Shown here piece by piece: positions 1-64,000 of a stretch of 64,000 bases of DNA (positions within the stretch are counted from its first letter, which is position 1; each line of letters begins with the position of its first letter). Where the stretch lies: NCBI GenBank assembly GCA_043813915.1, contig JBDRKO010000026.1, positions 66,236-130,235 of the forward strand. The letters are read 5' to 3'. The notes beneath the pieces are model-generated. The model worked only from the letters and a program-made list of their open reading frames with translations. It was not told the origin of the DNA and searched no databases. This stretch comes from Candidatus Omnitrophota bacterium. GTDB lineage: Bacteria; Omnitrophota; Gorgyraeia; Tantalellales; Tantalellaceae. The position numbers were made by a program, and so were the translations under genes.

Positions 1-2
1 TG

Positions 3-1460
3 ATGATGTATAGAGATTTGAGAGGAATAAAAATATACGCGCCCGAAGAATTCTTTCCTTCCGAGAGAGCGGTAGCACAGTTGGAAAGGATCAGCCGCGA
101 TGAACGGGTAGAAAAACCTGTTATAGGCCTGGTGGATATACATGACAAAAAGGATAATGATTTTCCGACAGGCGTTGTCGTAGCGTCACGCAAATACATT
201 TTTCCTCAGCTTGTCGTTTCGGGTCCGAACTGCGGTATGCGGATGATGTCGCTTCCGCTTTCGGCGGGTGATATGAAAGATGGCGACGTGGACAGGCTTT
301 TCCGGGGGTTTTCACGGGATATTCATCTGAATTCTTTTTTCGGAAGCGCTCTTTCCGAGGAAGATATCATGGGTATCATGAGACGGGGCGCAGGCTGGAT
401 AAAATATAGATTTCCGGACGCCGAAGACGAGATAGGACATATCGAGTCCGGCGGGAACGCTTTCGGAAGCAACTTGCCGGATGACCGCTTGATACGCAGG
501 GCTATCCCGAAAAGTATAAGGGAACTTTCGAAATACAGGATGGGGATACTCGGCAAGGGGAACCATTTTCTTGAACTTCAGGAAGTGGAAGAAGTATTCG
601 ATCAGCAGAAAGCGGAGCATATGGGTCTCAGAAGAGGAGGATTATATCTTTTTATGCATTCGGGTTCAGGCGGACTCGGCGCTATGGCAGGCAATATTTA
701 TACTCCGAGAAGCATATCTTCCAGAGGAAAAAAAATGAGCGCGTATGTGGCCGCGGAATGGTTCAGGTCCATGTTCGATCCTGTGAGACGAAGATATATA
801 AAGAAAGTCGTTGATCATATAATTAACGGAAAAAAAGGATTATTCGGCCTTGAAGCGGGCTCCGAAGAGGCAGAACTTTATCTCACGGCTATAAGGGCTT
901 CAGCTAATTTTGCTTACGCGAACAGGGCGTTCATAAGCAGGAACATAAGAAGATCAGCCTCGGAAAGCCTGGGGATCGAGCCGAAGGAGATAAAGACACT
1001 TTACGATCTTTCCCATATGTCTATAGAGAAGGAGACGTACGGAGACGGCGCCGTATGGGTGCACCGTACAGGCGGGGTCAGAGCACTGCCGCCCGGTCTT
1101 TTGCCCGAGGGGAGCGTCTTCAAGGAAACGGGCACACCGGTCTTTCTGCCGGGTTCTATGGGAAGCGCTACATACATCGGTGTTGCGACAGAAAAAAATA
1201 AAGAGACATTCTATTCGGTCAGCCACGGTACGGGACGCCTGCCCGAAGATAAAATAAAGGCAAGAGCGGAGAACAGGGAAGAGCTTGTAAAATATCTGAA
1301 GGAAAGGTCGATCACTTTATATAAAGGAGAGCAAAAACGGATCGTTAAACAAGACCCGCGGTGTTTTAAGGACGTAGACAAAGCCGCGGGATATCTTGAG
1401 GACAGCCGATTTCTTAAAAAAGTCGCTAAAATGAGGCCTATAGCCGTATTGAAAGGATAG
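3..1460 (+). CDS. rtcB: RtcB-family RNA ligase (RNA-splicing ligase); N-terminus may be clipped by window edge
   Basis: SGPNCGMRMM resembles the RtcB metal-binding GVDIGCGM motif; C-terminal SHGTGR resembles RtcB HGAGR; length ~485 aa like archaeal-type RtcB. Confidence 0.6.
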   Translation: MMYRDLRGIKIYAPEEFFPSERAVAQLERISRDERVEKPVIGLVDIHDKKDNDFPTGVVVASRKYIFPQLVVSGPNCGMRMMSLPLSAGDMKDGDVDRLFRGFSRDIHLNSFFGSALSEEDIMGIMRRGAGWIKYRFPDAEDEIGHIESGGNAFGSNLPDDRLIRRAIPKSIRELSKYRMGILGKGNHFLELQEVEEVFDQQKAEHMGLRRGGLYLFMHSGSGGLGAMAGNIYTPRSISSRGKKMSAYVAAEWFRSMFDPVRRRYIKKVVDHIINGKKGLFGLEAGSEEAELYLTAIRASANFAYANRAFISRNIRRSASESLGIEPKEIKTLYDLSHMSIEKETYGDGAVWVHRTGGVRALPPGLLPEGSVFKETGTPVFLPGSMGSATYIGVATEKNKETFYSVSHGTGRLPEDKIKARAENREELVKYLKERSITLYKGEQKRIVKQDPRCFKDVDKAAGYLEDSRFLKKVAKMRPIAVLKG

Positions 1461-1466
1461 TGAAAT

Positions 1467-3065
1467 ATGAGCAAAAGATCTTTGTATATATGGGTGTTCG
1501 TGTTTTTCGCGTGCATATACTCGTTTTTCTCTATCGGCCATTATGGGGGAGACGGGTACGAGGATTACCTCACGGCCGAAAGCCTCGTTCTTGACGGAAA
1601 TACCGCGTTATATGACAGGCCCGATGATCCCGATGAATTGGAATACAAGACGGGGGCGGGCATAAAAGGCAAGGACGGCAGAATATATTCTTCAGGAAGG
1701 AAGTTGGGCGTTCCGATCCTTATCGCCCCTCTTTACGGAGCGGGTCATCTCGTGTCTTACGTTTTTAAACAGGCGCCCCATGATCATATAACGATGATGT
1801 TCGCTTCCTTCTATAATCCTCTGGTAACGGCCGCCGGTGTTCTTCTCGTTTTGATGATATCCATACATCTCGGGTTTAAACGCAGACTTCTTGTGGTTGT
1901 CGCGTTTTTATACGGCCTCACGACCATGACGATGGTCTATACAAGGACGGGGTTCGCGGATCCTACCCTGGTGGTATTCCTGCTTTTAACCGCGTATTTT
2001 CTGATAACCTATTCCAAAAATCCCAGGATGGTGTATCTGGCTTGGGCGTCCCTATCCATGGTCTATTGCGTGCTTACGAAGGTCAACGGGCTGATATTCC
2101 TCCCATGCTTTATCGTATATCTTATGTGGGTAAGCTGGGAAAAGGGTCAAACTGTTTCAGAGAGATTGAAACCCGTTCTATTTTTCGTTATCCTTACGTC
2201 TTTGCTGACAGCGTGCGCATTGAAATTGGAAAGTATGACCTTCGGCGGTATTTCCAGCTTGGACAGGGCGCGTGCGGCGGGAGGCGCGATACGTATTCTG
2301 GAGGCCGATCATTTTCTGAAAGGGGTTTATTATTATCTGTTCAGCCCCGGTAAGGGGTTTTTGATATACAACATTACGCTTATACCGGCTTTTTTCGCGG
2401 TAAAAAAGATTTTCAAATTACGGAATAAGGAGGCGATACTGTTCTTCCTTATTTTTATCGTCAATCTTGTTTTCTATGCCAAATCGTTCAGGCGCGGTTC
2501 GCTTTTTTCCTGGGGGCCGAGATATCTTCTTCCTTCGGTGCCTTTTATGTCGTTCCTTGTCGGATATTTTCTGGAAGACGCGAAAAGCGTTTTTAAAAAG
2601 ACCGTTATGTGGCTGCTTTCGCTGACAGGTTTTGCGATAATGCTGCCGTGCATGATGGTCAATCAGTCAAAGTTCTATTTTTTTGTAGTGGAAAAACTGA
2701 AACTGGACGAATACTTGATAAACTTTATCCCCGATCTTTCGCCGATAAAAGGAGCATGGTCGATGCTCATATCACGGCTTGCTTATGATCTTGGCGGTGC
2801 GGAACTGCCGTTCGTGTTCGATCCGGATTACAGGCTTGTCGGTGATCCCGTTACTTATCTTATGGAGGGCTATAACTATCTGGATCTGTGGTCCTTAAAG
2901 GTGATACAGCTCGCGCCTGCTTTCGGTCCCTATGTAAACGCTGTTCTGGGGATACTGATATTATCGGCATTCGTGGCTTTATATAAGATATACAGAAACA
3001 GGGATGCCGTATTTGCTTGCGAGGCGCCTAAAGAGGATCGATATGTTAAAAGAATTCGGCCCTGA
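1467..3065 (+). CDS. polytopic membrane glycosyltransferase, GT-C fold (ArnT / PMT / GT39-GT83-like)
   Basis: About 12 predicted TM helices, N-terminal loop with acidic motif (GGDGYEDY), large C-terminal soluble domain; start ATG follows the RtcB stop with an SD-like aaaggat. Confidence 0.5.
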   Translation: MSKRSLYIWVFVFFACIYSFFSIGHYGGDGYEDYLTAESLVLDGNTALYDRPDDPDELEYKTGAGIKGKDGRIYSSGRKLGVPILIAPLYGAGHLVSYVFKQAPHDHITMMFASFYNPLVTAAGVLLVLMISIHLGFKRRLLVVVAFLYGLTTMTMVYTRTGFADPTLVVFLLLTAYFLITYSKNPRMVYLAWASLSMVYCVLTKVNGLIFLPCFIVYLMWVSWEKGQTVSERLKPVLFFVILTSLLTACALKLESMTFGGISSLDRARAAGGAIRILEADHFLKGVYYYLFSPGKGFLIYNITLIPAFFAVKKIFKLRNKEAILFFLIFIVNLVFYAKSFRRGSLFSWGPRYLLPSVPFMSFLVGYFLEDAKSVFKKTVMWLLSLTGFAIMLPCMMVNQSKFYFFVVEKLKLDEYLINFIPDLSPIKGAWSMLISRLAYDLGGAELPFVFDPDYRLVGDPVTYLMEGYNYLDLWSLKVIQLAPAFGPYVNAVLGILILSAFVALYKIYRNRDAVFACEAPKEDRYVKRIRP

Positions 3066-4035
3066 TAATTTTAAAGTAAGAGAGAAAGTGGCGGACAGAC
3101 CGTCGATGGGAAGATACGCTTCTTCCTGCGCGTGGGGGTCCGACATTTTTCATCTCAGGATAGATGCCGATGAGTATACGGAAGCGTCTTTCAGAACATA
3201 TTATCCCGTATTTGAGAAGCACGCCAAAGCGTTAACGGTATTTTTTAACGCTTGTTCTTTCAGAAACTCTGAAAAAGAGGTACTGAAGTGCCGGGACTTG
3301 GGGATAGATATACAGTCGCATGCTTTCTATCATTATACGTATAATGACTATGCCAGCAACAGACATAATATACATCTGGCAAAAGAGTTCTTTGATTCAC
3401 TCGGGGTAGAGACAATAGGTTTTGCCGCGCCGACGGGAAAATGGAACGCGTCTCTTATGAAAGCGTTGGAGGACGAGGGATACAAATACTCATCGGATTT
3501 TTCTTATGATTACATGGCTTTCCCGAGTTATCCTTTGCTGTGCCGCAGGCCTTCACGTGTGATGGAGATACCTATCTTTCCTGTTGCCCCGGAACTTTTT
3601 TTTCAGGGTACGCCTTGCGAAGAGGAAATTGTTCTCGAATATTATAAGAACGCTATAGACGGACTTATAGCGGGAGGGTTACCGGTAATAATTTATGCGC
3701 ATACCAGCCCGGCAATACGTGAGGTGCCTTCATTGCTTGAGGAAATAGCGGACTACGCGGTCGGAAAGAAAGGTCTGAGACCGGTCTCTATGACCGGCCT
3801 TTTTCATATGACGGACGGGAAAGCTCCTGTCCGGGAAAATGTATCCCTGCCCGGAGAGACGGGAAAAATGCCCATGGAAAACTTTTCAGGCAGACGTGTC
3901 CGGCCTGGGATCTTCTCTGCCGTGAAAGACGCCCTGAAAGAAGCTATTGATTTTGAGAGGATAACGCCGGAAGAAGAACTTAAATGCGGGCATGTTAAAA
4001 AAGCGCTTAAACTGCTCGCCAGAAAAATGACTTGA
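3043..4035 (+). CDS. polysaccharide deacetylase-like (CE4 family) protein
   Basis: HLRIDADE...SHAFYHYTY...GFAAPTG pattern typical of NodB-type deacetylase Asp/His metal site; start chosen at ATG 3043 with agagga SD (ORF track start 3004 also possible). Confidence 0.45.
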   Translation: MLKEFGPDNFKVREKVADRPSMGRYASSCAWGSDIFHLRIDADEYTEASFRTYYPVFEKHAKALTVFFNACSFRNSEKEVLKCRDLGIDIQSHAFYHYTYNDYASNRHNIHLAKEFFDSLGVETIGFAAPTGKWNASLMKALEDEGYKYSSDFSYDYMAFPSYPLLCRRPSRVMEIPIFPVAPELFFQGTPCEEEIVLEYYKNAIDGLIAGGLPVIIYAHTSPAIREVPSLLEEIADYAVGKKGLRPVSMTGLFHMTDGKAPVRENVSLPGETGKMPMENFSGRRVRPGIFSAVKDALKEAIDFERITPEEELKCGHVKKALKLLARKMT

Positions 4036-4060
4036 CCCCGATCGAGGGTGAGGACGAACA

Positions 4061-5947
4061 ATGGAACATGATATAAACAAACAACTTATAGACATGGCCG
4101 GAAAAAAGAACGGATTGGCCGATGCGCGCTCATTTTTTCTGGACCAGGCCGAGAACGGGTATAACATGCTTCTGTGGAAATGTTATCTTGCGCGGGTCGC
4201 GAACCGCAAAGAAGGGATCAATAAGACCGAAAGGATAGCTATCCTGGGATCATCTAACGTAACGCCGCTTAAAGATAAACTTAAAGTAATGTTCCACGCT
4301 CATGGAGTAGATACGGAATTCTATATGGGGGAATATAATAACTGGTATCAGGAACTTCTGTTCGATGAAAGGTCCGGTCTGTATGGGTTAGGCCCGTCGA
4401 TCGTGGTGATGATATTGAGTTTTCAGGATATTTTTCAGGACTCATATGAGAGCTTACTGTCTTTTTCTCAAGTGAAAGTGAACAGGATCCTGAAAAGAAC
4501 GTTGGGCCATATTATAGACGCGGTTAATTATTTTTGCTCAAAATTCCCTGAAAGCGCCGTATATCTCTCTGTAATACCTCCGGTAGAAGACCCTTCCAGC
4601 TACGCATATTGGCCGGGTACTGTGCATAAAAGCCGCGGATATTTTCATAAATTTTGCGGGACAATTGCGGATTATTGGAAAGAAAACGATAATATTTTCA
4701 TGCTGAATACCGGAAACATTATTCAAGGATATAAAAAAGAACAGATAGCGGATAAAAGGTATTGGTATTTGGGGAGAATAAGATACACGGACCTGTTCTT
4801 CTCGGAACTATCAAGAGAGCTAGTTAAAGTGTACAATATGGCGCATTCCATTCCCAAAAAATGTCTTATTGTTGATCTGGATGGAACGCTTTGGGGCGGG
4901 ATCATAGGAGAAGACGGACGCAGTAATATTATCCTGGGGCAGGACGGTTTGGGGCAGGCATATCAGGATTTCCAGAGGGAGATACTTAAATTATACGAAA
5001 AGGGCATAATACTCGCGATATGCAGTAAAAATAATGAATCTGATGTGGATATATTATTACATATGGATAAAAGAATGTTGCTGAAGGATGAACATTTCAC
5101 ATCAAAACGGATAAACTGGAATGATAAGGCCTCCAACATAGAGGAAATAGCGAAAGAGATAAACATAGGGCTTGATTCCATAGTATTCCTCGACGATAAT
5201 CCTGTTGAGAGAGAATGGGTCAGGGAAAACCTTCCTGAAGTGACCGTTCCTGAGATGCCGGAAGATCCCTCTAGGTATGCGGAATTCCTGAAGAATTCAA
5301 AATGGTTTAATTCGTATAATACAACAAAGGAAGATCGTATAAGGAACATTACTTATAAAGCTGTTGCGAAAAGCAAAAAACTTAAAGAAAAGTCGAAAAA
5401 CATTAATAGTTTTATTAGAGATCTCAAACAACAGGTTATCATAGAAGATGTTAATACATCTACTATTTCAAGAGCCGTACAATTAAGCCAAAAGACCAAT
5501 CAGTTTAAGATGAATCATAAAAGATACGAATTGTCTGAAATGAAAAATATGATCAAGGATAAGGACTATAAGATATACACACTCAGTCTAAAGGATTGTT
5601 TTTGTGATTATGGCATAATCGGACTTATGATCATGAAGAACGATCATATTGATGATTTCATCTTAAGCTGCCGAGTTATAGGTAGAAAGATAGAAGATGT
5701 AATTATAGATTGGCTGAAGAAAAGGTTAAAGAAGGAGGGCTACAGTCACATATATGGTAGATATAGAACCAGTACTAAAAATTCTGTCTGCAAAGATGTA
5801 TATAAAGAGAATGGGTTTATATCAAAGGAAGAGGGTGTGCTGAATACCGGAGGTGCTAATACAATTAACAAATATAATTTGAAGGGTAAGGTTGGATTCT
5901 CATCTTTCAAGGATATTATTAAGGTGAAGTATGAAGGGAAAAGATGA
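4061..5947 (+). CDS. FkbH-like HAD-superfamily (subfamily IIIC) domain protein with C-terminal GNAT-like domain
   Basis: LIVDLDGTLWGG HAD motif I, followed by ICSKNNESD and FLDDNP motifs characteristic of FkbH/HAD-IIIC; stop TGA 5945-5947 abuts the ACP gene. Confidence 0.6.
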   Translation: MEHDINKQLIDMAGKKNGLADARSFFLDQAENGYNMLLWKCYLARVANRKEGINKTERIAILGSSNVTPLKDKLKVMFHAHGVDTEFYMGEYNNWYQELLFDERSGLYGLGPSIVVMILSFQDIFQDSYESLLSFSQVKVNRILKRTLGHIIDAVNYFCSKFPESAVYLSVIPPVEDPSSYAYWPGTVHKSRGYFHKFCGTIADYWKENDNIFMLNTGNIIQGYKKEQIADKRYWYLGRIRYTDLFFSELSRELVKVYNMAHSIPKKCLIVDLDGTLWGGIIGEDGRSNIILGQDGLGQAYQDFQREILKLYEKGIILAICSKNNESDVDILLHMDKRMLLKDEHFTSKRINWNDKASNIEEIAKEINIGLDSIVFLDDNPVEREWVRENLPEVTVPEMPEDPSRYAEFLKNSKWFNSYNTTKEDRIRNITYKAVAKSKKLKEKSKNINSFIRDLKQQVIIEDVNTSTISRAVQLSQKTNQFKMNHKRYELSEMKNMIKDKDYKIYTLSLKDCFCDYGIIGLMIMKNDHIDDFILSCRVIGRKIEDVIIDWLKKRLKKEGYSHIYGRYRTSTKNSVCKDVYKENGFISKEEGVLNTGGANTINKYNLKGKVGFSSFKDIIKVKYEGKR

Positions 5948-6173
5948 AATGAAAGAAAAACTTAAGTTCATAATAGCTAACTGCTGCAGTATAGACACTT
6001 CCGCGGTAGATGATAACGCTAAGGTGAATGAGACACCTAACTGGGATTCTTTCGGGCATCTTCAGATAATGTCATGCGTCGAACAGGAGTTCGGTGTCTC
6101 CTTTGATACCAGGACCATCTCGGCTCTGCTTTCATATAAGGATATACTGGGGTATCTGAAGGAGAACACTTAG
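5931..6173 (+). CDS. acyl carrier protein
   Basis: About 75-80 aa acidic protein with NWDSFGHLQIM, a DSL-like phosphopantetheine attachment motif; alternative start ATG 5949 right after the FkbH stop. Confidence 0.6.
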   Translation: MKGKDEMKEKLKFIIANCCSIDTSAVDDNAKVNETPNWDSFGHLQIMSCVEQEFGVSFDTRTISALLSYKDILGYLKENT

Positions 6174-6194
6174 ACCGGACCGGTATCATATATC

Positions 6195-7316
6195 ATGGAG
6201 AGAAATATAAACATACGAAACTATAGAGAGGAAGATACACCGGCCGTGGTGGGACTTCTTTCCGGATTTTATGACAACGTAAAGACGGAGGAGGACTGGA
6301 GGCGTCTTTACCTCGATAATCCGGCGGGAAGCGCGGTAATATCACTTGCTGAAGAGACGTCCGGGAAGAAACTGATAGGCCATTACTCGGTGATAAAGAT
6401 GGAGATGTCCGTTTTCGGCGAGAAACGGTTTTGCGGAAAAGGGGAAGGTGAGATATTCGATCTTCCGTTCTTAATAGGACTTTTGAAAAGAGGTGTAAAA
6501 ATAGAGCCTTCTTCGGAAAAGCTTATCAGGCACACTATGAACGCGGCGCTTGCCTGTGGGCTAGAGATGGTTTGTACCAATCCGAACGATCTGGCTCTCA
6601 AGTCTCATATCGCGGCGGGATATGACAGTTTGCGTCAGGAATTCAGCATATTTGTTTTGCCGCTAAAAAGCCGATATCTTTCTCATGTATTAACGAAAAA
6701 AAAGAACTTGGCCGGCACGGCATGTTTCATAAGTTCTTTAGTAGCACCACTTATACACTTTCTCTATTCCGTAAAAGTGTTATTCTTCGGGAGAACCGGG
6801 GTATGTCTTGACCCTATCGGGTCTTTCGACAGCCGTACGGATATCTTCGCGGAAGCATTAGGGAAGGATAAGCATGTTATCGCCATAGACCGAAGCGCGG
6901 GCCATCTTAATTGGCGTTTCGGAAAGGAAGAATATAAAAAATATGTTATACGGGACGGCGGTAAGGATATAGGATATGCCGTTTTGCATGTTTTCATCAA
7001 CCCTAACGGTTTTAAAGAGGCGTGCCTTGTGGATTATCTTTTTCTGCCGGAGGGGTGGGGAAAGTTTAAAGGTACTATTGTCAAAATAACGGAAGAAGCA
7101 AAGAAGTATGATAGCGATCTTCTGCGTGTTAACTATATGCATGACAGGAAAGAAACGTTCGGACTGGCAGGTGTATTAAAGGAACTTTTTTTTACGAAGA
7201 GGTCCGACAAAAGGAACATCACTGTCTTTCTGTCTTCACAGCTCGAAGATGAAAAAGAAAAAATATTGGATATAAAAAACTGGTTCTTTACGGATCTTTA
7301 TTTCGAGGGATATTAA
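6195..7316 (+). CDS. GNAT / FemAB-like acyltransferase family protein
   Basis: About 370 aa, size and position typical of FemAB/BioF2-like GNAT acyltransferases that accompany FkbH-ACP pairs in glycan loci; no sharp motif identified. Confidence 0.4.
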   Translation: MERNINIRNYREEDTPAVVGLLSGFYDNVKTEEDWRRLYLDNPAGSAVISLAEETSGKKLIGHYSVIKMEMSVFGEKRFCGKGEGEIFDLPFLIGLLKRGVKIEPSSEKLIRHTMNAALACGLEMVCTNPNDLALKSHIAAGYDSLRQEFSIFVLPLKSRYLSHVLTKKKNLAGTACFISSLVAPLIHFLYSVKVLFFGRTGVCLDPIGSFDSRTDIFAEALGKDKHVIAIDRSAGHLNWRFGKEEYKKYVIRDGGKDIGYAVLHVFINPNGFKEACLVDYLFLPEGWGKFKGTIVKITEEAKKYDSDLLRVNYMHDRKETFGLAGVLKELFFTKRSDKRNITVFLSSQLEDEKEKILDIKNWFFTDLYFEGY

Positions 7317-9110
7317 GTGCAGATAAAAAAAGTGAACATAATTATCCTGAATTATAACGGGAAGGACCTTCTGGCGAAATATCTTCCTTCTGTAATAGAA
7401 GCGGGTGATCTGTCCCGGCATGAATGCAAGGTGTCGGTTATCGATAATAAAAGTTCTGACGGTTCCGTAGAGTTCCTGCGTTCCGATTTTCCCGGGGTCG
7501 ATATTTTTGTCGCGAAAGAAAACAGGGTGCTCTGTTCATTTAACGAAGTCGTACGTTCCGTGACGGAAGAGATAGTTATATTCCTGAACAACGATATCGG
7601 ACTGGACCCCGGTTTTGTAGACCCGCTTATCAGCCATTTCGGTAATGATGGGATTCTTTTTGCGGCGCCGAAAGAATGTTCTCCCGACGGCGAATTCCGT
7701 GGCGGGGTCAATCGCGGTGTTTTTAAATTCGGGTTTTTCAGGAACCTTGTCAAAGAGGGGTCCGAAGATACCTGCCAATATTCCATGGCGGTCCATGGCG
7801 GTGCGTTCGACCGTAAAAAATTCAATGAACTCGGCGGGTATGACGATATGTATCTTCCGGGTTATGTTGAGGACCTTGACCTGTGTTACCGGGGCTGGAA
7901 ACGCGGTTGGTACGGGTTATATGAACCGCGGAGCGTTATGTTCCATGAAGGATGCGCAAGTTTTAACAAAACATACGGGCATGACAGGAAACTTACGATA
8001 GTGCACAGGAACACTTTTCTTTTCTTCTGGAAGAACGTCACCTCTTTCCGCCAGATATTTCTGCATGTTCTTTTTATTGTCCCGCGGTTGGTCCTGTCTC
8101 TGGTGACGGGACGTCTATCATTGGTGTTGGGGTTTTTTCAGGCTCTCAAACGTATCGGCCGGGCTTTAAAGGGGAGACGGGATGTGCGGGGGACATTTAC
8201 CTTAACTGATGAAGAAGTGCTGCGCCGGATAGAAAGCGGCTTTACGGGAATTGAAGAGGAGAAGATCACGCAGGAAGAAGTCCTGTCGGCCAACGTTGAA
8301 TATCATAACAAGATCGCGGCGCGTTACGAAAAGGACGCGTCGACGCGTCTTTTGTTCGAAGAGAGCCCGAATTCTGGACGGCGCATAGAGGGTGTGATGA
8401 AATATCTGGAAGAAGAAACTGCGGGCGAAAAATTCCTTGATATAGGATGCGGGACAGGTAATGTCCTGAGCCGGGCGGCTAAGCGTTTCAAAGAAGCCGT
8501 AGGAATAGACGCCTCGGCTGAAATGCTCAAGATATCCGAAGCAAAGGGCCTGAATGTCGTGCAGGGCGACGCTCTCGCTCTTCCTTGGCCTGCCGGTACG
8601 TTTGACGCCGTAAGCGCTTTTTCGGTTGTGCATCATTTTCTGCGTCCCGGGGATATTTTGAAAGAGGCATACAGGGTACTTAAGGACGGCGGATACCTTT
8701 ATACCGATTGGGATCCTAACGCAAAGGCCGCTTCGCTTTTCGACGCCGGCAGCCAATCAAAACTTTTTACCTTTATTCACGGATTTTATATGTCCGTGAA
8801 GAGAAAAGTCCGCAGTTTGCCTGAAAACGTCAGAAGCGAGTCGGATGAGCTCGAACAGCTCGCGAATATAGCAGAGTACCATCATAAAAAAGGGCTGGAT
8901 GCGGGAAAGATCTCCTCAGAACTCGAGCACATAGGATTTAAAGACGTAAAAGTGTATTTCCATAACAATACGGACGATCTTTTCCGCCCGGAACGCCTGA
9001 ACCCGTGGGAGATGACCAAAATAACCGCAAGAAGAGCCCTGAACTATGATCTAGGCGTTCCGCGCCCCGAAAATATCTGCTCTCAATTCGCTATCTTAGC
9101 CAGAAAATGA
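7317..9110 (+). CDS. bifunctional glycosyltransferase family 2 (N-term) / class I SAM-dependent methyltransferase (C-term)
   Basis: GTG start immediately after GNAT stop; N-term ILNYNGKDLL...VIDNKSSDGS (GT2) with DxD-like region; C-term LDIGCGTGNV (SAM motif I) and DAVSAFSVVHH (motif II/III). Confidence 0.6.
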   Translation: MQIKKVNIIILNYNGKDLLAKYLPSVIEAGDLSRHECKVSVIDNKSSDGSVEFLRSDFPGVDIFVAKENRVLCSFNEVVRSVTEEIVIFLNNDIGLDPGFVDPLISHFGNDGILFAAPKECSPDGEFRGGVNRGVFKFGFFRNLVKEGSEDTCQYSMAVHGGAFDRKKFNELGGYDDMYLPGYVEDLDLCYRGWKRGWYGLYEPRSVMFHEGCASFNKTYGHDRKLTIVHRNTFLFFWKNVTSFRQIFLHVLFIVPRLVLSLVTGRLSLVLGFFQALKRIGRALKGRRDVRGTFTLTDEEVLRRIESGFTGIEEEKITQEEVLSANVEYHNKIAARYEKDASTRLLFEESPNSGRRIEGVMKYLEEETAGEKFLDIGCGTGNVLSRAAKRFKEAVGIDASAEMLKISEAKGLNVVQGDALALPWPAGTFDAVSAFSVVHHFLRPGDILKEAYRVLKDGGYLYTDWDPNAKAASLFDAGSQSKLFTFIHGFYMSVKRKVRSLPENVRSESDELEQLANIAEYHHKKGLDAGKISSELEHIGFKDVKVYFHNNTDDLFRPERLNPWEMTKITARRALNYDLGVPRPENICSQFAILARK

Positions 9111-9148
9111 AAGATCGTTTTTACGGACGTGACGGCTACCGGGATCGG

Positions 9149-10378
9149 TCATGCCATGACCGATCCGCCGCAGACAAGCATCTGGCTTCCCACAACGTAA
9201 TCCGTGTAAGATGAAGCCATCAGAAGCACGACGTTCGCCGTGTCGATCGGTTCCGCGTTCCTTTTAAGGGGAACATCCATAGCCATCTTCTTTTTGAACC
9301 ATTCGGGTATATGCGCTCCGAGATCGGTGTCCGTGAAACCGGGGGAGACGACATTGAAGAAGATGTTCTTAGAGGCGTATTCCACGGCAAGCGAACGTGT
9401 AAGGCCCAGAAGAGCGGTTTTAGCGGTCACATATTTCGTGAAGCCGGCCGGCGGGGCGCTGTTGGTATACACTGTGGTGATATTGACGACTTTACCGTAG
9501 CCGTTCTTTTCCATTACGGGAAGGACAGCTTTCGTGCAGTTGAAAGCGCCTTTTACCGCTACATCAATATCTTTTTGAATATCTTCCCATTCGAGTTTTT
9601 CAAATTCAACGGGTATAGCATCACTCATAGCGTTATTTACGAGGATGTCGATCTTACCGAACTCCTTCAACGCTTTTGATATCATTTTGCTGACTTCGTC
9701 TTTATCTGACACATCGGCTTTAAGGGCGACGGCCCTTTTTTTTGAAGATACAATATCTTTCACGACACGATCGGCATCTTTTTTGCCGAGCCTGTAATTG
9801 ACTATCACGTCCGCTCCGTGATGCGCGAAAAGTTTTGCTGTGGCCTCTCCGATCCCGCGGCTTGCGCCGGTTACAAGAACGACCTTACCCTTAAAATCCA
9901 GATTCACGGCTTTTTTTTTAAGTTCCTTCATTGTTACACCTCTTTTTGCGGGTGGATTCACCAGGACACCTACGGTTCCGGTGATAACGGTCTCGTTTTT
10001 CTGGTTGGTTATGGCGATAACTATATCAATTTTACCCGAAATGTCATTTTTTGATCTTACGTTACCGGTTATCATGAGGATATCACCGGCCTTGACGGGT
10101 TTAAGATATTTAGCGGAATGATCAAGGATAAGGGCGTTCTCCCCGGGAAGGTACATACCGACAAGTGTAGATACGTAAGAATAGGCTAAAAGACCGTGCG
10201 CTACACGGCTCCGGAAACGCGTTTTCCTGGCGAATTCTTCGTTTACATGAATAGGGCTGTGGTCACCGGTCAATTCCGCGAAATGTGATATGGTCTTTTC
10301 GGTGATCCCGGCCTTGAAAGAGGCCTTTTGCCCTACGGTGATCTCGCCTATAGTATACTTTTTAGCGGCTTTATTCAT
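9149..10378 (-). CDS. MaoC-like (R)-hydratase/dehydratase hot-dog domain fused to short-chain dehydrogenase/reductase (FabG-like)
   Basis: N-terminal HSPIHVNEEFARKTRF...VAHG hot-dog motif; C-terminal VTGASRGIG Rossmann motif, NNA, and YxxxK (YVTAK) SDR catalytic motif; the only minus-strand gene in the window. Confidence 0.65.
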   Translation of the reverse strand: MNKAAKKYTIGEITVGQKASFKAGITEKTISHFAELTGDHSPIHVNEEFARKTRFRSRVAHGLLAYSYVSTLVGMYLPGENALILDHSAKYLKPVKAGDILMITGNVRSKNDISGKIDIVIAITNQKNETVITGTVGVLVNPPAKRGVTMKELKKKAVNLDFKGKVVLVTGASRGIGEATAKLFAHHGADVIVNYRLGKKDADRVVKDIVSSKKRAVALKADVSDKDEVSKMISKALKEFGKIDILVNNAMSDAIPVEFEKLEWEDIQKDIDVAVKGAFNCTKAVLPVMEKNGYGKVVNITTVYTNSAPPAGFTKYVTAKTALLGLTRSLAVEYASKNIFFNVVSPGFTDTDLGAHIPEWFKKKMAMDVPLKRNAEPIDTANVVLLMASSYTDYVVGSQMLVCGGSVMA

Positions 10379-10579
10379 ATGGACTTATGGTACGCTATCC
10401 CGCATACATTGTCAAGCGCTGCAAGGTTTTACCCGGTATGTTTACATCCGATCCGGAGGGGATATCACGGGATACAGGATCGGACAAGGTTCTACGCTAA
10501 AAGAGCAGTATTTACTTGCCCTATAAGGTATTTATATTATAATATCAGTCTGACACACACTTTACAAAAGGAGTTGGAT

Positions 10580-11548
10580 ATGGCTGGATTCTATAATAAT
10601 AAAAGGGTGCTTGTTACAGGCGCTGACGGTTTTATGGGGTCGCATCTTACCGAAAAACTGCTTGCCGAAGGGGCAAAAGTGTCGGTTTTTGTCCGGGGAA
10701 GCTCGACGATAGGCACCACCCAGTACGCGCTTAGGAATATTAAGCATATAGAGAAAAATCTGGAGGGGATAATTACCGGCAATATAGCCGCGCAGGACGC
10801 CAAGGACCTGGTGATAAAGAACAGACCCAGCATAATATTTCACCTTGCCGCGGACGCATATGTCCCCAATTCTTTCGATCATCCCATGGAGGTCATGGAG
10901 ACGAACCTGATAGGTACGCTGAATATGCTCCATGCGGTAAAAGAGAGCAAGGGAATAAAAAGGATAGTTTGTACGTCTTCCAGTGAGATATACGGCATGA
11001 CCATCGGCGGGTCCATAAATGAGGACCATTTGCTTTATCCCTCATCTCCCTATGCCGCGAGTAAGGTAGCGGCGGATAAGTATTGCTACTCATACTGGAA
11101 TACGTATCATCTGCCGGTAGCTATCATCAGGCCGTTCAATACTTACGGCCCTCGGCATACCTATGACGTAATACCGAAATTTATAGACATGGCGCTTAAG
11201 AACAAAACTCTTACCGTACATGGTACAGGCCGGCAGTCGAGGGATTTCACGTATGTAGACGACATGATAGACGCTTTCATGTTAATGGGCAGGCATGAGG
11301 ACGCTATAGGCAAAGCGGTCAACTTCGGTACCGGTGAGGCTATAACCGTAAATTACATAGCGAAGAAAGTGAAAGAGCTCTCCGGATCAAAGTCTAAGAT
11401 AGTGCATACGAAAGACCGGAAGGCGCAGGTGCCGAAGCTTTTATGCGATTATTCGCTGGCTAAGAAATTATTCGGATGGAAACCGAAGATATTTATTGAT
11501 GAGGGTCTCAGGAGGAACATAGAATGGGAGAAAGAGAACCGGGTGTAA
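10580..11548 (+). CDS. NAD-dependent sugar-nucleotide epimerase/dehydratase (extended SDR)
   Basis: VTGADGFMGSHL Rossmann motif, YAASK catalytic YxxxK; ATG 10580 preceded by aaaggag SD; ORF-track upstream extension to 10328 rejected. Confidence 0.7.
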   Translation: MAGFYNNKRVLVTGADGFMGSHLTEKLLAEGAKVSVFVRGSSTIGTTQYALRNIKHIEKNLEGIITGNIAAQDAKDLVIKNRPSIIFHLAADAYVPNSFDHPMEVMETNLIGTLNMLHAVKESKGIKRIVCTSSSEIYGMTIGGSINEDHLLYPSSPYAASKVAADKYCYSYWNTYHLPVAIIRPFNTYGPRHTYDVIPKFIDMALKNKTLTVHGTGRQSRDFTYVDDMIDAFMLMGRHEDAIGKAVNFGTGEAITVNYIAKKVKELSGSKSKIVHTKDRKAQVPKLLCDYSLAKKLFGWKPKIFIDEGLRRNIEWEKENRV

Positions 11549-12006
11549 AGATACACCCCACAGCCATAATCTCTGATAAGGCCAAGATAGGCAAAGGGAC
11601 GGTTATATGGGCTTACGCCCAGGTGATGGACGGCGCGGAAATAGGCGAGGGGTGCGTTCTGGGAAACGGCGTTTATGTGGATAGGAATGTAAAAATAGGT
11701 AGTAACGTTAAAATACATAACAAGGCTTCTGTTTATAACGGTACGGTTATTAAGGATAATGTTTTTGTAGGACCGCATGCATGTTTTACCAATGATAAAC
11801 ATCCGAGATGCGATAAAACGAGAGATATGAATGAAGTATCGTGGTATGTAGGCGAAGGCGCTTCAATAGGGGCAAACGTAACGGTTCTTCCGGATGTAAA
11901 TATCGGACCTGGTGCTGTAGTGGGCGCGGGGTCGGTAGTGACTAAAGATGTACCGGAAGGCGCGGTCTGTTATGGGAATCCGGCGCGGGTGGTTGAGGGG
12001 GGATAG
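11524..12006 (+). CDS. hexapeptide-repeat (left-handed beta-helix) sugar N-/O-acetyltransferase
   Basis: Multiple [LIV]-G-x-x-x-x hexapeptide repeats (IGKGTVIWAYAQV, IGEGCVLGNGVYV, IGSNVKIHN...); overlaps the upstream epimerase by 25 nt. Confidence 0.6.
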   Translation: MGEREPGVKIHPTAIISDKAKIGKGTVIWAYAQVMDGAEIGEGCVLGNGVYVDRNVKIGSNVKIHNKASVYNGTVIKDNVFVGPHACFTNDKHPRCDKTRDMNEVSWYVGEGASIGANVTVLPDVNIGPGAVVGAGSVVTKDVPEGAVCYGNPARVVEGG

Positions 12007-12236
12007 AGAGTGTCAAAGTGTCAGAGTATCAGAGTGTCAGGTTGGACCGATGCGGGAAGAAGGGACAGAGGGAAGAAAGACGAAGGAAGAAGGACGAAGG
12101 AAGAAAGACGCGGGCGGACGTGTAATGTTTTATGTGTGATGTGTAAGGACGAGATTGCTTCCCCCCGTCGCTTTGCTCCGCAAAGCGGAGCAGCGGGGGT
12201 CGCAATGACGGGTGGGAGGAAAGGTTGAAAGGGCGA

Positions 12237-13499
12237 ATGATTCATAAAACAGAGAATGTATTAAGCGAGGAAATAATCCTGGCAAAAAACTGGATATTGA
12301 ATTCGGGGATACAGAATACAGACGGCAAAAATCAAGGGGGGTTCAATTCGTGGTTTGATGTAGGATCCGGGGGGTATCCGTATGTTTATTCCGAGATAAC
12401 GGGATACGGGATAACAACGCTTTTGTATTTGAAACTATTTTTTGACGGTCAATTTTTAGATCGAGCGAGGTATGCGGCGGATTGGCTCATAAAAAATGCC
12501 GTCAGTGAAAACGGCGGGGTGAGAACAAGGGACTATCAGCAGGATATGTATGAGTCGGAGGCGTATTCTTTTGAAAGCGGTAACATATATACTTTTGACA
12601 GCGGAATGGTCCTATACGGAATGATCAGTCTATACAGGGACTGCAAGGATAATAAATATCTCGAAATATCAAAAAAAATAGCTTCATTTTTGATGAACCA
12701 TATGCGGAAGGAAGATGGGTTTTTCTACGCGTCATACGATCCCGCTACTAAAGAAAAAGCGGATTCTCCGTGGAAATGGTCTACGCAGAGCGGTAGTTAC
12801 CACGCGAAATTAGCTTTGGGATTTACCGATCTATATGAGGTAACCGGGGAAGAGGTCTATAAGGACGCCGCGCTATCTCTTTGCGGCAAAGCAATGGACT
12901 TGCAGGATCCTTCCGGAAGATTTATAACATCCCGCGCTGATAACAGTACTCATATGCATCCTCATGCGTATTCAGCCGAAGGGCTTTTGTACACCGGTAT
13001 ACATTTTGAAGAGGACGATCTTATTGATTCCGCCGAGAGAGCGGTTAAATGGTCTTTAGATAGCCAAAATCCGGACGGAGGGATACCCAAAAAACATAAC
13101 GGGCAGGACTTTATAAATTTGTACAGGGCCGATATACTTGCTCAGATACTCAGGTTAGGGGCTCTTTTAAAAAGTTTGGGAAGATTGGATGAAACATATT
13201 CATCTAAATTGGAGAAATTACGCAATAGCTTGCTTTCTTTTCAGTATAAAGAAAATGATCGGCAAAAAGGCGGATTCTATTATGGGTTCACCTTGGACGG
13301 AAAGAAGAAAGAACATATCAATTCATGGTGCAGTATGTTCGCTTTACAAGCTCTTATCATGTACGAGGAAAGCCTAGGGAGAGACTTAAGGAAAAGTGTC
13401 AGAGTGTCCCCGTACCAGTCTCTTCGTTCCGGTACAGGACAGGCGGCGTGTCAGAGTGTCAAGAAAGATAACACTAACATAATGGAGTATTTTGTATAA
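12237..13499 (+). CDS. hypothetical protein, repeated Gly-rich/aromatic segments suggestive of an (alpha/alpha)6-toroid sugar-modifying fold
   Basis: Periodic motifs ENGGVRTRDY / EDGFFYASYDP / PSGRFITSRAD / PDGGIPKKHNG; last ~25 codons are encoded by a GTGTCAGAG repeat module so the true C-terminus is uncertain. Confidence 0.3.
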   Translation: MIHKTENVLSEEIILAKNWILNSGIQNTDGKNQGGFNSWFDVGSGGYPYVYSEITGYGITTLLYLKLFFDGQFLDRARYAADWLIKNAVSENGGVRTRDYQQDMYESEAYSFESGNIYTFDSGMVLYGMISLYRDCKDNKYLEISKKIASFLMNHMRKEDGFFYASYDPATKEKADSPWKWSTQSGSYHAKLALGFTDLYEVTGEEVYKDAALSLCGKAMDLQDPSGRFITSRADNSTHMHPHAYSAEGLLYTGIHFEEDDLIDSAERAVKWSLDSQNPDGGIPKKHNGQDFINLYRADILAQILRLGALLKSLGRLDETYSSKLEKLRNSLLSFQYKENDRQKGGFYYGFTLDGKKKEHINSWCSMFALQALIMYEESLGRDLRKSVRVSPYQSLRSGTGQAACQSVKKDNTNIMEYFV

Positions 13500-14621
13500 A
13501 TGAAGAGAAAAATAGCTTTTATTTTTGGAACAAGACCCGAAATAATAAAAATGAGCCCCATAATCCGGCAATGTATCAAAAATAAAATTCCTTTTTTTAT
13601 GGTGCATACCGGACAACATTATTCGCACAGTATGTCTGATCTTTTTCTTGAAGAGCTTAAATTACCGGAACCGGATTATAACCTCAAGATCAGATCGAAA
13701 GCTCCGCATCGGCAGGGGGAACATACCGGGAAAATGATGGTGAAGCTCGATGAAATATTACTTAAGGAAATGCCTTCGGTAGTATTGGTTCAGGGCGATA
13801 CGAATTCGGCTTTAGCGGGAGCATTAACTGCTTCTAAAATATCGACTACCAAAGCATTCACCGGGTTTGAGATAAAGGTGGGACATGTAGAAGCCGGGCT
13901 TAGGAGTTATGATAGGACTATGCCCGAAGAAATAAATAGGGTCATTATTGATCATTTATCCGATTATCTTTTTGTTCCCTCAGTTGATGCTAAAAAGATA
14001 GTTCTTTCGGAAGGGATAAAGAAAGAAAAAATATGGGTAACCGGTAACACTATAGTAGATGCTGCATATCATGCGAGAGACTTAAATGCAAACACGAGGG
14101 ACAAGAGGCGATGGACGAAGGGCGAAGGATATATTTTGTTGACACTTCATCGTCAGGAGAACGTTGATGATAAAATTAGACTTAAGAAGATCCTGCAGGG
14201 GGTAGAACAAGTTTCAAAAAAACACAAATTGACCGTAATATTTCCTATTCATCCCAGAACAATGAATAAAATAGAAATATTTAAGATCGCTATGCCAAGA
14301 TCTGTGGATATAGTTAAACCTAAAGGGTTTTTAGATTTTATCCGGTTGGAATCAAGAGCGGATCTTATTTTGACAGATTCCGGCGGGTTACAGGAAGAAG
14401 CATGCGCTCTTAGGATCCCTTGTGTGACGCTTAGGAATTCCACGGAAAGACCCGAAACTGTGGATGCAGGGGCAAATATGGTAGCGGGAATAGAACCGGA
14501 GAATATAGTACGGTGCGCTGATAGGATGCTTTCCGCGAAAAAGAACTGGGGAAATCCTTTTGGCAGCGGGAAAGCGGCTATTAAGATACTGGATATATTG
14601 AAAAAGGATAATAACATATGA
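13500..14621 (+). CDS. wecB: UDP-N-acetylglucosamine 2-epimerase (non-hydrolysing)
   Basis: IAFIFGTRPEIIKMSPII N-terminus, HTGQHYS, HVEAGLRS motifs typical of WecB/MnaA. Confidence 0.8.
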   Translation: MKRKIAFIFGTRPEIIKMSPIIRQCIKNKIPFFMVHTGQHYSHSMSDLFLEELKLPEPDYNLKIRSKAPHRQGEHTGKMMVKLDEILLKEMPSVVLVQGDTNSALAGALTASKISTTKAFTGFEIKVGHVEAGLRSYDRTMPEEINRVIIDHLSDYLFVPSVDAKKIVLSEGIKKEKIWVTGNTIVDAAYHARDLNANTRDKRRWTKGEGYILLTLHRQENVDDKIRLKKILQGVEQVSKKHKLTVIFPIHPRTMNKIEIFKIAMPRSVDIVKPKGFLDFIRLESRADLILTDSGGLQEEACALRIPCVTLRNSTERPETVDAGANMVAGIEPENIVRCADRMLSAKKNWGNPFGSGKAAIKILDILKKDNNI

Positions 14622-15658
14622 GAGTGGCTTTTTTTGTTTACCCTTCGGCTTTTCAGAATAAAGGCGGAGGAGAGATACTTCTGGAAAAAACCGAAGAATA
14701 TCTGATAAAAAAAGGTATCGAGGTAAAACGTTTCGATATGTGGTCCGATAAGATCGAGAACTATGATATTCTTCATGTTTTCGGATCGGTTAAAGAATGT
14801 TTGGGTCTGATGCTGGTGGCAAGATCAAGAGGAGTAAAGGTAGTGCTTGAATCCATATTCTGGTCGGATATCAGGCGCGCATTCTTTGAATACGGCTCAC
14901 TTTCGGAAAAAGCGGCCAAAGTGATGCGTCATACTATGAAACTTTTATGTCCAGCTTTTCCGTCGTCGCGAAGAAAAATGTTCCTGGCCGCGGATATGAT
15001 ATTCCCGAATTCCGACAACGAAGCCCGGCAGATATCCAGGTTATTCGGTATAAAAAAAGATAAAATGTTCGTTGTCCCTAACGGGGTGGATGCTATCTTC
15101 GCCGCCGGAAATGCGGCCGATTTTACGCATAAATACGGATTAAAGGATTTTGTTCTTTATACGGGAAGAATAGAGCCCCGCAAGAATCAGCTCAATCTTA
15201 TCCGGGCCATGAAAGGTGTCGACCGTGATCTGGTCCTGATCGGTGATCGGGTTTCCGCATACGGGGATTATTATGACAGGTGCAGAAAAGAAGCCGGCGA
15301 AAGAACACATTTTATTCCCAGGATGGATCATGATTCGGACCTCTTTAGGGCCGCATACGCGGCGTGTGAAGTTTTTGTATTGCCGGGCTGGTTCGAGACT
15401 CCGGGCCTTGCGGCTGTGGAAGCCGCTCTTGCCGGAGCCAAACTTGTAGTGACGGACGGAGGGAGTACAAAAGAATATTTCAAGGATAAAGCTTTGTATA
15501 TAGATCCCGGCAGCCCCGCGGATATAAATAAGAAGATACAGAGCGCTCTTCGGGAAAAAAGGAGCGATGCTTTGAAAAACATGATAACAGGATCTTTAAC
15601 CTGGGAAAAAGTAGCTGAACGCATGATAGAAGGATATAGAAAGGTATTGGAACGATGA
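14618..15658 (+). CDS. glycosyltransferase family 1 (GT4)
   Basis: YTGRIEPRKN and ETPGLAAVEAALAGAKLVVTD (EX7E-like) motifs; 4-nt overlap with wecB stop. Confidence 0.7.
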   Translation: MRVAFFVYPSAFQNKGGGEILLEKTEEYLIKKGIEVKRFDMWSDKIENYDILHVFGSVKECLGLMLVARSRGVKVVLESIFWSDIRRAFFEYGSLSEKAAKVMRHTMKLLCPAFPSSRRKMFLAADMIFPNSDNEARQISRLFGIKKDKMFVVPNGVDAIFAAGNAADFTHKYGLKDFVLYTGRIEPRKNQLNLIRAMKGVDRDLVLIGDRVSAYGDYYDRCRKEAGERTHFIPRMDHDSDLFRAAYAACEVFVLPGWFETPGLAAVEAALAGAKLVVTDGGSTKEYFKDKALYIDPGSPADINKKIQSALREKRSDALKNMITGSLTWEKVAERMIEGYRKVLER

Positions 15659-16347
15659 AGTTATCTATACTTTTGCCGGTCTATAATGAGGTAAATACCC
15701 TGCTTGCACTGCTGAACAAAGTCGGCGGCGTGAATATGGAAAAAGAGATAATACTCGTAGATGATCGTTCGACGGACGGGACCAGAGAACTCCTGAAAGA
15801 GAAAATAGACGGTAAGATCGCCGGGATAAAAGTCTTTTATCACGAGAAAAATAAAGGTAAAGGAAGCGCGGTCCGAACGGCGCTGGAACACGCTGATGGG
15901 GATTATTGTATAATCCAGGATGCGGATCTTGAATACGATCCCGAAGATTATATATCGCTCATCGCCCGCGCAATGGACGGCAAAGAAGATGTTGTATACG
16001 GATCGAGGTTCCTCAGGACTTGGAAAACCACTTCATTTACCCATTATATGGTCAACGGATCGTTGACCTTTCTCACTAACCTGCTTTTTGGAAGCGGTCT
16101 GACCGACATGGAGACCTGTTATAAACTTGTGCGGACGGATGTCATGAAAAGTCTGGATCTCAAAGCCGACAGGTTCGAGTTGGAGCCGGAGATCACGGCT
16201 AAACTCCTGAAAAAAGGCCACAAGATACCCGAGATACCCGTATCATACAAGGGCAGGTCCTACCATGAAGGCAAAAAAATAGGGTGGAAGGACGGAATAG
16301 AAGCCGTGATAACTTTATTCCGTCTAAAGTTTTCACGTAACAAATGA
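15655..16347 (+). CDS. polyprenyl-phosphate sugar synthase, GT2 (GtrB/ArnC/Dpm1-like)
   Basis: LSILLPVYNE, VDDRSTDGT, IIQDADLEYDPED (DxD) motifs; about 230 aa soluble GT2 immediately upstream of a GT-C membrane transferase. Confidence 0.7.
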   Translation: MKLSILLPVYNEVNTLLALLNKVGGVNMEKEIILVDDRSTDGTRELLKEKIDGKIAGIKVFYHEKNKGKGSAVRTALEHADGDYCIIQDADLEYDPEDYISLIARAMDGKEDVVYGSRFLRTWKTTSFTHYMVNGSLTFLTNLLFGSGLTDMETCYKLVRTDVMKSLDLKADRFELEPEITAKLLKKGHKIPEIPVSYKGRSYHEGKKIGWKDGIEAVITLFRLKFSRNK

Positions 16348-17699
16348 AAAATGACATCATTTTGATAACGGCAATAGCCGCTGTGGTGCTGCTGTCCGGT
16401 TTGGGGTCCGGCAGCCTGAGCTCCTGGGACGAGGCTTTTTATGCGCAAGTATCCAGAGAAATGGAGATGTCGAATAACTGGATAGACCTTACCTGGGGAG
16501 ATGCTCCGTGGAGCGATAAGCCTCCGCTTTACATGTGGGGAACCGTACTTTTTTATAAAATATTCGGTGTGAATGAATTCTCGGCGCGTTTATTTTCCGC
16601 ACTTGCGGGCATATTTACGGCTCTCGTGACATATCTCTTGGCGAGAAAGCTGTTTTCCAGAAGAGAAGGCATACTTTCGGCTATTATGCTCTTAAGTACT
16701 TATCATTTTTTCTGGTTCGCGAGATCGGGAACTTTGGATGTTACCTTCACCCTGTTCGTACTGCTCTCGGTATACTTTTTTATGTCGTCCGATACGGACC
16801 GTCGCAATATCATATACTCCGCTTTGTTCTTCGGCCTGGCTTTTCTTACCAAAGGGATAGGCGCTTTTATCATACCGTTAATAATGATCCCCTATATCGC
16901 GATAACGCGCCGGTGGGATATGATATCCGATCGTTATACTTTAATGGGAGCCGTTCTGTTCGTTGCGACGGTGGGGATATGGTATTCAGCGGCGTTCATG
17001 CATTACGGCGCGTCGTTCTTTGAGGGCAACATCATAAAACATCTTATAACACGCACTACCGGGACAGTGGACGGGCATTACGGGAATTGGCTCGCATATG
17101 TGAACACGGTGTTGTATAAGGGGAAGCCATGGGGAGCCGTGGGCCTTATGGCTCTTCCGTTCTTTATATATGGGAGCATACGGGAACACAAGGCATCCGG
17201 GTGGATCCTCATATCCTGGATATTCATGACTTTGCTGGTCTTCAGCTCTATACGCACAAAACTGCATTGGTACATCATGCCCGTATACCCGGCCGTTATA
17301 ATAGTGGCCGGATGGGGTGTGTCACGGCTGTTGAAGAAACGCGCGTTGTTCACGGTCGCTGCATGTGCCGCGGCCATGATCCTGTATTTTGGATCGAAAA
17401 AAGGTCTTTTTGCCCTTGATTTCAACCCGGAAATAAAGGCTTTTTCCGTTGCGACCGCCGATAATATAGCGGACGGCGAAAAGATGTATCTTTACGGTGT
17501 CGGAGACCCAGGCGTCAGATTCTATTTAGGAGGGCACGGTAAAAATTTAAATTCGGAAAAAGAACTGGAACAAGCGCTGAGCGAAAACAGCGGTATTGTT
17601 ATTGTGGGGGAAACTTCCATGTTCGAAGAAAAAGGCCTGCGCGGAGAGATACTAGCTATGGGTCCGGGCAGGATAAGAGCTGTCCGGATGGAAAGGTGA
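16344..17699 (+). CDS. ArnT/PMT-like GT-C membrane glycosyltransferase (uses polyprenyl-P-sugar donor)
   Basis: Many TM helices, first periplasmic loop DEAFYAQVSREM...DKPPLYMW resembling the ArnT/PMT DE...KPPL motif; translationally coupled to upstream GT2. Confidence 0.6.
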   Translation: MKNDIILITAIAAVVLLSGLGSGSLSSWDEAFYAQVSREMEMSNNWIDLTWGDAPWSDKPPLYMWGTVLFYKIFGVNEFSARLFSALAGIFTALVTYLLARKLFSRREGILSAIMLLSTYHFFWFARSGTLDVTFTLFVLLSVYFFMSSDTDRRNIIYSALFFGLAFLTKGIGAFIIPLIMIPYIAITRRWDMISDRYTLMGAVLFVATVGIWYSAAFMHYGASFFEGNIIKHLITRTTGTVDGHYGNWLAYVNTVLYKGKPWGAVGLMALPFFIYGSIREHKASGWILISWIFMTLLVFSSIRTKLHWYIMPVYPAVIIVAGWGVSRLLKKRALFTVAACAAAMILYFGSKKGLFALDFNPEIKAFSVATADNIADGEKMYLYGVGDPGVRFYLGGHGKNLNSEKELEQALSENSGIVIVGETSMFEEKGLRGEILAMGPGRIRAVRMER

Positions 17700-18811
17700 A
17701 AATGTATATCTACGAAAAAAAAATCCTGATGGTCATGTTCTTCTTGATAGACGCGGTCGGATATTTATTTGCCCTACCGCTGCGTATCTTCCGGAAAGAA
17801 GCGGTACTTGTTCCTAAAAAGATACTTATCATACGGCTGGATCACATTGGAGATGTTGTCGAGGCGACAGTTGTTTTGAAGCCGTTACGCAAAAAACTCC
17901 CGGATGCCGAGATAGTTTTTATGGCACATTCCCGGTCAAAAGACATCCTGGAAAAGAACCCGCATATAGATAAGGTTATTTCTTTTGACGCGCCATGGTT
18001 TGACCGAAAGTCCCATAAGGCAGTTAGGGATTTAAAAGCGCTGGCACAGATGATAAATACGATACGGACCGGAAGTTTTAATGCGGCTGTAGATCTCAGG
18101 GGTGATGTGCGCCATATTACGGCTATGTTCTTCGCTGGGGTAAAGAGCAGAATAAGTTACGGTATAACCGGAGGAGGATTTCTCCTTACGCATATTATTC
18201 CGTATAGAAAAAAGTCCCATGAGACAGAAAAGAACATAATGCTTTTAGGACCGTTCGGGATAACTGCGGGTTCCTTTGGAACGGAACTCTATTATTCCGA
18301 AAAAGACGCGGAAAAAGCGGAATCCTTAAAGAAAGACGCGGGCATTTCAGACAAGTACGCTGTGATGCATGCTTTTCCGGGCCATTCTTCAAAAAAATGG
18401 AATGCTGATAAATTCCGGGCGGTCACGCGGTATCTGCGAAGTGAGAAGGGCCTGCAGGTCGTTATCGTGGGGACGGCAAGCGAAGAGGCGTATATAAAAG
18501 GCCTGAAGGGGCCGGAAGAGGATGATGGGGTCATTGATATCTCGGGTAAGACCGGTCTTGGAATGCTTGGGCATATCTTAAAAAAGGCCTCTATTTTTGT
18601 CGGGCTAGATTCAGGCCCTTCACATATCGCCGCCGCGGAAGGTGTTCCCGGCGTGGTGCTGTTCAGCGGAGTGAATGACCCCGGTCAATGGGCTCCGCGT
18701 TCGGAAAAGATCAAGATCATTTATCCCGGGGAAGGTAAGGATCTATCAGGTGTATCTACGGAAGAGGTGTGCGGAGCAATAGACGAAGTGCTTGATAAGA
18801 GTCAGAAGTAG
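17696..18811 (+). CDS. glycosyltransferase family 9 (heptosyltransferase-like)
   Basis: KILIIRLDHIGDVV N-terminal motif of ADP-heptose:LPS heptosyltransferases, C-terminal GLDSGPSHIAAA; likely true start ATG 17702. Confidence 0.6.
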   Translation: MKMYIYEKKILMVMFFLIDAVGYLFALPLRIFRKEAVLVPKKILIIRLDHIGDVVEATVVLKPLRKKLPDAEIVFMAHSRSKDILEKNPHIDKVISFDAPWFDRKSHKAVRDLKALAQMINTIRTGSFNAAVDLRGDVRHITAMFFAGVKSRISYGITGGGFLLTHIIPYRKKSHETEKNIMLLGPFGITAGSFGTELYYSEKDAEKAESLKKDAGISDKYAVMHAFPGHSSKKWNADKFRAVTRYLRSEKGLQVVIVGTASEEAYIKGLKGPEEDDGVIDISGKTGLGMLGHILKKASIFVGLDSGPSHIAAAEGVPGVVLFSGVNDPGQWAPRSEKIKIIYPGEGKDLSGVSTEEVCGAIDEVLDKSQK

Positions 18812-19237
18812 GGGAGACGAAAGACGAGGGAAGAAGGACGAGAGACGAGGGAAGAGGGACGACTGTTAAGTATCAAGGAGAATAGTTTAAAAGTTAAAGT
18901 TCTGTGGACACCTTTCCCGGGGTAGTGTAAACCCGACCCTCAAGATGTCCCCAGAATATATTTTTACTGGTTACAGGTAACAGACAAAGGGCGTAAAGCC
19001 TGCCTGTCCTGCCTGCGGCAGGTAAACCGGCAGGCAGGGAGTCACCGCGCTTCGCGCTAGAGTCATCATTCGCTACGCTCATTAGGGTCAGAGAGTCAGA
19101 GGGGAAGAAAGACGAAGGAAGAGAGACGCGGGAAGAGTCGCGGAGAGGAGCACGGTTAACTTGCATTTATATTGAATCTATGATAAACTATACTTTATCA
19201 TAGATTTGTTAAATTGTTGAAAAATGGAGTGTGTTTT

Positions 19238-20464
19238 ATGTCTAAACTTTACAAGAGAAGAATAATCGATGAAATACAAGATTATCTTTTTACGGATGAT
19301 ATTATTGTTTTGCATGGGGCAAGACAGGTGGGGAAAACGAGTATTCTTTACTGGCTTAGGGATCTTTTATCCAGGGAAGAAAAGATAGTTTATTATGTCG
19401 ATCTCGAGGATTCTCGTTTTGTTAGGATATTAGACCAGGGGATCGACAGTTTTGTTGACCATTTAAAAGAGGAGGGGATCTATAGCGAAAAGGAAAGCGC
19501 GCATTCTGAAAAAGTTTATGTTTTTATAGATGAGATCCAGTATTTAAATGACCCTTCTTCTTTTCTAAAATTAACAGCGGATCACCATAAATTTTTGAAA
19601 TTGATAGTTACGGGTTCATCAAGCTTTGATATCCAGAGTAAATTTAAGGATTCCCTTGTTGGAAGAACAGTCGATTTTGAGATATTTAATTTATCATTTA
19701 GTGAGTTCCTTGAGTTCAAAGAGTATGTTTTTAATGAAAAGAATGTTTTTTCGGATAAAAAGGTAGAAGAATTACGGGGTTTGTTCTTAGAATATGTTCT
19801 TTATGGGGGGTATCCCAAGATCGTGTTATCTCCTGAAGTTCATAGAAAGGAAAAATATTTGCAGCAGATCATAGATACGTATGTCAGAAAAGATATTCGG
19901 GACCTTGCCGATGTCAAAGATATCGATAAATTTAACAAATTAGTAGAGATCCTAGCCGCGCAAAGCGGGAATTTATTGAATATAACAGAGCTATCAAATA
20001 CTTGCGGAATAGCAAAGCAGACGGTTGAGAGATATTTGTTTATTTTGGAGAACACTTATATTTTAAAGCAAGTAAGACCCTATCATAAAAATATACGCTC
20101 AGAATTATTCAAAGTCCCTAAAATTTTCTTTTATGATAGCGGGTTAATGCAAATGCTATGGCTTAAAAAGTTACAGAAGGAAGTTCTTGGAAGCGTGTTT
20201 GAGACGGCAGTTTTTTCTGAGTTAGTTAAGAAATATCACAAAAACAGTGTTTTGTATTGGAGAACCGCTGATAAAAAAGAGATAGATTTCATTTTGCGGG
20301 ATAAAAACGGGATCTTGCCTATAGAGGTTAAGTTGAATTTTCAGCAATTTAATTCGTCATCTATCAGGTACTTTAATAAAAAGTACGACAATACAAAATA
20401 TAAAGTGGTTGGTCTAAAAGGAGACTGCGAAGAGGGATCTTATGTTTATCCATGGCAGCTTTAA
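19238..20464 (+). CDS. AAA+ ATPase, DUF4143-type (archaeal ATPase family)
   Basis: Walker A GARQVGKTS, Walker B VFIDEIQ; about 400 aa with C-terminal DUF4143-like region; flanked on both sides by repeat mosaics. Confidence 0.6.
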   Translation: MSKLYKRRIIDEIQDYLFTDDIIVLHGARQVGKTSILYWLRDLLSREEKIVYYVDLEDSRFVRILDQGIDSFVDHLKEEGIYSEKESAHSEKVYVFIDEIQYLNDPSSFLKLTADHHKFLKLIVTGSSSFDIQSKFKDSLVGRTVDFEIFNLSFSEFLEFKEYVFNEKNVFSDKKVEELRGLFLEYVLYGGYPKIVLSPEVHRKEKYLQQIIDTYVRKDIRDLADVKDIDKFNKLVEILAAQSGNLLNITELSNTCGIAKQTVERYLFILENTYILKQVRPYHKNIRSELFKVPKIFFYDSGLMQMLWLKKLQKEVLGSVFETAVFSELVKKYHKNSVLYWRTADKKEIDFILRDKNGILPIEVKLNFQQFNSSSIRYFNKKYDNTKYKVVGLKGDCEEGSYVYPWQL

Positions 20465-20496
20465 TCGGAGAGAACAGTTTAAAAGGTTAACCCATG

Positions 20497-20670
20497 CGCC
20501 CCGGCGAAGCCCCGTGCTTCAGGGCGGGGAAAATATCCGGGGCTCAGGATCAATTGGGAACCCTTCGGCTTCGCTCCCCTCGACAAGCTCCCCTCGGCCT
20601 TGCTCGGGACAGGCGGGGCAGGCAGGGCAGGCCCCGGTCTTTAGACCAGGGTATCGGTGAATTCAGAGCA
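20497..20670. repeat. about 170-bp repeat family J copy 1 (CCCCGGCGAAGCC...GATCAATTGGGAACCCTTCGGCTTCGCTCCCCTCGACAAGCTC...GTCTTTAGACC.GGGTATCGGT.AATT)
   Basis: Second copy at 34783-34945. Confidence 0.7.
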
Positions 20671-20924
20671 CAGGGCATGGCGCATAGTATTAAGAGAGAC
20701 GAAGGAAGAGCTGTTCCCTTGTCATCCCGACCGAACGAAGAGAGCGGAGGGATCTGGTTAAAAGAACATCGGAATCGGGAGATTCCGATGCACCTCGAAC
20801 ATTACGTTCTCGGCGCCTCGATTCGCCTTTGGCTCACTCGGGATGACAGGGTAGGGACATTTTACGAATCACCCCAGCAGATTTCTTCGAAATCTAAGCG
20901 CTGGGGCAGGCGAATTACGAAATC

Positions 20925-22436
20925 ATGACACATAACACATTACACATGACACATAACACAATTTTGCTAACGTTGCTTTTGCTGGCGGGAATACTGCTCT
21001 TCACCAATCTTGGCAATCAGTATCTTTGGCAGGATGAGGCGGAAACAGCGTGTTTGGCGAAAAATACTTTGAAGTACGGCTTTCCAAGGGCATTTGACGG
21101 TGAAAACACCGTAAACCCAAGGATAGGGGAACACTCTCATGTAGGGTTCGGTAAAGATTTCGCATGGCTTTATCATCCTTGGATGCAATTCTACATTACC
21201 GCCGGTTCTTTTTTTCTTTTCGGAATAAGCACATTTACGGCGCGTCTTCCTTTTGCTCTCATCGGACTGTTTAATTTGATACTGCTTTATTTCTTGGCGC
21301 TTAGAATAACAAAAATAAGATTTGTCGCTGTTTGTTCGGTGCTTTTAACCGCGCTTTCCGTCCCGTATCTTCTTATGATGCGGCAATGCAGATATTATGC
21401 TCCGTCGGTGTTCTTTGTGCTTGCCGCTCTTTTTTTCTATTCCCGGTTCAGAGAGAGCAGATCCAACGGGGATCTGGCGTTAACTGCAACGGCTCTGATA
21501 GCTCTGGGATATACGGTGCACGGCATTTTCGTGCCGGTCTATGCGGCTATCGGCATTCATTATATGTTTTTCTCTTTCGACAAAAAGACCTTTCCTCGGG
21601 TGGCGGCGGCGGGAATGTTCACGCTGGCGGCCGTTTTCTGGTGGTTCCTGTTATCCCAAAGTTCGGGGCATATCGCGGTTATTGCTCCGGATAAGATATT
21701 CGGCAATCTTGAGTTTCAGATACGGATGATAAATAAGTATATATTCCCGGTGATGTTTTTCGGGGCAATTTACTGTATCAGAGCCGTCTGGAAGAGGAAG
21801 ATCGGAATTGATCTTATGTCCGAAGAAAAACAGGCTATCAGTTTGATAGGTCTGGTTGTTTTAGTAAGTATTATAACGTTCTGTTTTGTAGAACAAAGGC
21901 ATCTGAGATATTTTGTGTATTTTATACCGTTATTGGCCATGGTACAAGGGCTGATATTGTTGCGTTTAGCCAGGCGGAGCAAGGTGCTTTTGGCGGGATT
22001 CCTAGCGGTCTCTGTTATCACCGGTACTTTTAATATGGGGTACCCGAACTTTCTTTTACCAAAATATATTTACGAGATAACCCATGATTATGACGGACCG
22101 ATAGAAGGCATAGTCAAGTTCCTTGAAAAGAACGCGTCTAAAGGAGATACGGTAAAGATCATATACGGGGATCTGCCGTTGATATTTTATACAGGTCTTA
22201 AAATAGATAATTCCTGGGTCTATGACGATGAGCATATGCCTAGGTGGATAGTCTTTAGACGCGGATGGCATGAGCAGTTAACTAACGATTATTACACGAA
22301 AGTAACTAAAAAATACAAAGAATATGTCCTGGCGTATCCGGATATTTTGTACGAGAACCGGCCGGGCGACCTCGGTTACCACAAATTCGCGACGGACAAG
22401 GAAGCGCCGGGGGTAATAGTGTTCGGGAGGAAATAG
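20925..22436 (+). CDS. ArnT/PMT-like GT-C membrane glycosyltransferase (third paralogue)
   Basis: Polytopic; first loop YLWQDEAETACLAKNT has the DE motif; annotated 5' end runs through an ACACATAACACA repeat module so the true start is probably further downstream. Confidence 0.45.
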   Translation: MTHNTLHMTHNTILLTLLLLAGILLFTNLGNQYLWQDEAETACLAKNTLKYGFPRAFDGENTVNPRIGEHSHVGFGKDFAWLYHPWMQFYITAGSFFLFGISTFTARLPFALIGLFNLILLYFLALRITKIRFVAVCSVLLTALSVPYLLMMRQCRYYAPSVFFVLAALFFYSRFRESRSNGDLALTATALIALGYTVHGIFVPVYAAIGIHYMFFSFDKKTFPRVAAAGMFTLAAVFWWFLLSQSSGHIAVIAPDKIFGNLEFQIRMINKYIFPVMFFGAIYCIRAVWKRKIGIDLMSEEKQAISLIGLVVLVSIITFCFVEQRHLRYFVYFIPLLAMVQGLILLRLARRSKVLLAGFLAVSVITGTFNMGYPNFLLPKYIYEITHDYDGPIEGIVKFLEKNASKGDTVKIIYGDLPLIFYTGLKIDNSWVYDDEHMPRWIVFRRGWHEQLTNDYYTKVTKKYKEYVLAYPDILYENRPGDLGYHKFATDKEAPGVIVFGRK

Positions 22437-22570
22437 AAATAATTGTGTAAGGTGTTATGTGTAATGTGGGGAGGAATTAGTTAAAGGTTAACAAGGGCAT
22501 AGAGCACAGGGCAGAAATGGAGATAGAGGATAGAAACTAGAAACTATATTGGACCATAGACTATTGGATA

Positions 22571-22650
22571 AAGTTACCAGAAACCGGTTACCAGTTACCA
22601 GGGGAAAAGACGTAGATTACTGGTTACAGGTAACAGGCAACTGGTTATTG
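22571..22650. repeat. hairpin-forming intergenic repeat family A (GTTACCAGAAACCGGTTACCAGTTACCAG ... CTGGTTACAGGTAACAGGCAACTGGTTA), MITE-like
   Basis: Four copies: 22571-22650, 26755-26786 (left arm only), 26998-27068, 42588-42655; internal inverted symmetry. Confidence 0.7.
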
Positions 22651-22667
22651 TTAGTAAGGTACAAATC

Positions 22668-22960
22668 ACCCCCTGCAGATTTTTTTGAAATCTAAGCGCG
22701 GGAGCAGGCAAGGCGCCGAGGACGAAATGTTCGAGGTGGGCAAAACGTCCCCGTTTTGACGGAGGTTCCGTTTGCGAGGGAAGCAGTCTAAAAGTCGAAG
22801 GTGGAAGTTCTGAGGACACTCTTCCCGTGGGAGTATAAGCCCTGGCCGAAGAATGTCCCCAGAATATATTTTTATTTCTGTTCACGCTATACGACATTCG
22901 CTATACTCTACACGATATACAAATTAACTGCCATGCGCTGTGCTCTATGCTAATTGTCAC
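22668..22960. repeat. about 300-bp composite repeat, copy 1 (contains AGATTTCTTCGAAATCT palindrome, GACGAAATGTCCGAGGTGGGCAAAACGTCCCCGTTTTGACGGA, GAATGTCCCCAGAATATATTTTTATTTCTGTTCACGCTATACGACATTCGCTATACTCTA)
   Basis: Near-identical to 44761-45105; shorter fragments at 18894-18960, 52340-52360, 52478-52515. Confidence 0.75.
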
Positions 22961-22993
22961 TGTTCACTGCAGACGAATAACACAAGAGGAAAA

Positions 22994-24073
22994 ATGAAGA
23001 TCGGATTTGATGCCAGAATGATAACCCACCCGGGCATAGGATCTTATATCAAAGGCTTGGTGCCTGAACTTATCCGTCAAGCGCCGCAAGATAAGTTCGT
23101 TATTTTCGGGGATCCCGAAAAGTTAGCATATATCCCGGAAAAGAGGAACGTAGAATTCATCAAATGGGAGCCTCCCATCTACTCGCTAAGAGAACAATTC
23201 TCTCCTTATGACGGCATGGGATTGGATATTGTGCATATCCCGCATTTTAACGTTCCTGTCTTTTGCCGCACTAAGATGGTAGTTACGGTGCATGATATTA
23301 TCTATTTACTGATGCCGCGTCCTATTTCTTCTCCGATAGCAAAGTTTTACGCAAAATTCATGATAGGACATGTCCTGAGAAGAGCGGGCAAGGTGATATC
23401 TGTTTCAAAGAGCACGAAAAATGATCTTTTATCGGTTTTCGGGAAAAAGTATTCCGAAAAAATAGATGTTGTTCACGAAGCGGCGATCGGCGCTTTTAGA
23501 AAGATCACCGATACGGATACGGTGAATATAGTGAAAGGCAAATACGGTCTTTCTGACAAGGTCGTGCTCTATGTAGGCAGTATTAAACCGCATAAGAACA
23601 TTGATACGCTAATAAAAGTATTTAAGGAACTAAAAAAGAAGGGTGCAGCTCATCAGCTTGTCATAACGGGCAGGTGGGACAAGAAAGAAGATCATTTACG
23701 GAAGTTTATTGACGGCAAGGACATAAAATATATCGGAGAGATCTCTACCGGGGATCTGGTCCTTCTATATAATCATGCCGAGGTGCTTCTCCACCTTTCT
23801 GAATATGAGGGATTCGGCCTTACCATCCTGGAGGCTATGCAGTGCGGAACCCCGGTAGTCTCATCGAACACTTCATCTCTTCCTGAAATAGCGGGTGACG
23901 CGGCGCTTTGTGTTGACCCTCTTGATATTGGACAAATATCGGATACCGTGTATAATGTGATAAACGATATTAATATTAAAAAAGGGCTGATAGAACGCGG
24001 ATTGGAACGGGCCGCTGAGTTTTCATGGCAGGAAACTGCCCGAAGGACCCTCAAAGTATATCACGAAGCGTGA
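22994..24073 (+). CDS. glycosyltransferase family 1 (GT4)
   Basis: EGFGLTILEAMQCGTPVVSS EX7E motif; ATG 22994 with aagagga SD; upstream ORF-track extension lies in the repeat. Confidence 0.7.
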   Translation: MKIGFDARMITHPGIGSYIKGLVPELIRQAPQDKFVIFGDPEKLAYIPEKRNVEFIKWEPPIYSLREQFSPYDGMGLDIVHIPHFNVPVFCRTKMVVTVHDIIYLLMPRPISSPIAKFYAKFMIGHVLRRAGKVISVSKSTKNDLLSVFGKKYSEKIDVVHEAAIGAFRKITDTDTVNIVKGKYGLSDKVVLYVGSIKPHKNIDTLIKVFKELKKKGAAHQLVITGRWDKKEDHLRKFIDGKDIKYIGEISTGDLVLLYNHAEVLLHLSEYEGFGLTILEAMQCGTPVVSSNTSSLPEIAGDAALCVDPLDIGQISDTVYNVINDINIKKGLIERGLERAAEFSWQETARRTLKVYHEA

Positions 24074-24107
24074 TTTTATGCTATAACTCTTTTATCCAGG
24101 ATGTGTT

Positions 24108-25247
24108 ATGAAAGACATCAAGGTCGCTATTACGCACGATTGGATCACAGGCATGAGAGGCGGCGAGAAATGCCTGGAGGTTTTTTGTGAACTCTTCCCG
24201 GAAGCTACTGTTTTTACTCTTCTTCACAAAAAGGGCAGTGTGTCTCCGATCATAGAGAAAATGGATATCCGGACATCCTTTATAGATAGATTCCCGAATA
24301 TATATAGTAATTACAGGTGGTTTCTGCCTTTATTCCCTAAAGCCATAGAGAAATTCGATCTTACGGGATATGATCTTGTTATTAGTTCCAGCCATTGCGT
24401 AGCCAAGGGAGTAGGGGCCAGTCCCGGCGCATTGCATATATGCTATTGCTATACACCTATGAGATATGCCTGGAAGTTTTTTGATGAATATTTTTCTAAA
24501 GGAAGATTCCTCGAAAAGGCGGCAATATCCGAGATCATAAAAGCTCTCAAAGGATGGGATATTACTTCAAATAAAAGAATTGATTATTTTATAGCGATAT
24601 CGGATAATATCAGGAATCGAATTAAGGAAATCTATAATAGGGACGCAGATGTCATATACCCGCCGGTAAATACAAGTTCCGATGAAATGAGTGTTGAGGA
24701 CAACGGAGAATATCTTATTGTTTCGGCCCTTGTCCCCTATAAACGGATCGATCTTGCTGTAAACGCCTTTAATGAAACAGGAAGAATCCTTAATATTGTA
24801 GGTACCGGCAATGATCTTAATTATTTAAAGAAGATCTCAGGCGAAAATATCAGGTTTTTTGGATGGATAACCGAGGACGAGCTTAAAGGGTTTTATAAGA
24901 GATGTAAAGCCCTGATCTTTCCGGGGGAAGAAGATTTCGGTATCGTCCCGGTCGAGGCTCAAGGATATGGAAAACCAGTGATAGCTTATGGTAAGGGCGG
25001 CGTTCTCGAAACGGTCATACCGTTTGGTGAAGGCCCCATCCCTAGAGTACATCCTACGGGTATATTTTTTCATAAACAAACCCCGGACGCTCTAAATGGA
25101 GCAATAGATATATTCGAAAGGAACCAAGATGAATTCAACCCTCAAATAATCAAAGAAAATACTGCCAGATTTAATAGGGAACGATTTAAGAACGAGATCA
25201 GGGAATATATCAGAGATAAGTGGGAGAAGCATGAAAATACGCGGTAA
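24108..25247 (+). CDS. glycosyltransferase family 1 (GT4)
   Basis: EDFGIVPVEAQGYGKPVIA EX7E motif. Confidence 0.7.
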   Translation: MKDIKVAITHDWITGMRGGEKCLEVFCELFPEATVFTLLHKKGSVSPIIEKMDIRTSFIDRFPNIYSNYRWFLPLFPKAIEKFDLTGYDLVISSSHCVAKGVGASPGALHICYCYTPMRYAWKFFDEYFSKGRFLEKAAISEIIKALKGWDITSNKRIDYFIAISDNIRNRIKEIYNRDADVIYPPVNTSSDEMSVEDNGEYLIVSALVPYKRIDLAVNAFNETGRILNIVGTGNDLNYLKKISGENIRFFGWITEDELKGFYKRCKALIFPGEEDFGIVPVEAQGYGKPVIAYGKGGVLETVIPFGEGPIPRVHPTGIFFHKQTPDALNGAIDIFERNQDEFNPQIIKENTARFNRERFKNEIREYIRDKWEKHENTR

Positions 25248-26694
25248 TATTATATCCGAAGTCGTATCGCTTATGAGGGACATTATAAAGGGCAGTATAA
25301 AGGGCCTTTTAAAGGGTATATGGTCCATCAAGTTCAGAGTTATATTGTTTTTAGGTGATATATGGTTTATAGGTCTCGGATTTTATTGCGCTTATTGGAT
25401 CAGGTTTAATTCAGGATTTTTCAGTATTCCTTTCGGAGTGCCGCACATCAACAATTATTCTAAAGCTTTGCCGATATTAACAGCCATAATGATATTTTTT
25501 ATGAACTCAAAGAGGCTTTATTCAACCGGTGCTAGATTATCGATAGTAGATGAATTTTTTACCATTGTAAAAACGACAACTATGGGAATTTTATTTTTCA
25601 TGATAGGAACATTTTTGTATAAAGAATATTCTTTTTCCAGGACCATGCTCTTTGTGGCATGGTTCGTGCTTATATTGTTCCTGATAGGGTGGAGATACCT
25701 TGTTAATAGGATACGTTTCTCTTTAAGAAAGAAAGATCGGAACCTTCTTATCGTAGGCGACAGTAAAATAGTGGGAAGATTGGTAGGGCATATAGCGGAA
25801 GATCCGCATTGGGATTACAATATCAAGGGTATATTGCGTATTGAAAAAATGTCCGAAGAGGCCGTAGAAGACATCCCGGTTCTGGGGAAGGTAGACAGAT
25901 TATGCAGCGTCATTGATGAGTGCGATATAGACGAGGTGATCTTAACCGATGTCGAAATACCGCGTTCGACGGTGTGGGATGTAATAATGGGCTGTGAAAA
26001 ACGAATGGTAAAGTTCCGGCTGGTAGCCGATCTTCTTGGGATGGTAACGAGCCAGGTAGATATGAGGACGATAGATGGGATCCCGCTTCTGGGTCTCAAA
26101 GAATCCCCCTTGGCCGAAGGATATAACCGGTTAATTAAACGGCTCGTGGACATTGTTCTTTCGGGTTTTGGCCTTCTTATCCTTTTCCCGGTATTTCTGA
26201 TAATAGGAATAACGGTAAAGATGAGTTCGCCCGGCGCTGTCTTCTATTTGCAGAAACGCATAGGTGAGGACGGACGCAAGTTCGCTATGCTGAAGTTCAG
26301 GACCATGATAGAAAAGGCCGAAAAAGGCAAGGGCCCGGTGTGGACGATAGAAAACGACCCCAGAAGAACAAAAATAGGGGGGTTTTTGAGGAAGAGCAAT
26401 CTTGATGAACTGCCTCAGCTTATTAATGTGCTGAAAGGTGAAATGAGCCTTGTCGGGCCCAGGCCTGAACGGCCTCATTTTGTCGATAAATTCAAAGACG
26501 ATATCCCCAGATATATGGCCCGCCACAAAATACGTTCGGGAATGACCGGATGGGCTCAGGTAAACGGGTTGAGAGGGAACACTTCCATCGAGGAGCGGAC
26601 TAAATACGATCTGCATTATATCGAGAACTGGTCCTTGGGTTTTGATATAAAGATACTGTTCATGTCGATATTCGCGCTTAAGAATGCGTATTAA
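25231..26694 (+). CDS. undecaprenyl-phosphate sugar phosphotransferase (WbaP/PglB-type bacterial sugar transferase), initiating enzyme
   Basis: N-terminal TM helices; C-terminal RIGEDGRKFAMLKFRTM and DELPQLINVLKGEMSLVGPRPERP motifs diagnostic of polyprenyl glycosylphosphotransferases. Confidence 0.8.
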   Translation: MKIRGNIISEVVSLMRDIIKGSIKGLLKGIWSIKFRVILFLGDIWFIGLGFYCAYWIRFNSGFFSIPFGVPHINNYSKALPILTAIMIFFMNSKRLYSTGARLSIVDEFFTIVKTTTMGILFFMIGTFLYKEYSFSRTMLFVAWFVLILFLIGWRYLVNRIRFSLRKKDRNLLIVGDSKIVGRLVGHIAEDPHWDYNIKGILRIEKMSEEAVEDIPVLGKVDRLCSVIDECDIDEVILTDVEIPRSTVWDVIMGCEKRMVKFRLVADLLGMVTSQVDMRTIDGIPLLGLKESPLAEGYNRLIKRLVDIVLSGFGLLILFPVFLIIGITVKMSSPGAVFYLQKRIGEDGRKFAMLKFRTMIEKAEKGKGPVWTIENDPRRTKIGGFLRKSNLDELPQLINVLKGEMSLVGPRPERPHFVDKFKDDIPRYMARHKIRSGMTGWAQVNGLRGNTSIEERTKYDLHYIENWSLGFDIKILFMSIFALKNAY

Positions 26695-27151
26695 GTAGAG
26701 CAGAAGTCAGAAGACAGAGGTTAGAAGTCAGAGTGTAGGGGCACGGCATTATATAGAGTTACCAGAAACCGGTTACCAGTTACCAGAAGAAAGACGAGGG
26801 ACGAGATTGCCGCGTCGCTTCGCTCCTCGCAATGACGGATGGGGGGGTTCCGCTTTCGCTAAGGCTAAGGTGGATAGGCGCAATGACGGGTGGAGATAGA
26901 AGGACGAGATAAAACAAGTATTAAGTGTTAAGTTGTAAGTGTTATGTGGAATGTATGGCGATAATGGCATAGAGCATAGAGCGTAGAGCGTTAAATAAAG
27001 TTACCAGAAACCGGTTACCAGTTACCAGGGAAAAGCCTTAGATCACTGGTAACAGGCAACTGGTTACTTTGAAGAAGTCACTGTTCAAGGCCATGCGCCA
27101 TGCTCTATGCCCTATGCGGTTATTTTTATGTTAGCTACACAAGGAGTTCCG

Positions 27152-27721
27152 ATGGGACGAAAATACGTTTTTATCGACAGGGACGGGGTTATTAATAAGG
27201 ATCCCGCGGGATGGACAGAGTACGGATATGTTACCACGCCGGAAGATTTCCGTGTCATAGAAGGTGTTCCTGAGGCTATAAAGATATTTACGGATGCGGG
27301 ATACGGATGCGTTATAATATCCAATCAGCAGGGTGTCGGAAAAGGATATTTTTCCCAAGAAGAGCTCCGCAAGGTAACCGAGAAGATGAATAGTATAATT
27401 GAAGATGCCGGCGGGAAAATAGAAAAAGCATACTATTGTACGCATACAAGGGAAGAGAAATGCCCCTGCCGGAAACCTAGGACAGGCCTTTTTCTGAAGG
27501 CTCGCCAAGACCTAGGCATAGAAGATCTCGATGGGAAATTCTATATAGGCGACACGGAACGCGATATCCTTGCGGGCAAGAACGCGGGGCTAAAGACCGT
27601 ATTGGTGCTTAGCGGTAAAGATACGAAAAGAGACGCGGAAGATTGGAAAGAAAAACCGGATTATATATCAAAAGATCTCAGGGAAGCGGCTGAGTTGATC
27701 GTGAAAGGAGCATATGTCTAA
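27152..27721 (+). CDS. gmhB: D,D-heptose 1,7-bisphosphate phosphatase-like HAD phosphatase (histidinol-phosphatase subfamily)
   Basis: FIDRDGVIN motif I, ISNQ motif II, Zn-binding CxH...CxC pattern (CTHTREEKCPCRKP) typical of GmhB; aaggag SD 5 nt upstream. Confidence 0.6.
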   Translation: MGRKYVFIDRDGVINKDPAGWTEYGYVTTPEDFRVIEGVPEAIKIFTDAGYGCVIISNQQGVGKGYFSQEELRKVTEKMNSIIEDAGGKIEKAYYCTHTREEKCPCRKPRTGLFLKARQDLGIEDLDGKFYIGDTERDILAGKNAGLKTVLVLSGKDTKRDAEDWKEKPDYISKDLREAAELIVKGAYV

Positions 27722-28835
27722 GAAAAAAATAGTAGTTGTCTACTCGACCGCCGGCATGGGGCATAAAAAGGCCGCTATTGCCATAGCCGATGTTCTGAAA
27801 GAAAGACAGGATACGGAAGTGGAACTTATGGATATTCTGGACTATTCCAGCGGGCTTTACCATTTCCTGTATCTGGACGCGTATTGTTTCGCCATGTCGA
27901 GAGGAAAGGCGTTATGGGGATTCCTGTATTGGCTTACGAACATACCGCTCATAGATAGACTTACCCGCGGGATAAGAGGTTTCACCGATCATATGAACCT
28001 TTCGGCTTTCGGCCGGGAATTGATTAAAAGAAAGCCCGACGCGGTGATAGTTACGCATTTTCTGGTCCCCAGTATTGCCGGTATACTCAGGAAAAAGGGG
28101 CTAAATGGCAGGATATTTACTTTGATGACGGATTATGGGCCTCATAGTTTCTGGCTTTCGGACGCGGTAGACAGATTTTTTGTGGGTTCATCTTTCGCCG
28201 CCGCGGAACTTGTCAAAAGAGGTGTGGCCCGGGAAAAGATCGAGACTACCGGGATCTCTACTTCAGAGGTCTTTCATCAGACTTTCGATATAAGAGTACT
28301 GAGAGAAAAATACGGTATTGATCGCGGTAAGAAGACGATATTCCTTATGAGCGGAGGGTTCGGTGTCGGGCCGATATCAAAGATGCTTCTTGCTCTGAAC
28401 GCGTGCCGGACAAAGTTCCAGGTCATTGTTGTCTGCGGACATAACAAGGCGGCTTTCGAGAACGTGGTATCCATTAAAGAAAAACTGAAGTATGACATCA
28501 TACCGTTCGGGTTCACCGATAAGGTCGCGGAACTTATGGCGGTATCGGATCTTATGGTGACCAAAGCCGGAGGGATCAGTGTTACGGAAGCGCTGAATAC
28601 AAGGCTTCCTATGATACTTTTCGGTTCTATACCCGGTCAGGAAAAATGGAATGAACGGTTCCTTTTGGATAATAACGCCGCTAAAGCGGCGGGAAGCGTA
28701 AAAGATATAGCGCGTATAGCGGACGAGATCTTCGAGTCTCCGGGAACCTATGATACACTGAAAAAAGGGATAGACGGTATACGCAAACCTTATGCCGCTG
28801 AAAATATAGTGAAGAGCGTGATGGGGGGGATATAG
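27714..28835 (+). CDS. GT28 family glycosyltransferase (MGDG synthase / UgtP / MurG-like)
   Basis: N-terminal YSTAGMGHKKAAIAI (G-rich loop) and C-terminal MVTKAGGISVTEAL motifs typical of monoglycosyl-diacylglycerol synthases. Confidence 0.6.
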   Translation: MSKKKIVVVYSTAGMGHKKAAIAIADVLKERQDTEVELMDILDYSSGLYHFLYLDAYCFAMSRGKALWGFLYWLTNIPLIDRLTRGIRGFTDHMNLSAFGRELIKRKPDAVIVTHFLVPSIAGILRKKGLNGRIFTLMTDYGPHSFWLSDAVDRFFVGSSFAAAELVKRGVAREKIETTGISTSEVFHQTFDIRVLREKYGIDRGKKTIFLMSGGFGVGPISKMLLALNACRTKFQVIVVCGHNKAAFENVVSIKEKLKYDIIPFGFTDKVAELMAVSDLMVTKAGGISVTEALNTRLPMILFGSIPGQEKWNERFLLDNNAAKAAGSVKDIARIADEIFESPGTYDTLKKGIDGIRKPYAAENIVKSVMGGI

Positions 28836-28905
28836 AGAGGATAGAAGTCAGAGAGACGAGAGACGTGGGACGTGGGAAGAAGGACGAGGAATAGGTTCTA
28901 GCGTG

Positions 28906-29135
28906 AAAAAACAGCCGACCCTTTACATGAAGCAAAAAGAAGCTCCGCAGATGCAATGCAAAGGTCCTTTGGATTCAAGCGTTTTAAGTAGGGAAGCAAG
29001 CGACTTTACGGCACAGATATACGGTAGGGCAGTACTGCTGAATTTAATAGGTAAAAGAGACCAAAACGCTTGACTATGTGATGATAAAAGAACCGGACGA
29101 ACGCGAACCAAACTAAGGCTCGAAGAAGCGCTTAA
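28906..29135. repeat. about 220-bp repeat family K copy 1 (GAAGCAAAAAGAAGCTCCGCAGATGCAATGCAAAGGTCCTTTG...ACGGTAGGGCAGTACTGCTGAATTTAA.AGGTAAAAGAGACCAAAACGCTTGACT) followed by GAACGCGAACCAAAC sub-repeats
   Basis: Second copy at 34362-34575, with additional degenerate GAACG(C/A)GAACCAAAC units to 34700. Confidence 0.7.
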
Positions 29136-29298
29136 CTATGTGATGACAAAGCATCCGTAATGACCGCGAACCAAACGAAGGTATATTATGCGTGATATGA
29201 TAAACAGTATGAAACAGATCATAGAAATGGAAAAACTAGCCGGGGTGGGGGAGATAGTGACAGAGGGTCTAGGGTCGAAAGACGAGGGACGAGTGACG

Positions 29299-29868
29299 AT
29301 GGACGAGATGAGTTTAGTGGAAATAGAGAAAAAGATAAAAAAATGCCGGAAATGCGAGCTTGCGAAGACGCGTACCAATACTGTTCCCGGAGAAGGCGAT
29401 CCCAATGCCCGTCTTATGTTCATAGGCGAAGCCCCCGGGGCGGATGAAGACGCCCAAGGCCGGCCTTTTATAGGCCGCGCCGGACAGCTTCTAACAAAGA
29501 TAATAGAGTCGATAGGGCTTAAAAGAGAGGACGTCTTTATAGCCAATATCCTTAAGTGCCGTCCTCCGGGTAACCGGAACCCTCTGCCGACGGAAATGGC
29601 GGCGTGTGCTTCTTATTTGAAAGCCCAGATAGAGGCTGTAAGACCGGAAGTCATATGCGCTTTAGGGAAATTCGCCGCTCAGACCCTTCTTAACACGGAA
29701 ACGCCTATTAGTAAGCTCAGAGGAGAATTTTACGAGTATCAGGGAGTGAAATTTATGCCGACGTATCATCCCGCGTATCTATTGAGGAATCAGAGCGGGA
29801 AGAAGGACGTTTGGGACGATATGAAAAAGATCGCGAAAGAGCTAGGGATAAAGGTCCCGAAGAAATAA
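29299..29868 (+). CDS. uracil-DNA glycosylase, family 4
   Basis: CRKCELAKTR (Fe-S Cys), GEGDPNARLMFIGEAPG, RPFIGRAGQLL motifs; the 37-codon upstream extension (from 29188) lies in repeat sequence. Confidence 0.75.
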   Translation: MDEMSLVEIEKKIKKCRKCELAKTRTNTVPGEGDPNARLMFIGEAPGADEDAQGRPFIGRAGQLLTKIIESIGLKREDVFIANILKCRPPGNRNPLPTEMAACASYLKAQIEAVRPEVICALGKFAAQTLLNTETPISKLRGEFYEYQGVKFMPTYHPAYLLRNQSGKKDVWDDMKKIAKELGIKVPKK

Positions 29869-30300
29869 ACAACCCGAGGCAGCCTGTTCCGGGCCCCTCC
29901 GTTACATGGATAAGTGATGAGTCCGAGGTATCCCATTCCATGCTCAGACAGTCCTCGGCCTTCGGCCTGCGGAACTGCGCGTGGAATGGAATGCCTCGGA
30001 CTCTTTTAAACAGGTTCTAGCGATCTTTGATTAATATTGAGTGTGGCGGGTTTTGGGCCCGTCGAGAACCCAAAACCCGCATTGGAAGATTGTTTCCGTC
30101 ATTGCGACCCCCGCTGTTCCGCTTTGCGGGGCAAAGCGACGGGGGGAAGCAATCACTTGGTGTCATCCCGACCGAACGAAGTGAGTGGAGGGATCTGGAT
30201 AATAACAAATGACAAAGCACAAATGACAATTGAATGACAAAATCCAAATGAAAAAAGAAACGCAAGACCCAAAACCCGCATGCGCATATGAGGCTACAAG

Positions 30301-31032
30301 ATGCTAAAAGAAGTTTTGATAATATTCTTTTTATGTTTTTCATTTTCTATAGAGACCTTTTCTTTAGAGAATAGAGAAATTGAAAAGGCTATGGTAAGAA
30401 TAATTACAAATAATTCTTTAGATGGAAAACATTCTTGTAACGGATTTGCTGTTCAATTTAAGGAGAAAATTTATATTGTAACGGTTAACCATGTTTTGTA
30501 TGACGAGAAACCAGAAATTATGGCAGACATCCTTATCATTGAGGATAAAAATGGTAAGAGAGTTTTTTTTGGGAAGAACGATTTTAAAAAATATTTAACA
30601 CAAAACGCTGGAATACCAGGAGAAAGAGTTGATATTGCTGTAGTTAATTTGCCAAGTATGCATGATCTAGACATTACTCCTATCCTGTTTGATTTTGTTG
30701 CTAATAATGCAATGTTGAGAGACCTTGAAGAGAAATTCAATGCTAATCTTAATAAAAAGGTTATTAGTCGTGTATATTTTTATGACCGCAATTCAGAAGA
30801 AGTGGAAATAGGTAAATCTCTGTTTGTAAATGAACCCGTTTCATCGGGGCAAAGAATGGTAGGGATAAAAGTTTTGGAGGATAAAATAAGGGAAGGAGAT
30901 TGTGGATCCCCGATTGTTTTTTCTTCTAGTGTAATTGGTATTGTTACGACAGAGTCTAAGGGTATTCAGAAAAACAGTATGGGAATTCTCGAAACAATCC
31001 AAAAGGCAGAGAGCAAGCCTTTAAAAACTTAA
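30301..31032 (+). CDS. secreted chymotrypsin-fold (trypsin-like) peptidase with Cys in the nucleophile position
   Basis: Signal peptide; NGFAV...TVNHVL (His), DIAVVNL (Asp), GDCGSPIV in place of GDSGGP; gene visibly AT-rich versus neighbours. Confidence 0.5.
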   Translation: MLKEVLIIFFLCFSFSIETFSLENREIEKAMVRIITNNSLDGKHSCNGFAVQFKEKIYIVTVNHVLYDEKPEIMADILIIEDKNGKRVFFGKNDFKKYLTQNAGIPGERVDIAVVNLPSMHDLDITPILFDFVANNAMLRDLEEKFNANLNKKVISRVYFYDRNSEEVEIGKSLFVNEPVSSGQRMVGIKVLEDKIREGDCGSPIVFSSSVIGIVTTESKGIQKNSMGILETIQKAESKPLKT

Positions 31033-31139
31033 TTTTCAGCAAAGGGGACACCTTCCTCGCTACGCTCGGGAGATGTCCCCATATGTCGAGTTGTAGGACG
31101 GTTTTCAATGCGACAAACTCTACAAACACAACAAACTCT

Positions 31140-33143
31140 ATGAACCCAACAAACCCCAAATACGTCGAAGTCATCACATCGCTGCCTATCGACCGGACCT
31201 TTCAGTATAGGGTCACGGGCGAAGAAAAGTATCCTCCCGCTATAGGTAAACGCGTGCAGATATCTTTCGGGCCCGCCAAACGTATCGGGTATATAGTGAA
31301 AATGGAAACAGAGCCACAGGTAGCCGACCCTAAACCTCTCCTGGATATTATAGACGAGGAACCTATATTCTCCGAAGAGATGATAACCCTGGCCGGATGG
31401 ATAAAAGACAATTATTTCTGTTCATGGGGTGAAGCTCTTGAAGCGATGATTCCGGGACCGCTTAAGCACGGTAAAGTGGAAATGACCACACGCGTGCATG
31501 AAGAAAGGGACGCGGTACTCGCAACATTCCCTCATGATCCTAACCTGGAACAACAGGATGTGATCGATGCCATAGACCGGTGCATAGACGGACGCAAACA
31601 TGAGGTTTTTCTTCTGCACGGTATAACCGGGAGCGGAAAGACCGAGATATATCTCCGGGCAATGGAAAGCGTTCTCGCGAAAGGAAAGACAGGGGTTATT
31701 CTGGTGCCGGAGATATCTCTTACGCCTCAAACGGTCGAGAGGTTCATTTCAAGGTTCGGGGATAAAGTGGCCGTGTTTCATTCAAAGATGCTTCAGAGTG
31801 TAAAATTTTCAGAATGGAAACGTATAAAGTCGGGAGAAGCGCGTATAGTAGTTGGCCCGCGTTCGGCCGTATTCAGCCCGCTGGAGAACCCGGGATTATT
31901 CGTTATAGACGAGGAACATGAACCGAGTTACAAACAGGACGATGTGCCCAGATACCACGCGCGTGAGGTTGCCATAGAAAGAGCCAGGATAAACGGTGCT
32001 CCGGTCATCCTGGGGACTGCCACACCTTCGCTTGAATCATATTTCAAAGCCGTCAATGGGGAATATACTTTGGTGGAGCTGACACAGCGCATAAGCGAAA
32101 AAGAGCTTCCCAGGGTAAAACTGGTCGATATGAGGATGGAATTCGATACCAGAGTGGGCAGGACCGTGATCTCAAGGATAATGGCAGAGGCATTACGTAC
32201 CGACATTTTCAAAAAACAGCAAGCGCTCATATTCCTTAACCGGCGGGGATTTTCGACTTTTGTCAGCTGTAGGAAATGCGGACATATTATAAAATGCACA
32301 AAGTGCGATTCACCGCTGGTATTTCACCGCGCGAAAAAACAGCTTATCTGTCATTACTGTAACAGAAGAGAAGATCCGCTTAAGATATGTCCGCTCTGTA
32401 ACAAGGATTATCTCATATACCACGGAACGGGAACACAAAAGGTCGAAGATGAACTCGCGAAGATATTGCCGGGCGCGCGCATAGAACGCATGGATTCCGA
32501 TACGATGGCTAAAAGAGGGTCGCATGAAAAGGTGTTAAAGGCGTTCAAGGAACATAAGACGGATATTATAGTAGGGACACAGATGATAGCCAAAGGACTG
32601 GATTTCCCGAAGGTCACGCTTGTCGGAGTGGTGGCGGCGGACGCCAATCTTAATCTTCCGGATTTCAGGGCCAGCGAGAGGACTTTCAATCTTATAACAC
32701 AGGTCGCCGGACGCGCGGGAAGAGGAGACTTGGGCGGCGAAGTTATAGTTCAGACATATACACCCGAGCATTACGCGTTAAAATTCTCCATAAAACACGA
32801 TTATCCCGGGTTTTATTCAAAAGAGATAGAATACCGGCGTGAACTTCTTTTTCCGCCTTTTACGAACATTGTCAAAGTGACATTGAGAGGGAGAAAAGAG
32901 GAAAATGTGATCAAGAGTATAGAGAGATTAGCGGAGATGCTGAAAAAGAAGCTGACTAAACCCGACATGATAGGTCCGGCCCCGTCTCCTATGACGAAAC
33001 TCAGGGGTTATTACAGATGGAATATCCTCTTGAAAGCCAAGGGGAGAGAAGGTATAGTAAAAGAGCTTAAGGCCGCGCTTAAAGGTTTTAGAAAAGGGCC
33101 GGGAGTGATCATGGCGGTGGATGTGGATCCGATGAGTTTGTAA
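31140..33143 (+). CDS. priA: primosomal protein N' (replication restart helicase PriA)
   Basis: N-term VEVITSLPIDRTFQYRV, Walker A GITGSGKTE, DEEH box, Cys4 zinc ribbon CRKCGH...CTKCDS...CHYC...CPLC. Confidence 0.85.
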   Translation: MNPTNPKYVEVITSLPIDRTFQYRVTGEEKYPPAIGKRVQISFGPAKRIGYIVKMETEPQVADPKPLLDIIDEEPIFSEEMITLAGWIKDNYFCSWGEALEAMIPGPLKHGKVEMTTRVHEERDAVLATFPHDPNLEQQDVIDAIDRCIDGRKHEVFLLHGITGSGKTEIYLRAMESVLAKGKTGVILVPEISLTPQTVERFISRFGDKVAVFHSKMLQSVKFSEWKRIKSGEARIVVGPRSAVFSPLENPGLFVIDEEHEPSYKQDDVPRYHAREVAIERARINGAPVILGTATPSLESYFKAVNGEYTLVELTQRISEKELPRVKLVDMRMEFDTRVGRTVISRIMAEALRTDIFKKQQALIFLNRRGFSTFVSCRKCGHIIKCTKCDSPLVFHRAKKQLICHYCNRREDPLKICPLCNKDYLIYHGTGTQKVEDELAKILPGARIERMDSDTMAKRGSHEKVLKAFKEHKTDIIVGTQMIAKGLDFPKVTLVGVVAADANLNLPDFRASERTFNLITQVAGRAGRGDLGGEVIVQTYTPEHYALKFSIKHDYPGFYSKEIEYRRELLFPPFTNIVKVTLRGRKEENVIKSIERLAEMLKKKLTKPDMIGPAPSPMTKLRGYYRWNILLKAKGREGIVKELKAALKGFRKGPGVIMAVDVDPMSL

Positions 33144-33184
33144 GTAGTAAATAGTGAGTCGGGAAGGGTAGAATAGGAAATAAA

Positions 33185-33335
33185 GAGGAAACCGCTCTGT
33201 AGCGCTATGTCCAGTGCTCAGACAGTCCTCGGAATATGTCGGAGGCTGGTCGATTCCGGGAGAAATCGACACTTCCTCGGACATTGCGTCCTCGGTCGTG
33301 CAACTGCGCTCTGGACATAGTGCTACAGAGCGTGC
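33185..33335. repeat. about 150-nt nested inverted-repeat structure upstream of fmt (outer arms CCGCTCTGTAGCGCTATGTCCAG / CTGGACATAGTGCTACAGAGCG)
   Basis: Outer 22-bp arms at 33192-33214 and 33310-33331 with several inner hairpins; shares TGCTCAGACAGTCCTCGG module with 29935-29960. Confidence 0.6.
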
Positions 33336-33419
33336 GAGTATATGCGCGTAACAAACATAAAAAGAGCGATGGCTTATGCCGGGACCATCGAGATCCCGGC
33401 ATAAGCAACTGGAATAATA

Positions 33420-34351
33420 TGAAAATAATATTTTTTGGAACAGGAGATTTCGGGCTATCTACCCTTAAACGGCTCATAAAGAGCGGACATGACATTGCCG
33501 CGGTGGTAACGCAGCCTGATAAGAAGAAAGGACGGGGGATGGGGGTCCATCCTACGCCTGTTAAGGCATTGATAGAGGATACCATGCCGGGAACGGATGT
33601 GTTACAGCCGGGAAAACTTACCGGAGAGTTTATTGAGGATATAAAGCGTCCGGAAGCCGATGTTTTTGTGGTAGTGGATTACGGTAAGATCCTGCCGGTA
33701 TCCGTGCTGGAACTGCCTAAACGTTACTGTATAAACCTGCATCCGTCGCTTTTGCCTAAGTACAGAGGTTCGTCGCCCGTGAATCAAGCTATTCTTAACG
33801 GTGACGCGGTAACGGGCAATACGGTCATAAAGATTAACGAACGGATGGATGCCGGAGAGATACTGCTTCAGGAAGAATTCATTATTGGTAAGGATGAGGA
33901 CGCGCTGAGTTTGTCCGAAAGATTATCCGCTCACGGCGCGGAACTTATCATCAAGACGCTGGATATGATAGCCGCGGGAAAGGAAACTCTTACCGCGCAG
34001 GATGAGAGTGAGGCCACCTACGCGGCCAAACTCAAAAAAGAGGACGGTGAGATCGATTGGACCCGAACAGCCGAGGAAATAGACAGAAAGATCAGAGGTC
34101 TTAAACCCTGGCCCGGAGCGTTTACTTATATAAACGGAAAGATGTTAAAGATCCTTGAAGCAGAGATAGCACCTGCACAAAAAGACATAATGCTTGCAGG
34201 TACTGTTTTCCTTGATAAGGAGAGATTACTTGTATCTGCCTCGGACAAGGCGATATATGTAAAAATACTTCAGCTTGAGGGGAGAAAAGCAATGTCTGCT
34301 GAAGAATTTATGAGAGGGTGGCCCATAAAGAAAGGTATGATTTTGGGGTAG
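33420..34351 (+). CDS. fmt: methionyl-tRNA formyltransferase
   Basis: MKIIFFGTGDFG N-terminus, HPSLLPKYRG, C-terminal Fmt domain; upstream ORF-track extension is repeat/structured DNA. Confidence 0.85.
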
Positions 34352-34361
34352 ATCCAAAAGA

Positions 34362-34700
34362 GAAAAAACAACTGAACCTTAACCTGAAGCAAAAAGAAGC
34401 TCCCCAGATGCAATGCAAAGGTCCTTTGCCTTCAAGCGTTTTAAATAGAAGGACCAGCAACTTTACGGCACAAATATACGGTAGGGCAGTACTACTGAAT
34501 TTAACAGGTAAAAGAGACCAAAACGCTTGACTGTGTGCTGACAAAAGAACCGGACGAACGCGACCAAACTAAAACGAGACAAAACGTTTGATATCACTTT
34601 AACGAAACAACTATATGAGCGCGAGCCATATGAACGAGAACCAAACTTAGACAAGTTACTAAACACGGAGCCGGAACAATCGCGAACCAGACGTGAGGTT
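34362..34700. repeat. repeat family K copy 2 plus degenerate GAACGNGAACCAAAC sub-repeats
   Basis: Aligns with 28906-29180. Confidence 0.7.
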
Positions 34701-34782
34701 CGGATAAAAATTGCAAAACGACCCTTCAGATGTTCTTGCCCATCACATCTTCAGGGTTAATTTTTACCCATTCGCCCCGGCG

Positions 34783-34945
34783 AAGCCTAGTGCTTCAGCG
34801 CGGGGGAAATAGCCGAGGCTCTCCTCGCGGTGCTCGGGACACTGCAGGATCAATTGGGAACCCTTCGGCTTCGCTCCCCTCGACAAGCTCGGGGCAGGCA
34901 GGGCAAGCAAGCCCCAGTCTTTAGACCGGGGTATCGGTAAATTGA
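34783..34945. repeat. about 170-bp repeat family J copy 2
   Basis: Aligns with 20497-20670. Confidence 0.7.
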
Positions 34946-34969
34946 CTGCGTAAAAATTAAGGAGAAAAT

Positions 34970-36352
34970 ATGAGAAAGATACTGGGGTATTATCTAGCGA
35001 TCATGTTGTTTTTTTCGGTTTTCGCGCATATTTCCGCCGCGGATGATATGACCGAACTTAAAGAACAGATAAAAATGATGCAGGGGCGTATTGAGGAACA
35101 ATCGAAACAGATAGTAGAAATGAGATCCAAGCTCGAGAAACTCGAAAAGGGGACAGTTGCCGATAAACAGACACCCGCGGGTGTAGAGCAAAGAGTATCC
35201 GACTTAGAACAGAAAGTTTCGGGACCGGGGACCCTTAAAAGCTATTGGAAAGAAGGCCTGAAGTTCTCTGATGATAAGGGTAATTTCAGTCTGGCTGTGG
35301 GAGGAAGGCTGATGGCGGATACCGGCTGGATGCAGGAAGAGTCCGCGATGATCGGCGCGGCAGGCAAGGCATCGGACCAGGCGGAGTTCAGAAGAGCGCG
35401 TCTTTTTGCCTCAGGAACCGTATACGATAACGTTATTTTTGTGACGGAATATGATTTTGCGGGCGGGGACGCGGATTTCAAGGATGTGTATATAGGGGTA
35501 AAGGATATCCCTTACGCAGGAACGGTGAAAGCCGGACATATCAAACAGCCGTTCTGCCTGGATGAACTTACCAGCAGCAAGTATATTACTTTTATGGAAA
35601 CTTCTCTGGTGACCGCGCTGATACCCGGATATGATGTAGGGTTAGGAGCGAATTCAACATTGTTCGACGACAGAATGACATGGGCGCTGAGCTTATACCG
35701 TGACGCTGACGGATACGGCACAGTATCTTCGAACGAATACAATATGGCCGCGCGTATCACCGGACTTCCCTGGTACGAAGATGACGGAGAGAAGCTGCTT
35801 CATCTTGGTCTGGCTTATAGTTTTCAAGATCCCGAAGAAAGTAAACAGTATCATGCTAAACCCGAGAACAATATGGCGCCTTATTTCGCGGATACGGGTT
35901 CTTTTGACGTCCATCATGTGAACCTTCTGGGATGCGAAGCGTCCGCGGTTCTCGGACCGTTATCTATGCAGGGAGAATTAGTCCAATCTTTCGTGGAGGA
36001 AGAAGGCGGGGAAGATACATATTTTTACGGGGCAAGCGCTCAAGTGAGTTATTTTCTTACGGGCGAATACAGGCCTTACAGCAGATCGGCCGGAGTGTTT
36101 TCCCGGGTCAAGCCGAAAGAAAATTTTTCTATAAAGGATAAGACCTGGGGTGCTTGGGAGCTTGCCGCAAGATATTCCCATCTCGATCTTAAGGATAACG
36201 GCATTGACGGAGGAATATTATCCGATTCGACATTGGGCCTCAATTGGTATCTGAACCCTACTACCCGTATAATGGCGAATTATATCCATTCGCATCTTAA
36301 CGGTGTAGGTAACGCGGATGCCTTTCTTACCAGGATCCAAATAGACTTCTAA
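34970..36352 (+). CDS. outer-membrane porin, phosphate-selective porin O/P-like with N-terminal coiled coil
   Basis: Signal peptide, coiled-coil (ELKEQIKMMQGRIEEQSKQIVEMRSKLEKLEK), beta-strand-rich body ending in aromatic C-terminus (...IQIDF). Confidence 0.5.
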   Translation: MRKILGYYLAIMLFFSVFAHISAADDMTELKEQIKMMQGRIEEQSKQIVEMRSKLEKLEKGTVADKQTPAGVEQRVSDLEQKVSGPGTLKSYWKEGLKFSDDKGNFSLAVGGRLMADTGWMQEESAMIGAAGKASDQAEFRRARLFASGTVYDNVIFVTEYDFAGGDADFKDVYIGVKDIPYAGTVKAGHIKQPFCLDELTSSKYITFMETSLVTALIPGYDVGLGANSTLFDDRMTWALSLYRDADGYGTVSSNEYNMAARITGLPWYEDDGEKLLHLGLAYSFQDPEESKQYHAKPENNMAPYFADTGSFDVHHVNLLGCEASAVLGPLSMQGELVQSFVEEEGGEDTYFYGASAQVSYFLTGEYRPYSRSAGVFSRVKPKENFSIKDKTWGAWELAARYSHLDLKDNGIDGGILSDSTLGLNWYLNPTTRIMANYIHSHLNGVGNADAFLTRIQIDF

Positions 36353-36359
36353 AAAATTA

Positions 36360-36415
36360 GGGACGTTTCCCTATTAATAAGGCAACAGAAAGCAAGTTAA
36401 CAGGGAAACGTCCCC
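36360..36415 (+). terminator. long stem-loop after porin gene (13-bp GC-containing stem gggacgtttccct / agggaaacgtccc)
   Basis: Perfect 13-bp inverted repeat immediately after porin stop codon; no strong T-run, so intrinsic-terminator function uncertain. Confidence 0.4.
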
Positions 36416-36461
36416 AATTTCCGTTCTTACTTTAGGATATACAGTTTATTTAAAAAACATG

Positions 36462-36490
36462 TTGAACGATAAGGTTCTTAAGTATATAAT
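36462..36490 (+). promoter_or_regulatory. sigma70-type promoter upstream of gap (TTGAAC-17-TATAAT)
   Basis: TTGAAC at 36462-36467, 17-nt spacer, TATAAT at 36485-36490, about 190 nt upstream of the gap start. Confidence 0.5.
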
Positions 36491-36660
36491 ACACACTTCA
36501 TAAATTCAGTTCGTAGCCGGTAGTCCGGGGTCCGTAGTCCGGAAAGAGCTCAACACTAGGCAATGGAACAGTAAGATTTAGTCCATAACTGAGAGTTTGT
36601 ATTTTAGATACAAAAACACTTATTTTAAAGTGCAGACTACGGATCAGTTAAGGACCGTGA

Positions 36661-37680
<1,020 letters not shown>

Positions 37681-37762
37681 TTGGAATGCAATAGCGATCT
37701 TTAAGGAGAAGGCTTTTTAAAAAAGCCTTCTCCTTAAAGGATAATTACGTAACGGAGCTGAT

Positions 37763-38944
37763 ATGAAAAAAACCCTAAGGGATATACAGATAAGCGGGAA
37801 AAGAGTTCTTATGCGGGCGGATTTTAACGTGCCGTTGAACGAAGAGCGTGTTATTACCGATGACTCGAGAATAACCGCGGCTATGCCTTCCATAAAATAT
37901 ATACTGGATAACAGCGGAAAGCTTATTCTGATGAGTCATTTGGGGCGTCCTAAGGGGGAAGTTGACGACGCTTTGCGGTTGGACCCCGTAGCAAAACGTT
38001 TATCGGAACTTTTGGGAAAAAATGTCAAGAAGATGCCGGATTGTATCGGCAGCGATGTGGAAACGGCCGTAAAGGATATGCGGGACGGCGACGTGATACT
38101 TCTTGAAAACCTGAGGTTTCATAAAGAAGAGAAAAAGAACGATCCTGACTTTTCTAAAAAGCTCGCGTCTCTGGGAGAAGTGTTCGTCGAGGACGCGTTC
38201 GGGACTTGTCATAGAGCGCACGCTTCTACTGTAGGAGTTACAGCGTCTCTGCCCGGAGTTGCCGGATTTCTGGTAGAAAAAGAGATAGAATATTTCGAGA
38301 AGGTGACCAAGTCACCCGAAAAACCGTTCTGTTTAATACTCGGCGGCGCCAAAGTATCGGACAAAATACCCCTTATAGAGAACATGCTCGGGAAAATAGA
38401 TTTCCTGCTCATCGGAGGGGCTATGGCCTATACTTTTCTGAAATCGCGTCTTAAGGGGGTGGGTGCGTCAAGGGTAGAGGATGGTATGGCCGATACGGTT
38501 GAGAAGATATTCGCACTGGCAAAAGAAAAAGGTGTCAGTATTTTTCTCCCGCAGGATCATATAGTCGCGAAAGAGATCAGCCCGAAAAGCAGGCGCAAGG
38601 TGGTAAACGAACATATACCTGACGGATGGATAGGACTTGATATCGGACCAAAGACGGTCAGAACTTACTGTAATGTGATAAAGGAATCAAAGACCATCGT
38701 GTGGAACGGACCTGTCGGTCTTTTCGAGATGAAACCTTTTATGGGAGGCACTAAAAAAATCGCACAGATGATGTCTAAAGCCGATGCCACCACGGTAATA
38801 GGCGGAGGAGATACGGCGGCGGCCGTTAATCAGCTCGGGCTCGGCGGGAAGATGTCGCATATGTCGACCGGCGGAGGGGCGTCGCTGGAATATCTTGAAG
38901 GAAAAGAGTTGCCCGGGATAACGGCATTAGAAGATAAAGACTAA
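37763..38944 (+). CDS. pgk: phosphoglycerate kinase
   Basis: RADFNVPL, MSHLGRPKG, GGGASLE motifs. Confidence 0.9.
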   Translation: MKKTLRDIQISGKRVLMRADFNVPLNEERVITDDSRITAAMPSIKYILDNSGKLILMSHLGRPKGEVDDALRLDPVAKRLSELLGKNVKKMPDCIGSDVETAVKDMRDGDVILLENLRFHKEEKKNDPDFSKKLASLGEVFVEDAFGTCHRAHASTVGVTASLPGVAGFLVEKEIEYFEKVTKSPEKPFCLILGGAKVSDKIPLIENMLGKIDFLLIGGAMAYTFLKSRLKGVGASRVEDGMADTVEKIFALAKEKGVSIFLPQDHIVAKEISPKSRRKVVNEHIPDGWIGLDIGPKTVRTYCNVIKESKTIVWNGPVGLFEMKPFMGGTKKIAQMMSKADATTVIGGGDTAAAVNQLGLGGKMSHMSTGGGASLEYLEGKELPGITALEDKD

Positions 38945-39143
38945 AGTGTCAGAGTGTCAAAGTGTCAGAGTGTCAGAAAAAAAAGAAGGAAGAGAGACGA
39001 GAAACGAGGAATGTCTTCCCAGTGTCATCCCGAGCGAGCAGAGTGAGTCGAGGGATCTGGATCGCTGGATCGGAAATCTTGACTCTTTGGATTTTTTAAA
39101 TACGTGACCATATTACCATTTAAAAACTAGGAACGGAGAAAAA

Positions 39144-39926
39144 ATGAGAAGACCTATGATCGCGGGAAACTGGAAGATGTATAAGGATATAAGCGAGGCA
39201 ATAGACTTGGCCAACGGTATAAAAAGAGCCGTTTTTGACGTGAGCGGTGTAGATATCGTGATATGTCCGCCGTTCACGAATTTAAGCGAAGTTGGGGAGA
39301 TCTTGACCGAAACGAATATCGGGCTCGGAGCCCAGAACTGTTATTGGGAAAAAGAAGGGGCGTATACCGGGGAAGTGTCGGTATCGATGCTCAAAAGCAT
39401 AGGATGCGGATACGTGATCATCGGGCATTCCGAGAGACGCGGTTATTTCGGCGAGACGGACAAGACCGTTAACGCTAAAGTAAGGAGCGCCATGGAAGGC
39501 GGATTGGTGCCTATCATGTGCGTGGGAGAGACTTTGGAAGAGAGAGAGAACGGCAAAACGCTGGAAGTTGTCAGAAGACAGGTCATAGGAGGACTTGAAG
39601 GGTTGAGAGAGGAAGATCTGGACGGTCTGGTGGTAGCTTATGAACCGGTATGGGCGATAGGAACGGGGAAGACCGCTACGCCCGGGCAGGCCCAGGAAGT
39701 CCATTTGGCGATCAGAACTCTTCTGAAGGAAATTTTTTCAGAGACTTTTTCGTCTTCCCGTCGTATACTCTATGGTGGAAGTGTAAATCCGGGCAACGTT
39801 GAACAGCTTATGTCCGAAGAAGATATCGACGGAGGTCTTATCGGCGGCGCCAGTTTAAAAGCCGATAGTTTTTCGGATATGATCAAAAAAACATCAGAAC
39901 TTTATCAGTGTTCAAAAAAAGGATAA
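39144..39926 (+). CDS. tpiA: triosephosphate isomerase
   Basis: IAGNWKM, IGHSERR, AYEPVWAIGTG motifs. Confidence 0.9.
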   Translation: MRRPMIAGNWKMYKDISEAIDLANGIKRAVFDVSGVDIVICPPFTNLSEVGEILTETNIGLGAQNCYWEKEGAYTGEVSVSMLKSIGCGYVIIGHSERRGYFGETDKTVNAKVRSAMEGGLVPIMCVGETLEERENGKTLEVVRRQVIGGLEGLREEDLDGLVVAYEPVWAIGTGKTATPGQAQEVHLAIRTLLKEIFSETFSSSRRILYGGSVNPGNVEQLMSEEDIDGGLIGGASLKADSFSDMIKKTSELYQCSKKG

Positions 39927-39932
39927 AAAGAT

Positions 39933-40376
39933 ATGTTCATTTCACTTATTATCGTGCATCTCATAGTATGTCTGATCTTGATAGCGACTATACTCCTTCA
40001 GGCCGGTAAGGGCGGAGGGCTTACGGAAGCTTTCGGCGGAGGGGAGACAGCCCAATCGGTGTTCGGGACTCAGACGCCTAAGATACTGAAAAAAGCGACC
40101 ACGGTAAGCGCGATAGTTTTCCTGCTGACATCTTTAACCTTGGGCATGGTTACCGCTAGAAGAAACAAGTCTCTTTTTGACAAGATACGCCTTCCCGAAA
40201 TACCGGTAACGCAGACAGTAACGACCACGACCGCACCCGATGGCACGACAACAACCACTGTTGTGCCTAATGAAACGGGCCCGGCCGCAGTCGAGGGTAA
40301 TGAAAAAGAACTCGAGAAACCGGCTGCTCCGGTGGAACAAAGCTCTGAAGAGAAGGAAGGACCAATAAGCCAATAA
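39933..40376 (+). CDS. secG: preprotein translocase subunit SecG with extended Thr-rich/acidic C-terminal tail
   Basis: LLQAGKGGGL...FGG signature between two TM helices; conserved position after tpiA; about 50 extra C-terminal residues (TTTTAPDGTTTTT...). Confidence 0.7.
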   Translation: MFISLIIVHLIVCLILIATILLQAGKGGGLTEAFGGGETAQSVFGTQTPKILKKATTVSAIVFLLTSLTLGMVTARRNKSLFDKIRLPEIPVTQTVTTTTAPDGTTTTTVVPNETGPAAVEGNEKELEKPAAPVEQSSEEKEGPISQ

Positions 40377-40392
40377 TCAAACGGACTTATTT

Positions 40393-42045
40393 GTGCTGAA
40401 AATAAAAACAAAAACAGTGTTCAAGAGAAGGTCACTACCGATAAGAATGGCAGTGACCTTTTTTTTGTTAATGTCCGCACTTTTAGGGCAATCTGTCCTG
40501 TCGGCTGATAACGCGCGCGGCATAAGCAGCCGGGATGCTTGTGTGTTCTCGGGCATATCCGACGCGCGTATACTTATTCCTATCTTTGCGGACGATTCCA
40601 CTTCCAGTTCTGTATGCAGGATGATATATAACGGCCTTACAAAGGTCGATAAGGACCTGAAGGTCGTGGGTGACCTGGCAGAGAGCTGGGACATCTCCGG
40701 TGACGGTCTTTCTATCACTTTTCACCTCAGGAAAAATATAAAGTGGCACGACGGCACGCCTTTTACTTCCGGAGATGTAGAATTCACTTACGAACGGATA
40801 CTGGACCCGTCTTCCGCATGTCCCTACGTATCCAGCTATTCGGACATCATAGACATAGAAACGGTAGATGACCATACTATAAGGTTCTTATACAGGCAGC
40901 CTTATGCTCCGGCGCTGCTGAAATTCGGGATGGGGATAATCCCGGAACATCTTTTTAAGAACGAGACAGATATAAAAAGGTCGGAATATGCCAGGAAACC
41001 CGTAGGGACCGGACCTTACAGATTTTCAAGCTGGAAAAGCGCGGAATATATAGCGCTTGAAGCGAATGAGGATTATTTCGAGCATGTGCCCTTCATAAAA
41101 CGTTATGTTTATCGGATAGTGCCGGATCAAAGTGTCCAGTTCCTAGAACTATTGAGCGGCAATATCGATTCAATGGACCTCAACCCTTACCAGTACATAT
41201 ACCGCAGTGAGACTCCTGAATTTCTTGAAAGGATAGAGAAATATAAATACCTCGCGCATTCCTATACCTATATAGGGTACAATCAGAAGGACCCGTTATT
41301 CAGCGACAGGAGAGTAAGACAGGCATTGAGCTACGCTTTGGACAAAAAAGAGATCATACGAACGGTACTTCTGGGCTTGGGAGAAATATGTACCGGTCCA
41401 TTTTTGCCGGGAACACCTTATTATGAGAACGACGCCGAGTCTTACGATCACGATCTTGTCAAGGCATCCATACTTCTGCGTGAAGCCGGGTGGTATGATG
41501 TGGATGATGACGGTATACTGGAAAAGGACGGACAGGAGTTCCGGTTAAAGATAGTGACCAACCAAGGAAATCAGGTAAGAGAAGATACGGCGACCATAGT
41601 TCAGAGCCAATGGGCCAAACTGGGTATAAAGGCGGAGGTCCAGGTGATAGCCTGGTCAGCGTTCCTTGATCAGTTCATAGATAAAAAGAATTTTCAGGCC
41701 GTGATACTGGGATGGACCATCCCAGTTGACCCCGACATATATGCCGTATGGCATACGTCCTCGTCCGTTAGCGGCGGATTGAACTTTATTTCCTATTCAA
41801 ATAAAGATGTCGACCTTTTGATCGAGGAAGGACGCAGGGAAATGGATCCCGAAAAGCGGGCCGGGATATACCGTGAGATACACCGCCGGATGGCGGAGGA
41901 CGCGCCGTATACATTTCTGTTCTCGCCTTATGCTACCCCCTGTGTGCAGAAAAGGTTCAAAGGTATAGAACCGGCTCTGGCGGGTATAGGGTATGATCTC
42001 ATAGACTGGTATGTGCCGGAAGATGAAGTGAAATATAAGTTCTAG
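40393..42045 (+). CDS. ABC transporter substrate-binding protein, family 5 (peptide/nickel, OppA/DppA-like)
   Basis: Family-5 SBP length and conserved segments; probable true start ATG 40447 giving a signal peptide MAVTFFLLMSALLGQSVLSA. Confidence 0.75.
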   Translation: MLKIKTKTVFKRRSLPIRMAVTFFLLMSALLGQSVLSADNARGISSRDACVFSGISDARILIPIFADDSTSSSVCRMIYNGLTKVDKDLKVVGDLAESWDISGDGLSITFHLRKNIKWHDGTPFTSGDVEFTYERILDPSSACPYVSSYSDIIDIETVDDHTIRFLYRQPYAPALLKFGMGIIPEHLFKNETDIKRSEYARKPVGTGPYRFSSWKSAEYIALEANEDYFEHVPFIKRYVYRIVPDQSVQFLELLSGNIDSMDLNPYQYIYRSETPEFLERIEKYKYLAHSYTYIGYNQKDPLFSDRRVRQALSYALDKKEIIRTVLLGLGEICTGPFLPGTPYYENDAESYDHDLVKASILLREAGWYDVDDDGILEKDGQEFRLKIVTNQGNQVREDTATIVQSQWAKLGIKAEVQVIAWSAFLDQFIDKKNFQAVILGWTIPVDPDIYAVWHTSSSVSGGLNFISYSNKDVDLLIEEGRREMDPEKRAGIYREIHRRMAEDAPYTFLFSPYATPCVQKRFKGIEPALAGIGYDLIDWYVPEDEVKYKF

Positions 42046-42698
42046 GGGAGAAAGAAATAGAAGTCAGAAATCAGAAGACAGAGGTCAGAAGACAGAGGCC
42101 AGAGGGAAGATAGACGAAGGACGAAAGAAGAAGGACGAGGGAAGAGCTGCTCTCTTGTCATTCCGACCGATTTCTGTGAAGCTTTAGCGAAGCAGAAGAG
42201 CGGAGGAATCTGGTTAAACACAAGAAAGATCCCTCAACTCGTTGCACTCGTTCGGGATGACAGAGCGGGGGCAGGCAAAGGAGATATTGGGTAGAAGATC
42301 CTGAAGGAGAGTCAAAGAGTCATCGCGCTTCGCGCTAGAGTCAGAGAGTCAGGTTGGACCGAGGTGGAAATAGAGTTATGTGTGATGTTATGATGAGGAA
42401 GTGGTTCTTGTTGCTCGTCATTGCGAACTCCGAGCTATGCGAGGGGTGAAGCAATCCCGGATCTTATAGAGATTGCTTCGTCGCCTGCGGCTTCTCGCAA
42501 TGACGGAGTGAGTGCGAATCACGACTTATGCTGTGCCCTTTGCTCTGTGCTCTATGCTGTTAAAGGTTCGTTAAGCAAAGTTACCAGAAACCGGTTACCA
42601 GTTACCAGAAGAACGACGTGATTTGCTGGTTACATGTAACAGGCAACTGGTTACTATTTGTTAGGCACAAATTACCGCTCGCAAAAAAACGATACATT

Positions 42699-43682
42699 AT
42701 GAAAAGCTATATTATCAAACGATTATTTACGATCATCCCCATGATGATAGGGATCTCTTTCATCATGTTCGTTGTTATGCATCTGGCTCCGGGAGACCCG
42801 TCCAGCATGCGGTACGGCATGAACCCTGAAGTCTCAGGCAGTGCCAGAGCTGAATTCAGCAAAATGTACGGGCTGGATAAACCCGTTACGGTGCAGTATA
42901 TGCTTTGGGTAAAAAGGATACTGGCTTTGGATTTCGGGAGGTCGCTCACGGATGATCAGCCTGTTATGAAGAAAATAGCGGAACGTCTTCCGGCCACGCT
43001 GCTGCTTCAGTTCTCATCTATGGTGCTTATTTTCGGTATTGCCGTTCCGTTGGGGATATTCAGCGCGGTCAACAGGAATTCATTTTTTGATAAGGGAACT
43101 ACGATCCTTGTTTTTATAGGATACGCGACGCCGTCTTTCTGGCTGGCGCTTCTTATGATATTACTTTTCGGCGTAAAGCTTCAGTGGCTGCCGATATCGG
43201 GTATGAACCCATGGTATACCGAATATATGAGCGATTTTGATAAAGCTAAGGATCTTATCCGGCACATGATACTTCCTGTCACGGCCACGGCCTTCGGCTC
43301 CTTAGCGGCCTTATCCAGGTATTCAAGGTCCAGCATGATAGAGGTCATGGAAGAGAAGTATATTCTTACGGCAAGGGCAAAAGGTCTTACCCGCGGAAGG
43401 ACAATATTCGTGCATGCTTTGAAGAACGCGTTACTGCCCATGGTGACGATAATGGGATTATCCTTACCGGCCCTTATCTCGGGAAGTTTTATTTTTGAGA
43501 CTATTTTTTCATGGCCCGGGATGGGGCGTTTGGGATATGAGGCCGTGATGAACTATGATTATCCGGTCGTCATGGGAGTGGGTATAATCGCTACACTACT
43601 GACGCTTATAGGTATTTTTGTTTCGGATATACTCTATGCGGTAGTTGATCCGAGGATCAGACTGGATATAAAAAGGGGCTAG
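42699..43682 (+). CDS. ABC peptide transporter permease (DppB/OppB-like)
   Basis: 6 TM, EAA-like loop ...ARAKGLTRGRTIFVHALKNA; ORF-track 5' extension runs through repeat family A. Confidence 0.8.
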   Translation: MKSYIIKRLFTIIPMMIGISFIMFVVMHLAPGDPSSMRYGMNPEVSGSARAEFSKMYGLDKPVTVQYMLWVKRILALDFGRSLTDDQPVMKKIAERLPATLLLQFSSMVLIFGIAVPLGIFSAVNRNSFFDKGTTILVFIGYATPSFWLALLMILLFGVKLQWLPISGMNPWYTEYMSDFDKAKDLIRHMILPVTATAFGSLAALSRYSRSSMIEVMEEKYILTARAKGLTRGRTIFVHALKNALLPMVTIMGLSLPALISGSFIFETIFSWPGMGRLGYEAVMNYDYPVVMGVGIIATLLTLIGIFVSDILYAVVDPRIRLDIKRG

Positions 43683-43762
43683 GATCTGGAAGTCAGAAGG
43701 TAGGAGAGCTCTTAATAACTGTTCACTTTTCACGACTCACGAATTACGAATTACGACCAGTC

Positions 43763-44575
43763 ATGAATAAACGCATAATATTCGGTATTACGATCATTTT
43801 AGGGATGCTTATAATAGCGGTGTTCGCCCCGCTAGTCGCATCTCAGGACCCGCTCGGGATAGACCACGATGCCAGACTTGAGGCTCCTTCTATGCTGCAT
43901 CTTTTCGGAACGGATAGTCTGGGCAGGGATGTGTTCAGCCGCATGGTCTATGGATCAAGAATATCACTGAGCGTAGGTTTTATTGCTGTCCTTATATCTA
44001 TTGTTATAGGCGTTTCCTTAGGAGGGGTCAGCGGATATTATGGAGGATGGATCGACAGTCTCATCATGCGTTTAGTCGAAGTGATGTATTGTTTTCCTAC
44101 ATTCTTCCTGATAATGATGATCATAACCTTTCTTGGACCCAGCATAGTTAATGTAATGGTCGTTATAGGCCTTACAAGCTGGCCGGGGTTATGCCGGCTC
44201 GTAAGAGCTGAATTCCTTACTCTAAGGGAAAGGGATTTTGTTCATTCCGCCAAGGTTCAGGGAGTATCGGATGCCAGAGTGATCTTCCGGCATATACTGC
44301 CAAATGCGATGGCGCCCGTATATGTGAGCGCTACATTGAGCGTAGGGGGCGCTATACTTGTAGAAAGCGCCTTAAGTTTTTTGGGTCTCGGAGTCCAGAT
44401 ACCCGATCCCAGTTGGGGGAACATTTTGACAACAGGAAAGAACTATATTGATTATGCCTGGTGGTTAACGGTCTTTCCGGGCGTTGCGATACTACTGACG
44501 GTGTTAAGTTTTAACCTGATAGGAGAGGGCTTGAGGGAAAGACTGGACCCGAAGCTTAGGGAGAAGAGGGGATAG
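43763..44575 (+). CDS. ABC peptide transporter permease (DppC/OppC-like)
   Basis: TM topology and EAA-like loop SAKVQGVSDARVIFRHILPNA. Confidence 0.8.
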   Translation: MNKRIIFGITIILGMLIIAVFAPLVASQDPLGIDHDARLEAPSMLHLFGTDSLGRDVFSRMVYGSRISLSVGFIAVLISIVIGVSLGGVSGYYGGWIDSLIMRLVEVMYCFPTFFLIMMIITFLGPSIVNVMVVIGLTSWPGLCRLVRAEFLTLRERDFVHSAKVQGVSDARVIFRHILPNAMAPVYVSATLSVGGAILVESALSFLGLGVQIPDPSWGNILTTGKNYIDYAWWLTVFPGVAILLTVLSFNLIGEGLRERLDPKLREKRG

Positions 44576-44760
44576 AGGTCAGAGGATAAAAGAAGTATCA
44601 GAGTGTCAAAGTGTCAGAGTGTCAGAGATGAGCTAAGGAAAAAAGACGATGGACGAGAAAGAGTTTTAAGTGTTATGTGGGATGGAAATAGTTAAAGGTT
44701 AACAAGGGCATAGAGCACAGGGCACAGCGCATAGCATTAAGAAAGACGAAGGAAGAAGGA

Positions 44761-45105
44761 CCCCGGCAGATTTCTTCGAAATCGAAGCGCGGGGGCAGAC
44801 GAAGCGCCGAGGCACCGAGGCACCGAGGACGAAATGTCCGAGGAAGTACTGAGGCCTCCCGGCCGAAGTGACGAAATGTCCGAGGTGGGCAAAACGTCCC
44901 CGTTTTGACGGAAGTCCCGTTTGCGAGGGAAGCAGCCTAAAAGGCGAAGGTGGAAGTTCTGAGGACACTCTTTCCATGGGAGTATAAGCCCTAGTCGAAG
45001 AATGTCCCCAGAATATATTTTTATTTCTGTTCACGCTATACGACATTCGCTATACTCTATACAATATACGAATTAACTGCCATGCCCTGTGCTCTGTGCG
45101 CTATG
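44761..45105. repeat. about 340-bp composite repeat, copy 2 (with internal CGAGGCACCGAGGCACCGAGGAC tandem expansion)
   Basis: Aligns module-for-module with 22668-22960. Confidence 0.75.
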
Positions 45106-45127
45106 CTCTTGAAATGGGTCACTAAAT

Positions 45128-45922
45128 ATGGACAAATTACTTGAAATTAAAGATCTTACCGTGAAAATAGGGGAAAGATACGTTACCGAAAACGTCAATG
45201 TCCCGTTATATGCAGGAAGTATCACGGCTTTGGTAGGAGAATCGGGAAGCGGAAAGACCATTACTGCTCTTTCTGTCCTGAAAATTTTACCCGAAACCGC
45301 GTCTATAGAGAGAGGCGAGATATTGTTTTCGGGAAAGGATCTCTTAAAGACATCCGAAGCGGAGATGAGGGGAATACGGGGAAAACGTATAGCTATGGTA
45401 TTTCAGGAACCTTTTGCCTACTTGAACCCGGTAATGCGCATAGGTGAGCAGATAGGAGAAGTGATAAGGACACATGAGGGCCGATCGAAAAAAGATACCC
45501 TTTCCTATACGGAATACCTTTTAAAGACCGTAAAACTTTCTTCCGATACCGCGTTAAGCTATCCTCATGAGATGTCCGGTGGGATGTGTCAGAGGGCAAT
45601 GATCGCGATGGCTTTGGCATGCGACCCGGAGGTCCTGATCCTGGATGAACCCACCACGGCTCTGGATGTCTCCGTGCAGAAAGACATTCTGGACCTTATC
45701 GTGAAGATACAAAGGGAAAAACTTTTAGGTATTCTTTTTATTACGCACGATCTTTCGGTCGTGAGTATGATAGCTGATAGCGTTCATATTATGAAAGAAG
45801 GCCGTATATTGGAATTCGGGTCAAAGGAAAAGGTTCTAAATGATCCCGGCCATGCCTATACCAGACATCTGATAGCGTGTATTCCCAGGCTGGGAGACAA
45901 AAGGGAGCGGCTAGCGGCATAA
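45128..45922 (+). CDS. ABC transporter ATP-binding protein (OppD/DppD-like)
   Basis: Walker A GESGSGKT, signature MSGGMCQR, Walker B ILDEPTTALD. Confidence 0.85.
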   Translation: MDKLLEIKDLTVKIGERYVTENVNVPLYAGSITALVGESGSGKTITALSVLKILPETASIERGEILFSGKDLLKTSEAEMRGIRGKRIAMVFQEPFAYLNPVMRIGEQIGEVIRTHEGRSKKDTLSYTEYLLKTVKLSSDTALSYPHEMSGGMCQRAMIAMALACDPEVLILDEPTTALDVSVQKDILDLIVKIQREKLLGILFITHDLSVVSMIADSVHIMKEGRILEFGSKEKVLNDPGHAYTRHLIACIPRLGDKRERLAA

Positions 45923-45966
45923 GAAATAATTTAATGCGGGACGGATATGCAGGGAGAGAGTGAGTA

Positions 45967-46695
45967 ATGGTAGAAGTTATCGATGTTAAAAAGTATTTTT
46001 ATAAGAAAGGCTTCTTATTTAGCCGTAAAGGTGCTGTTGCTAAGGCTGTCGATGGTGTGAGCTTTTTTATAAAAAAAGGGGAAACATTCGGATTAGTGGG
46101 AGAGTCCGGATGCGGAAAGAGCACAATAGCGAAAATGTTGGCGGGTATTTTAAGACCGGATCACGGAACTGTGCGTATAGAAGGAGGGGTAGATATGGTT
46201 TTTCAGGATCCGTTCGGATCTCTGAACCCCCGCATGACCATACGCGAGATCGTGGGGGAATCTTTGTACGTAAGGGACGAGGATAGAAAGGAGGTGTCTC
46301 TCAAGGTGAGGGAGACTCTCAATACGGTCAGGCTTGATCCTTCCAGAAGCATGATGAAATATCCTCATCAATTTTCCGGAGGAGAAAGGCAAAGGATAGC
46401 GATAGCAAGGGCTTTGATAAGACGTCCAGAGTTCATAGTGCTGGATGAGCCTGTTTCCAGCTTGGATGTTTCGATCCAAGCCGAAATATTGGATTTGCTT
46501 AAGGATCTGCAATCAAAATTCTCTCTTACGTATCTCTTTATTTCACATGACCTTAGGGTTGTTGAATTCATGTCGGATATTGTAGGAGTAATGAAAGACG
46601 GAGTTTTGGTGGAAACCGCGCCTGCTGAGGATATATACAGCCGACCCGAGCATGAATATACAAAGCATCTGCTAAGCTCAATTCCGGTCATTTAA
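45967..46695 (+). CDS. ABC transporter ATP-binding protein (OppF/DppF-like)
   Basis: Walker A GESGCGKST, signature FSGGERQR, Walker B VLDEPVSSLD. Confidence 0.85.
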   Translation: MVEVIDVKKYFYKKGFLFSRKGAVAKAVDGVSFFIKKGETFGLVGESGCGKSTIAKMLAGILRPDHGTVRIEGGVDMVFQDPFGSLNPRMTIREIVGESLYVRDEDRKEVSLKVRETLNTVRLDPSRSMMKYPHQFSGGERQRIAIARALIRRPEFIVLDEPVSSLDVSIQAEILDLLKDLQSKFSLTYLFISHDLRVVEFMSDIVGVMKDGVLVETAPAEDIYSRPEHEYTKHLLSSIPVI

Positions 46696-46930
46696 ATTGT
46701 GGGAAATGACAGTCAAAATACCTATCACCGGTTTCTAACCTGACAGATCTAACCAGGTTAGCTGCTAACCTGGTTAGAAAACTTAAAAAACTTACCCAAA
46801 AATGATATTGAATATTTAGTAGAAATTTGGTAAACTGGCGGTTCAAATCAGTTCATAGTTGGTAGTTCATAGTTCGTAGCCGGAAGCTAGTAGCTTTGTT
46901 TTTTTGTGACTATAAACTTAATAAAGAAAA

Positions 46931-47044
46931 AACCCGCTTACGCCGAACTATTTAGGTTTCATCTGGCTTCAGCGGGTTAATTCGCACGTATAACTTATAC
47001 CCCTTACAGTTGTATAAGTTATGTGCTCATTAAGGAGAATGTAA
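46931..47044 (+). promoter_or_regulatory. related structured leader upstream of leuC (diverged third copy)
   Basis: cccgct...agcggg hairpin then ttaattcgcacgtataacttatac...tgtataagttatgtgctcattaaggagaatgtaaATG; same architecture and same RBS context. Confidence 0.45.
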
Positions 47045-48325
47045 ATGGGTTATACGATAACGGAAAAGATAATACTTTCTCATGTTCCCGGTCTAAAAAA
47101 GATAGCTCCCGGGGATTTTGTTAAAGCTAAAATAGATATCTGTCTGGGGAACGATATTACAAGCCCTATAGCTATAAAAGAGTTCCGGGATCTGGGCCTG
47201 AAAAAGGTTTTTAATCAGAAACGTATAATACTGGTCCCGGATCACTTTTTGCCTGCCAAAGATATGAAAAGCGCTAACCAGGCTAAATTGCTCAAGGATT
47301 TCGCCAAAGAATTCGGTATAGAGCATTATTTCGAGCTTGGGGAAATGGGAGTAGAACATGCGCTTCTTCCCGAAAGGGGTCTCATTATGCCGGGAGACCT
47401 GATGATAGGGGCGGATTCTCATACCTGTACTCATGGCGCGCTGGGAGCTTTCGCGACCGGCATGGGAAGTACGGATCTGGCCTATGCGATGGCGTTCGGC
47501 GAATGCTGGCTTAAGGTTCCCGAGACCATAAAGATCGAGTTTACAGGCAAGCCCAGAAAATGGGTCGGCGGAAAAGACCTGATATTGCATGTTATAGCGG
47601 ATCTCGGTGTCTCCGGCGCTTTGTACAAAGCCCTGGAATTTACCGGCGATACTATGGAAGCGCTTTCTATGGACGACAGAATGAGCATGTGTAATATGGC
47701 CATAGAAGCCGGCGCGAAGAACGGAATAATAGCGCCGGATAAGATCACCGAAAAATACGTGAAGGAAGCGATAAAAAAATATAAACCGTCGCGAAAGACA
47801 TATAAGCTTGTAAAGAGCGATAAAGACGCTGAATACTCGGATATAAGAAAATACAATGTGTCTAAAATGGAACCGATGGTAGCCGCTCCCCATTTGCCTT
47901 CTAACGGCAAACCTGTCAGCGAATTTAAGAACGTGAAAGTCGACCAAGTGGTCATAGGTTCGTGTACCAACGGCAGAATAAGCGATCTCAAACTGGCGGC
48001 AACGGTGCTTAAGAATAAAAAAGTAAGTCCTGATACGCGTCTTATTGTTATTCCTGCCACACAGGCCGTGTATGCGGAGGCCGTCAAAGAAGGGTATGCC
48101 GAGGTTTTCATACGCGCCGGGGGCACTTTTTGCACTCCCAGCTGCGGACCTTGTCTGGGCGGGCATATGGGGATACTGCACGAGGGGGAAGTCGCTATAG
48201 CTACTACGAACCGCAATTTTGTCGGTAGAATGGGTCATCCTAAAAGTTTTGTATATCTTTCGAACCCGGCGGTGGCTGCCGCAAGCGCCGTAAAGGGGAC
48301 AATATCTCATCCATCCGACTTTTAG
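47045..48325 (+). CDS. leuC: 3-isopropylmalate/homoaconitate dehydratase large subunit, short archaeal type (about 420 aa)
   Basis: Aconitase-family Fe-S ligands (GSCTNGR, PSCGPCLG), short LeuC/HacA-type length. Confidence 0.8.
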   Translation: MGYTITEKIILSHVPGLKKIAPGDFVKAKIDICLGNDITSPIAIKEFRDLGLKKVFNQKRIILVPDHFLPAKDMKSANQAKLLKDFAKEFGIEHYFELGEMGVEHALLPERGLIMPGDLMIGADSHTCTHGALGAFATGMGSTDLAYAMAFGECWLKVPETIKIEFTGKPRKWVGGKDLILHVIADLGVSGALYKALEFTGDTMEALSMDDRMSMCNMAIEAGAKNGIIAPDKITEKYVKEAIKKYKPSRKTYKLVKSDKDAEYSDIRKYNVSKMEPMVAAPHLPSNGKPVSEFKNVKVDQVVIGSCTNGRISDLKLAATVLKNKKVSPDTRLIVIPATQAVYAEAVKEGYAEVFIRAGGTFCTPSCGPCLGGHMGILHEGEVAIATTNRNFVGRMGHPKSFVYLSNPAVAAASAVKGTISHPSDF

Positions 48326-48373
48326 GCTTTTAAGGTCATAGGGAAAAAGATCATCAAATTAAAGGGAAAAAAT

Positions 48374-48859
48374 ATGAAATTAAAAGGAAAAGTATATAAG
48401 TTCGGGGACGACATTAATACCGACGAAATAATACCGGCGCGCTATCTGAATACATCGGACCCGGATGAACTGGCAAAGCATTGTATGGAGGATGCCGATC
48501 CCGCCTTCCCCGGTAAGGTGCAGAAAGGGGATATCATAGTCGGAGGCGAGAATTTCGGATGCGGATCCAGCCGGGAACATGCGCCTATATCCATAAAGGC
48601 GGCGGGAGTATCGTGTGTTATAGCCAAAAGTTTCGCCAGGATATTTTACCGTAATGCCATAAATATAGGGCTTCCGATATTTACCAGTAAAGAAGCTGTG
48701 CAGAAGATAAAGCAGGGAGACCGCGTCGAAGTAGATGTCGATAAAGGGGAAATATCAAAGGCCGATCAGAAAACGATCTTCAAAGCCGAAGTGTTCCCGG
48801 CATTCATAAAAGATATGATAAAGAAGGGCGGACTCATGAAGACCGCCAAAAAAAAGTGA
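48374..48859 (+). CDS. leuD: 3-isopropylmalate/homoaconitate dehydratase small subunit
   Basis: About 160 aa, GENFGCGSSREHAP swivel-domain motif. Confidence 0.8.
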   Translation: MKLKGKVYKFGDDINTDEIIPARYLNTSDPDELAKHCMEDADPAFPGKVQKGDIIVGGENFGCGSSREHAPISIKAAGVSCVIAKSFARIFYRNAINIGLPIFTSKEAVQKIKQGDRVEVDVDKGEISKADQKTIFKAEVFPAFIKDMIKKGGLMKTAKKK

Positions 48860-48979
48860 AAATACCGAAAGAATAAAAAGATCCGTATATTGAAAGTAGG
48901 AGAGGGGGATCACGATATCTTTTGGTCTTCGGTCTTCATGCGGCGTTGTTCTATTTGTGATCAATAAGAAGGGGGATAC

Positions 48980-50035
48980 ATGTACAGGATAGCTGTTCTG
49001 CCGGGAGACGGTACCGGACCCGAAGTGGTGAACGAGGGATTGAAAGTTCTTCATGCGGCCACTGAGAAATGCGGCATAAAATACGAGAAGATACCTTATG
49101 ATCTCGGCGGAGAAAGATATATGCGGACCGGGGAGATATTGCCGGATAGCGTGCTCGAAGAACTGAGAACAGTGGATTCGATATTTCTCGGAGCTGTAGG
49201 CCATCCTGATGTGAAACCGGGTATCTTGGAAAAAGGATTGCTCCTGAAGTTGAGGTTTTCGCTAGAGCAGTATATAAACCTGCGTCCGGTGAAACTATAT
49301 CCGGGGGTATGGACACCTATAAAAGATAAAGGTCCCGAGGACATAGATTTTGTCTTTGTCCGAGAGAACAACGAAGGATTGTATGTCGGGGAGGGCGAAT
49401 TCATAAAAAAGAACACTCCCGAAGAGGTAGCGGTGCAGATATCGAGAAATACGCGAAAAGGGATCGATAAATGCCTGAAGTACGCGTTCGAGTATACAAG
49501 AAAGAGAAATAAGAGAAAACAATTGACCTTAGTGGGTAAGACGAATGTGCTTACTTACGCGTTCGATCTTTGGGAAAGGGCATTCAATGAAATGGGAGAG
49601 AAGGAGTATCCGGATATAAAACGAGACTATGCTCATGTTGATGCTACGTGTATGTGGATGATCAAAAATCCCGAATGGTTCGATGTGCTTGTTACCGACA
49701 ATATGTTCGGGGACATAGTCACGGATCTTGGAGCGATGATACAGGGGGGTATGGGAATAGCCGCGGGCGGGAACATTAACCCTAACGGCGTGTCGATGTT
49801 CGAACCTATCGGTGGATCGGCCCCTAAATATACGGGACAGAATGTCATTAATCCTCTAGCGGCGATATGCGCGGGGGGCATGATGATGGAAGTTCTGGGA
49901 GAGGCCAAGGCGGCGCAGATGATCGAAAAAGCGGTAATGAGCGTTACCACAAAACTGAAAAGCCTTTCTGCCGGGAAAATGGGGTATTCCACCTCGGAAG
50001 TAGGGGATCTGGTGGTGAAAGAGATCTTGAAATAA
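48980..50035 (+). CDS. leuB: 3-isopropylmalate dehydrogenase (or related homoisocitrate/isocitrate-type beta-decarboxylating dehydrogenase)
   Basis: IAVLPGDGTGPEV N-terminus, NMFGDIVTD (NLFGDILSD-like) motif. Confidence 0.75.
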   Translation: MYRIAVLPGDGTGPEVVNEGLKVLHAATEKCGIKYEKIPYDLGGERYMRTGEILPDSVLEELRTVDSIFLGAVGHPDVKPGILEKGLLLKLRFSLEQYINLRPVKLYPGVWTPIKDKGPEDIDFVFVRENNEGLYVGEGEFIKKNTPEEVAVQISRNTRKGIDKCLKYAFEYTRKRNKRKQLTLVGKTNVLTYAFDLWERAFNEMGEKEYPDIKRDYAHVDATCMWMIKNPEWFDVLVTDNMFGDIVTDLGAMIQGGMGIAAGGNINPNGVSMFEPIGGSAPKYTGQNVINPLAAICAGGMMMEVLGEAKAAQMIEKAVMSVTTKLKSLSAGKMGYSTSEVGDLVVKEILK

Positions 50036-50039
50036 ACCA

Positions 50040-50075
50040 AAGAGTAGGGGCACGGCATGCCGTGCCCCTACATTA
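50040..50075. repeat. palindromic element GTAGGGGCACGGCATGCCGTGCCCCTAC (family H), terminator-like, after leuB
   Basis: Perfect 14-bp inverted repeat; further copies at 55358-55395 (after argC), 52055-52085 (after truA, 1 mismatch), half-site 26738-26755. Confidence 0.7.
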
Positions 50076-50135
50076 TGATGCTATGCGCCATGTGCTATTT
50101 TAAATGAAGGTTAGCTTAAAACAATAGGTGAAAAT

Positions 50136-51182
50136 ATGCTGAAGAATAAAGAAAAATATAATGTGGCCGTAATGGGAGCGACCGGAGCTGTCGGTGCGCA
50201 ATTCCTTGAGATACTTGCGGAAAGAGATTTTCCGATAGGTGAGTTGCGTCTTTTGGCCAGTAAAAGATCGGAGGGGAAAAAGCTTTCTTTTAAAGGTAAG
50301 GACATCGCGGTCCGGGTGTTAGGGCTGGGGTCTTTTGAGGGGATAGATATCGTCCTGGCTTCTGCCGGAGCGTCCAGAAGTAAAGAATTCCTTCCGTATG
50401 CCGTAAAAGCCGGAGCGGTCTGTGTGGATAATTCCAGCGCTTTTCGTATGGACGAGGATGTGCCGCTTGTAGTTCCGGAAGTGAACCCTCATGCCGCGAA
50501 AGGACATAAGGGTATAATAGCTAATCCTAACTGTTCCACGATACAGATGGTGCTTCCTCTCAAGGCGATAGAAAAGAAGGCCGGTCTGAAAAGAATAGTG
50601 GTAACTACCTTTCAGTCGGTATCGGGAGCAGGGCAAAGCAATATCCTGGAAATGGAATCCCAGGTCGTCGCGCTGAGCAAAAAAGAAGCTCATCATAAAA
50701 TAGGAAGGCATATTGTCGAAGATAAAATGATATCGGAGTTTGCTCATCAGATAGCGTATAATGTGATACCTCATATAGATGTTTTCGAAGAGGACCTTTA
50801 CACAAAAGAGGAAACAAAAATGATCAAGGAGACCCGCAAGATAATGGAACTGCCCGGACTTGCGGTGACCGCGACCTGCGTGAGAGTGCCGGTGTATTAC
50901 GCGCATTCTGAAAGCGTCAATGTGGAGACCGAAAGAAAGATCACCGCGAAAGAGGCCGTAAAGCTTATGAAAGGATTCCCGGGAATAACCGTAGTGGACG
51001 ATCCGTTCAATAACAAGTATCCCATGCCTATAGACGTGGAAGGGAAAGACGACGTTTTTGTGGGCAGAATAAGAGAAGACGGTTCCATAGAGAACGGGTT
51101 GAACCTCTGGGTAGTCGCCGATAATCTGAGGAAAGGCGCCGCGCTCAATGCCGTACAGATCGCGGAACTTCTTATTTCGTAA
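50136..51182 (+). CDS. asd: aspartate-semialdehyde dehydrogenase
   Basis: VAVMGATGAVG N-terminus, active-site NPNCSTI (Cys). Confidence 0.85.
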   Translation: MLKNKEKYNVAVMGATGAVGAQFLEILAERDFPIGELRLLASKRSEGKKLSFKGKDIAVRVLGLGSFEGIDIVLASAGASRSKEFLPYAVKAGAVCVDNSSAFRMDEDVPLVVPEVNPHAAKGHKGIIANPNCSTIQMVLPLKAIEKKAGLKRIVVTTFQSVSGAGQSNILEMESQVVALSKKEAHHKIGRHIVEDKMISEFAHQIAYNVIPHIDVFEEDLYTKEETKMIKETRKIMELPGLAVTATCVRVPVYYAHSESVNVETERKITAKEAVKLMKGFPGITVVDDPFNNKYPMPIDVEGKDDVFVGRIREDGSIENGLNLWVVADNLRKGAALNAVQIAELLIS

Positions 51183-51278
51183 ATAGGGGCAGACCTATGT
51201 GTCTGCCCTTTGTTCATAAACATCAATAAAAGCAGGGCGGACACACAGGTCCGCCCCTACATTTTTACTCTCATTCCA

Positions 51279-52013
51279 ATGCGGAATATCAAACTTACCA
51301 TAGCCTACGACGGCACCGATTACAAAGGCTGGCAAAAACAAAAGAACGGTCCTTCCGTACAGCAGGAAATAGAAAAAGCGCTAAAAGCGCTTTTTAAAAA
51401 AACATTCAAGGTGCAGGGCGCGAGCCGAACCGATTCCGGTGTCCATGCCAAAGGGCAGGCAGCGCATTTCGTTATAAACCAGGACATCCCGGTCCGTAAT
51501 ATCCCTCATGCGCTCAACCGAATGCTGCCGCAAGACATTGTTGTTGTCGCCGCGGAAGAAGAAAGCGGTGAGTTCCATTCCAGGTTCGACGCGAGATCGA
51601 AGATATACAGGTACCACATACTTAATTCCGATGTTCCGGACCCTTTCCAAGAGAAATATTCATGGCGTATACCTTATAGATTGAACATCAGCCTGATGCA
51701 GAAAGAAGCCAAGGGTTTTGAAGGACGGCATGATTTCAGGTCTTTCCAAGCGTCGGACAAGAAAGAAAGAACATCGGTGAGAAACATATTTTATGTAGAA
51801 ATAAGAAAAAAGGGTCCATCTGTTATCATAGAGATAGAAGGGGACGGTTTTCTTTACAATATGGTGCGCAATATCGTCGGTACGCTGGTGGATGTAGGAA
51901 GAGGATATTTGCCCGCCGGCAGTATTAAAAAGATACTGGCGAAAAAAGACAGGACTTCCGCGGGGCCTACCGCTCCTGCCAAAGGATTATTTTTGATGGA
52001 AGTGAAGTACTGA
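51279..52013 (+). CDS. truA: tRNA pseudouridine(38-40) synthase
   Basis: IAYDGTDYKGWQKQ N-terminal motif, catalytic RTDSGVHA; start placed after two hairpins following asd. Confidence 0.8.
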   Translation: MRNIKLTIAYDGTDYKGWQKQKNGPSVQQEIEKALKALFKKTFKVQGASRTDSGVHAKGQAAHFVINQDIPVRNIPHALNRMLPQDIVVVAAEEESGEFHSRFDARSKIYRYHILNSDVPDPFQEKYSWRIPYRLNISLMQKEAKGFEGRHDFRSFQASDKKERTSVRNIFYVEIRKKGPSVIIEIEGDGFLYNMVRNIVGTLVDVGRGYLPAGSIKKILAKKDRTSAGPTAPAKGLFLMEVKY

Positions 52014-52578
52014 GACCTAGGAGCAGAAGACAGAAGTCAGACGTCAGAGTGTAGGGGCACGGCATGACGTGCCCTATATGGTTTACGAATCACCCCCGCA
52101 GATTTCTTCGAAATCTAAGCGCGGGGGCAGGCGAAGGACGAGAAAAAAGTGTTAAGTGTTAAGTTTTAAGTGTTATGTGCGGTGTATAATGGCAAAGCGC
52201 ATAGGGTTAAGAAGTCAGAAGGAAGAAGCGTACCGGACTATAGACTATTGACCATAGACTATAGACCAAGAGCTTATAAGTCAATCGTCAATGGTCTGTT
52301 CGGGCTGTTCCCGAGTCACGAAGCACTAATTACTGGTCGAAGAATGTCCCCAGAATAAGGCGCATAGCATTAAGAAAGACGAAGGAAGAAGGACGCGGGA
52401 CGAAGGACGAGATTGCCGCGTCGCTTCGCTCCTCGCAATGACGGAGTAGTCACGAATCACGAATTACTGGACGAAGAATGTCCCCAGAATATATTTTTAT
52501 TTCTGTTCACGTTAAAGAAAGTCCAAGCCTAGAATGATCTCCCGTTAAAGATATCAGCAACTACAGTTATTAATGCAA

Positions 52579-52607
52579 AGACCGGAACTATTTTCGGTCT
52601 TTTTTTT
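52579..52607 (+). terminator. rho-independent terminator (agaccggaa...ttcggtct followed by T8)
   Basis: Short GC stem followed by tttttttt run, just upstream of the AbrB-like gene promoter. Confidence 0.5.
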
Positions 52608-52616
52608 GTTTTTTAA

Positions 52617-52660
52617 TTGACAAGTATTAATACTTGTTATATACTTGTTGCATACTTGTT
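52617..52660 (+). promoter_or_regulatory. promoter (TTGACA-17-TATACT) with three direct ATACTTGTT repeats phased at 11 bp overlapping the -10 region
   Basis: TTGACA 52617-52622, TATACT 52640-52645; ATACTTGTT at 52630, 52641, 52652 (one helical turn apart), immediately upstream of the AbrB-like gene. Confidence 0.5.
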
Positions 52661-52690
52661 ATATCCGATGAACGAATAAGGAGAGAAAGC

Positions 52691-52870
52691 GTGAGAGGGA
52701 AGTTCCGGTTAAAATTCTTAGCAACTGTTTCCAATCGGGGGCAGATCTTCATACCCAAGGTTCTTCAGGGATATTTCGGGATAAGAAAGAGGGACAAAGT
52801 TACTTTTGTCCTGCAGAATGACGGTAATGTTGTTTTCAGGAAAACGACCGAAGGAGAGAAAAATGGGTAA
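52691..52870 (+). CDS. AbrB/MazE/SpoVT-type swapped-hairpin DNA-binding protein (antitoxin-like)
   Basis: GTG start with aaggagag SD; RGQIFIPKVLQGYFGIRKRDKVTF matches the looped-hinge-helix AbrB/SpoVT consensus. Confidence 0.5.
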   Translation: MRGKFRLKFLATVSNRGQIFIPKVLQGYFGIRKRDKVTFVLQNDGNVVFRKTTEGEKNG

Positions 52871-53039
52871 AAAGCAGTACAAGCACAGCGTGACCATTAA
52901 CGACAAACGGAGAGACAGGAAACGGAACAATGATCGTATGAGCAAAGAGTCCTGCGACCAGTCACTGCAGGTAGTTTTTAATACCCTATATAAGGATCAG
53001 GTAAGAGCTCTTTATAGAGCAATATCAAAAGGGAATTGA
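52863..53039 (+). CDS. small basic protein (58 aa) of unknown function, 8-nt overlap with upstream AbrB-like gene
   Basis: ATGGGTAA overlap with the AbrB-like stop (translational coupling); Lys/Arg-rich N-terminal half; no recognisable family. Confidence 0.3.
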   Translation: MGKKQYKHSVTINDKRRDRKRNNDRMSKESCDQSLQVVFNTLYKDQVRALYRAISKGN

Positions 53040-53154
53040 TAGCCTTCGATCCGGACCGGTCTAGACCATATCGCCGGGGGATAAAACGCGTAGCCGGCTG
53101 TTCCCGCGCGGTTTGCGTTGATCCGCATAAGAGCCAAGCCGCTTCTGATAGTTC

Positions 53155-53183
53155 TTGACAAACCTACCTAAATATGCTAATTT
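53155..53183 (+). promoter_or_regulatory. candidate promoter of rplM-rpsI (TTGACA-17-TAATTT)
   Basis: TTGACA at 53155-53160, 17-nt spacer, TAATTT at 53178-53183, about 75 nt upstream of rplM. Confidence 0.4.
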
Positions 53184-53258
53184 TACACTTCAGTTTTTAT
53201 ATCACCCTGAACAAGGGTGTTGATACGTGTCGAAAAAAGGGATGAGAAGAGGAAGAGC

Positions 53259-53690
53259 ATGAATAAGACCATAATGGCAAAGTCTTCGGAAACGGATCGC
53301 AGTTGGTATATTATCGACGTGGAAGGAAAGATATTGGGCCGGGCGGCTACTAAAATAGCTAAACTGCTTAGCGGAAAAACACGTCCGGATTATACGCCGA
53401 ATGTCGATACGGGGGCCGGAGTGATCGTTCTGAACTGCGGAGAGGTAAAGGTTACGGGCGCGAAAACGGAACAAAAAATGTATAAAAGTTTTTCGGGTTA
53501 TCCCGGCGGGCAGAAGGAAATAGTTTACAGTAAGATGAAAGAAAAGAACCCGAGACATATAATGAGGCATGCTGTAAAGGGGATGCTTCCCAAGAATAAA
53601 CTGGGGGCTTTGATGATAAAGAGGCTTAAACTGTATGTGGGTAAGGAACATCCTCATACAGCACAAAAGCCCGTTGAAATAAAATTGTAA
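53259..53690 (+). CDS. rplM: 50S ribosomal protein L13
   Basis: [17 protein letters not shown]...YTPNVDTG matches L13 N-terminus; gaggaag SD. Confidence 0.9.
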
Positions 53691-53709
53691 AAAGGACAAA
53701 GGCATAAAA

Positions 53710-54105
53710 ATGGGAAAAATAGTTGAATATGTGACAGTAGGAAGAAGGAAAGAATCCGTTGCAAGGGTAAGGTTGCGGCCGGGAACGGGTAAATTCAAAC
53801 TTAACAAAAGGGAATTCGAGGATTATTTTCCAAGGGAAACCCATAGGATCATGGTTATGAAACCCATTGATATATCAGGGGTGGTCGGAAAATTCGATGT
53901 CATAGCTACGCTTTCCGGAGGCGGGTCGACCGGACAGGCGGGGGCGTTGAGGCATGGGATCACCAGGGCTCTTGTTAAAGTTGATGAAAGTCTGAAAATG
54001 GCTTTAAAGAAAGCCGGTCTGTTGACCAGAGATCCCAGAGCAAAGGAAAGAAAAAAGTACGGTCAGAAGCGTGCGCGTAAAAAATTCCAGTTCTCAAAAC
54101 GTTAA
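53710..54105 (+). CDS. rpsI: 30S ribosomal protein S9
   Basis: [10 protein letters not shown]..., C-terminal basic tail ...RKKFQFSKR typical of S9. Confidence 0.9.
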
Positions 54106-54127
54106 ATATATACACCATGTTACAAGG

Positions 54128-54158
54128 AAGGCCACGCTGATGCGTGGCCTTTTTTTTT
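54128..54158 (+). terminator. rho-independent terminator after rpsI
   Basis: ggccacgctgatgcgtggcc hairpin followed by T9 run. Confidence 0.7.
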
Positions 54159-54233
54159 GCCCTGCTTCGCTCATGATACTTTCGTTCATGAGCTTCGCAG
54201 AGGCTTTAGCAGGGTAAAGAAGGGTCTTTTCGA

Positions 54234-54262
54234 TTGACATGATAGTGGGTTTAATTTATACT
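54234..54262 (+). promoter_or_regulatory. candidate promoter of the arg operon (TTGACA-17-TATACT)
   Basis: TTGACA 54234-54239, 17-nt spacer, TATACT 54257-54262, about 80 nt upstream of argC; preceded by a nested hairpin (ccctgc...ctcatga...tcatgag...gcaggg) at about 54163-54215. Confidence 0.45.
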
Positions 54263-54344
54263 TAGCTTTCATAATAATATTATACACGGCTTACGAAAAT
54301 TAAATAAACGCTAAAAGTCCTATTAGATACGCATAGGGGGATAT

Positions 54345-55358
54345 ATGGTTAAAGCAGGGATAATCGGTGTGACCAGTTATACAGGGGAGGAGCTGATAAA
54401 AGTGCTTTTAAGGCATCCCGAAGCGGAAATAACCGCGCTTTCGGCACGGATAGAAGAAGAGACCGCCATAACGAAACTATATCCGCAGTTCAGCGGATTG
54501 ACGGAATTGTCATACAAGACGATGGACGTTGACGAGATCTCGGGGAAATGCGACGTAATATTCCTCGCGCTTCCTCATACGGTTTCCATGGGTGTTGCTC
54601 CGGAATTCCTGAAAAAGGGAAAAAGGGTAATAGATCTAAGCTCGGATTATAGGTTGCCCGGCGATGTGTATGAAAAGTGGTATGGGACGGAACAGACCGA
54701 TACGGATAATCTGGGTAAGGGCGTTTACGGCCTTCCGGAGATCAACAGGGACAGTATAAAAAAAGCGCTCCTGATCGCTAATCCCGGGTGTTATCCGACA
54801 AGTGTCATATTGGCCCTTTTACCCGTTATAAAAAATGCGGCCGGTAAAAAAGCCAAGATCATAGCGGATTCGAAGAGCGGAGTTACCGGGGCCGGCCGGA
54901 AAGCACTTTTATCTCTTACTTTTGGCGAGGTTGACGGAAATTTTAAATGTTATAAACCGAACGCGCATCAGCATATGCCTGAGATAGACCACATCTTGTC
55001 GGCGGTCGCGGAAAATAAGGTCGAAATAAATTTTGTTCCGCATCTCCTGCCCATAAGGAGGGGTATACTTTCGACGGTATACGTGCCTAGCGACGGACTG
55101 GGCTCTGAAAAGGATATATTCGATATATATTCGCGATATTTCAAAGACGAACCGTTCGTAAGGATAAAACCACTTGGGGAGATGCCGGAGATAAAAGACG
55201 TGGCGGGGACGAACTTTTGCGATATCGGTATACGGGAAGCCAGGGGGACATTGATAATAGTTTCCGCGATAGATAATCTGTTAAAGGGCGCAAGCGGACA
55301 GGCGGTACAAAATATGAATATCATGTACGGTATTGATGAACGCGCGGGATTGAAATAA
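54345..55358 (+). CDS. argC: N-acetyl-gamma-glutamyl-phosphate reductase
   Basis: VKAGIIGVTSYTGEEL N-terminus, active-site ANPGCYPTS. Confidence 0.85.
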   Translation: MVKAGIIGVTSYTGEELIKVLLRHPEAEITALSARIEEETAITKLYPQFSGLTELSYKTMDVDEISGKCDVIFLALPHTVSMGVAPEFLKKGKRVIDLSSDYRLPGDVYEKWYGTEQTDTDNLGKGVYGLPEINRDSIKKALLIANPGCYPTSVILALLPVIKNAAGKKAKIIADSKSGVTGAGRKALLSLTFGEVDGNFKCYKPNAHQHMPEIDHILSAVAENKVEINFVPHLLPIRRGILSTVYVPSDGLGSEKDIFDIYSRYFKDEPFVRIKPLGEMPEIKDVAGTNFCDIGIREARGTLIIVSAIDNLLKGASGQAVQNMNIMYGIDERAGLK

Positions 55359-55413
55359 AAGAGTAGGGGCACGGCATGCCGTGCCCCTACATCAACATAC
55401 GCAGAGGAAATAT

Positions 55414-56604
55414 ATGGAAAATTTTAAACTTCCGGAAGGTTTCTTGGCTAACGGGATACATTGCGGGTCCAAGAAAAAGAGGAAGGACCTTGCTCTGATA
55501 TTCTCGGAAAGACCGTGCGCTATAACGGCCATTTTTACCAGGAATATCGTTAAAGCGGCGCCTGTACTATTGGCCCAAAGGCAGCTGAAGAGGGCCGGTC
55601 ATATACGCGGGGTGCTGATCAATTCGGGCAACGCGAACTGCATGACCGGGAAACGCGGGATAGAGGATGCCGAGAAAATGGCGTACGGAATGGCGGAGGT
55701 GCTGGGTGTAGGAAAAAATGAGATACTTGTTTCTTCCACAGGCATAATCGGAGAGTTCATAGATCTTAGGCCAATTAAAAAAGGGATGAAGGAGATAGCT
55801 AGAGGCCTATCGGCGGATGGAATACTGGATGCCGCGGACGGGATCATGACAACGGACAGGTTCCGGAAAATATCGCAGCGTACTTTTATGGCGGGAGGCA
55901 AAAAAATACACATGGCAGGTATAGCCAAGGGCGCAGGAATGATCAAGCCCAATATGGCTACTATGTTATGCTACATAATGACGGACGCGGATATTTCGCA
56001 GAAAGCTATGAAGGCGGCTCTTGCCGAAAGCGCGGACAGGTCTTTTAACGCTGTTTCGGTGGACGGGGATATGAGCACTAATGATACGGTCATGCTTTTG
56101 GCGAACGGGGCTTCGGGCAACAGGACCATAAAATACAAGGGTAAGGATTTTGATGTTTTTAAAAAGAACCTGTGTATGTTATCGGACGATCTGGCGAAAA
56201 TGATAGTTTTGGACGGCGAAGGAGCTCAAAAATTCATAGAGGTCCATGTAAAGAGGACAAGGACCAAGAAAGAAGCTAAAAAAGCGGCGGAAGCTATAGC
56301 AAGTTCTTTGCTGGTGAAATGTGCTGTGCTGGGAGGGGATCCGAATTGGGGAAGGATAGCTTCATCGGCGGGCGCAAGCGGGGTGAAATTCGACCCGGAA
56401 AAGATAGAAATAAGTCTTGACGGAGTGACGTTCTTCAAGAACGGAAAGACCCTTAAAGAGGTGGACCGAAAAAACTCGGCGGTCTTTAAAGGCAAAGATG
56501 TCAAGATAGAGGTCGTTCTTAATACGGGAAAAGAGGAAGCTAAATTCTTTTCCTGCGACATATCGAAGAAATATATAACGCTTAACTCGTATTACACGAC
56601 GTAG
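55414..56604 (+). CDS. argJ: bifunctional ornithine acetyltransferase / N-acetylglutamate synthase
   Basis: Autoproteolytic ATML site (MATMLCYIMTD); start ATG 55414 with agaggaa SD downstream of palindromic terminator. Confidence 0.85.
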   Translation: MENFKLPEGFLANGIHCGSKKKRKDLALIFSERPCAITAIFTRNIVKAAPVLLAQRQLKRAGHIRGVLINSGNANCMTGKRGIEDAEKMAYGMAEVLGVGKNEILVSSTGIIGEFIDLRPIKKGMKEIARGLSADGILDAADGIMTTDRFRKISQRTFMAGGKKIHMAGIAKGAGMIKPNMATMLCYIMTDADISQKAMKAALAESADRSFNAVSVDGDMSTNDTVMLLANGASGNRTIKYKGKDFDVFKKNLCMLSDDLAKMIVLDGEGAQKFIEVHVKRTRTKKEAKKAAEAIASSLLVKCAVLGGDPNWGRIASSAGASGVKFDPEKIEISLDGVTFFKNGKTLKEVDRKNSAVFKGKDVKIEVVLNTGKEEAKFFSCDISKKYITLNSYYTT

Positions 56605-56702
56605 TGCTGTGTGCTGTGTGATGTGTGATGTGTAATGTGTAATGCGCGAAATGAAAGGAACATAAAACTTAACACATGACACATAAAACAAGCAGGTAAT
56701 TC

Positions 56703-57557
56703 ATGGAAGAAGCGATAAAAAAAAGCAAAGTGCTGATAGAAGCCCTACCGTATATAAAGAAATTTTACGGCAAAGTAGTTGTCGTGAAATACGGGGGAAG
56801 TTCTTTGCATGACAAAAAAGCGCGTGATATGGTGCTGCAGGATATGGTGTTCATGAGGTATGCCGGAATGAAGCCTGTTCTTGTACATGGCGGAGGGCCT
56901 AACATAAGCGAGAAACTAAGGGAATCCAATATAGAGACCAAATTCATCGACGGATTGAGGGTCACTTGCGAAAGGTCTATGGGCGTAGTAGATTCCGTTC
57001 TGATGGATGTGAACAGGTCCTTAGTGGAAGAGATAATAAGTTTCGGGGGAGAAGCTTTCGGATTAAGCGGTAAGGAGAACAACATGATACGGGCCGAGAA
57101 AAAAGAAGGTCCAGATCTGGGTTTTGTCGGCAGCGTAGCGGCGATAGATACTACGATATTAAAACGTCTTCTTGACACGAACATAATCCCGGTCATATGT
57201 CCCGTCGGGAAAGGGGAGGACAACAAACTTTACAATATAAACGCCGATGAAGCCGCGTCTAACTTGGCGATAGCCCTTGAAGCCGAAAAATTCGTTGTTC
57301 TTACCAATGTCCGCGGGGTAATGCGGGAGAAAAATAATCCCGAGTCCTTGTTCCATTCGTTGACAATGGAAACAGCCATGCATTTGATAGAGACAGGGGT
57401 CATTGACGGGGGTATGGTGCCTAAAGTGCGGTCCTGTCTGCATGCGTTGAAGGGAGGCGCGCGTAAGGCGCATATAGTCGAGGCGAATCTTTCCCATGCG
57501 CTGCTTTTGGAAATGTTCACCGATAAAGGGATAGGCACGGAAATAGTGCATGAATAA
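56703..57557 (+). CDS. argB: acetylglutamate kinase
   Basis: VVKYGGSS, VHGGGP motifs of the amino-acid kinase family. Confidence 0.85.
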   Translation: MEEAIKKSKVLIEALPYIKKFYGKVVVVKYGGSSLHDKKARDMVLQDMVFMRYAGMKPVLVHGGGPNISEKLRESNIETKFIDGLRVTCERSMGVVDSVLMDVNRSLVEEIISFGGEAFGLSGKENNMIRAEKKEGPDLGFVGSVAAIDTTILKRLLDTNIIPVICPVGKGEDNKLYNINADEAASNLAIALEAEKFVVLTNVRGVMREKNNPESLFHSLTMETAMHLIETGVIDGGMVPKVRSCLHALKGGARKAHIVEANLSHALLLEMFTDKGIGTEIVHE

Positions 57558-57672
57558 AACAGTTTAAAAAGTTAAAAGGTTTAAAGGTTTAAAAGTTAAA
57601 TATCTGGAGCGGATATTGCAGCGCAAAGAGCACAGCGCATAGAGCACAGGGAAGATAGTTCGAACGAACGGG

Positions 57673-58866
57673 ATGATGAATATGGATACGAACGGAATAA
57701 AGAAACTATATGATGAATACGTGCTTTCTACCTACGTAAGGCAGGACCTTTGCCTGGTAAAGGGGAAAGGTGTATGGGTGGAAGATATTGAGGGGAAGAA
57801 ATATCTGGATCTTTTTCCGGGGTGGGCCGTGAGCGGGACAGGGCATTGTCATCCGAAGGTCGTCGAACGGATAGAGAACCAGCTAAAAAAAATAATGCAT
57901 GTATCGAATAATTTTTACAGCGAAAATCAGCCGCAGCTTGCTAAGAAAATAATAGAACATTCTTTTTCGGGAAAAGTGTTCTTTTCCAATTCGGGGGCCG
58001 AAGCGAACGAGGGAGCTATAAAATTCGCTCGGAAATACGGAAGTTCTTCTTCCAGGTATGAGATCATAACAATGGAAAAGTCTTTTCATGGACGCACTCT
58101 CGCTACTTTGACCGCTACAGGGCAGGATAAGGTCAAAAAGGGATTTGCGCCTCTGCCGGAAGGATTTAAACACGTTCCTTTTAACGATATAAAAGCGTTT
58201 TCCTCGGCGATAACGGAAAAGACAATAGCGGTAATGATAGAGCCTATACAGGGAGAAGGCGGGATCAATGTTCCCGGCAAAGCCTATATGAAAGAACTTG
58301 AACGTATATGCAGGAAAAAAGACATACTGCTCATATGTGATGAAGTCCAGACCGGGATGGGTCGGACGGGGAAAATGTTCGCGTTCAGCCATTTTGGGAT
58401 CGAACCGGACGCCATTACTCTTGCAAAGGCTCTTGGCGGCGGAATGCCTATCGGGGCATTGGTTGTAAATAAAAAACATGACGGAGTGCTTACTCCCGGA
58501 TCACATGCCACGACATTCGGGGGAAGTCCCATAGCCTGCGCGGCCGCTTTGGGGGTTTTTGACGCGATAGAGCAGGAAAAGCTTCTGGAGAATGCCGATA
58601 AAATGGGAAAATATCTTATGGAAGCGATAAAGAATATGGCTGACCCGAAAGGGCGGATAAAAGAGATCAGGGGCATAGGTCTTATGATAGGAGTGGAGCT
58701 TAATACGGAAGAAGGGACGGCGATAGCTGAAGCATGCATGAAAGAAGGGCTTCTTCTGAACTGCACACAGGGGAATGTGCTTAGGATAATGCCGCCTATA
58801 AACATTAAAAAAGAGGAAGCGGATATGGCTATCGGAAAGCTTTCTAAAGTTATGGAGCACATATGA
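57673..58866 (+). CDS. argD: acetylornithine aminotransferase (class III PLP aminotransferase)
   Basis: FSNSGAEANEGAIK, DEVQTGMGRTGKMFA, PLP-lysine ITLAKALGGG. Confidence 0.8.
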   Translation: MMNMDTNGIKKLYDEYVLSTYVRQDLCLVKGKGVWVEDIEGKKYLDLFPGWAVSGTGHCHPKVVERIENQLKKIMHVSNNFYSENQPQLAKKIIEHSFSGKVFFSNSGAEANEGAIKFARKYGSSSSRYEIITMEKSFHGRTLATLTATGQDKVKKGFAPLPEGFKHVPFNDIKAFSSAITEKTIAVMIEPIQGEGGINVPGKAYMKELERICRKKDILLICDEVQTGMGRTGKMFAFSHFGIEPDAITLAKALGGGMPIGALVVNKKHDGVLTPGSHATTFGGSPIACAAALGVFDAIEQEKLLENADKMGKYLMEAIKNMADPKGRIKEIRGIGLMIGVELNTEEGTAIAEACMKEGLLLNCTQGNVLRIMPPINIKKEEADMAIGKLSKVMEHI

Positions 58867-59777
58867 AAAAGGATCTTATTACGATAGATGATATGAGCGA
58901 AAAAGAAATATGGGATATCCTGAAACTTGCGAAAAAACTGAAAAAGGCCCCGCTTTCAAGGAAAAGCGCGTTAAAGGATAAGACCCTGGCCCTTCTCTTT
59001 CAGAAACCATCCAACAGGACAAGGATATCTTTTGAAGTTGCGATGGTACATCTGGGAGGGTATGTACTTTACCTAAGCCCTCGGGAAATAAAGATGGGGA
59101 CAAGGGAGTCCGTAAAAGACGTGGCACGCGTGATCTCACGTTATGTCGATGGTATAGTCGCGAGGGTCTTCTCTCACGATGATGTGAACGCTCTGGCCGC
59201 GTATTCGGATGTTCCGGTGATAAACGGGTTGTCTGATCTGGGGCATCCGTGTCAGGCGCTCAGCGATATCTTTACGGTGCTGGAGAAGAAAAAAACGCTT
59301 AAGAACGTAAAGGTCGCGTATGTCGGGGACGGGAACAATGTCCTGAATTCTTTACTTATGGTCTGCGCCAAAACAGGGGTGAACATGGGTATTGGGACTC
59401 CCGAAGGATACGGGCCCAAAAAAGAGATACTGGACGCGGCGATGGAAGTAGCGGCAAAAAAAGGCGGAACGATAGAATTGTCCAACGATCCTCATAAAGC
59501 CGTTAGCGGAAGTGATATAGTATACACGGACGTTTGGACCAGTATGGGACAGGAGGAAGAACGTGAAGAAAGAATGCGTATTTTCCGTGAGTTCCAGGTG
59601 AACGAAAGCCTATTGAGGTCCGCTAGGGAAGATACTCTCATAATGCATTGTCTTCCCGCTCATAGGGGAGAAGAGATAACGGATATCATAGACGGTAAAA
59701 ATTCGATAGTTTATGATCAGGCAGAGAACAGGATGCATGTGCAGAAAGCGATACTTTTAAAACTGCTTAGTAAATAG
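58863..59777 (+). CDS. argF: ornithine carbamoyltransferase
   Basis: SNRTRISFE (STRTR carbamoyl-phosphate motif), HCLP motif; 4-nt overlap with argD. Confidence 0.85.
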   Translation: MKKDLITIDDMSEKEIWDILKLAKKLKKAPLSRKSALKDKTLALLFQKPSNRTRISFEVAMVHLGGYVLYLSPREIKMGTRESVKDVARVISRYVDGIVARVFSHDDVNALAAYSDVPVINGLSDLGHPCQALSDIFTVLEKKKTLKNVKVAYVGDGNNVLNSLLMVCAKTGVNMGIGTPEGYGPKKEILDAAMEVAAKKGGTIELSNDPHKAVSGSDIVYTDVWTSMGQEEEREERMRIFREFQVNESLLRSAREDTLIMHCLPAHRGEEITDIIDGKNSIVYDQAENRMHVQKAILLKLLSK

Positions 59778-59873
59778 ATAGAGGCTAGATGGTGAACGGG
59801 TAATCGCATAGGGCACAGAGCATAGGGCATAGGGAAGATAGGGTCAGAACGACAAAGCACAAATGACAAATGA

Positions 59874-59970
59874 CCCCGCCCTTTTAAAGGGAAAAGGGCG
59901 GGGTTAATTCGGCCGTATAACTTATGTTCGTTATCACTCCATAAGTTATGGCCTCATTAAGGAGAATGTA
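59874..59970 (+). promoter_or_regulatory. conserved structured leader (GC hairpin + ATAACTTATG/CATAAGTTAT hairpin + RBS) upstream of argG
   Basis: 56 nt identical to the argH leader (61262-61317); related copy upstream of leuC (46931-47044). Confidence 0.5.
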
Positions 59971-61140
59971 ATGAAAAAGAAGATCGTACTTGCGTATTCC
60001 GGAGGTCTGGATACCTCGGTGGCCATAAAATGGCTTATGGAGAGGGAGTATGAAGTAATATGCTTTATGGGAGACGTAGGGCAAGGCGCCGATACGGAAA
60101 AAGCGCGCAAGCGGGCTTTGAAAATAGGGGCATCTAAGTGTAAAGTTGCCGACCTTAAAGAGAAATTCCTGAAAGAATACGCGTTCCAGGCGTTGAAGAC
60201 AGGGGCTAAATATCAGGGAAAGTATAATCTCGCGACGGCATTATCCCGTCCGATCATTGCCGAAGCTATGTCGGACTTCGCAAAGAAAGAGAAAGCGTCC
60301 GCTGTGGCTCACGGATGTACGGGTAAAGGGAACGATCAGGTGCGGTTCGAAGCGACATTCCAGATGAAAATACCTAATGTCAAAGTGATCGCGCCTGTAA
60401 GGGAGTGGGAACTTAAAACACGCGAAGATGAGATAGATTACGCGAAAGAACACGGTATACCGATAGAGCAGACAAAAAAGAAACTTTATAGCGTTGATCT
60501 GAACCTTTGGGGTATAAGTGTGGAAGGCGGAAAACTGGAAGATCCGTGGATCGAACCCCCGCCGGATACGTTCATAACGGTGGTTCCGCCCGAGAAGGCT
60601 CCTAATAAGGCTGTATATCTCACAATATCGTTCAAGAAGGGTATACCCATAGGAATAAACGGCAGGGAGTACCCCGCGATCGAGCTGGTGAAAAAGCTCA
60701 ACAAGATCGGAGGTATACACGGAATAGGCAGAGTGGACATGGTAGAAGACAGGCTTGTCGGAATAAAGTCCCGAGAGGTGTACGAAGCTCCGGGATCGGA
60801 AATACTTTATAGCGCTCATTCCGCGCTGGAGGAACTGGTATTGGACCGGGCAACGCTTAAATATAAAAGCGCGATAGCCGCAAGGTACGCTGATCTTGTA
60901 TATAACGGTCTGTGGTTCACTCCGCTGAAAAAGGCTATAGATGCTTTTGTAGATAAGACGCAAGAGAACGTTGTCGGTGAAGTCAGGGTAAAACTTTACA
61001 AAGGCAAAGTGACCGTTTGCGGACGGAAAAGTCCGAGATCGAGGTATAAAGAAAAACTTGCAACGTACGGCGAAGGAGACATCTTCGACCAATCATTGGC
61101 GAAGGGTTTTATCGATCTCTGGGTGATGCCGTATAGATAG
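59971..61140 (+). CDS. argG: argininosuccinate synthase
   Basis: AYSGGLDTS PP-loop, GCTGKGNDQVRFE motif. Confidence 0.9.
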   Translation: MKKKIVLAYSGGLDTSVAIKWLMEREYEVICFMGDVGQGADTEKARKRALKIGASKCKVADLKEKFLKEYAFQALKTGAKYQGKYNLATALSRPIIAEAMSDFAKKEKASAVAHGCTGKGNDQVRFEATFQMKIPNVKVIAPVREWELKTREDEIDYAKEHGIPIEQTKKKLYSVDLNLWGISVEGGKLEDPWIEPPPDTFITVVPPEKAPNKAVYLTISFKKGIPIGINGREYPAIELVKKLNKIGGIHGIGRVDMVEDRLVGIKSREVYEAPGSEILYSAHSALEELVLDRATLKYKSAIAARYADLVYNGLWFTPLKKAIDAFVDKTQENVVGEVRVKLYKGKVTVCGRKSPRSRYKEKLATYGEGDIFDQSLAKGFIDLWVMPYR

Positions 61141-61227
61141 TATCTAGTATTTAGTGAATAGTGAATGGTCTTAAAAAGAAGATGTAGAAAAGACTATATT
61201 TTGTGGTTAATAGACTGTTTAAAAGGA

Positions 61228-61319
61228 TCCCGCCCTTTTACAAAAGGGCGGGATTAATTCGGCCGTATAACTTATGTTCGTTATCACTCCATAAGTTATG
61301 GCCTCATTAAGGAGTTGTC
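61228..61319 (+). promoter_or_regulatory. conserved structured leader upstream of argH (second copy)
   Basis: cccgcccttttacaaaagggcggg hairpin then ttaattcggccgtataacttatgttcgttatcactccataagttatggcctcattaaggag identical to argG copy. Confidence 0.5.
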
Positions 61320-62693
61320 ATGAATAAACTATGGGGGGGACGGTTCTCTGGAAAAGAGATCGATCCGGAAGTTATGAAGTTCACTTCCAGCTTGGATGTA
61401 GATAAAGTCCTGGCCAAGTATGATTGTCATAGCAGCAAAGTCCATGTGGATATGCTTTCAAAAAAAGGGTTTATTTCCGGAGAAGAAAAAAAGATATTAA
61501 CGGAAGCCTTGGATGAACTTGCCGCCAAGATAGAGGACGAGTCTGTGCCCTTGGAGGGGTATGAGGATATACATTCGTTCGTACAGGACTATGTTGCCCG
61601 GAAGTCTCCCGACGCCGCGAAAAAAATGCATACCGGAAGGTCGAGGAACGAACAGGTCGTCAATGACGTTCGTTTATATGTTAAGGACTCCATAAGGAAC
61701 ATAAAGGGGTTCATAAAAGAGTTCCAAAAGGAAATGGTGGGGCTTGCGGAAAGGTCCGACGGAGCGATATTGCCCGGATATACACACCTGAACCGCGCTC
61801 AGCCTGTTCTTTTTGCGCACCTCATAATGGCTTACGTAGAGATGATGGAAAGGGATATCGAAAGGCTTGATAGCGCGCTCTGCCGTACTGATATTTCCGT
61901 GATGGGATCCGGCGCGCTTGCGGGATCCGCGCTTGATATCGACCGCAAATTTGTCGCCGAAAGGTCCGGGTTCGCGGGGACATCGCCGAACAGCATAGAC
62001 GCCGTCAGCGACAGGGATTTTATCGCGGAATTCATCGGAGCTTTATGCCTGACGGGACTGCACCTTTCAAGGATATGTGAAGATCTGATATTGTACGGGA
62101 CCCCTGAATTCGGGTTTCTGCAGATAGGGGAAAAGTATTGTACAGGAAGCTCGCTCATGCCGCAGAAAAAGAATCCTGATGTGCTTGAACTTGTCAGGGG
62201 AAGGTCTTCTCAGCTTATCGGAGCGTTCACTTCCATATTCGTTCTGCTTAAAGGGCTTCCTCATTCATATAACCGAGATATGCAGGAAGATAAAAAACCT
62301 TTATTCGAATCGGTCGATAATATTTCCGGCAGCCTCCGCATAATGAAAGGCGTGATGTCCGACGTGGTATTGAACAGGGAAAACATGTTAAAAGCGCTTG
62401 AAAACGAGTTCATCTACGCGACGGATATAGCTGAATATCTTGTGCGTAAAGGGGAATCTTTCGGCAATGCCCATAACATAGTCGGAGGAATAGTCAAACA
62501 GTGTTCGGCGTCCGGGAAAAATATCTCGGATCTTTCTTTGGCGGAACTTAAAGAACATTCGGACGATCTGGAAGAAGATGTGTATGGTCTGCTTGACCCG
62601 GAGACTTCGGTTAAGAACAAAGTTACCGCGGGGAGCACGAATCCGGGATATGTCGGCAAAGAGATAGCCCGCTGGCAGAAGAAACTTAAGTGA
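61320..62693 (+). CDS. argH: argininosuccinate lyase
   Basis: LWGGRFSG N-terminus, fumarate-lyase signature GSSLMPQKKNPD. Confidence 0.9.
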   Translation: MNKLWGGRFSGKEIDPEVMKFTSSLDVDKVLAKYDCHSSKVHVDMLSKKGFISGEEKKILTEALDELAAKIEDESVPLEGYEDIHSFVQDYVARKSPDAAKKMHTGRSRNEQVVNDVRLYVKDSIRNIKGFIKEFQKEMVGLAERSDGAILPGYTHLNRAQPVLFAHLIMAYVEMMERDIERLDSALCRTDISVMGSGALAGSALDIDRKFVAERSGFAGTSPNSIDAVSDRDFIAEFIGALCLTGLHLSRICEDLILYGTPEFGFLQIGEKYCTGSSLMPQKKNPDVLELVRGRSSQLIGAFTSIFVLLKGLPHSYNRDMQEDKKPLFESVDNISGSLRIMKGVMSDVVLNRENMLKALENEFIYATDIAEYLVRKGESFGNAHNIVGGIVKQCSASGKNISDLSLAELKEHSDDLEEDVYGLLDPETSVKNKVTAGSTNPGYVGKEIARWQKKLK

Positions 62694-62729
62694 GCTGTTG
62701 AAAAGTTCATTGAGCAAAGGGAGAATGAC

Positions 62730-63980
62730 ATGCATGAGTTCAGCTACAATAACGGAACACTTTTTTGCGAAGATATTCCCGTGACAGAAATCGTCAAGGA
62801 ACATCAGACGCCGTTCTATCTGTACAGTTACAAGACCATAATAGCGCATTTTAATAAGATAAAGGAGGCGTTCAGGGAAGTCGATCCGCTTATATGTTTT
62901 TCTATGAAATCAAACTCTAATCTTAGCATATGCAAAGCGCTGGTGGACGAAGGGGCCGGACTGGATATAGTCTCGGGCGGAGAGCTTTTTAAAGCATTGA
63001 AGGTCGGATGTCCTCCGGAGCGTATAGTCTACGCCAGCGTCGGGAAGACGGAGAAAGAGGTCAGAGCAGCGGTCCGGAAAGGGATATTGTTCTTTAACGT
63101 AGAATCCCTGCCGGAACTTATTATGATAGATACGATAGCCGGTAAGCTTAAAAAAAAGATAAAGGTAGCGCTGCGTATAAATCCGGATGTAAAAGCGGAT
63201 ACTCATGATTATATAACCACCGGAACCAAAGAAAAAAAGTTCGGGATAGATTTTAAGACAGCGGAGGATATCTTCGATAACGCTAATAAATATCCGCACG
63301 TTATGCTTAAAGGTATACATGTGCATATCGGTTCACAGATAACCGATATAACGCCTTTTGTCACCTCCTTAAAAAAAGTGATGAAATTCATCGAGGAAGG
63401 GAATATAGCAATAGAGTGGCTTAATATAGGCGGTGGGTTCGGGATAGTCTATAATGAGGAAAAAACCACTACCGCGCAGGAATTTGCCAAGGCTATATTG
63501 CCTTTGGTGAGAGATAAGGGTCTGAAACTTATTTTAGAGCCAGGACGTTTTATAGTGGGGAACGCGGGTATTCTTGTGAGCAAGGTCATTTATGTGAAAA
63601 CAGGATCTACCGGGAAGAAATTCGCTATAATGGATGCCGGGATGAACGACCTCATAAGACCCAGTCTTTATGAGGCATATCATGAAATAAAACCGATCGT
63701 GCGGAGAGAGGCGGAAGAAATAGTATATGATGTTGTAGGACCCATATGCGAGAGCGGTGATTATCTGGCTCTTGACAGGAAGATGCCTGAACTCGTTCCG
63801 GGAGAATATGTAGCGGTAATGAGCACCGGGGCATACGGGTTTACGATGGCTTCCAACTATAATTCCCGTCCCAGACCGGCGGAACTTTTGGCGGTGAACG
63901 GGAGCGTAAAGGTCGTACGTAAAGCGGAGACGTACAGAGACCTTATCCGAGGGGAAAGGATATTAAAGGAATTTAAGTGA
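62730..63980 (+). CDS. lysA: diaminopimelate decarboxylase
   Basis: PLP-lysine region FSMKSNSNLSI, GGGFG motif, EPGRFIVGNAG. Confidence 0.85.
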   Translation: MHEFSYNNGTLFCEDIPVTEIVKEHQTPFYLYSYKTIIAHFNKIKEAFREVDPLICFSMKSNSNLSICKALVDEGAGLDIVSGGELFKALKVGCPPERIVYASVGKTEKEVRAAVRKGILFFNVESLPELIMIDTIAGKLKKKIKVALRINPDVKADTHDYITTGTKEKKFGIDFKTAEDIFDNANKYPHVMLKGIHVHIGSQITDITPFVTSLKKVMKFIEEGNIAIEWLNIGGGFGIVYNEEKTTTAQEFAKAILPLVRDKGLKLILEPGRFIVGNAGILVSKVIYVKTGSTGKKFAIMDAGMNDLIRPSLYEAYHEIKPIVRREAEEIVYDVVGPICESGDYLALDRKMPELVPGEYVAVMSTGAYGFTMASNYNSRPRPAELLAVNGSVKVVRKAETYRDLIRGERILKEFK

Positions 63981-64000
63981 TGAAAACGAAATACAATATC

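Follow-up and report, generated by a model that had tools for sequence, protein, structure and literature searches.

An intergenic gap built from repeat modules

The gap at 18812-19213 separates a family-9 glycosyltransferase gene from a downstream ATPase gene in a 64-kb stretch of DNA, here called the window. The DNA comes from a member of the Omnitrophota with Ca. Aadella gelida as a close relative. Omnitrophota is an abundant phylum that is almost wholly uncultured and known mainly from fragmented metagenome-assembled genomes. The first feature of the gap, a purine-rich heptamer array (E), begins directly after the TAG stop codon of the glycosyltransferase gene and is followed by the units listed in Table 1. 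The T unit has further copies at 22798-22874, 44947-45023, and 52448-52514, and its 23-nt 3' core occurs exactly in the relative L024. The GAGTCA array is interrupted by a 14-nt hairpin, CCGCGCTTCGCGCT, at 19045-19058 and by an 18-nt insert at 19066-19083, and the arrangement of GAGTCA with CGCGCTTCGCGCT recurs at 42312-42352. The last stretch, 19156-19213, is not among the repeat modules. Folded whole, the gap is weakly better than shuffled sequence (z = -1.4).

Table 1. Features of the focal gap (18812-19213) and of other module-bearing gaps in the window
Position	Strand	Features	Remarks
12007..12224	+	F (AGTGTCAG, octamer), E, L (GTGTAAT), R (CGTC-type hairpin, reverse orientation)	
18812..18862	+	Purine-rich heptamer array E (GACGARG/GGAAGAR, ~7 units)	Focal gap
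18890..18966	+	T unit: hairpin GTTCTGTGGACA...TGTCCCCAGAAT, then ATATATTTTTA	Terminator-like
18967..18986	+	Lone 3' arm of module A (CTGGTTACAGGTAACAGACA), without partner 5' arm	
18998..19035	+	P hairpin, GCCTGCC-type units (GCCTGCCTGT / ACCGGCAGGC)	z = -2.2
19039..19137	+	GAGTCA-type array, interrupted, then second purine-rich E array (19102-19137)	
19156..19213	+	AT-rich promoter-like stretch, 16-nt palindrome (19175-19206)	Before AAA_14/DUF4143 ATPase gene
20465..20960	+	GC-rich X/Y repeat of ~180 nt, D composite hairpin, B, lone L' array	D composite hairpin 20717-20851, z = -4.2; L' array 20924-20960
22437..22993	+	Nested: L/L' around I/I' around A hairpin, B, T, U	I/I' arms 22497-22513 / 22934-22950; A hairpin 22572-22647; whole fold z = -2.9
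26695..27130	+	G, half H, lone A5 arm (26757-26786), E, two R, L, I/I'	I (26961-26989) and I' (27095-27123) enclose complete A hairpin (26999-27068)
28836..29187	+	G/E arrays right after stop codon; 220-nt repeat (28892-29111)	220-nt repeat also at 34349-34568 and L006 6594-6821
29869..30300	+	S element (29919-30003), V hairpin, R (forward), D, M array (AATGACA)	
33144..33418	+	Long-form S element (33193-33332), 13-bp hairpin (33372-33406)	priA-fmt gap
38945..39143	+	F, E, D	Gap after pgk; independent Logan assembly 100% identical
42046..42700	+	G grading into E, D, GAGTCA + Q, inverted R doublet, I', A hairpin	13 in-phase GA-starting heptamers (42060-42150); D holds internal insert, plus its closing arm; inverted R doublet 42416-42505, z = -4.2; A hairpin 42579-42655
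44576..45127	+	F, E, L, K; I (44703-44736) and I' (45078-45111) around E, B, T, U	230-nt unit in common with 22721-22950, 94% identical, ending in T hairpin and U-tract
50044..50071	.	H palindrome GTAGGGGCACGGCATGCCGTGCCCCTAC, GTAG-tagged REP layout	9 nt past stop codon
52014..52620	+	G, H, B, L, N array (GACTATA) and inverted partner, O (TCACGAA), E, R, T	
56604..56700	+	GTGATGT/GTGTAAT array and complement CACATAA (L/L' hairpin)	z = -2.6
59778..59970	+	I array, M array, GC hairpin, W leader hairpin before argG	Sister copy 61141-61319 before argH; further W 46965-47037 before leuC

The modules recur in most larger gaps of the window

We matched 15 module consensus sequences to both strands of the window, allowing up to 20% mismatches. 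This gave 62 matches compared with 0.1 expected from first-order Markov random windows, and the 22-mer of module A occurs four times where none is expected. With 31 module patterns, 113 matches were intergenic and nine coding, although intergenic DNA makes up only 13% of the window; most of the nine involve short patterns or sit at the edges of genes. Likewise, 11-mers occurring at least three times cover 26% of the intergenic bases versus 5.6% of the coding bases, and the window contains at least 60 direct-repeat families. At least one module is present in 17 of the 21 gaps of 100 nt or longer; the four module-free gaps are 5948-6194, 36353-36678, 48860-48979, and 54106-54344. These data bear out the sequence-only reading, which had described the gaps as different combinations of one small set of modules: every module was present where it had been quoted, and the string of modules differs from gap to gap with the same set in use. 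An ORF of 144 amino acids that overlaps one gap (20494-20928) has no Pfam match and was taken as spurious.

The feature that unifies the modules is a 7-nt periodicity. TRF detected 38 separate period-7 arrays in the 64 kb, and the lag-7 match fraction is 0.341 in the gaps compared with 0.250 in coding DNA. We rejected the idea of one continuous 7-nt lattice per gap, as block-phase randomisation revealed gap-wide coherence in none of them (p = 0.08-0.9). In-phase runs are local only, such as the GA-starting heptamers at 42060-42150.

The modules can be grouped as degenerate tandem arrays, GC-rich palindromes, and longer structured units. The arrays have units of 7 nt, a few of 8 nt, and each heptamer array is dispersed as a whole block; often an array is accompanied by its reverse complement, and the two together make up a long, imperfect hairpin or a nested bracket (A5/A3, I/I', L/L', N). 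The palindromes are of the REP type and carry the tag GTAG (H) or CGTC/TGTC (R, D), and the longer units comprise T, S, W, and the 180-230-nt repeats. Neither the 7-nt periodicity nor the composition of many modules as two arms of nested inverted repeats had been mentioned in the sequence-only reading.

In eight gaps the arrays begin 1-11 nt past a stop codon. The asymmetric modules in the window all lie on the gene strand (gene strand:opposite strand, A5 4:0, B 4:0, E 8:0, F2 8:0, T 4:0), where gene direction and replication direction are inseparable, and R and D are present in both orientations. Module A on the other contigs runs in the direction of the adjacent genes in only about two-thirds of cases; contigs of mixed gene direction hold too few modules to part transcription from replication direction.

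Several modules are predicted to fold

The sequence-only reading had proposed structure prediction for module hairpins. The modules indeed folded better than shuffled sequence, with z = -7.6 for S, -6.8 for H, -5.0 for W, -4.2 for both the R doublet and the D composite, -3.4 for A, and -2.8 for T. A wobble test for RNA-level selection gave 20 G:T versus 14 A:C mismatches in stems, a difference that is not significant; the stem mismatches are mostly purine:purine, resembling a strand composition bias. Overall, the plus strand folds ~5% more stably than the minus strand, with three GC-rich gaps folding better on the minus strand. Consensus promoter and terminator sites showed no enrichment over shuffled sequence.

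Two elements, S and W, stand out as specific candidates for new structured RNAs. In the S element, a multi-helix core is conserved whereas the outer stem varies and is fully compensated, and the position of S after priA is kept in several genera. The W element is a conserved hairpin with a Shine-Dalgarno leader before leuC, argG, and argH, and its stem carries compensatory changes. Rfam 15 returned no match at gathering score over the whole window. A scan of three gap-rich stretches at E-values up to 1 gave only two sub-threshold matches to miRNA precursors, which we dismissed as chance matches to long hairpins.

Independent assemblies reproduce the mosaic

The sequence-only reading had expected the modules to occur genome-wide and would have given up its proposal had they been an assembly artefact confined to this window. 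Contigs of the same population that end near or within repeats might invite such a reading: its short-read contigs often do so, with L097 beginning at 19009 and L002-L004 matching at positions 44-120, near a contig end. Nevertheless, JGI, ENA, and Logan assemblies contain four of the gaps at 99.6-100% identity. Over 36950-41230 the identity of L096 (Logan) is 100%, L097 covers 19009-20574 with one SNP, L004 and L015 (JGI) are 99.6-99.9% identical, and L001 (ENA) is 99.9% identical over 30005-34243. Moreover, 13 further contigs of the population carry modules at other loci, together with period-7 arrays. That the mosaic is a chimera or assembly artefact of this contig is thus refuted, and we give the idea virtually no credence.

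Strains and genera differ by heptamer units and cassettes

The comparison with close relatives that the sequence-only reading had suggested revealed lineage-specific inserted blocks, and its proposal of active proliferation or recombination agrees with the single-unit indels and cassette swaps found between related strains, which directly attest to continuing change. Over 2.2 kb, the differences between L004 and the window are one SNP and an L array that is longer by one 7-nt unit in L004. In L003, both arms of the A hairpin contain additional heptamer units and another cassette lies between two A5 copies, and in L001 the S allele is replaced. Between near-identical strains, 7-nt unit indels are the only length differences found, and they therefore offer strain-level markers. 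At a larger distance, the window holds a block made up of R, D, M, and another V copy (~30090-30290) that the Ca. Aadella locus L018 lacks at the corresponding site. In L013 and L017, L-type heptamers are inserted into the loop of module A.

Dense heptamer arrays were also found in several other Omnitrophota genomes. The density of period-7 arrays is ~1.6 per 10 kb across other Omnitrophota loci (389 kb) compared with 0.26 per 10 kb across non-Omnitrophota controls (815 kb). Eight of 26 window heptamer units were found exactly in other Omnitrophota (1.7 expected), a modest signal of word sharing given that the controls share three exact units; allowing one mismatch, the count was 19 of 26 against 17.8 expected and the measure does not discriminate. 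The exact 22-mer of module A had no match in 185,579 species-representative genomes, which therefore do not include the source species, and this exact sequence is lineage-specific. Searching the PLSDB plasmids by blastn with 1.6 kb of modules also gave no match.

Interpretation

The mosaic is real and striking, and it is a variant of repeat systems known from Escherichia coli, Neisseria, and cyanobacteria, not new biology. On balance, we favor the view that it is the Omnitrophota counterpart of REP/BIME/NIME and STRR repeats, drawn from a genome-wide non-coding repertoire and shaped by slippage, nested insertion, and recombination. The comparisons between strains and between genera show these processes: slippage adds or removes single heptamer units, modules insert into or beside existing ones, and homologous recombination between dispersed copies swaps the DNA between them. 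Because the modules start at the stop codon and follow the gene strand in the window, they would be co-transcribed with the upstream gene, and in the transcripts they probably fold into stem-loops after stop codons. Both the function of the modules and the enzyme that mobilises them are inferred. Like REP/BIME elements, the nested stem-loops would most likely protect 3' ends, terminate transcription, or insulate co-directional genes from one another, and a RAYT-like single-strand transposase, with its gene in another part of the genome, would spread the REP-type members.

Instead of being selfish or structural DNA, the mosaic could be a post-transcriptional regulatory code in which heptamer arrays are binding sites for sequence-specific RNA- or DNA-binding proteins, each heptamer word recruiting a factor; the GGA-rich purine arrays might be occupied by a protein of the CsrA, S1, or cold-shock type. 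Consistent with this, the E arrays present a GGA motif about every 7 nt, arrays sit at fixed spots right after stop or just before start codons, and whole imperfect arrays show unit-by-unit conservation across ~20 copies. Some exact words are also common to Omnitrophota genera whose PriA is only 71-85% identical, and a protein-binding role has been proposed for TAACTGA repeats (PMC4679880). However, no candidate binding protein was identified, the flanking housekeeping and cell-surface genes are unrelated and show no functional pattern, unit number drifts among near-identical strains, and some of the words turn up in the controls as well, which makes this reading unlikely in our judgment. We consider it less likely still that the gaps encode small-RNA genes or cis-regulatory RNAs (leaders, riboswitch-like elements) with the repeats as paralogous copies. 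The conservation of S and W and the 230-nt unit ending in a hairpin and U-tract are what such RNAs would look like, but neither Rfam scan gave a meaningful match, and the explanation covers S, W, and T only, leaving heptamer arrays, lone arms, and REP-type palindromes, which make up most of the mosaic, unexplained.

The arrays might also act as contingency loci, in which unit number switches neighboring surface-polysaccharide genes by phase variation. Many affected gaps do lie within the glycosyltransferase/LPS gene cluster, and single units are polymorphic between near-identical strains. The same arrays, however, flank gap, pgk, priA, rplM-rpsI, leu, and arg genes; they are short (3-7 units) and imperfect, and most follow stop codons and are not found in promoters or coding regions, so that phase variation appears very improbable. 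A further speculative reading, which we hold to be a long shot, treats the heptamer arrays as pairing words of a conserved vocabulary. Intergenic cassettes would be bracketed by a word and its complement, which would join distant segments of a transcript or of single-stranded DNA and could guide RNase III-type processing or recombination in nearly every intergenic space. Such a vocabulary may be common to Omnitrophota genera, and the same architecture may exist in unrelated high-GC bacteria (e.g. L100). If true, it would amount to a widespread undescribed organisation of bacterial intergenic space and not to ordinary selfish repeats.

Because the biology has precedents, the finding does not come as a surprise; its use is to extend the description of known repeats. 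It has practical consequences as well: dense dispersed repeats help to explain why short-read assemblies of Omnitrophota break at intergenic regions, and several contigs of this population end in modules.

Comparison with known repeat systems

The sequence-only reading had held that intergenic regions of this kind are not typical of well-studied bacteria. This was overstated, as BIMEs, NIMEs, and the heptamers of cyanobacteria and Beggiatoaceae are close precedents (PMC3733652, PMC3116915, PMC4679880, PMC4692102). GTAG-tagged REPs are palindromic stem-loops of 20-40 bp that end in GTAG (PMC3733652), and they go with a RAYT (Y1 transposase) gene that has the REP at its flanks. Module H (GTAG-GGGCACGG-CATG-CCGTGCCC-CTAC) spans 28 nt, in which the tag adjoins an 8-bp GC stem with a 4-nt loop, and folds at -25.9 kcal/mol; judged by sequence, it appears to be such a palindrome. 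It is unusual in being fully symmetric, with the tag on both strands and itself paired. The window holds three full or near-full copies and one half copy, all intergenic; those beyond the copy at 50044 lie at 55363-55390, 52051-52078 (imperfect), and 26737-26751 (half). Two copies start 5-9 nt and one 38 nt past a stop codon. Exact copies are present in L030, L031, and L034, where each of three follows just after a gene end. H thus has multiple extragenic copies like REPs, which lie mostly downstream of ORFs, where the neighboring genes are co-directional or convergent. We found no transposase or RAYT domain in the ~30 window proteins scanned, and the genes beside the H copies in L034 are of ordinary size, unlike RAYTs, as judged without a domain scan.

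CGTC REPs have a terminal CGTC/TGTC/CCTC tag followed by a stem that starts with A, T (Di Nocera et al. 2013, PMC3733652); the stem is 8-9 bp long and closes a 4-5-nt loop, and the tail is short and CCA-like (PMC3733652). The tag and the AT-starting stem can be recognised in the predicted hairpins of R (CGTCATTGCGA; CGTC-ATTGCGA...(A)AGCAAT-C) and D (TGTC-ATCCCGA...GGGAT-CTGG), one D copy having the compensated change ATTCC/GGAAT. In contrast, their closing stems are 5-7 bp, the tails are CAC/CCC/CTGG, and the loops are far longer (15-35 nt) and often hold a second hairpin. R and D resemble the CGTC superfamily in layout only and are not to be assigned to families CGTC-1 to CGTC-4. The sequence-only reading had allowed that correspondence to a described repeat family would tell against its proposal, and for part of the mosaic such a correspondence exists: H, R, and D have a REP-type layout, and H and D occur exactly in unrelated contigs of 54-66% GC. 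No REP family from this phylum was reported in the literature searched.

Like the REP superfamilies, the palindromes here are GC-rich and extragenic, lie mainly after ORFs and between co-directional genes, often form inverted dimers, and are found in several species. As in the BIMEs of E. coli and the dRS3-based NIMEs of Neisseria, REPs of alternating orientation are clustered with other repeat families (PMC3733652), and the clusters combine one set differently in each gap. Unlike in those descriptions, the mosaic consists mostly of heptamer arrays, and because it lacks the motifs specific to E. coli and Neisseria, we regard it as an analogue of BIMEs and NIMEs and not as the same family. REPINs are REP doublets that form hairpins, with stronger conservation of doublets than of singlets (Bertels and Rainey 2011, PMC3116915). 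Module A, with 32-nt arms that are ~75% complementary and a 17-nt spacer, and the R doublet fit this shape of inverted arms around a short spacer forming a long imperfect hairpin. Doublets occur beside decayed singlets, such as the lone A arms at 18967 and 26757, and clusters arise by insertion into or beside one another, as with REPINs; the A arms, however, are tandem heptamer arrays and not single REPs. MITEs have conserved terminal inverted repeats of 15-30 bp and target-site duplications. The S element shows the opposite, its outer arms varying between copies around a conserved core.

Heptamer repeats were reportedly described in cyanobacteria, as STRR, by Mazel et al. in 1990. TAACTGA repeats are known from Beggiatoaceae, cyanobacteria, and Bacteroidetes (PMC4679880) and GGGNATC repeats from Xanthomonas and Nostoc (PMC4692102). 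The arrays here are short, intergenic, and of period 7, as those are; in both cases tandem 7-nt units form arrays of 2-8 copies that are strongly intergenic, spread over the genome, enriched by gene ends and between co-directional ORFs, and variable in unit number. No tandem copy of TAACTGA, CCCCAGT, TTGGTCA, CAACAGT, GGGAATC, or GGGGACT is present here, and the nearest unit is TAACTGG, the complement of the module A repeat unit. The small dispersed repeats (SDR) of Nostoc, hairpin units of 14-27 nt inside other repeats, are said to have been described by Elhai et al. in 2008. By layout only, they resemble CCGCGCTTCGCGCT inside the GAGTCA arrays at 19045 and 42326, which may likewise be mobile, to judge from these two similar contexts only. 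Unlike the described heptamer repeats, dozens of different degenerate units coexist in one genome, fixed imperfect blocks are dispersed, and arrays are commonly paired with their reverse complements into hairpins and nested brackets. Together, these comparisons extend both the REP superfamilies and the heptamer repeats to a new phylum, in which the two are joined in a single nested-hairpin architecture, a finding relevant to the function of heptamer repeats.

Recurrence of the intergenic modules within and beyond the window

Every motif quoted in the sequence-only reading was found in its place, and the claim that the gaps are combinations of one shared module set held up, with 17 of the 21 gaps of at least 100 nt carrying a module. 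Allowing up to 20% mismatches, we counted 62 matches to 15 module consensus sequences in the window, compared with 0.1 in Markov-random windows. For 31 patterns, 113 matches were intergenic and 9 coding, intergenic DNA making up just 13% of the window. The window contains at least 60 direct-repeat families. No Rfam family was matched by the gap modules, and no PLSDB plasmid carried them.

Confinement of the motifs to this stretch, as by faulty assembly, had been named as evidence against the pattern. An assembly artefact was excluded by the recurrence of the gaps in Logan, JGI, and ENA contigs. One Logan contig (L096) is 100% identical across 36950-41230, and another (L097) spans 19009-20574 with one SNP; two JGI contigs of the same population (L004 and L015) show 99.6-99.9% identity to the window, and an ENA contig (L001) shows 99.9% across 30005-34243. 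The modules also extend to other loci: a 22-mer of module A occurs in 16 contigs of one JGI metagenome, 3 of which overlap the window, and the remaining 13, from other loci, additionally carry modules T, I, L, R, and H and long repeats. Two longer dispersed repeats also occur: a 220-nt, AT-richer element in which a TTGACT...GAACCAAAC segment is duplicated internally and a GC-rich element of ~180 nt whose minus strand gives the better fold.

The window is ordinary chromosomal DNA (~87% coding, ~46% GC, steady positive GC skew), with nearly all genes on the plus strand. These are housekeeping and cell-envelope genes (glycosyltransferases, priA, fmt, gap, pgk, leuCDB, asd, rplM-rpsI, argG, and argH). 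Among 185,579 species-representative genomes, the nearest PriA belongs to a Candidatus Aadella gelida MAG (85% identity), followed by some 25 further Omnitrophota MAGs at 54-81%. The window accordingly comes from an uncultured Omnitrophota bacterium of a species outside this representative set. In two relatives, priA is preceded by a conserved non-coding stretch of ~120 nt (GCCTTTCA.ACTC...GCTTAAGCTATGGCCCACCAGATGGAAGGGAACACTTAAGACA...) that the window lacks, with only 50 nt between its trypsin-like gene and priA. The AAA_14/DUF4143 ATPase gene 3' of the gap 18812-19213 lies in a GC dip (0.375 versus ~0.46), is preceded by its own AT-rich palindrome, and may have been horizontally acquired and inserted into the glycosyltransferase cluster. 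The 1.2-kb "gap" 52014-53216 contains a small plus-strand ORF with a weak PrlF/AbrB-type antitoxin match (25.8 bits, under the Pfam cut-off of 32) that may be an unannotated gene; a minus-strand ORF at 53202-53807 was rejected as spurious because it overlaps rplM (53217-53690).

Coordinates of features in the window and in other contigs
Feature	Window	Other contigs
S element	29919-30003; 33193-33332	L001 282-391; L012 7773-7914 (-); L018 4694-4828; L021 2202-2278; L022 9974-10058; L024 12022-12115; L026 11995-12079
W element	46965-47037; 59892-59964; 61242-61314	L022 9879-9928; L027 11986-12045
H palindrome after stop codons	50044; 55363	
220-nt repeat	28892-29111; 34349-34568	L006 6594-6821
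~180-nt repeat	20487-20640; 34763-34957	L012 3533-3678
Heptamer-array hairpins and adjoining H		L100 1970-2035; 4098-4160; 2184-2211
Conserved stretch before priA		L018 5638-5760; L041 3300-3420
AAA_14/DUF4143 ATPase gene (GC dip)	19001-20464	
AT-rich palindrome	19175-19206	
Small ORF (+)	52634-52870	

A seven-nucleotide period as the common thread

What the modules share, overlooked in the sequence-only reading, is a 7-nt periodicity of the gaps. The match fraction in the gaps was 0.341 at lag 7, 0.322 at lag 14, and 0.288 at lag 21; coding DNA showed period 3 alone. TRF found 38 separate period-7 arrays and 10 period-8 arrays, whose units are numerous and degenerate (heptamers GACGAAG/GGAAGAA, CAGAAGT, AGTTACC, GCATAGA, AAGTGTT/GTGTAAT, AATGACA, GACTATA, and TCACGAA; octamer AGTGTCAG). 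The imperfect arrays are scattered as fixed blocks; AGTTACC-AGAAACC-GGTTACC-AGTTACC, for one, recurs unchanged in ~20 copies.

Period-7 arrays number 5.9 per 10 kb in the window, compared with 1.6 in other Omnitrophota loci (389 kb) and 0.26 in non-Omnitrophota controls (815 kb). The other Omnitrophota loci are patchy, nine having 3-16 arrays per 10 kb and others none, and 8 of 26 window units recurred exactly in them, against 1.7 expected. An unrelated IMG/VR contig of 66% GC (L100) carries inverted heptamer-array hairpins (GAGGACT... / ...CCTCAGT) by gene ends, adjoining an H palindrome, and the heptamer-hairpin architecture may thus be wider than Omnitrophota.

Nested hairpins and REP-like palindromes

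Many modules are paired arms of inverted repeats and therefore form nested hairpins. The 5' and 3' arms of A pair with each other; the partners of GCATAGA arrays (I) are TCTATGC arrays (I') lying 100-420 nt downstream, those of GTGTTAT arrays (L) are ATAACAC arrays (L'), and GACTATA arrays pair with their own complement. Gap 22437-22993 folds as L[I[A, B, T]I']L' with z = -2.9 relative to shuffled sequence. Single modules fold well beyond shuffled sequence (z = -7.6 for S, -6.8 for H, -5.0 for W, -4.2 for the D composite and the R doublet, -3.4 for A, and -2.8 for T). The gap 18812-19213 is a looser string (E, T, a lone 3' arm of A, P, a GAGTCA array with small inserts, and E again) that folds weakly as a whole (z = -1.4).

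A second class of modules, H, R, and D, is REP-like. Like members of the GTAG REP superfamily, H (GTAGGGGCACGGCATGCCGTGCCCCTAC) combines a GTAG tag with a GC stem and a short loop. The CGTC/TGTC tag and AT-starting stem of R (CGTCATTGCGA...AGCAATC) and D (TGTCATCCCGA...GGGATCTGG) match the CGTC superfamily, defined by a CGTC tag and a stem starting with AT (Di Nocera et al., PMC3733652), but the loops of R and D are far longer than those of described CGTC families, so the likeness is one of layout alone. Both H copies listed in the table lie 5-9 nt 3' of stop codons, and H copies likewise follow gene ends in an Omnitrophota relative (L034). Copies of H, R, D, T, and W that are 87-100% identical are present in Omnitrophota genomes with a PriA identity of just 71-81%, and H and D have exact matches in IMG/VR contigs (L098, L099, and L100-L103) whose GC content of 54-66% means that they must come from unrelated organisms. 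Because neutral DNA would not keep identity over such distances, these units are either under selection or still spreading. No RAYT or other transposase was found within the window.

Two further elements merit follow-up of their own. The S element has a conserved core (CG-UGCUCARACAG, an inner hairpin or 60-nt domain, and then AACUGCGCG-CGG) closed by an 18-22-bp outer stem whose sequence differs in every copy while pairing is kept; in a comparison of three copies, 14 of 47 pairs showed compensated changes. In five Omnitrophota genomes S directly follows priA, and in three it precedes the trypsin-like gene. It matches no Rfam family and is a candidate for a new structured RNA or hairpin element. 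W, a GC hairpin followed by a hairpin GGCCGUAUAACUUAUG...CAUAAGUUAUGGCC and a Shine-Dalgarno sequence, lies immediately 5' of leuC, argG, and argH. The leuC copy shows compensatory stem changes, and W, 87-92% conserved in two further genera, may act as a leader of genes for amino-acid biosynthesis.

Turnover and possible function of the mosaic

Unit slippage, cassette exchange between dispersed copies, and insertion are the routes by which the mosaic changes. Across 2.2 kb, the differences between L004 and the window come down to one SNP and an additional ATGTGTA unit in an L array of L004 (window 22456). In a further contig (L003, 277-360), both arms of the A hairpin are longer than at window 26999-27068, the 5' arm by a GGTTACC unit and the 3' arm by one unit. 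Gain or loss of a single 7-nt unit inside arrays was the sole length difference found between near-identical strains. The stretch flanked by the same two copies of the A 5' arm holds R, L, and I modules in the window but a duplicated T unit in L003. In L001, another copy of S, whose stem differs, has taken the place of the window's S element at 29869-30004, and a recombination boundary is visible at the end of the neighbouring gene. A block of ~200 nt (R, D, M, and a further V copy) is missing at the same site in Ca. Aadella, where the flanking S and V scaffold is kept. L-type heptamers lie within the module A loop in L013 and L017, and a 14-nt hairpin splits GAGTCA arrays at two loci. The mosaic observed in the sequence-only reading is confirmed; its interpretation, repeat proliferation or recombination or else dense binding sites, is supported in part.

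In eight gaps, arrays start 1-11 nt past stop codons, and every asymmetric module in the window is oriented with the genes. These positions fit modules that would be co-transcribed with the genes and act as 3' stem-loops, most likely as stabilisers, terminators, or insulators, a role of the sort proposed for REP/BIME elements and REPs in general. The wobble-asymmetry test was not significant, the folding advantage of the plus strand was small, consensus terminators were not enriched, and in other contigs module A is co-directional with genes in only about two-thirds of cases.

Relation to known repeat systems

The nearest precedents are E. coli REP/BIME and Neisseria dRS3/NIME, which are mosaic intergenic clusters of tagged palindromes (PMC3733652), REPINs, which are hairpin-forming inverted doublets inserting beside one another (PMC3116915), and the heptamer repeats of cyanobacteria, Beggiatoaceae, and Xanthomonas (PMC4679880, PMC4692102), none of whose described units occurs in tandem in the window. 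The Omnitrophota literature that we searched makes no mention of intergenic repeats. Novelty seems to lie in the combination: degenerate heptamer words, numbering in the dozens, are spread as blocks, pair into nested hairpins, and occur together with REP-type palindromes, and no part of this seems to have been described in Omnitrophota. The pattern can help with genome assembly and strain typing and bears on what heptamer repeats do; beside these precedents it is striking and well supported, yet no new category of system.

Follow-up and report, generated by a model that had tools for sequence, protein, structure and literature searches.

Two spacers in the window (the whole 64 kb stretch of DNA that was analyzed) carry the same multi-module block, and this block is probably part of an interspersed, non-coding repeat mosaic that fills many of the spacers between genes of this Omnitrophota bacterium. 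The observation itself is real and well supported: copies 1 and 2 of the block (22721-22950 and 44870-45099) align over 230 nt without a gap at 94% identity (blastn E ~2e-99), and each of the modules has its own copy population. The families of repeats are new, while the kind of element is already known; by analogy, they come closest to REPIN/BIME and BOX elements and to heptamer arrays of the STRR type. A sequence-only reading of the window had described two distant, near-identical copies of non-coding, repeated, hairpin-rich sequence, and the pairwise alignment bears this out, the identity being maintained over contiguous sequence rather than falling below 70% outside the short modules.

Copies of the block and their spacers

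Copy 1 lies between the genes for a PMT_2-family transferase and a GT4 glycosyltransferase (ATG at 22994), and copy 2 between those for OppC and an OppD-type ABC ATPase (start at 45128). The position of both copies just upstream of a gene had been recognized correctly, and the two downstream genes are unrelated. Beyond the core the similarity extends leftward, where the hairpin module M1 and a 62 nt block with 90% identity (block A, outside the coordinates of the first reading) are common to both spacers (Table 1). In the pairwise alignment, copy 2 has 58 additional nt separating M1 from the core. An internal tandem expansion had been claimed for this copy; a tandem of the 8-mer CCGAGGCA (2.8 units) is indeed present and was reported by TRF, but the insertion is mostly a second M2 hairpin with a GC hairpin, an arrangement that is also found at an unrelated locus (L029). 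Period-7 and period-8 arrays were found by TRF in both spacers.

Both copies, each with private variants and its own gene, were recovered in three other assemblies (JGI 3300014656, ENA ERZ27247128 and NCBI GCA_018817765.1), and one contig of another assembly spans oppC, the copy 2 mosaic and oppD. Because independent assemblies reproduce each copy attached to its own gene, the duplication is real. Furthermore, the repeat mosaics contain the ends of several short-read contigs from the same organism (L037-L041); the repeats therefore break up assemblies of this lineage, which explains short-read assembly breaks between genes.

The genes of the window lie nearly all on the + strand, with positive GC skew, and their content is housekeeping: a polysaccharide cluster, priA, fmt, gap-pgk-tpiA-secG, oppABCDF, leuCDB, asd, truA, rplM-rpsI, argCJBDFGH and lysA. 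No transposase or integrase was found among them. Spacers make up 13.5% of the window, and ~48% of spacer nucleotides are repeated in another spacer, compared with 0.3% of coding nucleotides. The repeat matches number 153 on the same strand and 22 on opposite strands. In addition, there are ~40 period-7 arrays, almost all in spacers; block A and the module M6 are heptamer arrays of this kind, and the GCATAGA/GCACAGG heptamers of block A are the inverted counterpart of those at the right end of M6.

The order secG-oppABCDF-leuCDB-asd is kept in other Omnitrophota (the oppA-B-C-D-F-leuC-D-B-asd cluster is syntenic in L042, L044 and L047-L050), with junctions that are usually far shorter and in two cases nearly abutting. 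The oppC-oppD spacer, which measures 552 nt in the window and holds the copy 2 mosaic, is 1 nt in L042 and 3 nt in L049, both without content, 23 nt in L048, ~45 nt with GCTCATG heptamers in L050, 56 nt with two other small hairpins in L047 and 71 nt with a single M5-like hairpin in L044. From these differing lengths and contents, the junction is therefore seen as a permissive site that has been colonized repeatedly. No close relative with >80% OppD identity for an empty-site comparison was present in the protein database (best 64%), and the comparison is therefore a deeper, syntenic one rather than one within a species. Modular hairpin and heptamer repeats thus burden this uncultured lineage heavily and swell core-operon junctions from a few bases to >500.

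Table 1. Positions of the modules of the two copies and of related features (window coordinates unless a locus is named)
Feature	Position	Strand	Details
Block A, copy 1	22452-22513	+	GTGTWAT heptamers, GTTAAAGGTTAAC, GCATAGA/GCACAGG heptamers; period-7 array 22444-22468
GTTACCAG / CTGGTTACAGGTAACAGG modules	22552-22659	+	copy 1 only, missing in copy 2; families D7, D11, D19; further copies 26737-27068, 42559-42683
M1 nested hairpin, copy 1	22660-22713	+	CCCCNGC-AGATTTC-TTC-GAAATCT-AAGC-GCN'GGGG
M2 hairpin, copy 1	22716-22738	+	CC-GA-GGAC-GAAAT-GTTC-GA-GG, then TG
M3 hairpin, copy 1	22739-22760	+	GGCAAAACG-TCCC-CGTTTTGAC; exact copy at 44888
M4 linker, copy 1	22761-22807	+	small hairpin TCCGTTTGCGAGGGA, then CTAAAAGTCGAAGGTGGAAG
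M5 long hairpin and tail, copy 1	22808-22874	+	predicted fold -28.9 kcal/mol, z -3.4; left arm 22808-22818 TTCTGAGGACA; right arm 22854-22864 TGTCCCCAGAA; tail 22865-22874 TATATTTTTA
M6, copy 1	22875-22950	+	TTTCTGTTCACG, 7-nt register CTATACG ACATTCG CTATACT CTACACG ATATACA, then GCGCTGT/GCTCTAT heptamers
Block A, copy 2	44663-44724	+	match to 22452-22513
M1 hairpin, copy 2	44751-44804	+	
Extra module, copy 2 only	44805-44869	+	CCGAGGCA 8-mer tandem, second M2 44828-44845, GC hairpin GAGGCCTCCCGGCC; inverted relative 33256-33296
M2 (proximal) and M3, copy 2	44870-44909	+	
M4 linker, copy 2	44910-44956	+	
M5 hairpin and tail, copy 2	44957-45023	+	predicted fold -26.1 kcal/mol, z -3.3
M6 heptamer region, copy 2	45024-45110	+	period-7 array 45083-45109
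Complete M5, second subfamily, with tail	18900-18966	+	interior CACCTTTCCCGGGGTAGTGTAAACC; same subfamily in L002, L027, L029
M5 right-arm fragment	52333-52357	+	
M5 right arm, tail and M6 start (TTTCTGTTCACG)	52467-52514	+	96% identical to 22842-22889
Independent M1 copy	20863-20914	+	
Independent M1 copy	52084-52137	+	
Promoter-like motif upstream of leuC	46800-46850; L042 5533-5632; L044 3852-4016; L048; L049		

Module populations and the M5 hairpin

The M1 hairpin GCAGATTTCTTCGAAATCTAAGCGC has four copies in the window, all on the + strand, where none is expected by chance. The palindrome quoted by the first reading for both copies of the block is the M1 consensus; M1 is present in each, but the quoted sequence is inexact at both sites (22675, two mismatches; 44766, one mismatch) and occurs exactly at 20877 and 52098. 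The outer stem differs between copies in a compensatory manner (CCCCAGC/GCTGGGG versus CCCCCGC/GCGGGGG). M2, with the consensus CC-GA-GNAC-GWAAT-GTN'C-GA-GG, has five copies in the window in both orientations (inverted at 20791-20818 and 33271-33296), and its N:N' pair, compared over 16 loci, is G:C, A:T or C:G except for two G.T pairs and two mismatches.

A metagenome scan with the exact M3 22-mer gave 16 loci, 13 of them from a single metagenome, the one in which the window's own locus (L022) is also found. M2 and M3 always occur together at the metagenome loci, 14 of which are additional to the two window copies, while the sequence 3' of M3 differs among them and only L036, L035 and L021 partly repeat the order M4-M5-M6. 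M4, a linker with a small hairpin and the end AAAAGKCGAAGGTGGAAG, was found in the window only in copies 1 and 2, and variants of it occur in L021, L035 and L036; the adjacency of M3 and M4 is the only feature private to the two window copies. M6 consists of TTTCTGTTCACG, units in a 7-nt register (CTATACG and so on) and then GCTATGC/GCTCTGT heptamers. Linked to M5, it recurs in the same metagenome (L024, L026, L029, L035 and L036) with varying numbers of the 7-nt unit, and in L024 the left arm of M5 is deleted between two CGAAG repeats. Taken as a whole, the M2-M6 block has only two copies in the window, and other loci share subsets of its modules.

M5 is a 57-nt hairpin (GTTCTGGGGACAC...ATGTCCCCAGAA) followed by the tail TATATTTTTA, and can be seen as two inverted ~17-nt units folding into a long hairpin, with TTCTG(A/T/G)GGACA as the left arm, TGTCCCCAGAA as the right arm and GAAG or GAGG as the left flank. 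Three complete copies and two fragments lie in the window. The first reading had reported fragments of the element elsewhere, and related pieces do exist there; however, the one near 18900 is a complete M5 of a second subfamily (~80% identical) rather than a fragment, and that at 52340-52515 comprises two right-arm-only pieces. A total of 38 distinct copies were counted among the loci examined. A scan of species-representative genomes with an M5 22-mer gave 20 loci in five Candidatus Omnitrophota MAGs, and no fewer than five Omnitrophota species besides this one have the family. With a difference of 1 nt between the M5 of copy 1 and the L036 copy, and of 4 nt between the M5s of copies 1 and 2, the module behaves like a population of copies, not like a pair.

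Further genomic copies, which the first reading had proposed for a check of structure and covariance, revealed compensatory changes in the M5 stems and at one M2 position. In an alignment of 21 M5 copies from three genomes (A3), 99.2% of cells are paired in the long hairpin, compared with 17-49% in slid controls. In three pairs both bases have changed, in 13 cells altogether: one outer-stem pair went from T:A to C:G, and two inner-stem pairs from C:G to T:A. None of 500 shuffles reached this number. In a second alignment, of 15 copies of the window's M5 subtype (A2), pairing is 90%, with one mid-outer-stem mismatch in 11 of the 15 copies. An alternative local hairpin within M5 (ACACCC/GGGTGT) is paired in 78%, weaker support than that for the long hairpin. 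By these counts, the pairing of M5 and M2 within one strand, be it RNA or DNA, has been under selection.

Relative to flanking genes, 27 of the 38 M5 copies are co-oriented (~70%) and 11 are antisense. This bias could reflect either transcription or replication, which are inseparable here because the direction of the genes matches that of GC skew in every locus. Read in its own orientation, M5 is always (left arm)n - right arm - AT tail, and MAG020 has M5 arrays with a 46-nt period. At L007 (7264-7411 and 4670-4865) and L011 (3847-3999), which belong to other Omnitrophota MAGs, the left arm and interior are repeated in tandem every 46-49 nt and are followed by a single right arm and AT tail. 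In other species M5 is located at ftsI-murE, between V-ATPase subunits B and D, at NTP-transferase-dehydratase and at waaA-lpxK junctions, often 3-17 nt past a stop codon and with a tail that runs up to the following start codon.

Since its 94% identity spans several modules, the 230-nt block would have arisen recently, through duplication or gene conversion between two mosaics rather than by transposition of a bounded element. The modules may have spread at the DNA level through REPIN- or MITE-like mobilization, with reshuffling by slippage or recombination at short repeats. The mosaics would be transcribed within operon mRNA, in which the hairpins may act like REP, BIME or BOX sequences, terminating transcription in part or impeding RNA decay, instead of regulating specifically the two genes that follow. 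M5 itself is most likely a transcribed intercistronic hairpin that is tolerated within operons, because it lies inside operons, sometimes without promoter room, and in both orientations. Both the mobility and the RNA-level effects are what we infer from sequence; an effect of M5 on termination or RNA decay is plausible. The mosaics provide concrete sites for asking whether repeats shape transcript processing in operons, and named, alignable repeat families are now available for the lineage, at least one module of which has kept its arm sequence across quite divergent species.

Alternative readings of the block

An unlikely reading makes M5 and M6 a mobile promoter, a cassette of terminator plus promoter in which the hairpin and U-rich tail would stop upstream transcription while the AT-rich tail, as an UP element, and TTCACG, as a -35 box, would restart the next gene; insertion into operons would then be tolerable. 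The strong M5 hairpin (-24 to -33 kcal/mol) is indeed followed by UAUAUUUUUA, and in front of several unrelated genes M5 and M6 lie 20-45 nt ahead of the start codon. TTCACG-N15-TATACT is found in copies 1 and 2, and TTCACG-N18-TAGAAT, with 9 of 12 matches, follows the truncated M5/M6 copy at 52506-52535. The organism also uses canonical promoters, such as TTGACA-N17-TATACT at 52617. However, the consensus scan found no + strand promoter in copy 1 or 2, the 15-nt spacer of TTCACG-TATACT being below the accepted 16-18 nt, and heptamer indels alter the distance from TTCACG to the box between M6 copies. As a terminator, M5 gives a mixed picture: the stem is strong, but the T run of UAUAUUUUUA is interrupted and the scan made no terminator call at M5. 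The T run is much longer in the only canonical intrinsic terminator that the scan called in the window, at 52577. M5 is not confined to the ends of transcription units, as it lies within the opp, ftsI-murE (dcw cluster), V-ATPase and waaA-lpxK clusters; in other species it abuts the start codon without room for a promoter and sits within classic operons, and the antisense copies likewise argue against a cassette.

Putative mobile promoters are defined operationally as sequences of >50 nt with >=80% identity within -150 to -50 of a start codon and with non-homologous upstream and downstream coding sequences (PMC3488235). The stretches 22844-22944 and 44993-45093 (~94% identity) fall within this definition, their flanking genes (PMT_2/GT4 and OppC/OppD) being non-homologous, although the class is defined purely by sequence similarity. 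Because of this membership and of the position directly upstream of start codons, a specific regulatory role for M5 and M6 is possible.

Near the truncated copy, the promoter-like TTCACG and TAGAAT with 18-nt spacing are followed ~40 nt on by the canonical terminator at 52577-52612 (11-bp stem and T run), and this pair (52506-52612) could, judged by its motifs, specify a small RNA of ~65 nt. A promoter-like TTGAWT-N17-TAAACT with AAATTTGGTAAACTG was also noted upstream of leuC; it is conserved in several Omnitrophota species and was left uncalled by the consensus scan.

The arms (11 nt) and tail of M5 are nearly identical across species with OppD proteins that are only ~63% identical, and REP arms are usually conserved over much less divergent species. 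Such conservation exceeds the expectation for a purely selfish repeat and could point to a host function. M5 might then be a lineage-wide, sequence-specific intercistronic signal with arms and AU tail bound by a conserved host factor, which is a long shot. The factor could be an RNA-processing or -stabilizing protein that punctuates operon transcripts, or a DNA-level reader of an uptake-signal-like motif, and the modules around M5 would in that case be co-evolving with it as a set of tools for adjusting expression inside operons. No M5 22-mer match was obtained in a scan of viral contigs, and no copy of the arm was found in coding sequence among the loci examined.

It is very unlikely that the region in its entirety forms one discrete non-autonomous transposon (MITE) of ~300-500 bp ending in the inverted heptamer arrays GCATAGAGCACAGGGCA ... 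TGCCATGCGCTGTGCTCTATGC. The composite element of the first reading, for which a MITE-like nature was one of its proposals, is likewise not supported as a single unit with fixed ends. Inverted GCAYAGR/YCTRTGC arrays do flank both mosaics, which are collinear and without coding capacity. However, the distance between the arrays is ~457 nt in one copy and 405 nt in the other owing to the presence or absence of whole modules, and the same heptamers stand alone at 20665, 26967, 42531 and 59806. No target-site duplication, which that reading had suggested looking for, was seen at any candidate border on reading the sequence. With neither duplicated targets nor constant ends, the region does not look like a bounded MITE, and M1, M2 and M5 occur independently. 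Neither the 352 kb searched nor the loci from the scan with the exact M3 22-mer contained a third full unit.

The other proposal of the first reading, one structured RNA, has fared still less well, and a cis-regulatory leader or small RNA gene spanning M2-M5, with M5 as its terminator, is highly improbable. The compensatory changes in the hairpins would suit it, as would the location directly upstream of genes and the co-orientation of modules and genes in the window. Nevertheless, the fold of the whole block has z-scores of only -1.5 and -2.6 and resembles a row of local hairpins, and the genes that follow, GT4, OppD and, at L036, a third one with a sequence unlike either, are unrelated. The modules also occur separately, and the M3/M5 mosaic of L035 is antisense to its flanking genes. 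Covariance models of Rfam 15 gave no match at the gathering score across the window and nothing beyond chance-level matches at E<=5 in the two spacers with the block, and no tRNA or tmRNA gene was found in the window.

An integron attC site was rejected: the RYYYAAC ... GTTRRRY core sites are absent, the M5 arms being TTCTGGGGACA / TGTCCCCAGAA, the neighbors are housekeeping genes and no integrase was found. The chance that the similarity stems from an assembly artefact or a small minus-strand protein gene is negligible, despite the contig breaks inside mosaics and the ORFs at 22595-22897 (100 aa) and 44699-45046 (115 aa) that overlap the copies, as the artefact is rejected by the three assemblies and the spanning contig described above, and the protein by the 58-nt indel, which shifts the frame between the ORFs, and by the absence of the ORF start (CAT on the + strand, within CGACATTCGC) from the related copies L024, L035 and L036. 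ORFs of 100-200 aa that overlap mosaics or run antisense to rplM-rpsI (these two and those at 20494-20928 and 53202-53807) are probably spurious gene calls, and a Pfam scan of the latter two gave no match; the mosaics caution against annotating such ORFs.

Known repeat systems and other repeats of the window

For the repeat mosaic, a literature search on Omnitrophota repeats or M5 arm sequences returned nothing relevant, and the comparison was made with systems of other phyla. BIMEs are found within operons, cluster short motifs into mosaics and persist across related species, as is the case for M5, and REPs have a conserved GTAG-like tetranucleotide 5' of the palindrome. Like the REP/REPIN and BIME sequences of Enterobacteria and Pseudomonas (PMC3116915, PMC3337134), M5 is extragenic and multi-copy, with two inverted units that form a long hairpin. 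However, M5 and REP have no sequence similarity, the 5' flank of M5 is GARG rather than GTAG-like, and M5 arrays follow the (left arm)n - right arm - AT tail pattern (46-nt period in L007) instead of alternating orientations. A tblastn search with E. coli RayT against 352 kb gave no match better than E=1.9, a result that is uninformative in so small a search space.

The boxA-(boxB)n-boxC elements of Streptococcus pneumoniae resemble the mosaic in their modularity, variable number of internal modules, hairpins and intergenic, non-coding nature, and their mobilization mechanism is likewise unknown (PMC3049150). They differ in sequence and host phylum, and the mosaic has many more module types, no fixed A...C frame and interleaved heptamer arrays. 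Cyanobacterial STRR sequences, as reportedly described by Mazel et al. in 1990, are 7-nt tandem arrays confined to spacers, with several families per genome. The period-7 arrays of the window, almost all in spacers and of several families, are STRR-like in this sense, but they have other heptamer sequences, belong to another phylum and are interleaved with hairpin modules. In Correia elements (Neisseria) and in uptake-sequence pairs that form terminators, short inverted arms form a transcribed hairpin beside genes, with a conserved inverted 11-12-mer pair and then a T-rich tail. M5 differs from these in that it has no TA target duplication, no arm copy in coding sequence and compensatory arm variants (TTCC.../...GGAA).

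Several other repeats were noted in the window. A 73-nt repeat at 46965-47037, 59892-59964 and 61242-61314 ends at the Shine-Dalgarno sequences of leuC, argG and argH, respectively, and contains a 14-bp hairpin (GGCCGTATAACTTATG / CATAAGTTATGGCC); three compensatory pairs (GCACGTATAACTTATA / TATAAGTTATGTGC) distinguish the leuC copy, and a CCCGCCCTTTT...AAAAGGGCGGG hairpin lies upstream in the argG and argH copies. It may be a shared cis-regulatory leader of amino-acid biosynthesis genes. A second large repeat of 220 nt (28892-29111 versus 34349-34568, 86% identity) is shared by two other spacers and also occurs in L033 and L034, with internal units of ~55 nt that have the end GAACGCGAACCAAACTAA and TTGAC-like boxes. 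Identical 28-nt perfect palindromes (GTAGGGGCACGGCATGCCGTGCCCCTAC) follow leuB (50044-50071) and argC (55363-55390), with a diverged copy at 52044-52074. Finally, a 59-nt hairpin module (GATTGC...GCAATGACGG) is present at 12153-12211 and 30096-30154 in opposite orientations, the two copies being 97% complementary, and has relatives in L023 and L044.

Follow-up and report, generated by a model that had tools for sequence, protein, structure and literature searches.

In the 64,000 nucleotides of Candidatus Omnitrophota DNA that were analysed, which are referred to here as the window, a single protease gene lies between a gene of the uracil-DNA glycosylase (UDG) family and priA. The features of this locus are collected in Table 1. 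The original prediction had placed the start of the protease region at 30017, where in fact a spurious ORF on the minus strand, running across the upstream repeats, ends; the real ORF covers 30301-31032 on the plus strand and encodes the protein P0001. A search for a sigma-70-like promoter upstream of the gene found none. The hairpin just past the stop codon forms the right boundary of an AT-rich islet, and a canonical intrinsic terminator at this position was ruled out due to the missing T-run. The true start of priA is likely the ATG at 31140, since an alternative gene call of 667 aa begins there and tblastn matches start at residue 26 of the longer version.

Table 1. Features of the UDG-priA locus, in window positions.
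Feature	Position	Strand	Remarks
UDG family gene, left core flank	29188..29868	+	Pfam UDG 148 bits; syntenic in about 25 genomes
Long hairpin module downstream of UDG, then TTTT	29919..30003	+	-57 kcal/mol, z -7.6
12-bp hairpin GCGGGTTTTGGG/CCCAAAACCCGC	30046..30080	+	Formed by motif copies one and two; -23 kcal/mol, z -3.6
Block of intergenic repeat modules	30083..30266		184 nt; modules occur genome-wide
Ribosome-binding site GAGG	30290..30293	+	7 nt upstream of the ATG; read from the sequence
Protease gene P0001	30301..31032	+	243 aa and stop; PA-clan (S1-like) peptidase homologue; from the ORF list
Predicted signal peptide MLKEVLIIFFLCFSFSIETFS, residues 1-21	30301..30363	+	Highest hydropathy; cleavage by the -3/-1 rule
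His64 codon CAT, putative general base, in IVTVNHVL	30490..30492	+	Invariant in the family; aligned with His57
Asp111 codon GAT, in VDIAVVNL	30631..30633	+	Invariant in the family
Putative nucleophile/oxyanion-hole motif G-D-C-G-S-P	30895..30912	+	Alignments to GDSGGP and GDCGAP
Cys201 codon TGT, in EGDCGSPIV	30901..30903	+	Read from the sequence
GC-rich hairpin just past the stop codon	31044..31080	+	-21.7 kcal/mol, z -3.9
9-nt tandem repeat (repeat D1)	31083-31139		Precedes the likely priA start
priA, right core flank	31083..33143	+	Pfam PriA domains

An identical protein is present in four independent assemblies, GCA_018817765.1 and three others, and is named 'MAG: trypsin-like serine protease [Candidatus Omnitrophota bacterium]' at NCBI. 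All three catalytic motifs that the original prediction had read from the translation, those around His64, Asp111 and Cys201, are in place. The signal peptide it had proposed is likewise predicted here: the N-terminus consists of MLKEVLIIFFLCFSFSIETFS followed by LE and contains the most hydrophobic 12-mer of the protein (hydropathy 2.77), and a cleavage site with T/S at positions -3/-1 is plausible.

The region between the UDG gene and the protease gene is occupied by hairpins and repeats, which the original prediction had taken as signs of horizontal acquisition. These elements exist, and the CCCAAAACCCGC motif is not a product of chance: it occurs in exactly three copies, at 30046-30057 (-), 30069-30080 (+) and 30268-30279 (+), where 0.36 copies would be expected, and three copies were reached in 0 of 100 shuffles. 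However, they do not mark the insertion of the protease gene. The hairpin formed by the first two copies is kept, apart from a few base changes, at the corresponding site in the sister species Ca. Aadella gelida, which has no protease gene there, and it thus belongs to the ancestral spacer between UDG and priA, outside the islet. A 15-nt direct repeat, ACCCAAAACCCGCAT, at 30068-30082 and 30267-30281 brackets the repeat modules and not the protease gene. The modules themselves occur genome-wide, and the one at 30161-30202 recurs at 20720, 39023 and 42176 of the window. In Ca. Aadella gelida the repeat block is missing, and the hairpin runs straight into sequence resembling that past the second ACCCAAAACCCGCAT copy. 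For these reasons, the idea that the upstream repeats are scars left by the insertion of the protease gene was rejected. The long hairpin module following the UDG gene is swapped for a different module in strain GCA_018817765.1, as seen in the strain alignment. A search of the region and of the whole window against Rfam returned a sole match, which was sub-threshold and due to chance, of a plant miRNA family to the hairpin at the UDG gene.

The base composition of the protease gene sets it clearly apart from its surroundings. With a GC content of 0.321 and a GC3 of 0.258, it ranks lowest for both measures (z = -3.9 and z = -4.2, respectively) among the window's 48 ORFs with 150 aa or more, for which the mean GC is 0.454 (sd 0.034) and the mean GC3 is 0.488 (sd 0.054). 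The conspicuous AT-richness that had been noticed from the sequence is therefore borne out by the GC and codon profile.

Synteny provides evidence for acquisition that is stronger than what the original prediction had offered. The gene order HAD-phosphatase, MGDG-synthase-like glycosyltransferase, UDG, priA and fmt is kept in about 25 Omnitrophota genomes, and no tblastn match to the protease (E <= 1e-5) was found in any of these about 25 related loci. The gap between UDG and priA measures about 20-550 bp elsewhere, mostly too short for any gene, and reaches about 1.2 kb only in the lineage of the window and in its two closest relatives among the compared genomes, namely Ca. Aadella gelida (L009), the sister species with a PriA that is 85% identical, and the next closest MAG (L032), with a PriA that is 81% identical. 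The ORFs within the gap were listed for these two of the about 25 related loci. In Ca. Aadella gelida the cargo is a DUF3800 gene (Pfam 66 bits) with a GC content of 0.289 compared to 0.399 across the locus, and in L032 it is an ORF of unknown function along with a C-terminal DUF3800 remnant. Since the cargo differs between these genomes, the site is a variable hotspot with turnover, and the protease is specific to one lineage. Composition and synteny together support the lateral acquisition of the protease gene into this hotspot; of the earlier case for horizontal transfer, only the upstream repeats fell away as evidence. The locus resembles known single-gene variable hotspots, or islets, in its AT-rich cargo between syntenic core genes and in the other cargo found in sister genomes. 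It differs from them because no integrase, transposase, tRNA or att-like flanking repeat was found around the protease gene in the region.

P0001 is a homolog of the trypsin family, as the original prediction had claimed. The Pfam Trypsin profile (PF00089) matches it with 30.0 bits (E 5.6e-7) against a gathering score of 20.6, and this match covers almost the whole domain, with residues 31-231 of the protein on profile positions 15-211 of 220. The three relatives described below each fall below the Pfam threshold when scored alone. A search with P0001 against NCBIfam returned nothing meaningful. Further resemblance to Peptidase S1 (PF00089, clan PA(S)) lies in the order of His, Asp and nucleophile, in the motifs TxxH, DIAxxxL and GDxGxP, and in the architecture of a single domain of about 220 residues that is secreted, as is predicted here. 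The spacing of 47 residues between His64 and Asp111 and of 90 residues between Asp111 and Cys201, read from the sequence, also fits S1. In contrast to S1 peptidases, P0001 and all of its relatives (4/4) have Cys in place of Ser as the presumed nucleophile. P0001 additionally lacks the disulfides typical of S1, carries an insertion of about 35 residues past Asp111 that is predicted to be helical, and is very remote in sequence.

The position of the cysteine was assessed with several alignments, all of which agree. When the family profile was compared with PDB sequences, GDCG fell on GDSGGP of factor Xa, with Cys201 on Ser195, and 'YlvtvnHvL' fell on 'YILTAAHCL', which contains His57. In S195A mutants of factor Xa, the same search puts Cys201 on the Ala. 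These factor Xa matches are weak singly (E about 0.1), yet they agree among themselves. With hhalign, for which bovine trypsin and the Norwalk virus protease served as references, Cys201 was placed on Ser195 of trypsin and on Cys139 in GDCGAP of the Norwalk virus 3C-like protease (E 2e-4, 22 columns). MAFFT with trypsin placed His64 on His57 and GDCG on GDSG. For Asp111, the agreement with the S1 pattern DIALL/DIAVLRL was read from the sequence. AlphaFold2 models built from the single sequence and from the alignment of four sequences reached a mean pLDDT of 34.7 and 34.8, respectively, and a Foldseek search of the low-confidence model (pLDDT about 35) against the PDB gave nothing at E <= 0.001. 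The alignments and the sequence motifs suggest a clan PA, S1-like fold in which the putative triad residues follow the usual order, and the cysteine aligns at the site of the nucleophile, as had been proposed.

A serine two residues past the cysteine, Ser203 of GDCGSP, offers another candidate nucleophile, in which case P0001 would be an ordinary serine protease and the cysteine incidental. An alignment showing an adjacent serine at the nucleophile position had been named beforehand as a result that would speak against a cysteine nucleophile. However, the three relatives have Ala, Gly and Ala in place of Ser203 while the cysteine is invariant, and every alignment sets Cys201, not Ser203, on Ser195. 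A serine-dependent mechanism is hence barely credible, and, its label at NCBI notwithstanding, P0001 would strictly speaking not be a serine peptidase.

The protein belongs to a very small family. Word-indexed searches with the single sequence, a two-sequence profile and a four-sequence profile, considered up to E 10, found just three further clusters among 5.8 billion. These relatives (P0002, P0003 and P0004) stem from metagenome contigs and form the family alignment A2 together with P0001. An exhaustive phmmer search of 1.8 billion representatives returned P0002 as the sole match, and no Ser-type relative was found among them at E <= 0.001. A search of GTDB species genomes for relatives of P0001 gave none, and the JGI metagenomes searched contained nothing beyond the P0001 gene itself. 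The genes of all four members have a GC content of 0.30-0.34; because all of them are AT-rich, the family looks native to AT-rich genomes. From these searches, the family appears to be a tiny, fast-evolving orphan group of four protein clusters.

Despite an identity of only 24-32% between the relatives and P0001, the catalytic residues are strictly conserved. Only 39 of the 243 columns in A2 are invariant (84% vary), and these include H64, D111, G199, D200, C201, G202 and P204, with the motif GDCG[SAG]P present in 4/4 members. The cysteine is encoded by TGT in three of the four members and by TGC in the fourth. This variation of the codon indicates that Cys201 is selectively maintained and is neither a recent mutation nor an error. 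The four assemblies, the invariance within the family and the synonymous codon change led us to reject the reading that the cysteine arose through a sequencing error or a recent point mutation. The N-terminal hydrophobic, signal-like segment is likewise present in 4/4 members, and in P0002 it includes LFINSC, which resembles a lipobox. An additional pair of cysteines is common to the three longer members, which is consistent with a disulfide in a protein that would be exported.

The small size of the family, its fast evolution and its low identity could also be expected of an inactive pseudo-protease, in which the trypsin fold was kept for binding or regulation and the change from Ser to Cys was a loss of function. 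Inactive protease homologs normally lose their triad piecemeal. Here, His, Asp and Cys, as well as the whole G-D-C-G-x-P motif, remain invariant while 84% of the columns vary, and the cysteine was retained across a synonymous codon change. A catalytically dead protein is therefore considered unlikely. Nevertheless, an engineered exchange of the nucleophile in the PA-clan fold usually lowers activity by orders of magnitude, at a cost of about 10^4-fold (PMC4576821), which speaks for such a loss of function. Because engineered swaps are this costly, P0001 might possibly be a weak or non-proteolytic protein that has a Cys nucleophile.

Clan PA(C) proteases carry a Cys nucleophile within G-x-C-G on a chymotrypsin-like scaffold, a combination that is also presumed for P0001, and the original prediction had accordingly pointed to viral 3C-like enzymes. 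The viral 3C, 3C-like and NIa proteases (MEROPS C3, C4 and C37; among them norovirus NS6 and TEV NIa) share the chymotrypsin fold and the His-Asp/Glu-Cys triad that are proposed here. Norovirus has the same GDCG[AS]P motif in the form GDCGAP, which is nearly identical to the GDCGSP of P0001, and the motif of the potyvirus NIa proteases, which reads GQCGSP in TEV, is close to it. Moreover, the hhalign match to the Norwalk virus protease (E 2e-4, 22 columns) is better than the match to trypsin, and norovirus proteases were listed among the PDB matches of the family profile at E 0.4-1.7. Capture of a viral 3C-like (clan PA(C)) protease by a bacterium would explain this likeness.

However, the similarity to the norovirus protease is confined to the 22-residue segment around the nucleophile, beyond which P0001 has no significant similarity to viral enzymes, and the sole whole-domain affinity of P0001 is to the cellular S1 family (Trypsin, PF00089). 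The G-x-H motif of the S1 pocket in 3C-type enzymes is absent after the nucleophile in the family alignment. The search for phage and virus homologs that had been suggested gave nothing: no relatives of the protease family were found in IMG/VR, nothing was found in PHROGs at E < 0.05, and none of the four members matched Pfam Peptidase_C3, C4 or C37 at E <= 10. The proposed HMM check thus had a divided outcome, with Trypsin above its threshold and no match for Peptidase_C3/C4. The PA(C) enzymes known so far are those of eukaryotic RNA viruses; they are cut from polyproteins and are not exported by Sec, whereas P0001 is encoded by a free-standing chromosomal gene with its own ribosome-binding site and a predicted signal peptide, and is not part of a polyprotein. 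A viral origin is very improbable in view of these differences. The description 'clan PA(C), 3C-like' would fit the chemistry of P0001 on paper but not its family membership.

The reading that we hold to be probable is that P0001 is an exported thiol endopeptidase with a His-Asp-Cys triad, which belongs to an orphan cellular family of the PA clan and was acquired laterally at the UDG-priA hotspot. According to this model, an enzyme of about 24 kDa, exported by Sec and built on a chymotrypsin/trypsin (clan PA, S1-like) fold, would use the triad His64-Asp111-Cys201, in which a thiol takes the place of the usual serine nucleophile. Asp111 would orient His64, which would deprotonate Cys201, and the resulting thiolate would attack the scissile carbonyl. 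The intermediate would be stabilised in the oxyanion hole of the intact G-D-x-G motif, to which Gly199 and Cys201 contribute their backbone NH groups. A thioacyl-enzyme would then be formed and hydrolysed, as in the viral 3C, NIa and 3CL proteases. The gene would represent a single-gene cargo, which one Omnitrophota lineage acquired laterally in the variable hotspot enclosed by its core genes UDG and priA.

We infer the export of P0001, its catalytic activity, the thiol mechanism and a proteolytic role outside the cell or in the periplasm. Outside the cell a free thiol is easily oxidised, which counts against a thiol protease at this location. A proteolytic role of this kind plausibly suits a thiol enzyme in the anoxic habitats that are typical of Omnitrophota.

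The genomic contexts of the family offer a different view of its role, in which the hotspot would serve as a small islet for defence, with the protease as an effector in anti-phage or inter-bacterial conflict instead of a nutritional or housekeeping enzyme. A gene for a type I R-M specificity subunit and an AbiGi-like gene lie directly upstream of the P0004 gene, the UDG-priA site is occupied by an AT-rich accessory DUF3800 gene in the sister species, and P0001 weakly matches the PADLOC candidate PDC-S45 (E 0.0018). This match amounts to just 15 bits and is partial, so that by this comparison P0001 does not belong to a defence system known in PADLOC-DB, and the relatives have no PADLOC-DB match. 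P0003 follows a C92 (YaeF/YiiX) amidase-like gene, P0002 is located among small unknown membrane proteins, and no neighbouring gene that could be a partner is common to the contexts of the four members. The predicted export signals in all four proteins are unusual for abortive-infection effectors and argue against a classical intracellular effector of this type. The contexts of the relatives and the DUF3800 cargo of the hotspot may hint at an accessory or conflict role. As an explanation of the gene, a conflict or defence function is regarded as unlikely. A defence role and a thiol-protease mechanism are mutually compatible.

Clan PA is the classic case of one fold that is used with either a Ser or a Cys nucleophile. 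To our knowledge, the Cys nucleophile on the trypsin fold has hitherto been described only for RNA-virus proteases, and in the published view known to us, Ser is the nucleophile of cellular PA proteases and the Cys forms are viral. No bacterial chymotrypsin-fold cysteine protease was described in the full-text literature searched, and this absence is no proof of novelty. T-Mac of Treponema appeared in the literature as a possible bacterial counterpart, but this apparent match was irrelevant. We tentatively suggest, as a possibility that is open to some doubt, that with these proteins a cellular (bacterial) family of chymotrypsin-fold cysteine endopeptidases is recognised for the first time, with a natural switch from Ser to Cys outside RNA viruses in a Sec-exported enzyme.

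If true, this would contradict the textbook rule that in the PA clan Ser is cellular and Cys only viral, and it would offer a natural case in which to study how a thiol nucleophile is accommodated by the chymotrypsin fold. P0001 would be a small, free-standing and easily expressed enzyme in which thiol and hydroxyl catalysis can be compared on one scaffold, and it might give a new protease specificity for biotechnology, comparable to the TEV and 3C proteases. For annotation, the lesson is that the label 'trypsin-like serine protease' can mask another catalytic type. For Omnitrophota, the UDG-priA locus documents a hotspot for single-gene cargo. For the clan as a whole, the family would possibly be a relative, on the cellular side, of the viral 3C-like lineage, and a conserved, exported bacterial His-Asp-Cys family would show that the switch of the nucleophile happened, or was retained, in cells.

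Compared with the loci of strain GCA_018817765.1 that carry the same protease gene (L001/L002), the window shows an abrupt divergence boundary between the two strains within 29594-33143. The last 276 nt of the uracil-DNA glycosylase (UDG) gene differ at six sites (2.2%), and where the window has the hairpin module at 29870-30004, GCA_018817765.1 carries a module unrelated to it. From position 30045 (30083 in L002) to the end of priA, a stretch of ~3.1 kb that includes the protease gene, there are no differences. This pattern suggests that the islet-priA segment has recently recombined or swept, or else that the assembly is chimeric. Within this segment, the longest priA ORF is 19 codons too long owing to a 9-nt tandem repeat, and the conserved PriA sequence starts after the ATG at 31140.

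The two copies of a ~210-nt direct repeat, the only ones in the window, lie upstream of the UDG gene and downstream of fmt, with the UDG-protease-priA-fmt block between them; Rfam gave no match for this repeat. The longer, 230-nt direct repeat is overlapped by shorter repeat families ending in ...GAATGTCCCCAGAATATATTTTTATTTCTGTTCACG, and these sequences could represent a conserved promoter or leader element.

Repeat coordinates and other features of the window and sister loci
Feature	Position	Strand	Details
~210-nt direct repeat	28892-29111; 34349-34568		two copies, 91% identity
230-nt direct repeat	22721-22950; 44870-45099		two copies 22 kb apart, 94% identity
~120-nt element	L009 5640-5760; L032 3220-3340		well conserved between two sister genomes
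9-nt tandem repeat ACAAACTCT/ACAAACACA	31083-31139		in front of priA
AAA_14 + DUF4143 ATPase gene	19214-20464	+	Pfam 96 and 148 bits
Module-built intergenic spacers (examples)	12008-12146; 18790-18878; 26708-27068; 42072-42282; 52024-52514

Intergenic spacers throughout the window share a vocabulary of short modules, including GA-rich 7-nt tandem units such as GAAGGAC/GACGAAG, 'GTTACCAGAAACCGGTTACCAG', the palindromic 'GTAGGGGCACGGCATGCCGTGCCCCTAC' and a hairpin module (TGTCATCCCGA...GGGATCTGG), over which mechanical ORF calling produces spurious ORFs, e.g. 20494-20928 and 30017-30343(-). Such spacers also flank the ATPase gene. With a GC content of 0.341 (z -3.3), the second lowest among the 48 window ORFs of at least 150 aa, this gene forms a second single-gene AT-rich islet and, like the protease gene, probably belongs to the accessory or mobile genes.

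In the Ca. Aadella gelida locus (L009) and the next closest MAG (L032), the ~120-nt element (…GAGCGCGCCTTTCA.ACTC..ATGCTTAAGCTATGGCCCACCAGATGGAAGGGAACACTTAAGACA…CTTACCGCTCA) is located directly downstream of the DUF3800 cargo or its remnant. The window lacks this element, which may represent a structured RNA or mark the boundary of the hotspot.

The remote protease relative P0004 is encoded on contig L008 (1-2238) after a type I R-M specificity subunit (E 6e-58 in PADLOC) and an AbiGi-like protein (25 bits in Pfam), with a single base separating the AbiGi-like gene (stop 1379) from the Cys-protease homologue (start 1381). This arrangement resembles that of a defence island.

Follow-up and report, generated by a model that had tools for sequence, protein, structure and literature searches.

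Type II toxin–antitoxin modules have a patchy distribution and are mobile, often being carried on plasmids, phages or genomic islands, and their toxin is not known to occur without the antitoxin. In Bacillus, the DNA-binding repressors SinR and AbrB each have a modulator of about 60 residues that is encoded with the repressor or works with it; both modulators, SinI and AbbA, are antagonists, and the acidic AbbA mimics DNA. The chain of MraZ is made of two AbrB-like halves. This member of the AbrB superfamily regulates its own expression by binding cooperatively to three or four short boxes, repeated at about one helical turn, that cover its promoter and start site; it assembles into octamers or larger rings, and its GTG(G/T) boxes, separated by six spacer nucleotides and all direct, lie 5′ of the dcw cluster (PMC12957436). 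AbrB-type antitoxins are two-domain proteins with a C-terminal toxin-binding region (PMC4803016).

The locus described here lies in the window (the whole 64-kb stretch of Omnitrophota DNA that we analysed) and consists of two small genes, ORF1 and ORF2, behind a promoter that carries repeated 8-bp boxes. We favour, with moderate confidence, the reading that it is an independent, negatively autoregulated operon of the AbrB type with a new small nucleic-acid-binding partner. Its features are as follows, the Shine–Dalgarno sites having been read off the sequence:

52577–52612, + strand: terminator-like hairpin, AAAGACCGGAA-CTAT-TTTCGGTCTTT followed by a T-run (11-pair stem, T-rich tail)
52617–52645, + strand: sigma-70-type promoter (TTGACA at 52617–52622, 17-nt spacer, TATACT at 52640–52645)
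52620–52627, − strand: box 1 (candidate operator), ACAAGTAT, the inverted form of ATACTTGT; overlaps the −35 hexamer
52630–52637, + strand: box 2 (candidate operator), ATACTTGT; between the promoter hexamers, 10 bp from box 1
52641–52648, + strand: box 3 (candidate operator), ATACTTGT; overlaps the −10 hexamer and lies 11 bp from box 2
52652–52659, + strand: box 4 (candidate operator), ATACTTGT; lies 11 bp from box 3, approximately where transcription is predicted to start
near 52652, + strand: predicted transcription start, placed from the position of the −10 hexamer
52678–52683, + strand: Shine–Dalgarno site of ORF1, AAGGAG, 7 nt 5′ of the GTG
52691–52870, + strand: ORF1 (GTG at 52691, stop TAA at 52868–52870; 59 aa, pI 11.1)
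52851–52856, + strand: Shine–Dalgarno site of ORF2, AAGGAG, within the 3′ end of ORF1 and 6 nt 5′ of the ATG
52863–53039, + strand: ORF2 (ATG at 52863, stop at 53037–53039; 58 aa, pI 10.2)

Both genes, their overlap, the promoter and three repeats phased at 11 bp had been described in an earlier note on this DNA, and each was found again in place. The GTG is the start of ORF1: its relatives align there, and not with the longer TTG-initiated reading frame from 52634. The two genes overlap by 8 nt (ATGGGTAA, 52863–52870), and 43 of 57 ORF1–ORF2 junctions overlap.

Searched as a single sequence, ORF1 matched Pfam PrlF_antitoxin (E=6.2e-6) and the NCBIfam AbrB domain (E=1.4e-4), both under the curated cut-offs (26.7 bits vs 32 for PF15937, 16.5 vs 24.7 for PF04014, and 21.5 vs 28.3 for TIGR01439). 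A precomputed PF15937 match is present on many of its relatives, and the family profile retrieved 2glw (E=1.2e-5) and the SpoVT N-domain (E=6e-4) from the PDB. The AF2 monomer model (pLDDT 77) has a fold of beta-hairpins and a short helix that can be superposed on AbrB-N and SpoVT-N. All 16 of its top 16 PDB matches are AbrB-superfamily domains; SpoVT was matched with probability 1.00, TM 0.66 (query-normalised) and an rmsd of 1.2 Å, and further fold matches include AbrB-N, Abh-N, Sso7c4-like proteins and MazE. The DNA-binding core, TVSxRGQIFIPKVLQxYF, is invariant across 32 relatives. These profile and fold matches bear out the earlier assignment of ORF1 to the AbrB/SpoVT/MazE swapped-hairpin type and indicate a stand-alone, minimal swapped-hairpin DNA-binding domain of the AbrB/SpoVT type. 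Because most of the 61 relatives have 4–7 residues beyond the last strand (median 6), ORF1 lacks a toxin-binding domain. The public name of ORF1 is ‘type II toxin-antitoxin system’.

The pair had initially been read as a type II toxin–antitoxin module, in which ORF1 would be an AbrB-fold antitoxin and autorepressor and ORF2 a novel small toxin. Such a module would explain why two small overlapping genes, the DNA-binding one first, follow a repeat-bearing promoter, why the PrlF and MazE antitoxin families are the best Pfam and NCBIfam matches of ORF1, and why there are up to three copies per genome. Small, translationally coupled genes under an autoregulated promoter are features of these modules; the pair has such coupling, and the conserved operator over its promoter suggests autoregulation. 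A module of this kind fits poorly, however, with the missing toxin-binding region in the ORF1 tail, and with a net charge of about +8.5 on ORF1 and ORF2 alike.

ORF2 is a genuine coding gene under purifying selection. Codon differences within its family concentrate at the third position (21104, vs 12698 at position 1 and 11385 at position 2), and pN is 0.15–0.40 vs a pS of 0.6–0.95. A relative of ORF2 lies directly 3′ of the ORF1 relative at 61 of 61 loci from Omnitrophota genomes, usually overlapping it, and the ORF2 family has 106 cluster representatives at E<=0.001, one of which is an unrelated 631-aa repetitive protein. We give practically no credence to the idea that ORF2 is spurious and the repeats are due to chance: it has in its favour only that ORF2 is small and matches no family, and it is contradicted by this conservation and codon-position pattern and, for the repeats, by the shuffling result and the operator conservation given below. 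The earlier note had proposed looking for the small ORF beside AbrB-type genes elsewhere and had allowed that it might be unconserved and spurious; it is conserved, and it accompanies the ORF1 relative at all 61 genome loci that have one.

Pairs with a subtype-A ORF2 occupy one slot, truA-pair-rplM-rpsI, always just 5′ of rplM-rpsI and on the same strand, and the gene order leuCD-leuB-asd-truA-pair-rplM-rpsI-argCJBD recurs across divergent species. Subtype-B ORF2 belongs to paralogous pairs elsewhere, up to a total of three pairs per genome, which adjoin unrelated genes (for example an icd-like gene with guaA, or pfkA). Paralogous pairs in one genome have the 34-bp promoter-operator in common and keep the same ORF1 DNA-binding core, and their flanking DNA is not conserved. 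Relatives of the ORF1 family were absent from the viral contigs searched, as were relatives of ORF2 from the plasmid and phage records searched. Judged from these comparisons, the pair is a real two-gene operon that is vertically inherited in many Omnitrophota genomes. A fixed syntenic slot in divergent species and absence from the viral, phage and plasmid collections searched are not what a toxin–antitoxin module would lead us to expect, and paralogues with a common operator and ORF1 core are the opposite of insulated toxin–antitoxin paralogues.

The ORF2 protein has a basic N-terminal half with an HxVTIND-KRRxxKK segment and a conserved C-terminal amphipathic helix, VFNxxYKDQVRALYRAI; its AF2 monomer model is a single long helix over residues 18–56 (pLDDT 80). 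Searches of the window protein against Pfam, NCBIfam and PADLOC found no toxin, defence or other family, and 69 family members gave scattered noise only against Pfam. Profiles of the whole family and of subtype B found nothing significant in the PDB (best match, a Staufen dsRBD at E=0.12). Foldseek gave no match with the ORF2 model, as expected because that model is a single helix. ORF2 had been noted as lacking a recognisable family, and these searches agree: as far as sequence comparison reaches, it founds a previously undescribed family, about 100 clusters in size, for which neither Pfam, NCBIfam, PADLOC nor the PDB offers a relative.

Two further identities were considered for ORF2 and rejected. 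An origin as a fragment split off from ORF1 or AbrB found no support, since hhalign between the ORF1 and ORF2 families gave a probability of only 0.1%. Subtype B has a HicA- or dsRBD-like look (GGSIY ... VSPxH ... KKDL), and no HicA match was found in Pfam or the PDB at any threshold; at the position of the HicA catalytic His, subtype-B proteins have Ile, Met or Phe.

With neither a toxin or defence family nor a solved structure matched by ORF2, and with loci (described below) in which ORF2 stands without ORF1, we consider the toxin–antitoxin module improbable and ORF2 unlikely to be a toxin. The earlier note had offered the small protein as a toxin or a co-repressor. Its toxin half finds no support in the missing toxin-binding tail, the absent toxin family, the fixed slot, the shared operator and the ORF2-only loci; the evidence agrees better with a co-repressor that acts together with a protein of the AbrB fold, and ORF2 is most likely a nucleic-acid-binding partner or co-regulator.

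Could ORF2 instead be a small basic RNA- or ribosome-associated protein under the control of ORF1, so that the link to rplM-rpsI is functional? ORF2 is very basic, and subtype A sits just 5′ of rplM-rpsI in the same orientation; in the window, no consensus terminator was detected that would separate the pair from rplM-rpsI. One subtype-B member, P0050, also weakly matches the N-terminal half of Ribosomal_L28 (E=0.0013), but below the gathering score; E<=0.1 was reached by 2 of 69 members only, and no bL28 chain was among the PDB matches of the subtype-B profile up to E=10. Since subtype-B pairs lie beside unrelated genes and rplM has its own conserved promoter, we regard a ribosomal role as very improbable. 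As an identity for subtype-B ORF2, bL28 was rejected: the PF00830 score is 19.2 bits vs a cut-off of 27, the second member reached E=0.045, and the PDB profile search gave no support.

No better promoter-like site than this one, which matches the consensus at 11 of 12 positions, lies in 51900–53400. Upstream of it, the terminator-like hairpin would shield the pair from upstream transcription, and a similar hairpin with a T-run lies 5′ of the promoter at six other loci (L015, L035, L040, L046, L063 and L069). An Rfam search over 51900–53400 gave one sub-threshold match only (16.9 bits vs 60). The three direct repeats, ATACTTGTT, start at 52630, 52641 and 52652, that is, at start-to-start distances of 11 and 11 bp. 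The inverted box 1 in the −35 region is an addition to these three repeats of the earlier note; in the profile of 61 loci each of its positions carries about 2 bits, and it forms a perfect palindrome with box 2, ACAAGTAT-TA-ATACTTGT. Box 4 is optional, being present at 12 of 61 loci. Because the spacing is 10–11 bp, all boxes lie on one face of the helix.

The window holds eight copies of the octamer ATACTTGT, where 1.24 are expected, and in 100 shuffles the count never rose to eight; half of the copies (4/8) fall in 52620–52659, and the pair promoter is the sole such cluster in the 64 kb. In 682 kb of locus DNA, 112 of 115 box clusters are the pair promoter; a search for a wider regulon found no further operator-like clusters in the window or in these loci. 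Across 61 unique loci, the information in the 34-bp promoter-operator consensus cTTGACAAGTATtaATACTTGtTaTATACTTGT reaches about 2 bits at 27 positions and drops to about 0 bits in the flanks, and both promoter hexamers are almost invariant. It is kept at nearly every position while the proteins are only 50–75% identical between species. The spacer sequence, too, is kept across pair loci, whereas that of the rplM promoter is not; conservation of the spacer box supports an operator, since promoter function alone needs no such conservation. The operator layout that had been proposed for the repeats thus proves conserved across loci, as far as the alignments reveal an operator.

Not every operator is followed by both genes. 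Among 45 operator-bearing metagenome stretches, an ORF1 relative came next in 30 and an ORF2-family gene alone in 9; the remaining six comprise three at a contig end and three identical copies of an unrelated sequence without a −35 hexamer. ORF2 stands alone behind a fully conserved operator at L085/L103, L091, L092/L111, L096, L102, L108 and L122, where ORF1 is missing from the DNA examined for each locus, and some of these loci occupy the same truA or rplM slot. At such loci, either ORF1 paralogues would act in trans, or the operator would be recognised by ORF2 itself.

The second possibility can be put in a stronger form: ORF2 would be the sequence-specific operator binder, as a very divergent ribbon-helix-helix-like protein or a basic-helix dimer, and ORF1 an accessory general DNA binder. 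It would then act like the omega and MetJ repressors, which bind box arrays that combine direct with inverted copies, ‘it’ being ORF2. An ORF2-family gene follows every operator except the three contig-end cases and the one unrelated repeated sequence, and ORF1 is sometimes missing. Moreover, subtype A has an alternating H-K-V-T-I-N segment (V10 and I12 100% hydrophobic), then a basic helix, a turn (G29-x-S31-K, with Gly in 47%) and finally a long helix, which is the element order of ribbon-helix-helix proteins, and hhalign sets KGxSKxxLxxVFNxYY on the CopG segment GLSKSAMISVALENY (CopG sequence entered by hand). The hhalign probability is nevertheless 1% against CopG and 0.2% against omega (both sequences entered by hand), none of 69 members matches any ribbon-helix-helix Pfam family, the AF2 model is one continuous helix over 18–56, and the putative first helix is almost entirely charged, which is atypical of a ribbon-helix-helix core. 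As the sole demonstrable DNA-binding fold is that of ORF1, with its invariant core, we find this division of labour doubtful. Membership of ORF2 in the ribbon-helix-helix class was itself rejected: the motif order is suggestive, but the profile, Pfam and AF2 results are against it.

Under the autoregulated-operon reading that we prefer, the promoter is overlaid from −35 to about +1 by a set of three or four boxes of 8 bp (ATACTTGT; all direct except one, which is inverted). Dimers of ORF1, which we modelled as a monomer, most likely bind these boxes cooperatively and would thereby block RNA polymerase. MraZ sets the precedent for this mode of action, and other members of the AbrB superfamily likewise work through phased repeats at their own promoters. 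ORF2 is translationally coupled to ORF1 and could bridge or modulate ORF1 dimers, a bridging role that we propose because ORF1 has no oligomerisation domain; alternatively, ORF2 may be the tightly controlled product of the operon. Paralogues that share the operator within one genome would form one small cross-regulated set. Two observations count against this reading: the loci with ORF2 alone behind the operator, and the boxes themselves, which are only half-symmetric and mostly direct, whereas AbrB-type dimers are symmetric.

A joint mechanism is possible, though we hold it with less conviction: the minimal AbrB domain and the new basic helical ORF2 would form a lineage-specific two-protein DNA-binding machine that reads the invariant 34-bp operator at one to three loci per genome. 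If so, Omnitrophota would share a tiny, conserved circuit of cross-regulation. ORF2 would then stand for a nucleic-acid-binding fold, or a kind of AbrB cofactor, that is new, and in ORF2-only lineages it could itself be the operator reader.

Omnitrophota are uncultured and often ultra-small. As far as we know, and according to our literature search, no transcription factor from this group has been characterised, and the search found no paper combining ‘Omnitrophota’ and ‘AbrB’. The locus brings together all parts of a compact regulatory unit that lends itself to testing: a near-consensus promoter, a 34-bp operator, a minimal AbrB protein and a partner always linked to it, from a family that has no annotation anywhere. 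Annotation as ‘AbrB/PrlF antitoxin’ next to a small ORF should not by default be read as a toxin–antitoxin system, and the public name of ORF1 is probably misleading. Should ORF2 turn out to be a cofactor, or to bind DNA or RNA by itself, the regulatory repertoire around AbrB would gain a new family of small proteins.

How does the locus compare with the systems known so far? With MazE, PrlF and AbrB-type VapB, ORF1 shares its fold, its place as the first gene of an overlapping pair and an operator over the promoter. It differs in lacking the C-terminal toxin-binding region; ORF2 is not MazF, YhaV or a PIN protein, and the pair is syntenic and vertical rather than mobile. The likeness to MraZ is one of operator layout only, with four 8-bp boxes here at 10–11 bp spacing over the −35, spacer, −10 and +1. 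Unlike MraZ, ORF1 is a single 59-aa domain encoded between truA and rplM, one box is in inverted orientation, and there is no relation to dcw. Membership of ORF1 in the MraZ family was considered and rejected, the two tandem half-domains (~150 aa) and the place as first gene of the dcw cluster being absent. With SinR/SinI and AbrB/AbbA, the pair would share the combination of a DNA-binding repressor and a small modulating protein. ORF2 differs from SinI and AbbA in being strongly basic and shows no sequence similarity to them, and ORF1 has no helical domain of the kind bound by SinI-type partners.

The remaining relatives, AbrB-N, SpoVT-N, archaeal Sso7c4, the ‘histone-like’ 5itj/5itm and C68 of pSSVx, resemble ORF1 in being a single swapped-hairpin domain of about 50 residues. 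The ORF1 model matches C68 with a probability of 0.72 and the others with 0.99–1.00, at leading TM values of about 0.6–0.66 (query-normalised), and ORF1, like Sso7c4 and C68, has no second domain. ORF1 always comes with a small partner gene of its own and with a specific operator made of repeats, a combination that, to our knowledge, is undescribed for these proteins. ORF1 is only 20–25% identical to these proteins and has an invariant motif of its own, TVSxRGQIFIPKVLQ.

The window holds two small overlapping genes, ORF1 and ORF2, within the order leuC-leuD-leuB-asd-truA-ORF1-ORF2-rplM-rpsI-argC-argJ. Both encoded proteins are also present on Candidatus Omnitrophota MAG contigs. The overlap between the genes reads ATGGGTAA, and the elements of the locus are:

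52577-52612, terminator-like hairpin and T-run
52617 (start), promoter TTGACA-17-TATACT, matching 11/12 consensus positions
52620-52627, inverted repeat copy ACAAGTAT (box 1), overlapping the -35 hexamer
52630, 52641 and 52652 (starts), direct repeat ATACTTGTT (boxes 2-4), spaced exactly 11 bp
52691-52870, ORF1, GTG start, TAA stop, 59 aa, AAGGAG 7 nt before the start
52863-53039, ORF2, ATG start, 58 aa, its own AAGGAG within the 3' end of ORF1

The genes, the ORF1 ribosome-binding site, the overlap, the promoter and the 11-bp repeats had been described in an earlier note, and all are present in the sequence; the hairpin and the inverted box are additions to it.

Short repeat modules of the dispersed intergenic kind make up, as a mosaic, the 570 nt that separate truA from the pair (52013-52580); among them are CGAAGAATGTCCCCAGAATATATTTTTATTTCTGTTCACG, with four exact 20-mer copies that all lie on the + strand, and runs of purine-rich GACGAAGGAAGAAGGACG and of GTGTCAGAGTGTCA. 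Related copies lie at ~20680-20950, 22450-22950, 26700-27070, 42070-42690 and 44590-45100, and in related genomes this spacer can be far shorter (~115 nt at loci L005 and L009, ~440 nt at L012). The G+C-rich palindrome GTAGGGGCACGGCATGCCGTGCCCCTAC, which is REP-like or terminator-like and yields spurious 'MPCPY' ORFs, occurs after leuB (50044-50071), imperfectly after truA (52051-52075) and before argJ (55363-55390), with a half copy at 26735-26749. No terminator of consensus type was detected in the ORF2-rplM interval of the window. A separate 73-nt repeat family has three copies (46965-47037, 59892-59964 and 61242-61314), two of them 99% identical; an inverted repeat lies within it (CGTATAACTTATG ... 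CATAAGTTATG) and its end is TTAAGGAG, so a common 5' leader or regulatory element is a possible reading.

Searched as a single sequence, ORF1 scored below threshold against PrlF_antitoxin (E=6.2e-6), MazE_antitoxin and the NCBIfam AbrB domain. When 32 relatives were combined into a profile, the PDB yielded matches to 2glw, a protein of tandem swapped hairpins (E=1.2e-5), and to the SpoVT N-domain (E=6e-4). The AF2 model (pLDDT 77) superposed on SpoVT-N (probability 1.00, TM 0.66, rmsd 1.2 Å), and also on AbrB-N, Abh-N, Sso7c4, Sso7c4-like 'histone-like' proteins and MazE. The predicted fold thus places ORF1 in the SpoVT/AbrB superfamily, as the earlier assignment to an AbrB/SpoVT/MazE-type swapped-hairpin protein had it. 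The core TVSxRGQIFIPKVLQxYF is invariant among relatives, and the tail beyond the last strand is 4-7 residues long in most of them (median 6), which makes ORF1 a DNA-binding domain and nothing more.

ORF2 is a real gene, and the family to which it belongs is new and lies outside every described one. A direct search found four relatives (66-77% identity), and profile searches recovered 75 proteins from a 5.8-billion set and 106 cluster representatives from a 1.84-billion set; one of the latter was an unrelated 631-aa repetitive protein and the rest were ~53-88 aa long. None of the profile relatives carried a Pfam domain or informative name, and searches of Pfam, NCBIfam, PADLOC, PDB sequences and PDB folds found no relatives, in agreement with the earlier impression of a protein without a recognizable family. 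Scanning one genome per species, we collected 61 loci that encode a relative of ORF1; every one lies in an Omnitrophota MAG (~44 genomes, up to 3 loci each). An ORF2 relative followed directly on the same strand in 61/61, so the small ORF does recur beside AbrB-type genes, and 43 of 57 junctions overlapped, most commonly by 4 or 1 nt. Differences between orthologues fell mainly at third codon positions (21104 vs 12698 and 11385), with pN 0.15-0.40 and pS 0.6-0.95. The downstream conservation, the cluster representatives and the third-position bias refute a spurious ORF. Many of the records, including some of the 61, are titled 'uncultured Planctomycetia bacterium' (L018-L020, L026, L029 and others) yet share the Omnitrophota-specific operon and the leu-asd-truA-rplM synteny; the taxonomy in these titles is probably too coarse or mistaken.

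The AF2 model of ORF2 (69 sequences, pLDDT 80) is extended at the N-terminus and then forms a single long helix (residues 18-56). A less likely reading makes ORF2 a ribbon-helix-helix-like (RHH) operator reader. Column statistics show the alternating segment HKVTIN, a turn of Gly-x-Ser type (Gly 47%) and a second helix that is long, and hhalign aligned this turn and helix with a CopG sequence; however, the hhalign probability was 1% and the model shows no helix break. A bL28-like or ribosome-associated protein, also less likely, is proposed from a single 19-bit match of one family member (P0050) to the bL28 N-terminus (E=0.0013), but the PDB profile search did not support it.

The relatives of ORF2 share a C-terminal helix, (V/I)(F/Y)Nx(Y/F)Y(K/R)DQVxALYRA(V/I), and differ in their N-terminal halves. 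Subtype A, to which ORF2 belongs, has KLHTHKVTINDKRRxNKKxxD and mostly occupies the truA-pair-rplM-rpsI slot. Subtype B has KKYIQACEIGGSIYGKKRxxGKKVSPxH and lies outside that slot, often upstream of an icd-like gene and guaA, or of pfkA (names from translation motifs). In subtype B (for example P0050, P0053 and L020 2671-2865), the N-terminal half keeps a Cys, a Gly and a GK.VSP.H motif without variation, and its similarity to the Staufen dsRBD beta-strand region (E=0.12), like that to the bL28 N-terminus, is weak and non-significant. Two or three pairs occur in each of sixteen genomes, and the nearest ORF1 neighbor has the same ORF2 subtype in 54/61 cases, so the operon was duplicated as a unit. 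At L043 (~2668-2820), the two genes are separated by a 50-aa chimeric ORF (MRRKKKKHLHKVSIPEALENRFGSYNRKKIQFLVTSDGDILMRKKKEGRR) whose N-terminus resembles ORF2 and whose C-terminal half resembles ORF1, which suggests that a duplication and a deletion took place locally within the operon. An extra small ORF (MRY.TVIK..C ... AGEYLRGN ..., hydrophobic C-terminus) adjoins the pair in two unrelated loci (L051 2672-2878, L056 2904-3173) and may be an occasional third operon gene.

The phased repeats noticed over the promoter behave as a conserved operator. Anchoring 61 unique upstream regions on the -35 hexamer gave the consensus cTTGACAAGTATtaATACTTGtTaTATACTTGTtata, with ~2 bits per position at 27 positions and almost 0 in the flanks. 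The inverted box and box 2 form a perfect palindrome, and a fourth box, as in the window, is present at 12/61 loci. The window contains 8 copies of the octamer (1.24 expected; 0/100 shuffles reached 8), four of them in the pair's promoter. The box within the promoter spacer is kept across loci, so promoter function alone is insufficient as an explanation; in the nearby rplM promoter (53155-53190, CTTGACAA-N9-AAATATGCTAATTTTACA), conserved in the divergent L005, L009 and L012, the spacer is, by contrast, variable. Both subtypes have the same boxes, including paralogues inside one genome, and 112 of 115 box clusters in 682 kb of locus DNA were the pair's promoter.

Scanning metagenome contigs with the exact operator pattern yielded 45 stretches: an ORF1 relative came next in 30, only an ORF2 relative in 9, and 3 lay at a contig end. 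The last three (L080, L082, L112) are identical copies of an unrelated sequence without a -35 hexamer; since reverse transcriptase/retroelement-looking ORFs follow the 28-nt match, it probably arose by chance in a repetitive element from some unrelated organism. The operator directly precedes an ORF2 relative at L085/L103, L092/L111, L091, L096, L102, L108 and L122. An ORF1 gene was absent from the locus DNA examined at all but L122, where the 120-nt upstream gap is too small for one. Several of these loci still sit between truA and rplM, and L121 has the same N-terminal variant with an ORF1 gene upstream. Here paralogues of ORF1 may act in trans, or the operator may be recognized by ORF2 itself.

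These loci argue against ORF2 as a toxin needing a cis-encoded antidote. The toxin-antitoxin module proposed in the earlier note would fit the arrangement of the two genes and the similarity of ORF1 to PrlF, but ORF1 has no antitoxin tail, ORF2 matches no toxin family, and both partners are basic (pI 11.1 and 10.2, net charge ~+8.5 each). The vertical synteny and the operator common to paralogues also count against it; no ORF1-family relatives were found in viral contigs, nor ORF2 relatives in phage or plasmid records. The antitoxin name of ORF1 in public records is a probable mis-annotation.

The best-supported reading is an AbrB-type autoregulated operon with a small partner, for which fold, conservation, synteny and operator are established while binding, repression and the role of ORF2 are inferred. 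The promoter appears strong, and the boxes, on one helix face, span -35 to ~+1; the operon's own AbrB-type protein would bind them and thereby repress transcription. As ORF1 has no oligomerization domain, ORF2, which is translationally coupled to it, basic in the N-terminal half and equipped with an amphipathic helix that is conserved, could plausibly serve as a bridging cofactor or co-regulator; alternatively, it may be the operon's controlled product. The interest of the system lies in its operator conservation, its strict gene pairing, the unstudied phylum and the probable misnaming of ORF1. AbrB-type antitoxins have a two-domain architecture (PMC4803016), unlike the single domain of ORF1. 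The closest precedent for the box layout is MraZ, an AbrB-superfamily protein that cooperatively binds three or four boxes with ~10-bp spacing at its own promoter and start site (PMC12957436). ORF1 itself is not MraZ, but in its working the operon would most resemble an autoregulated unit of the AbrB or MraZ type to which a dedicated small partner has been added.
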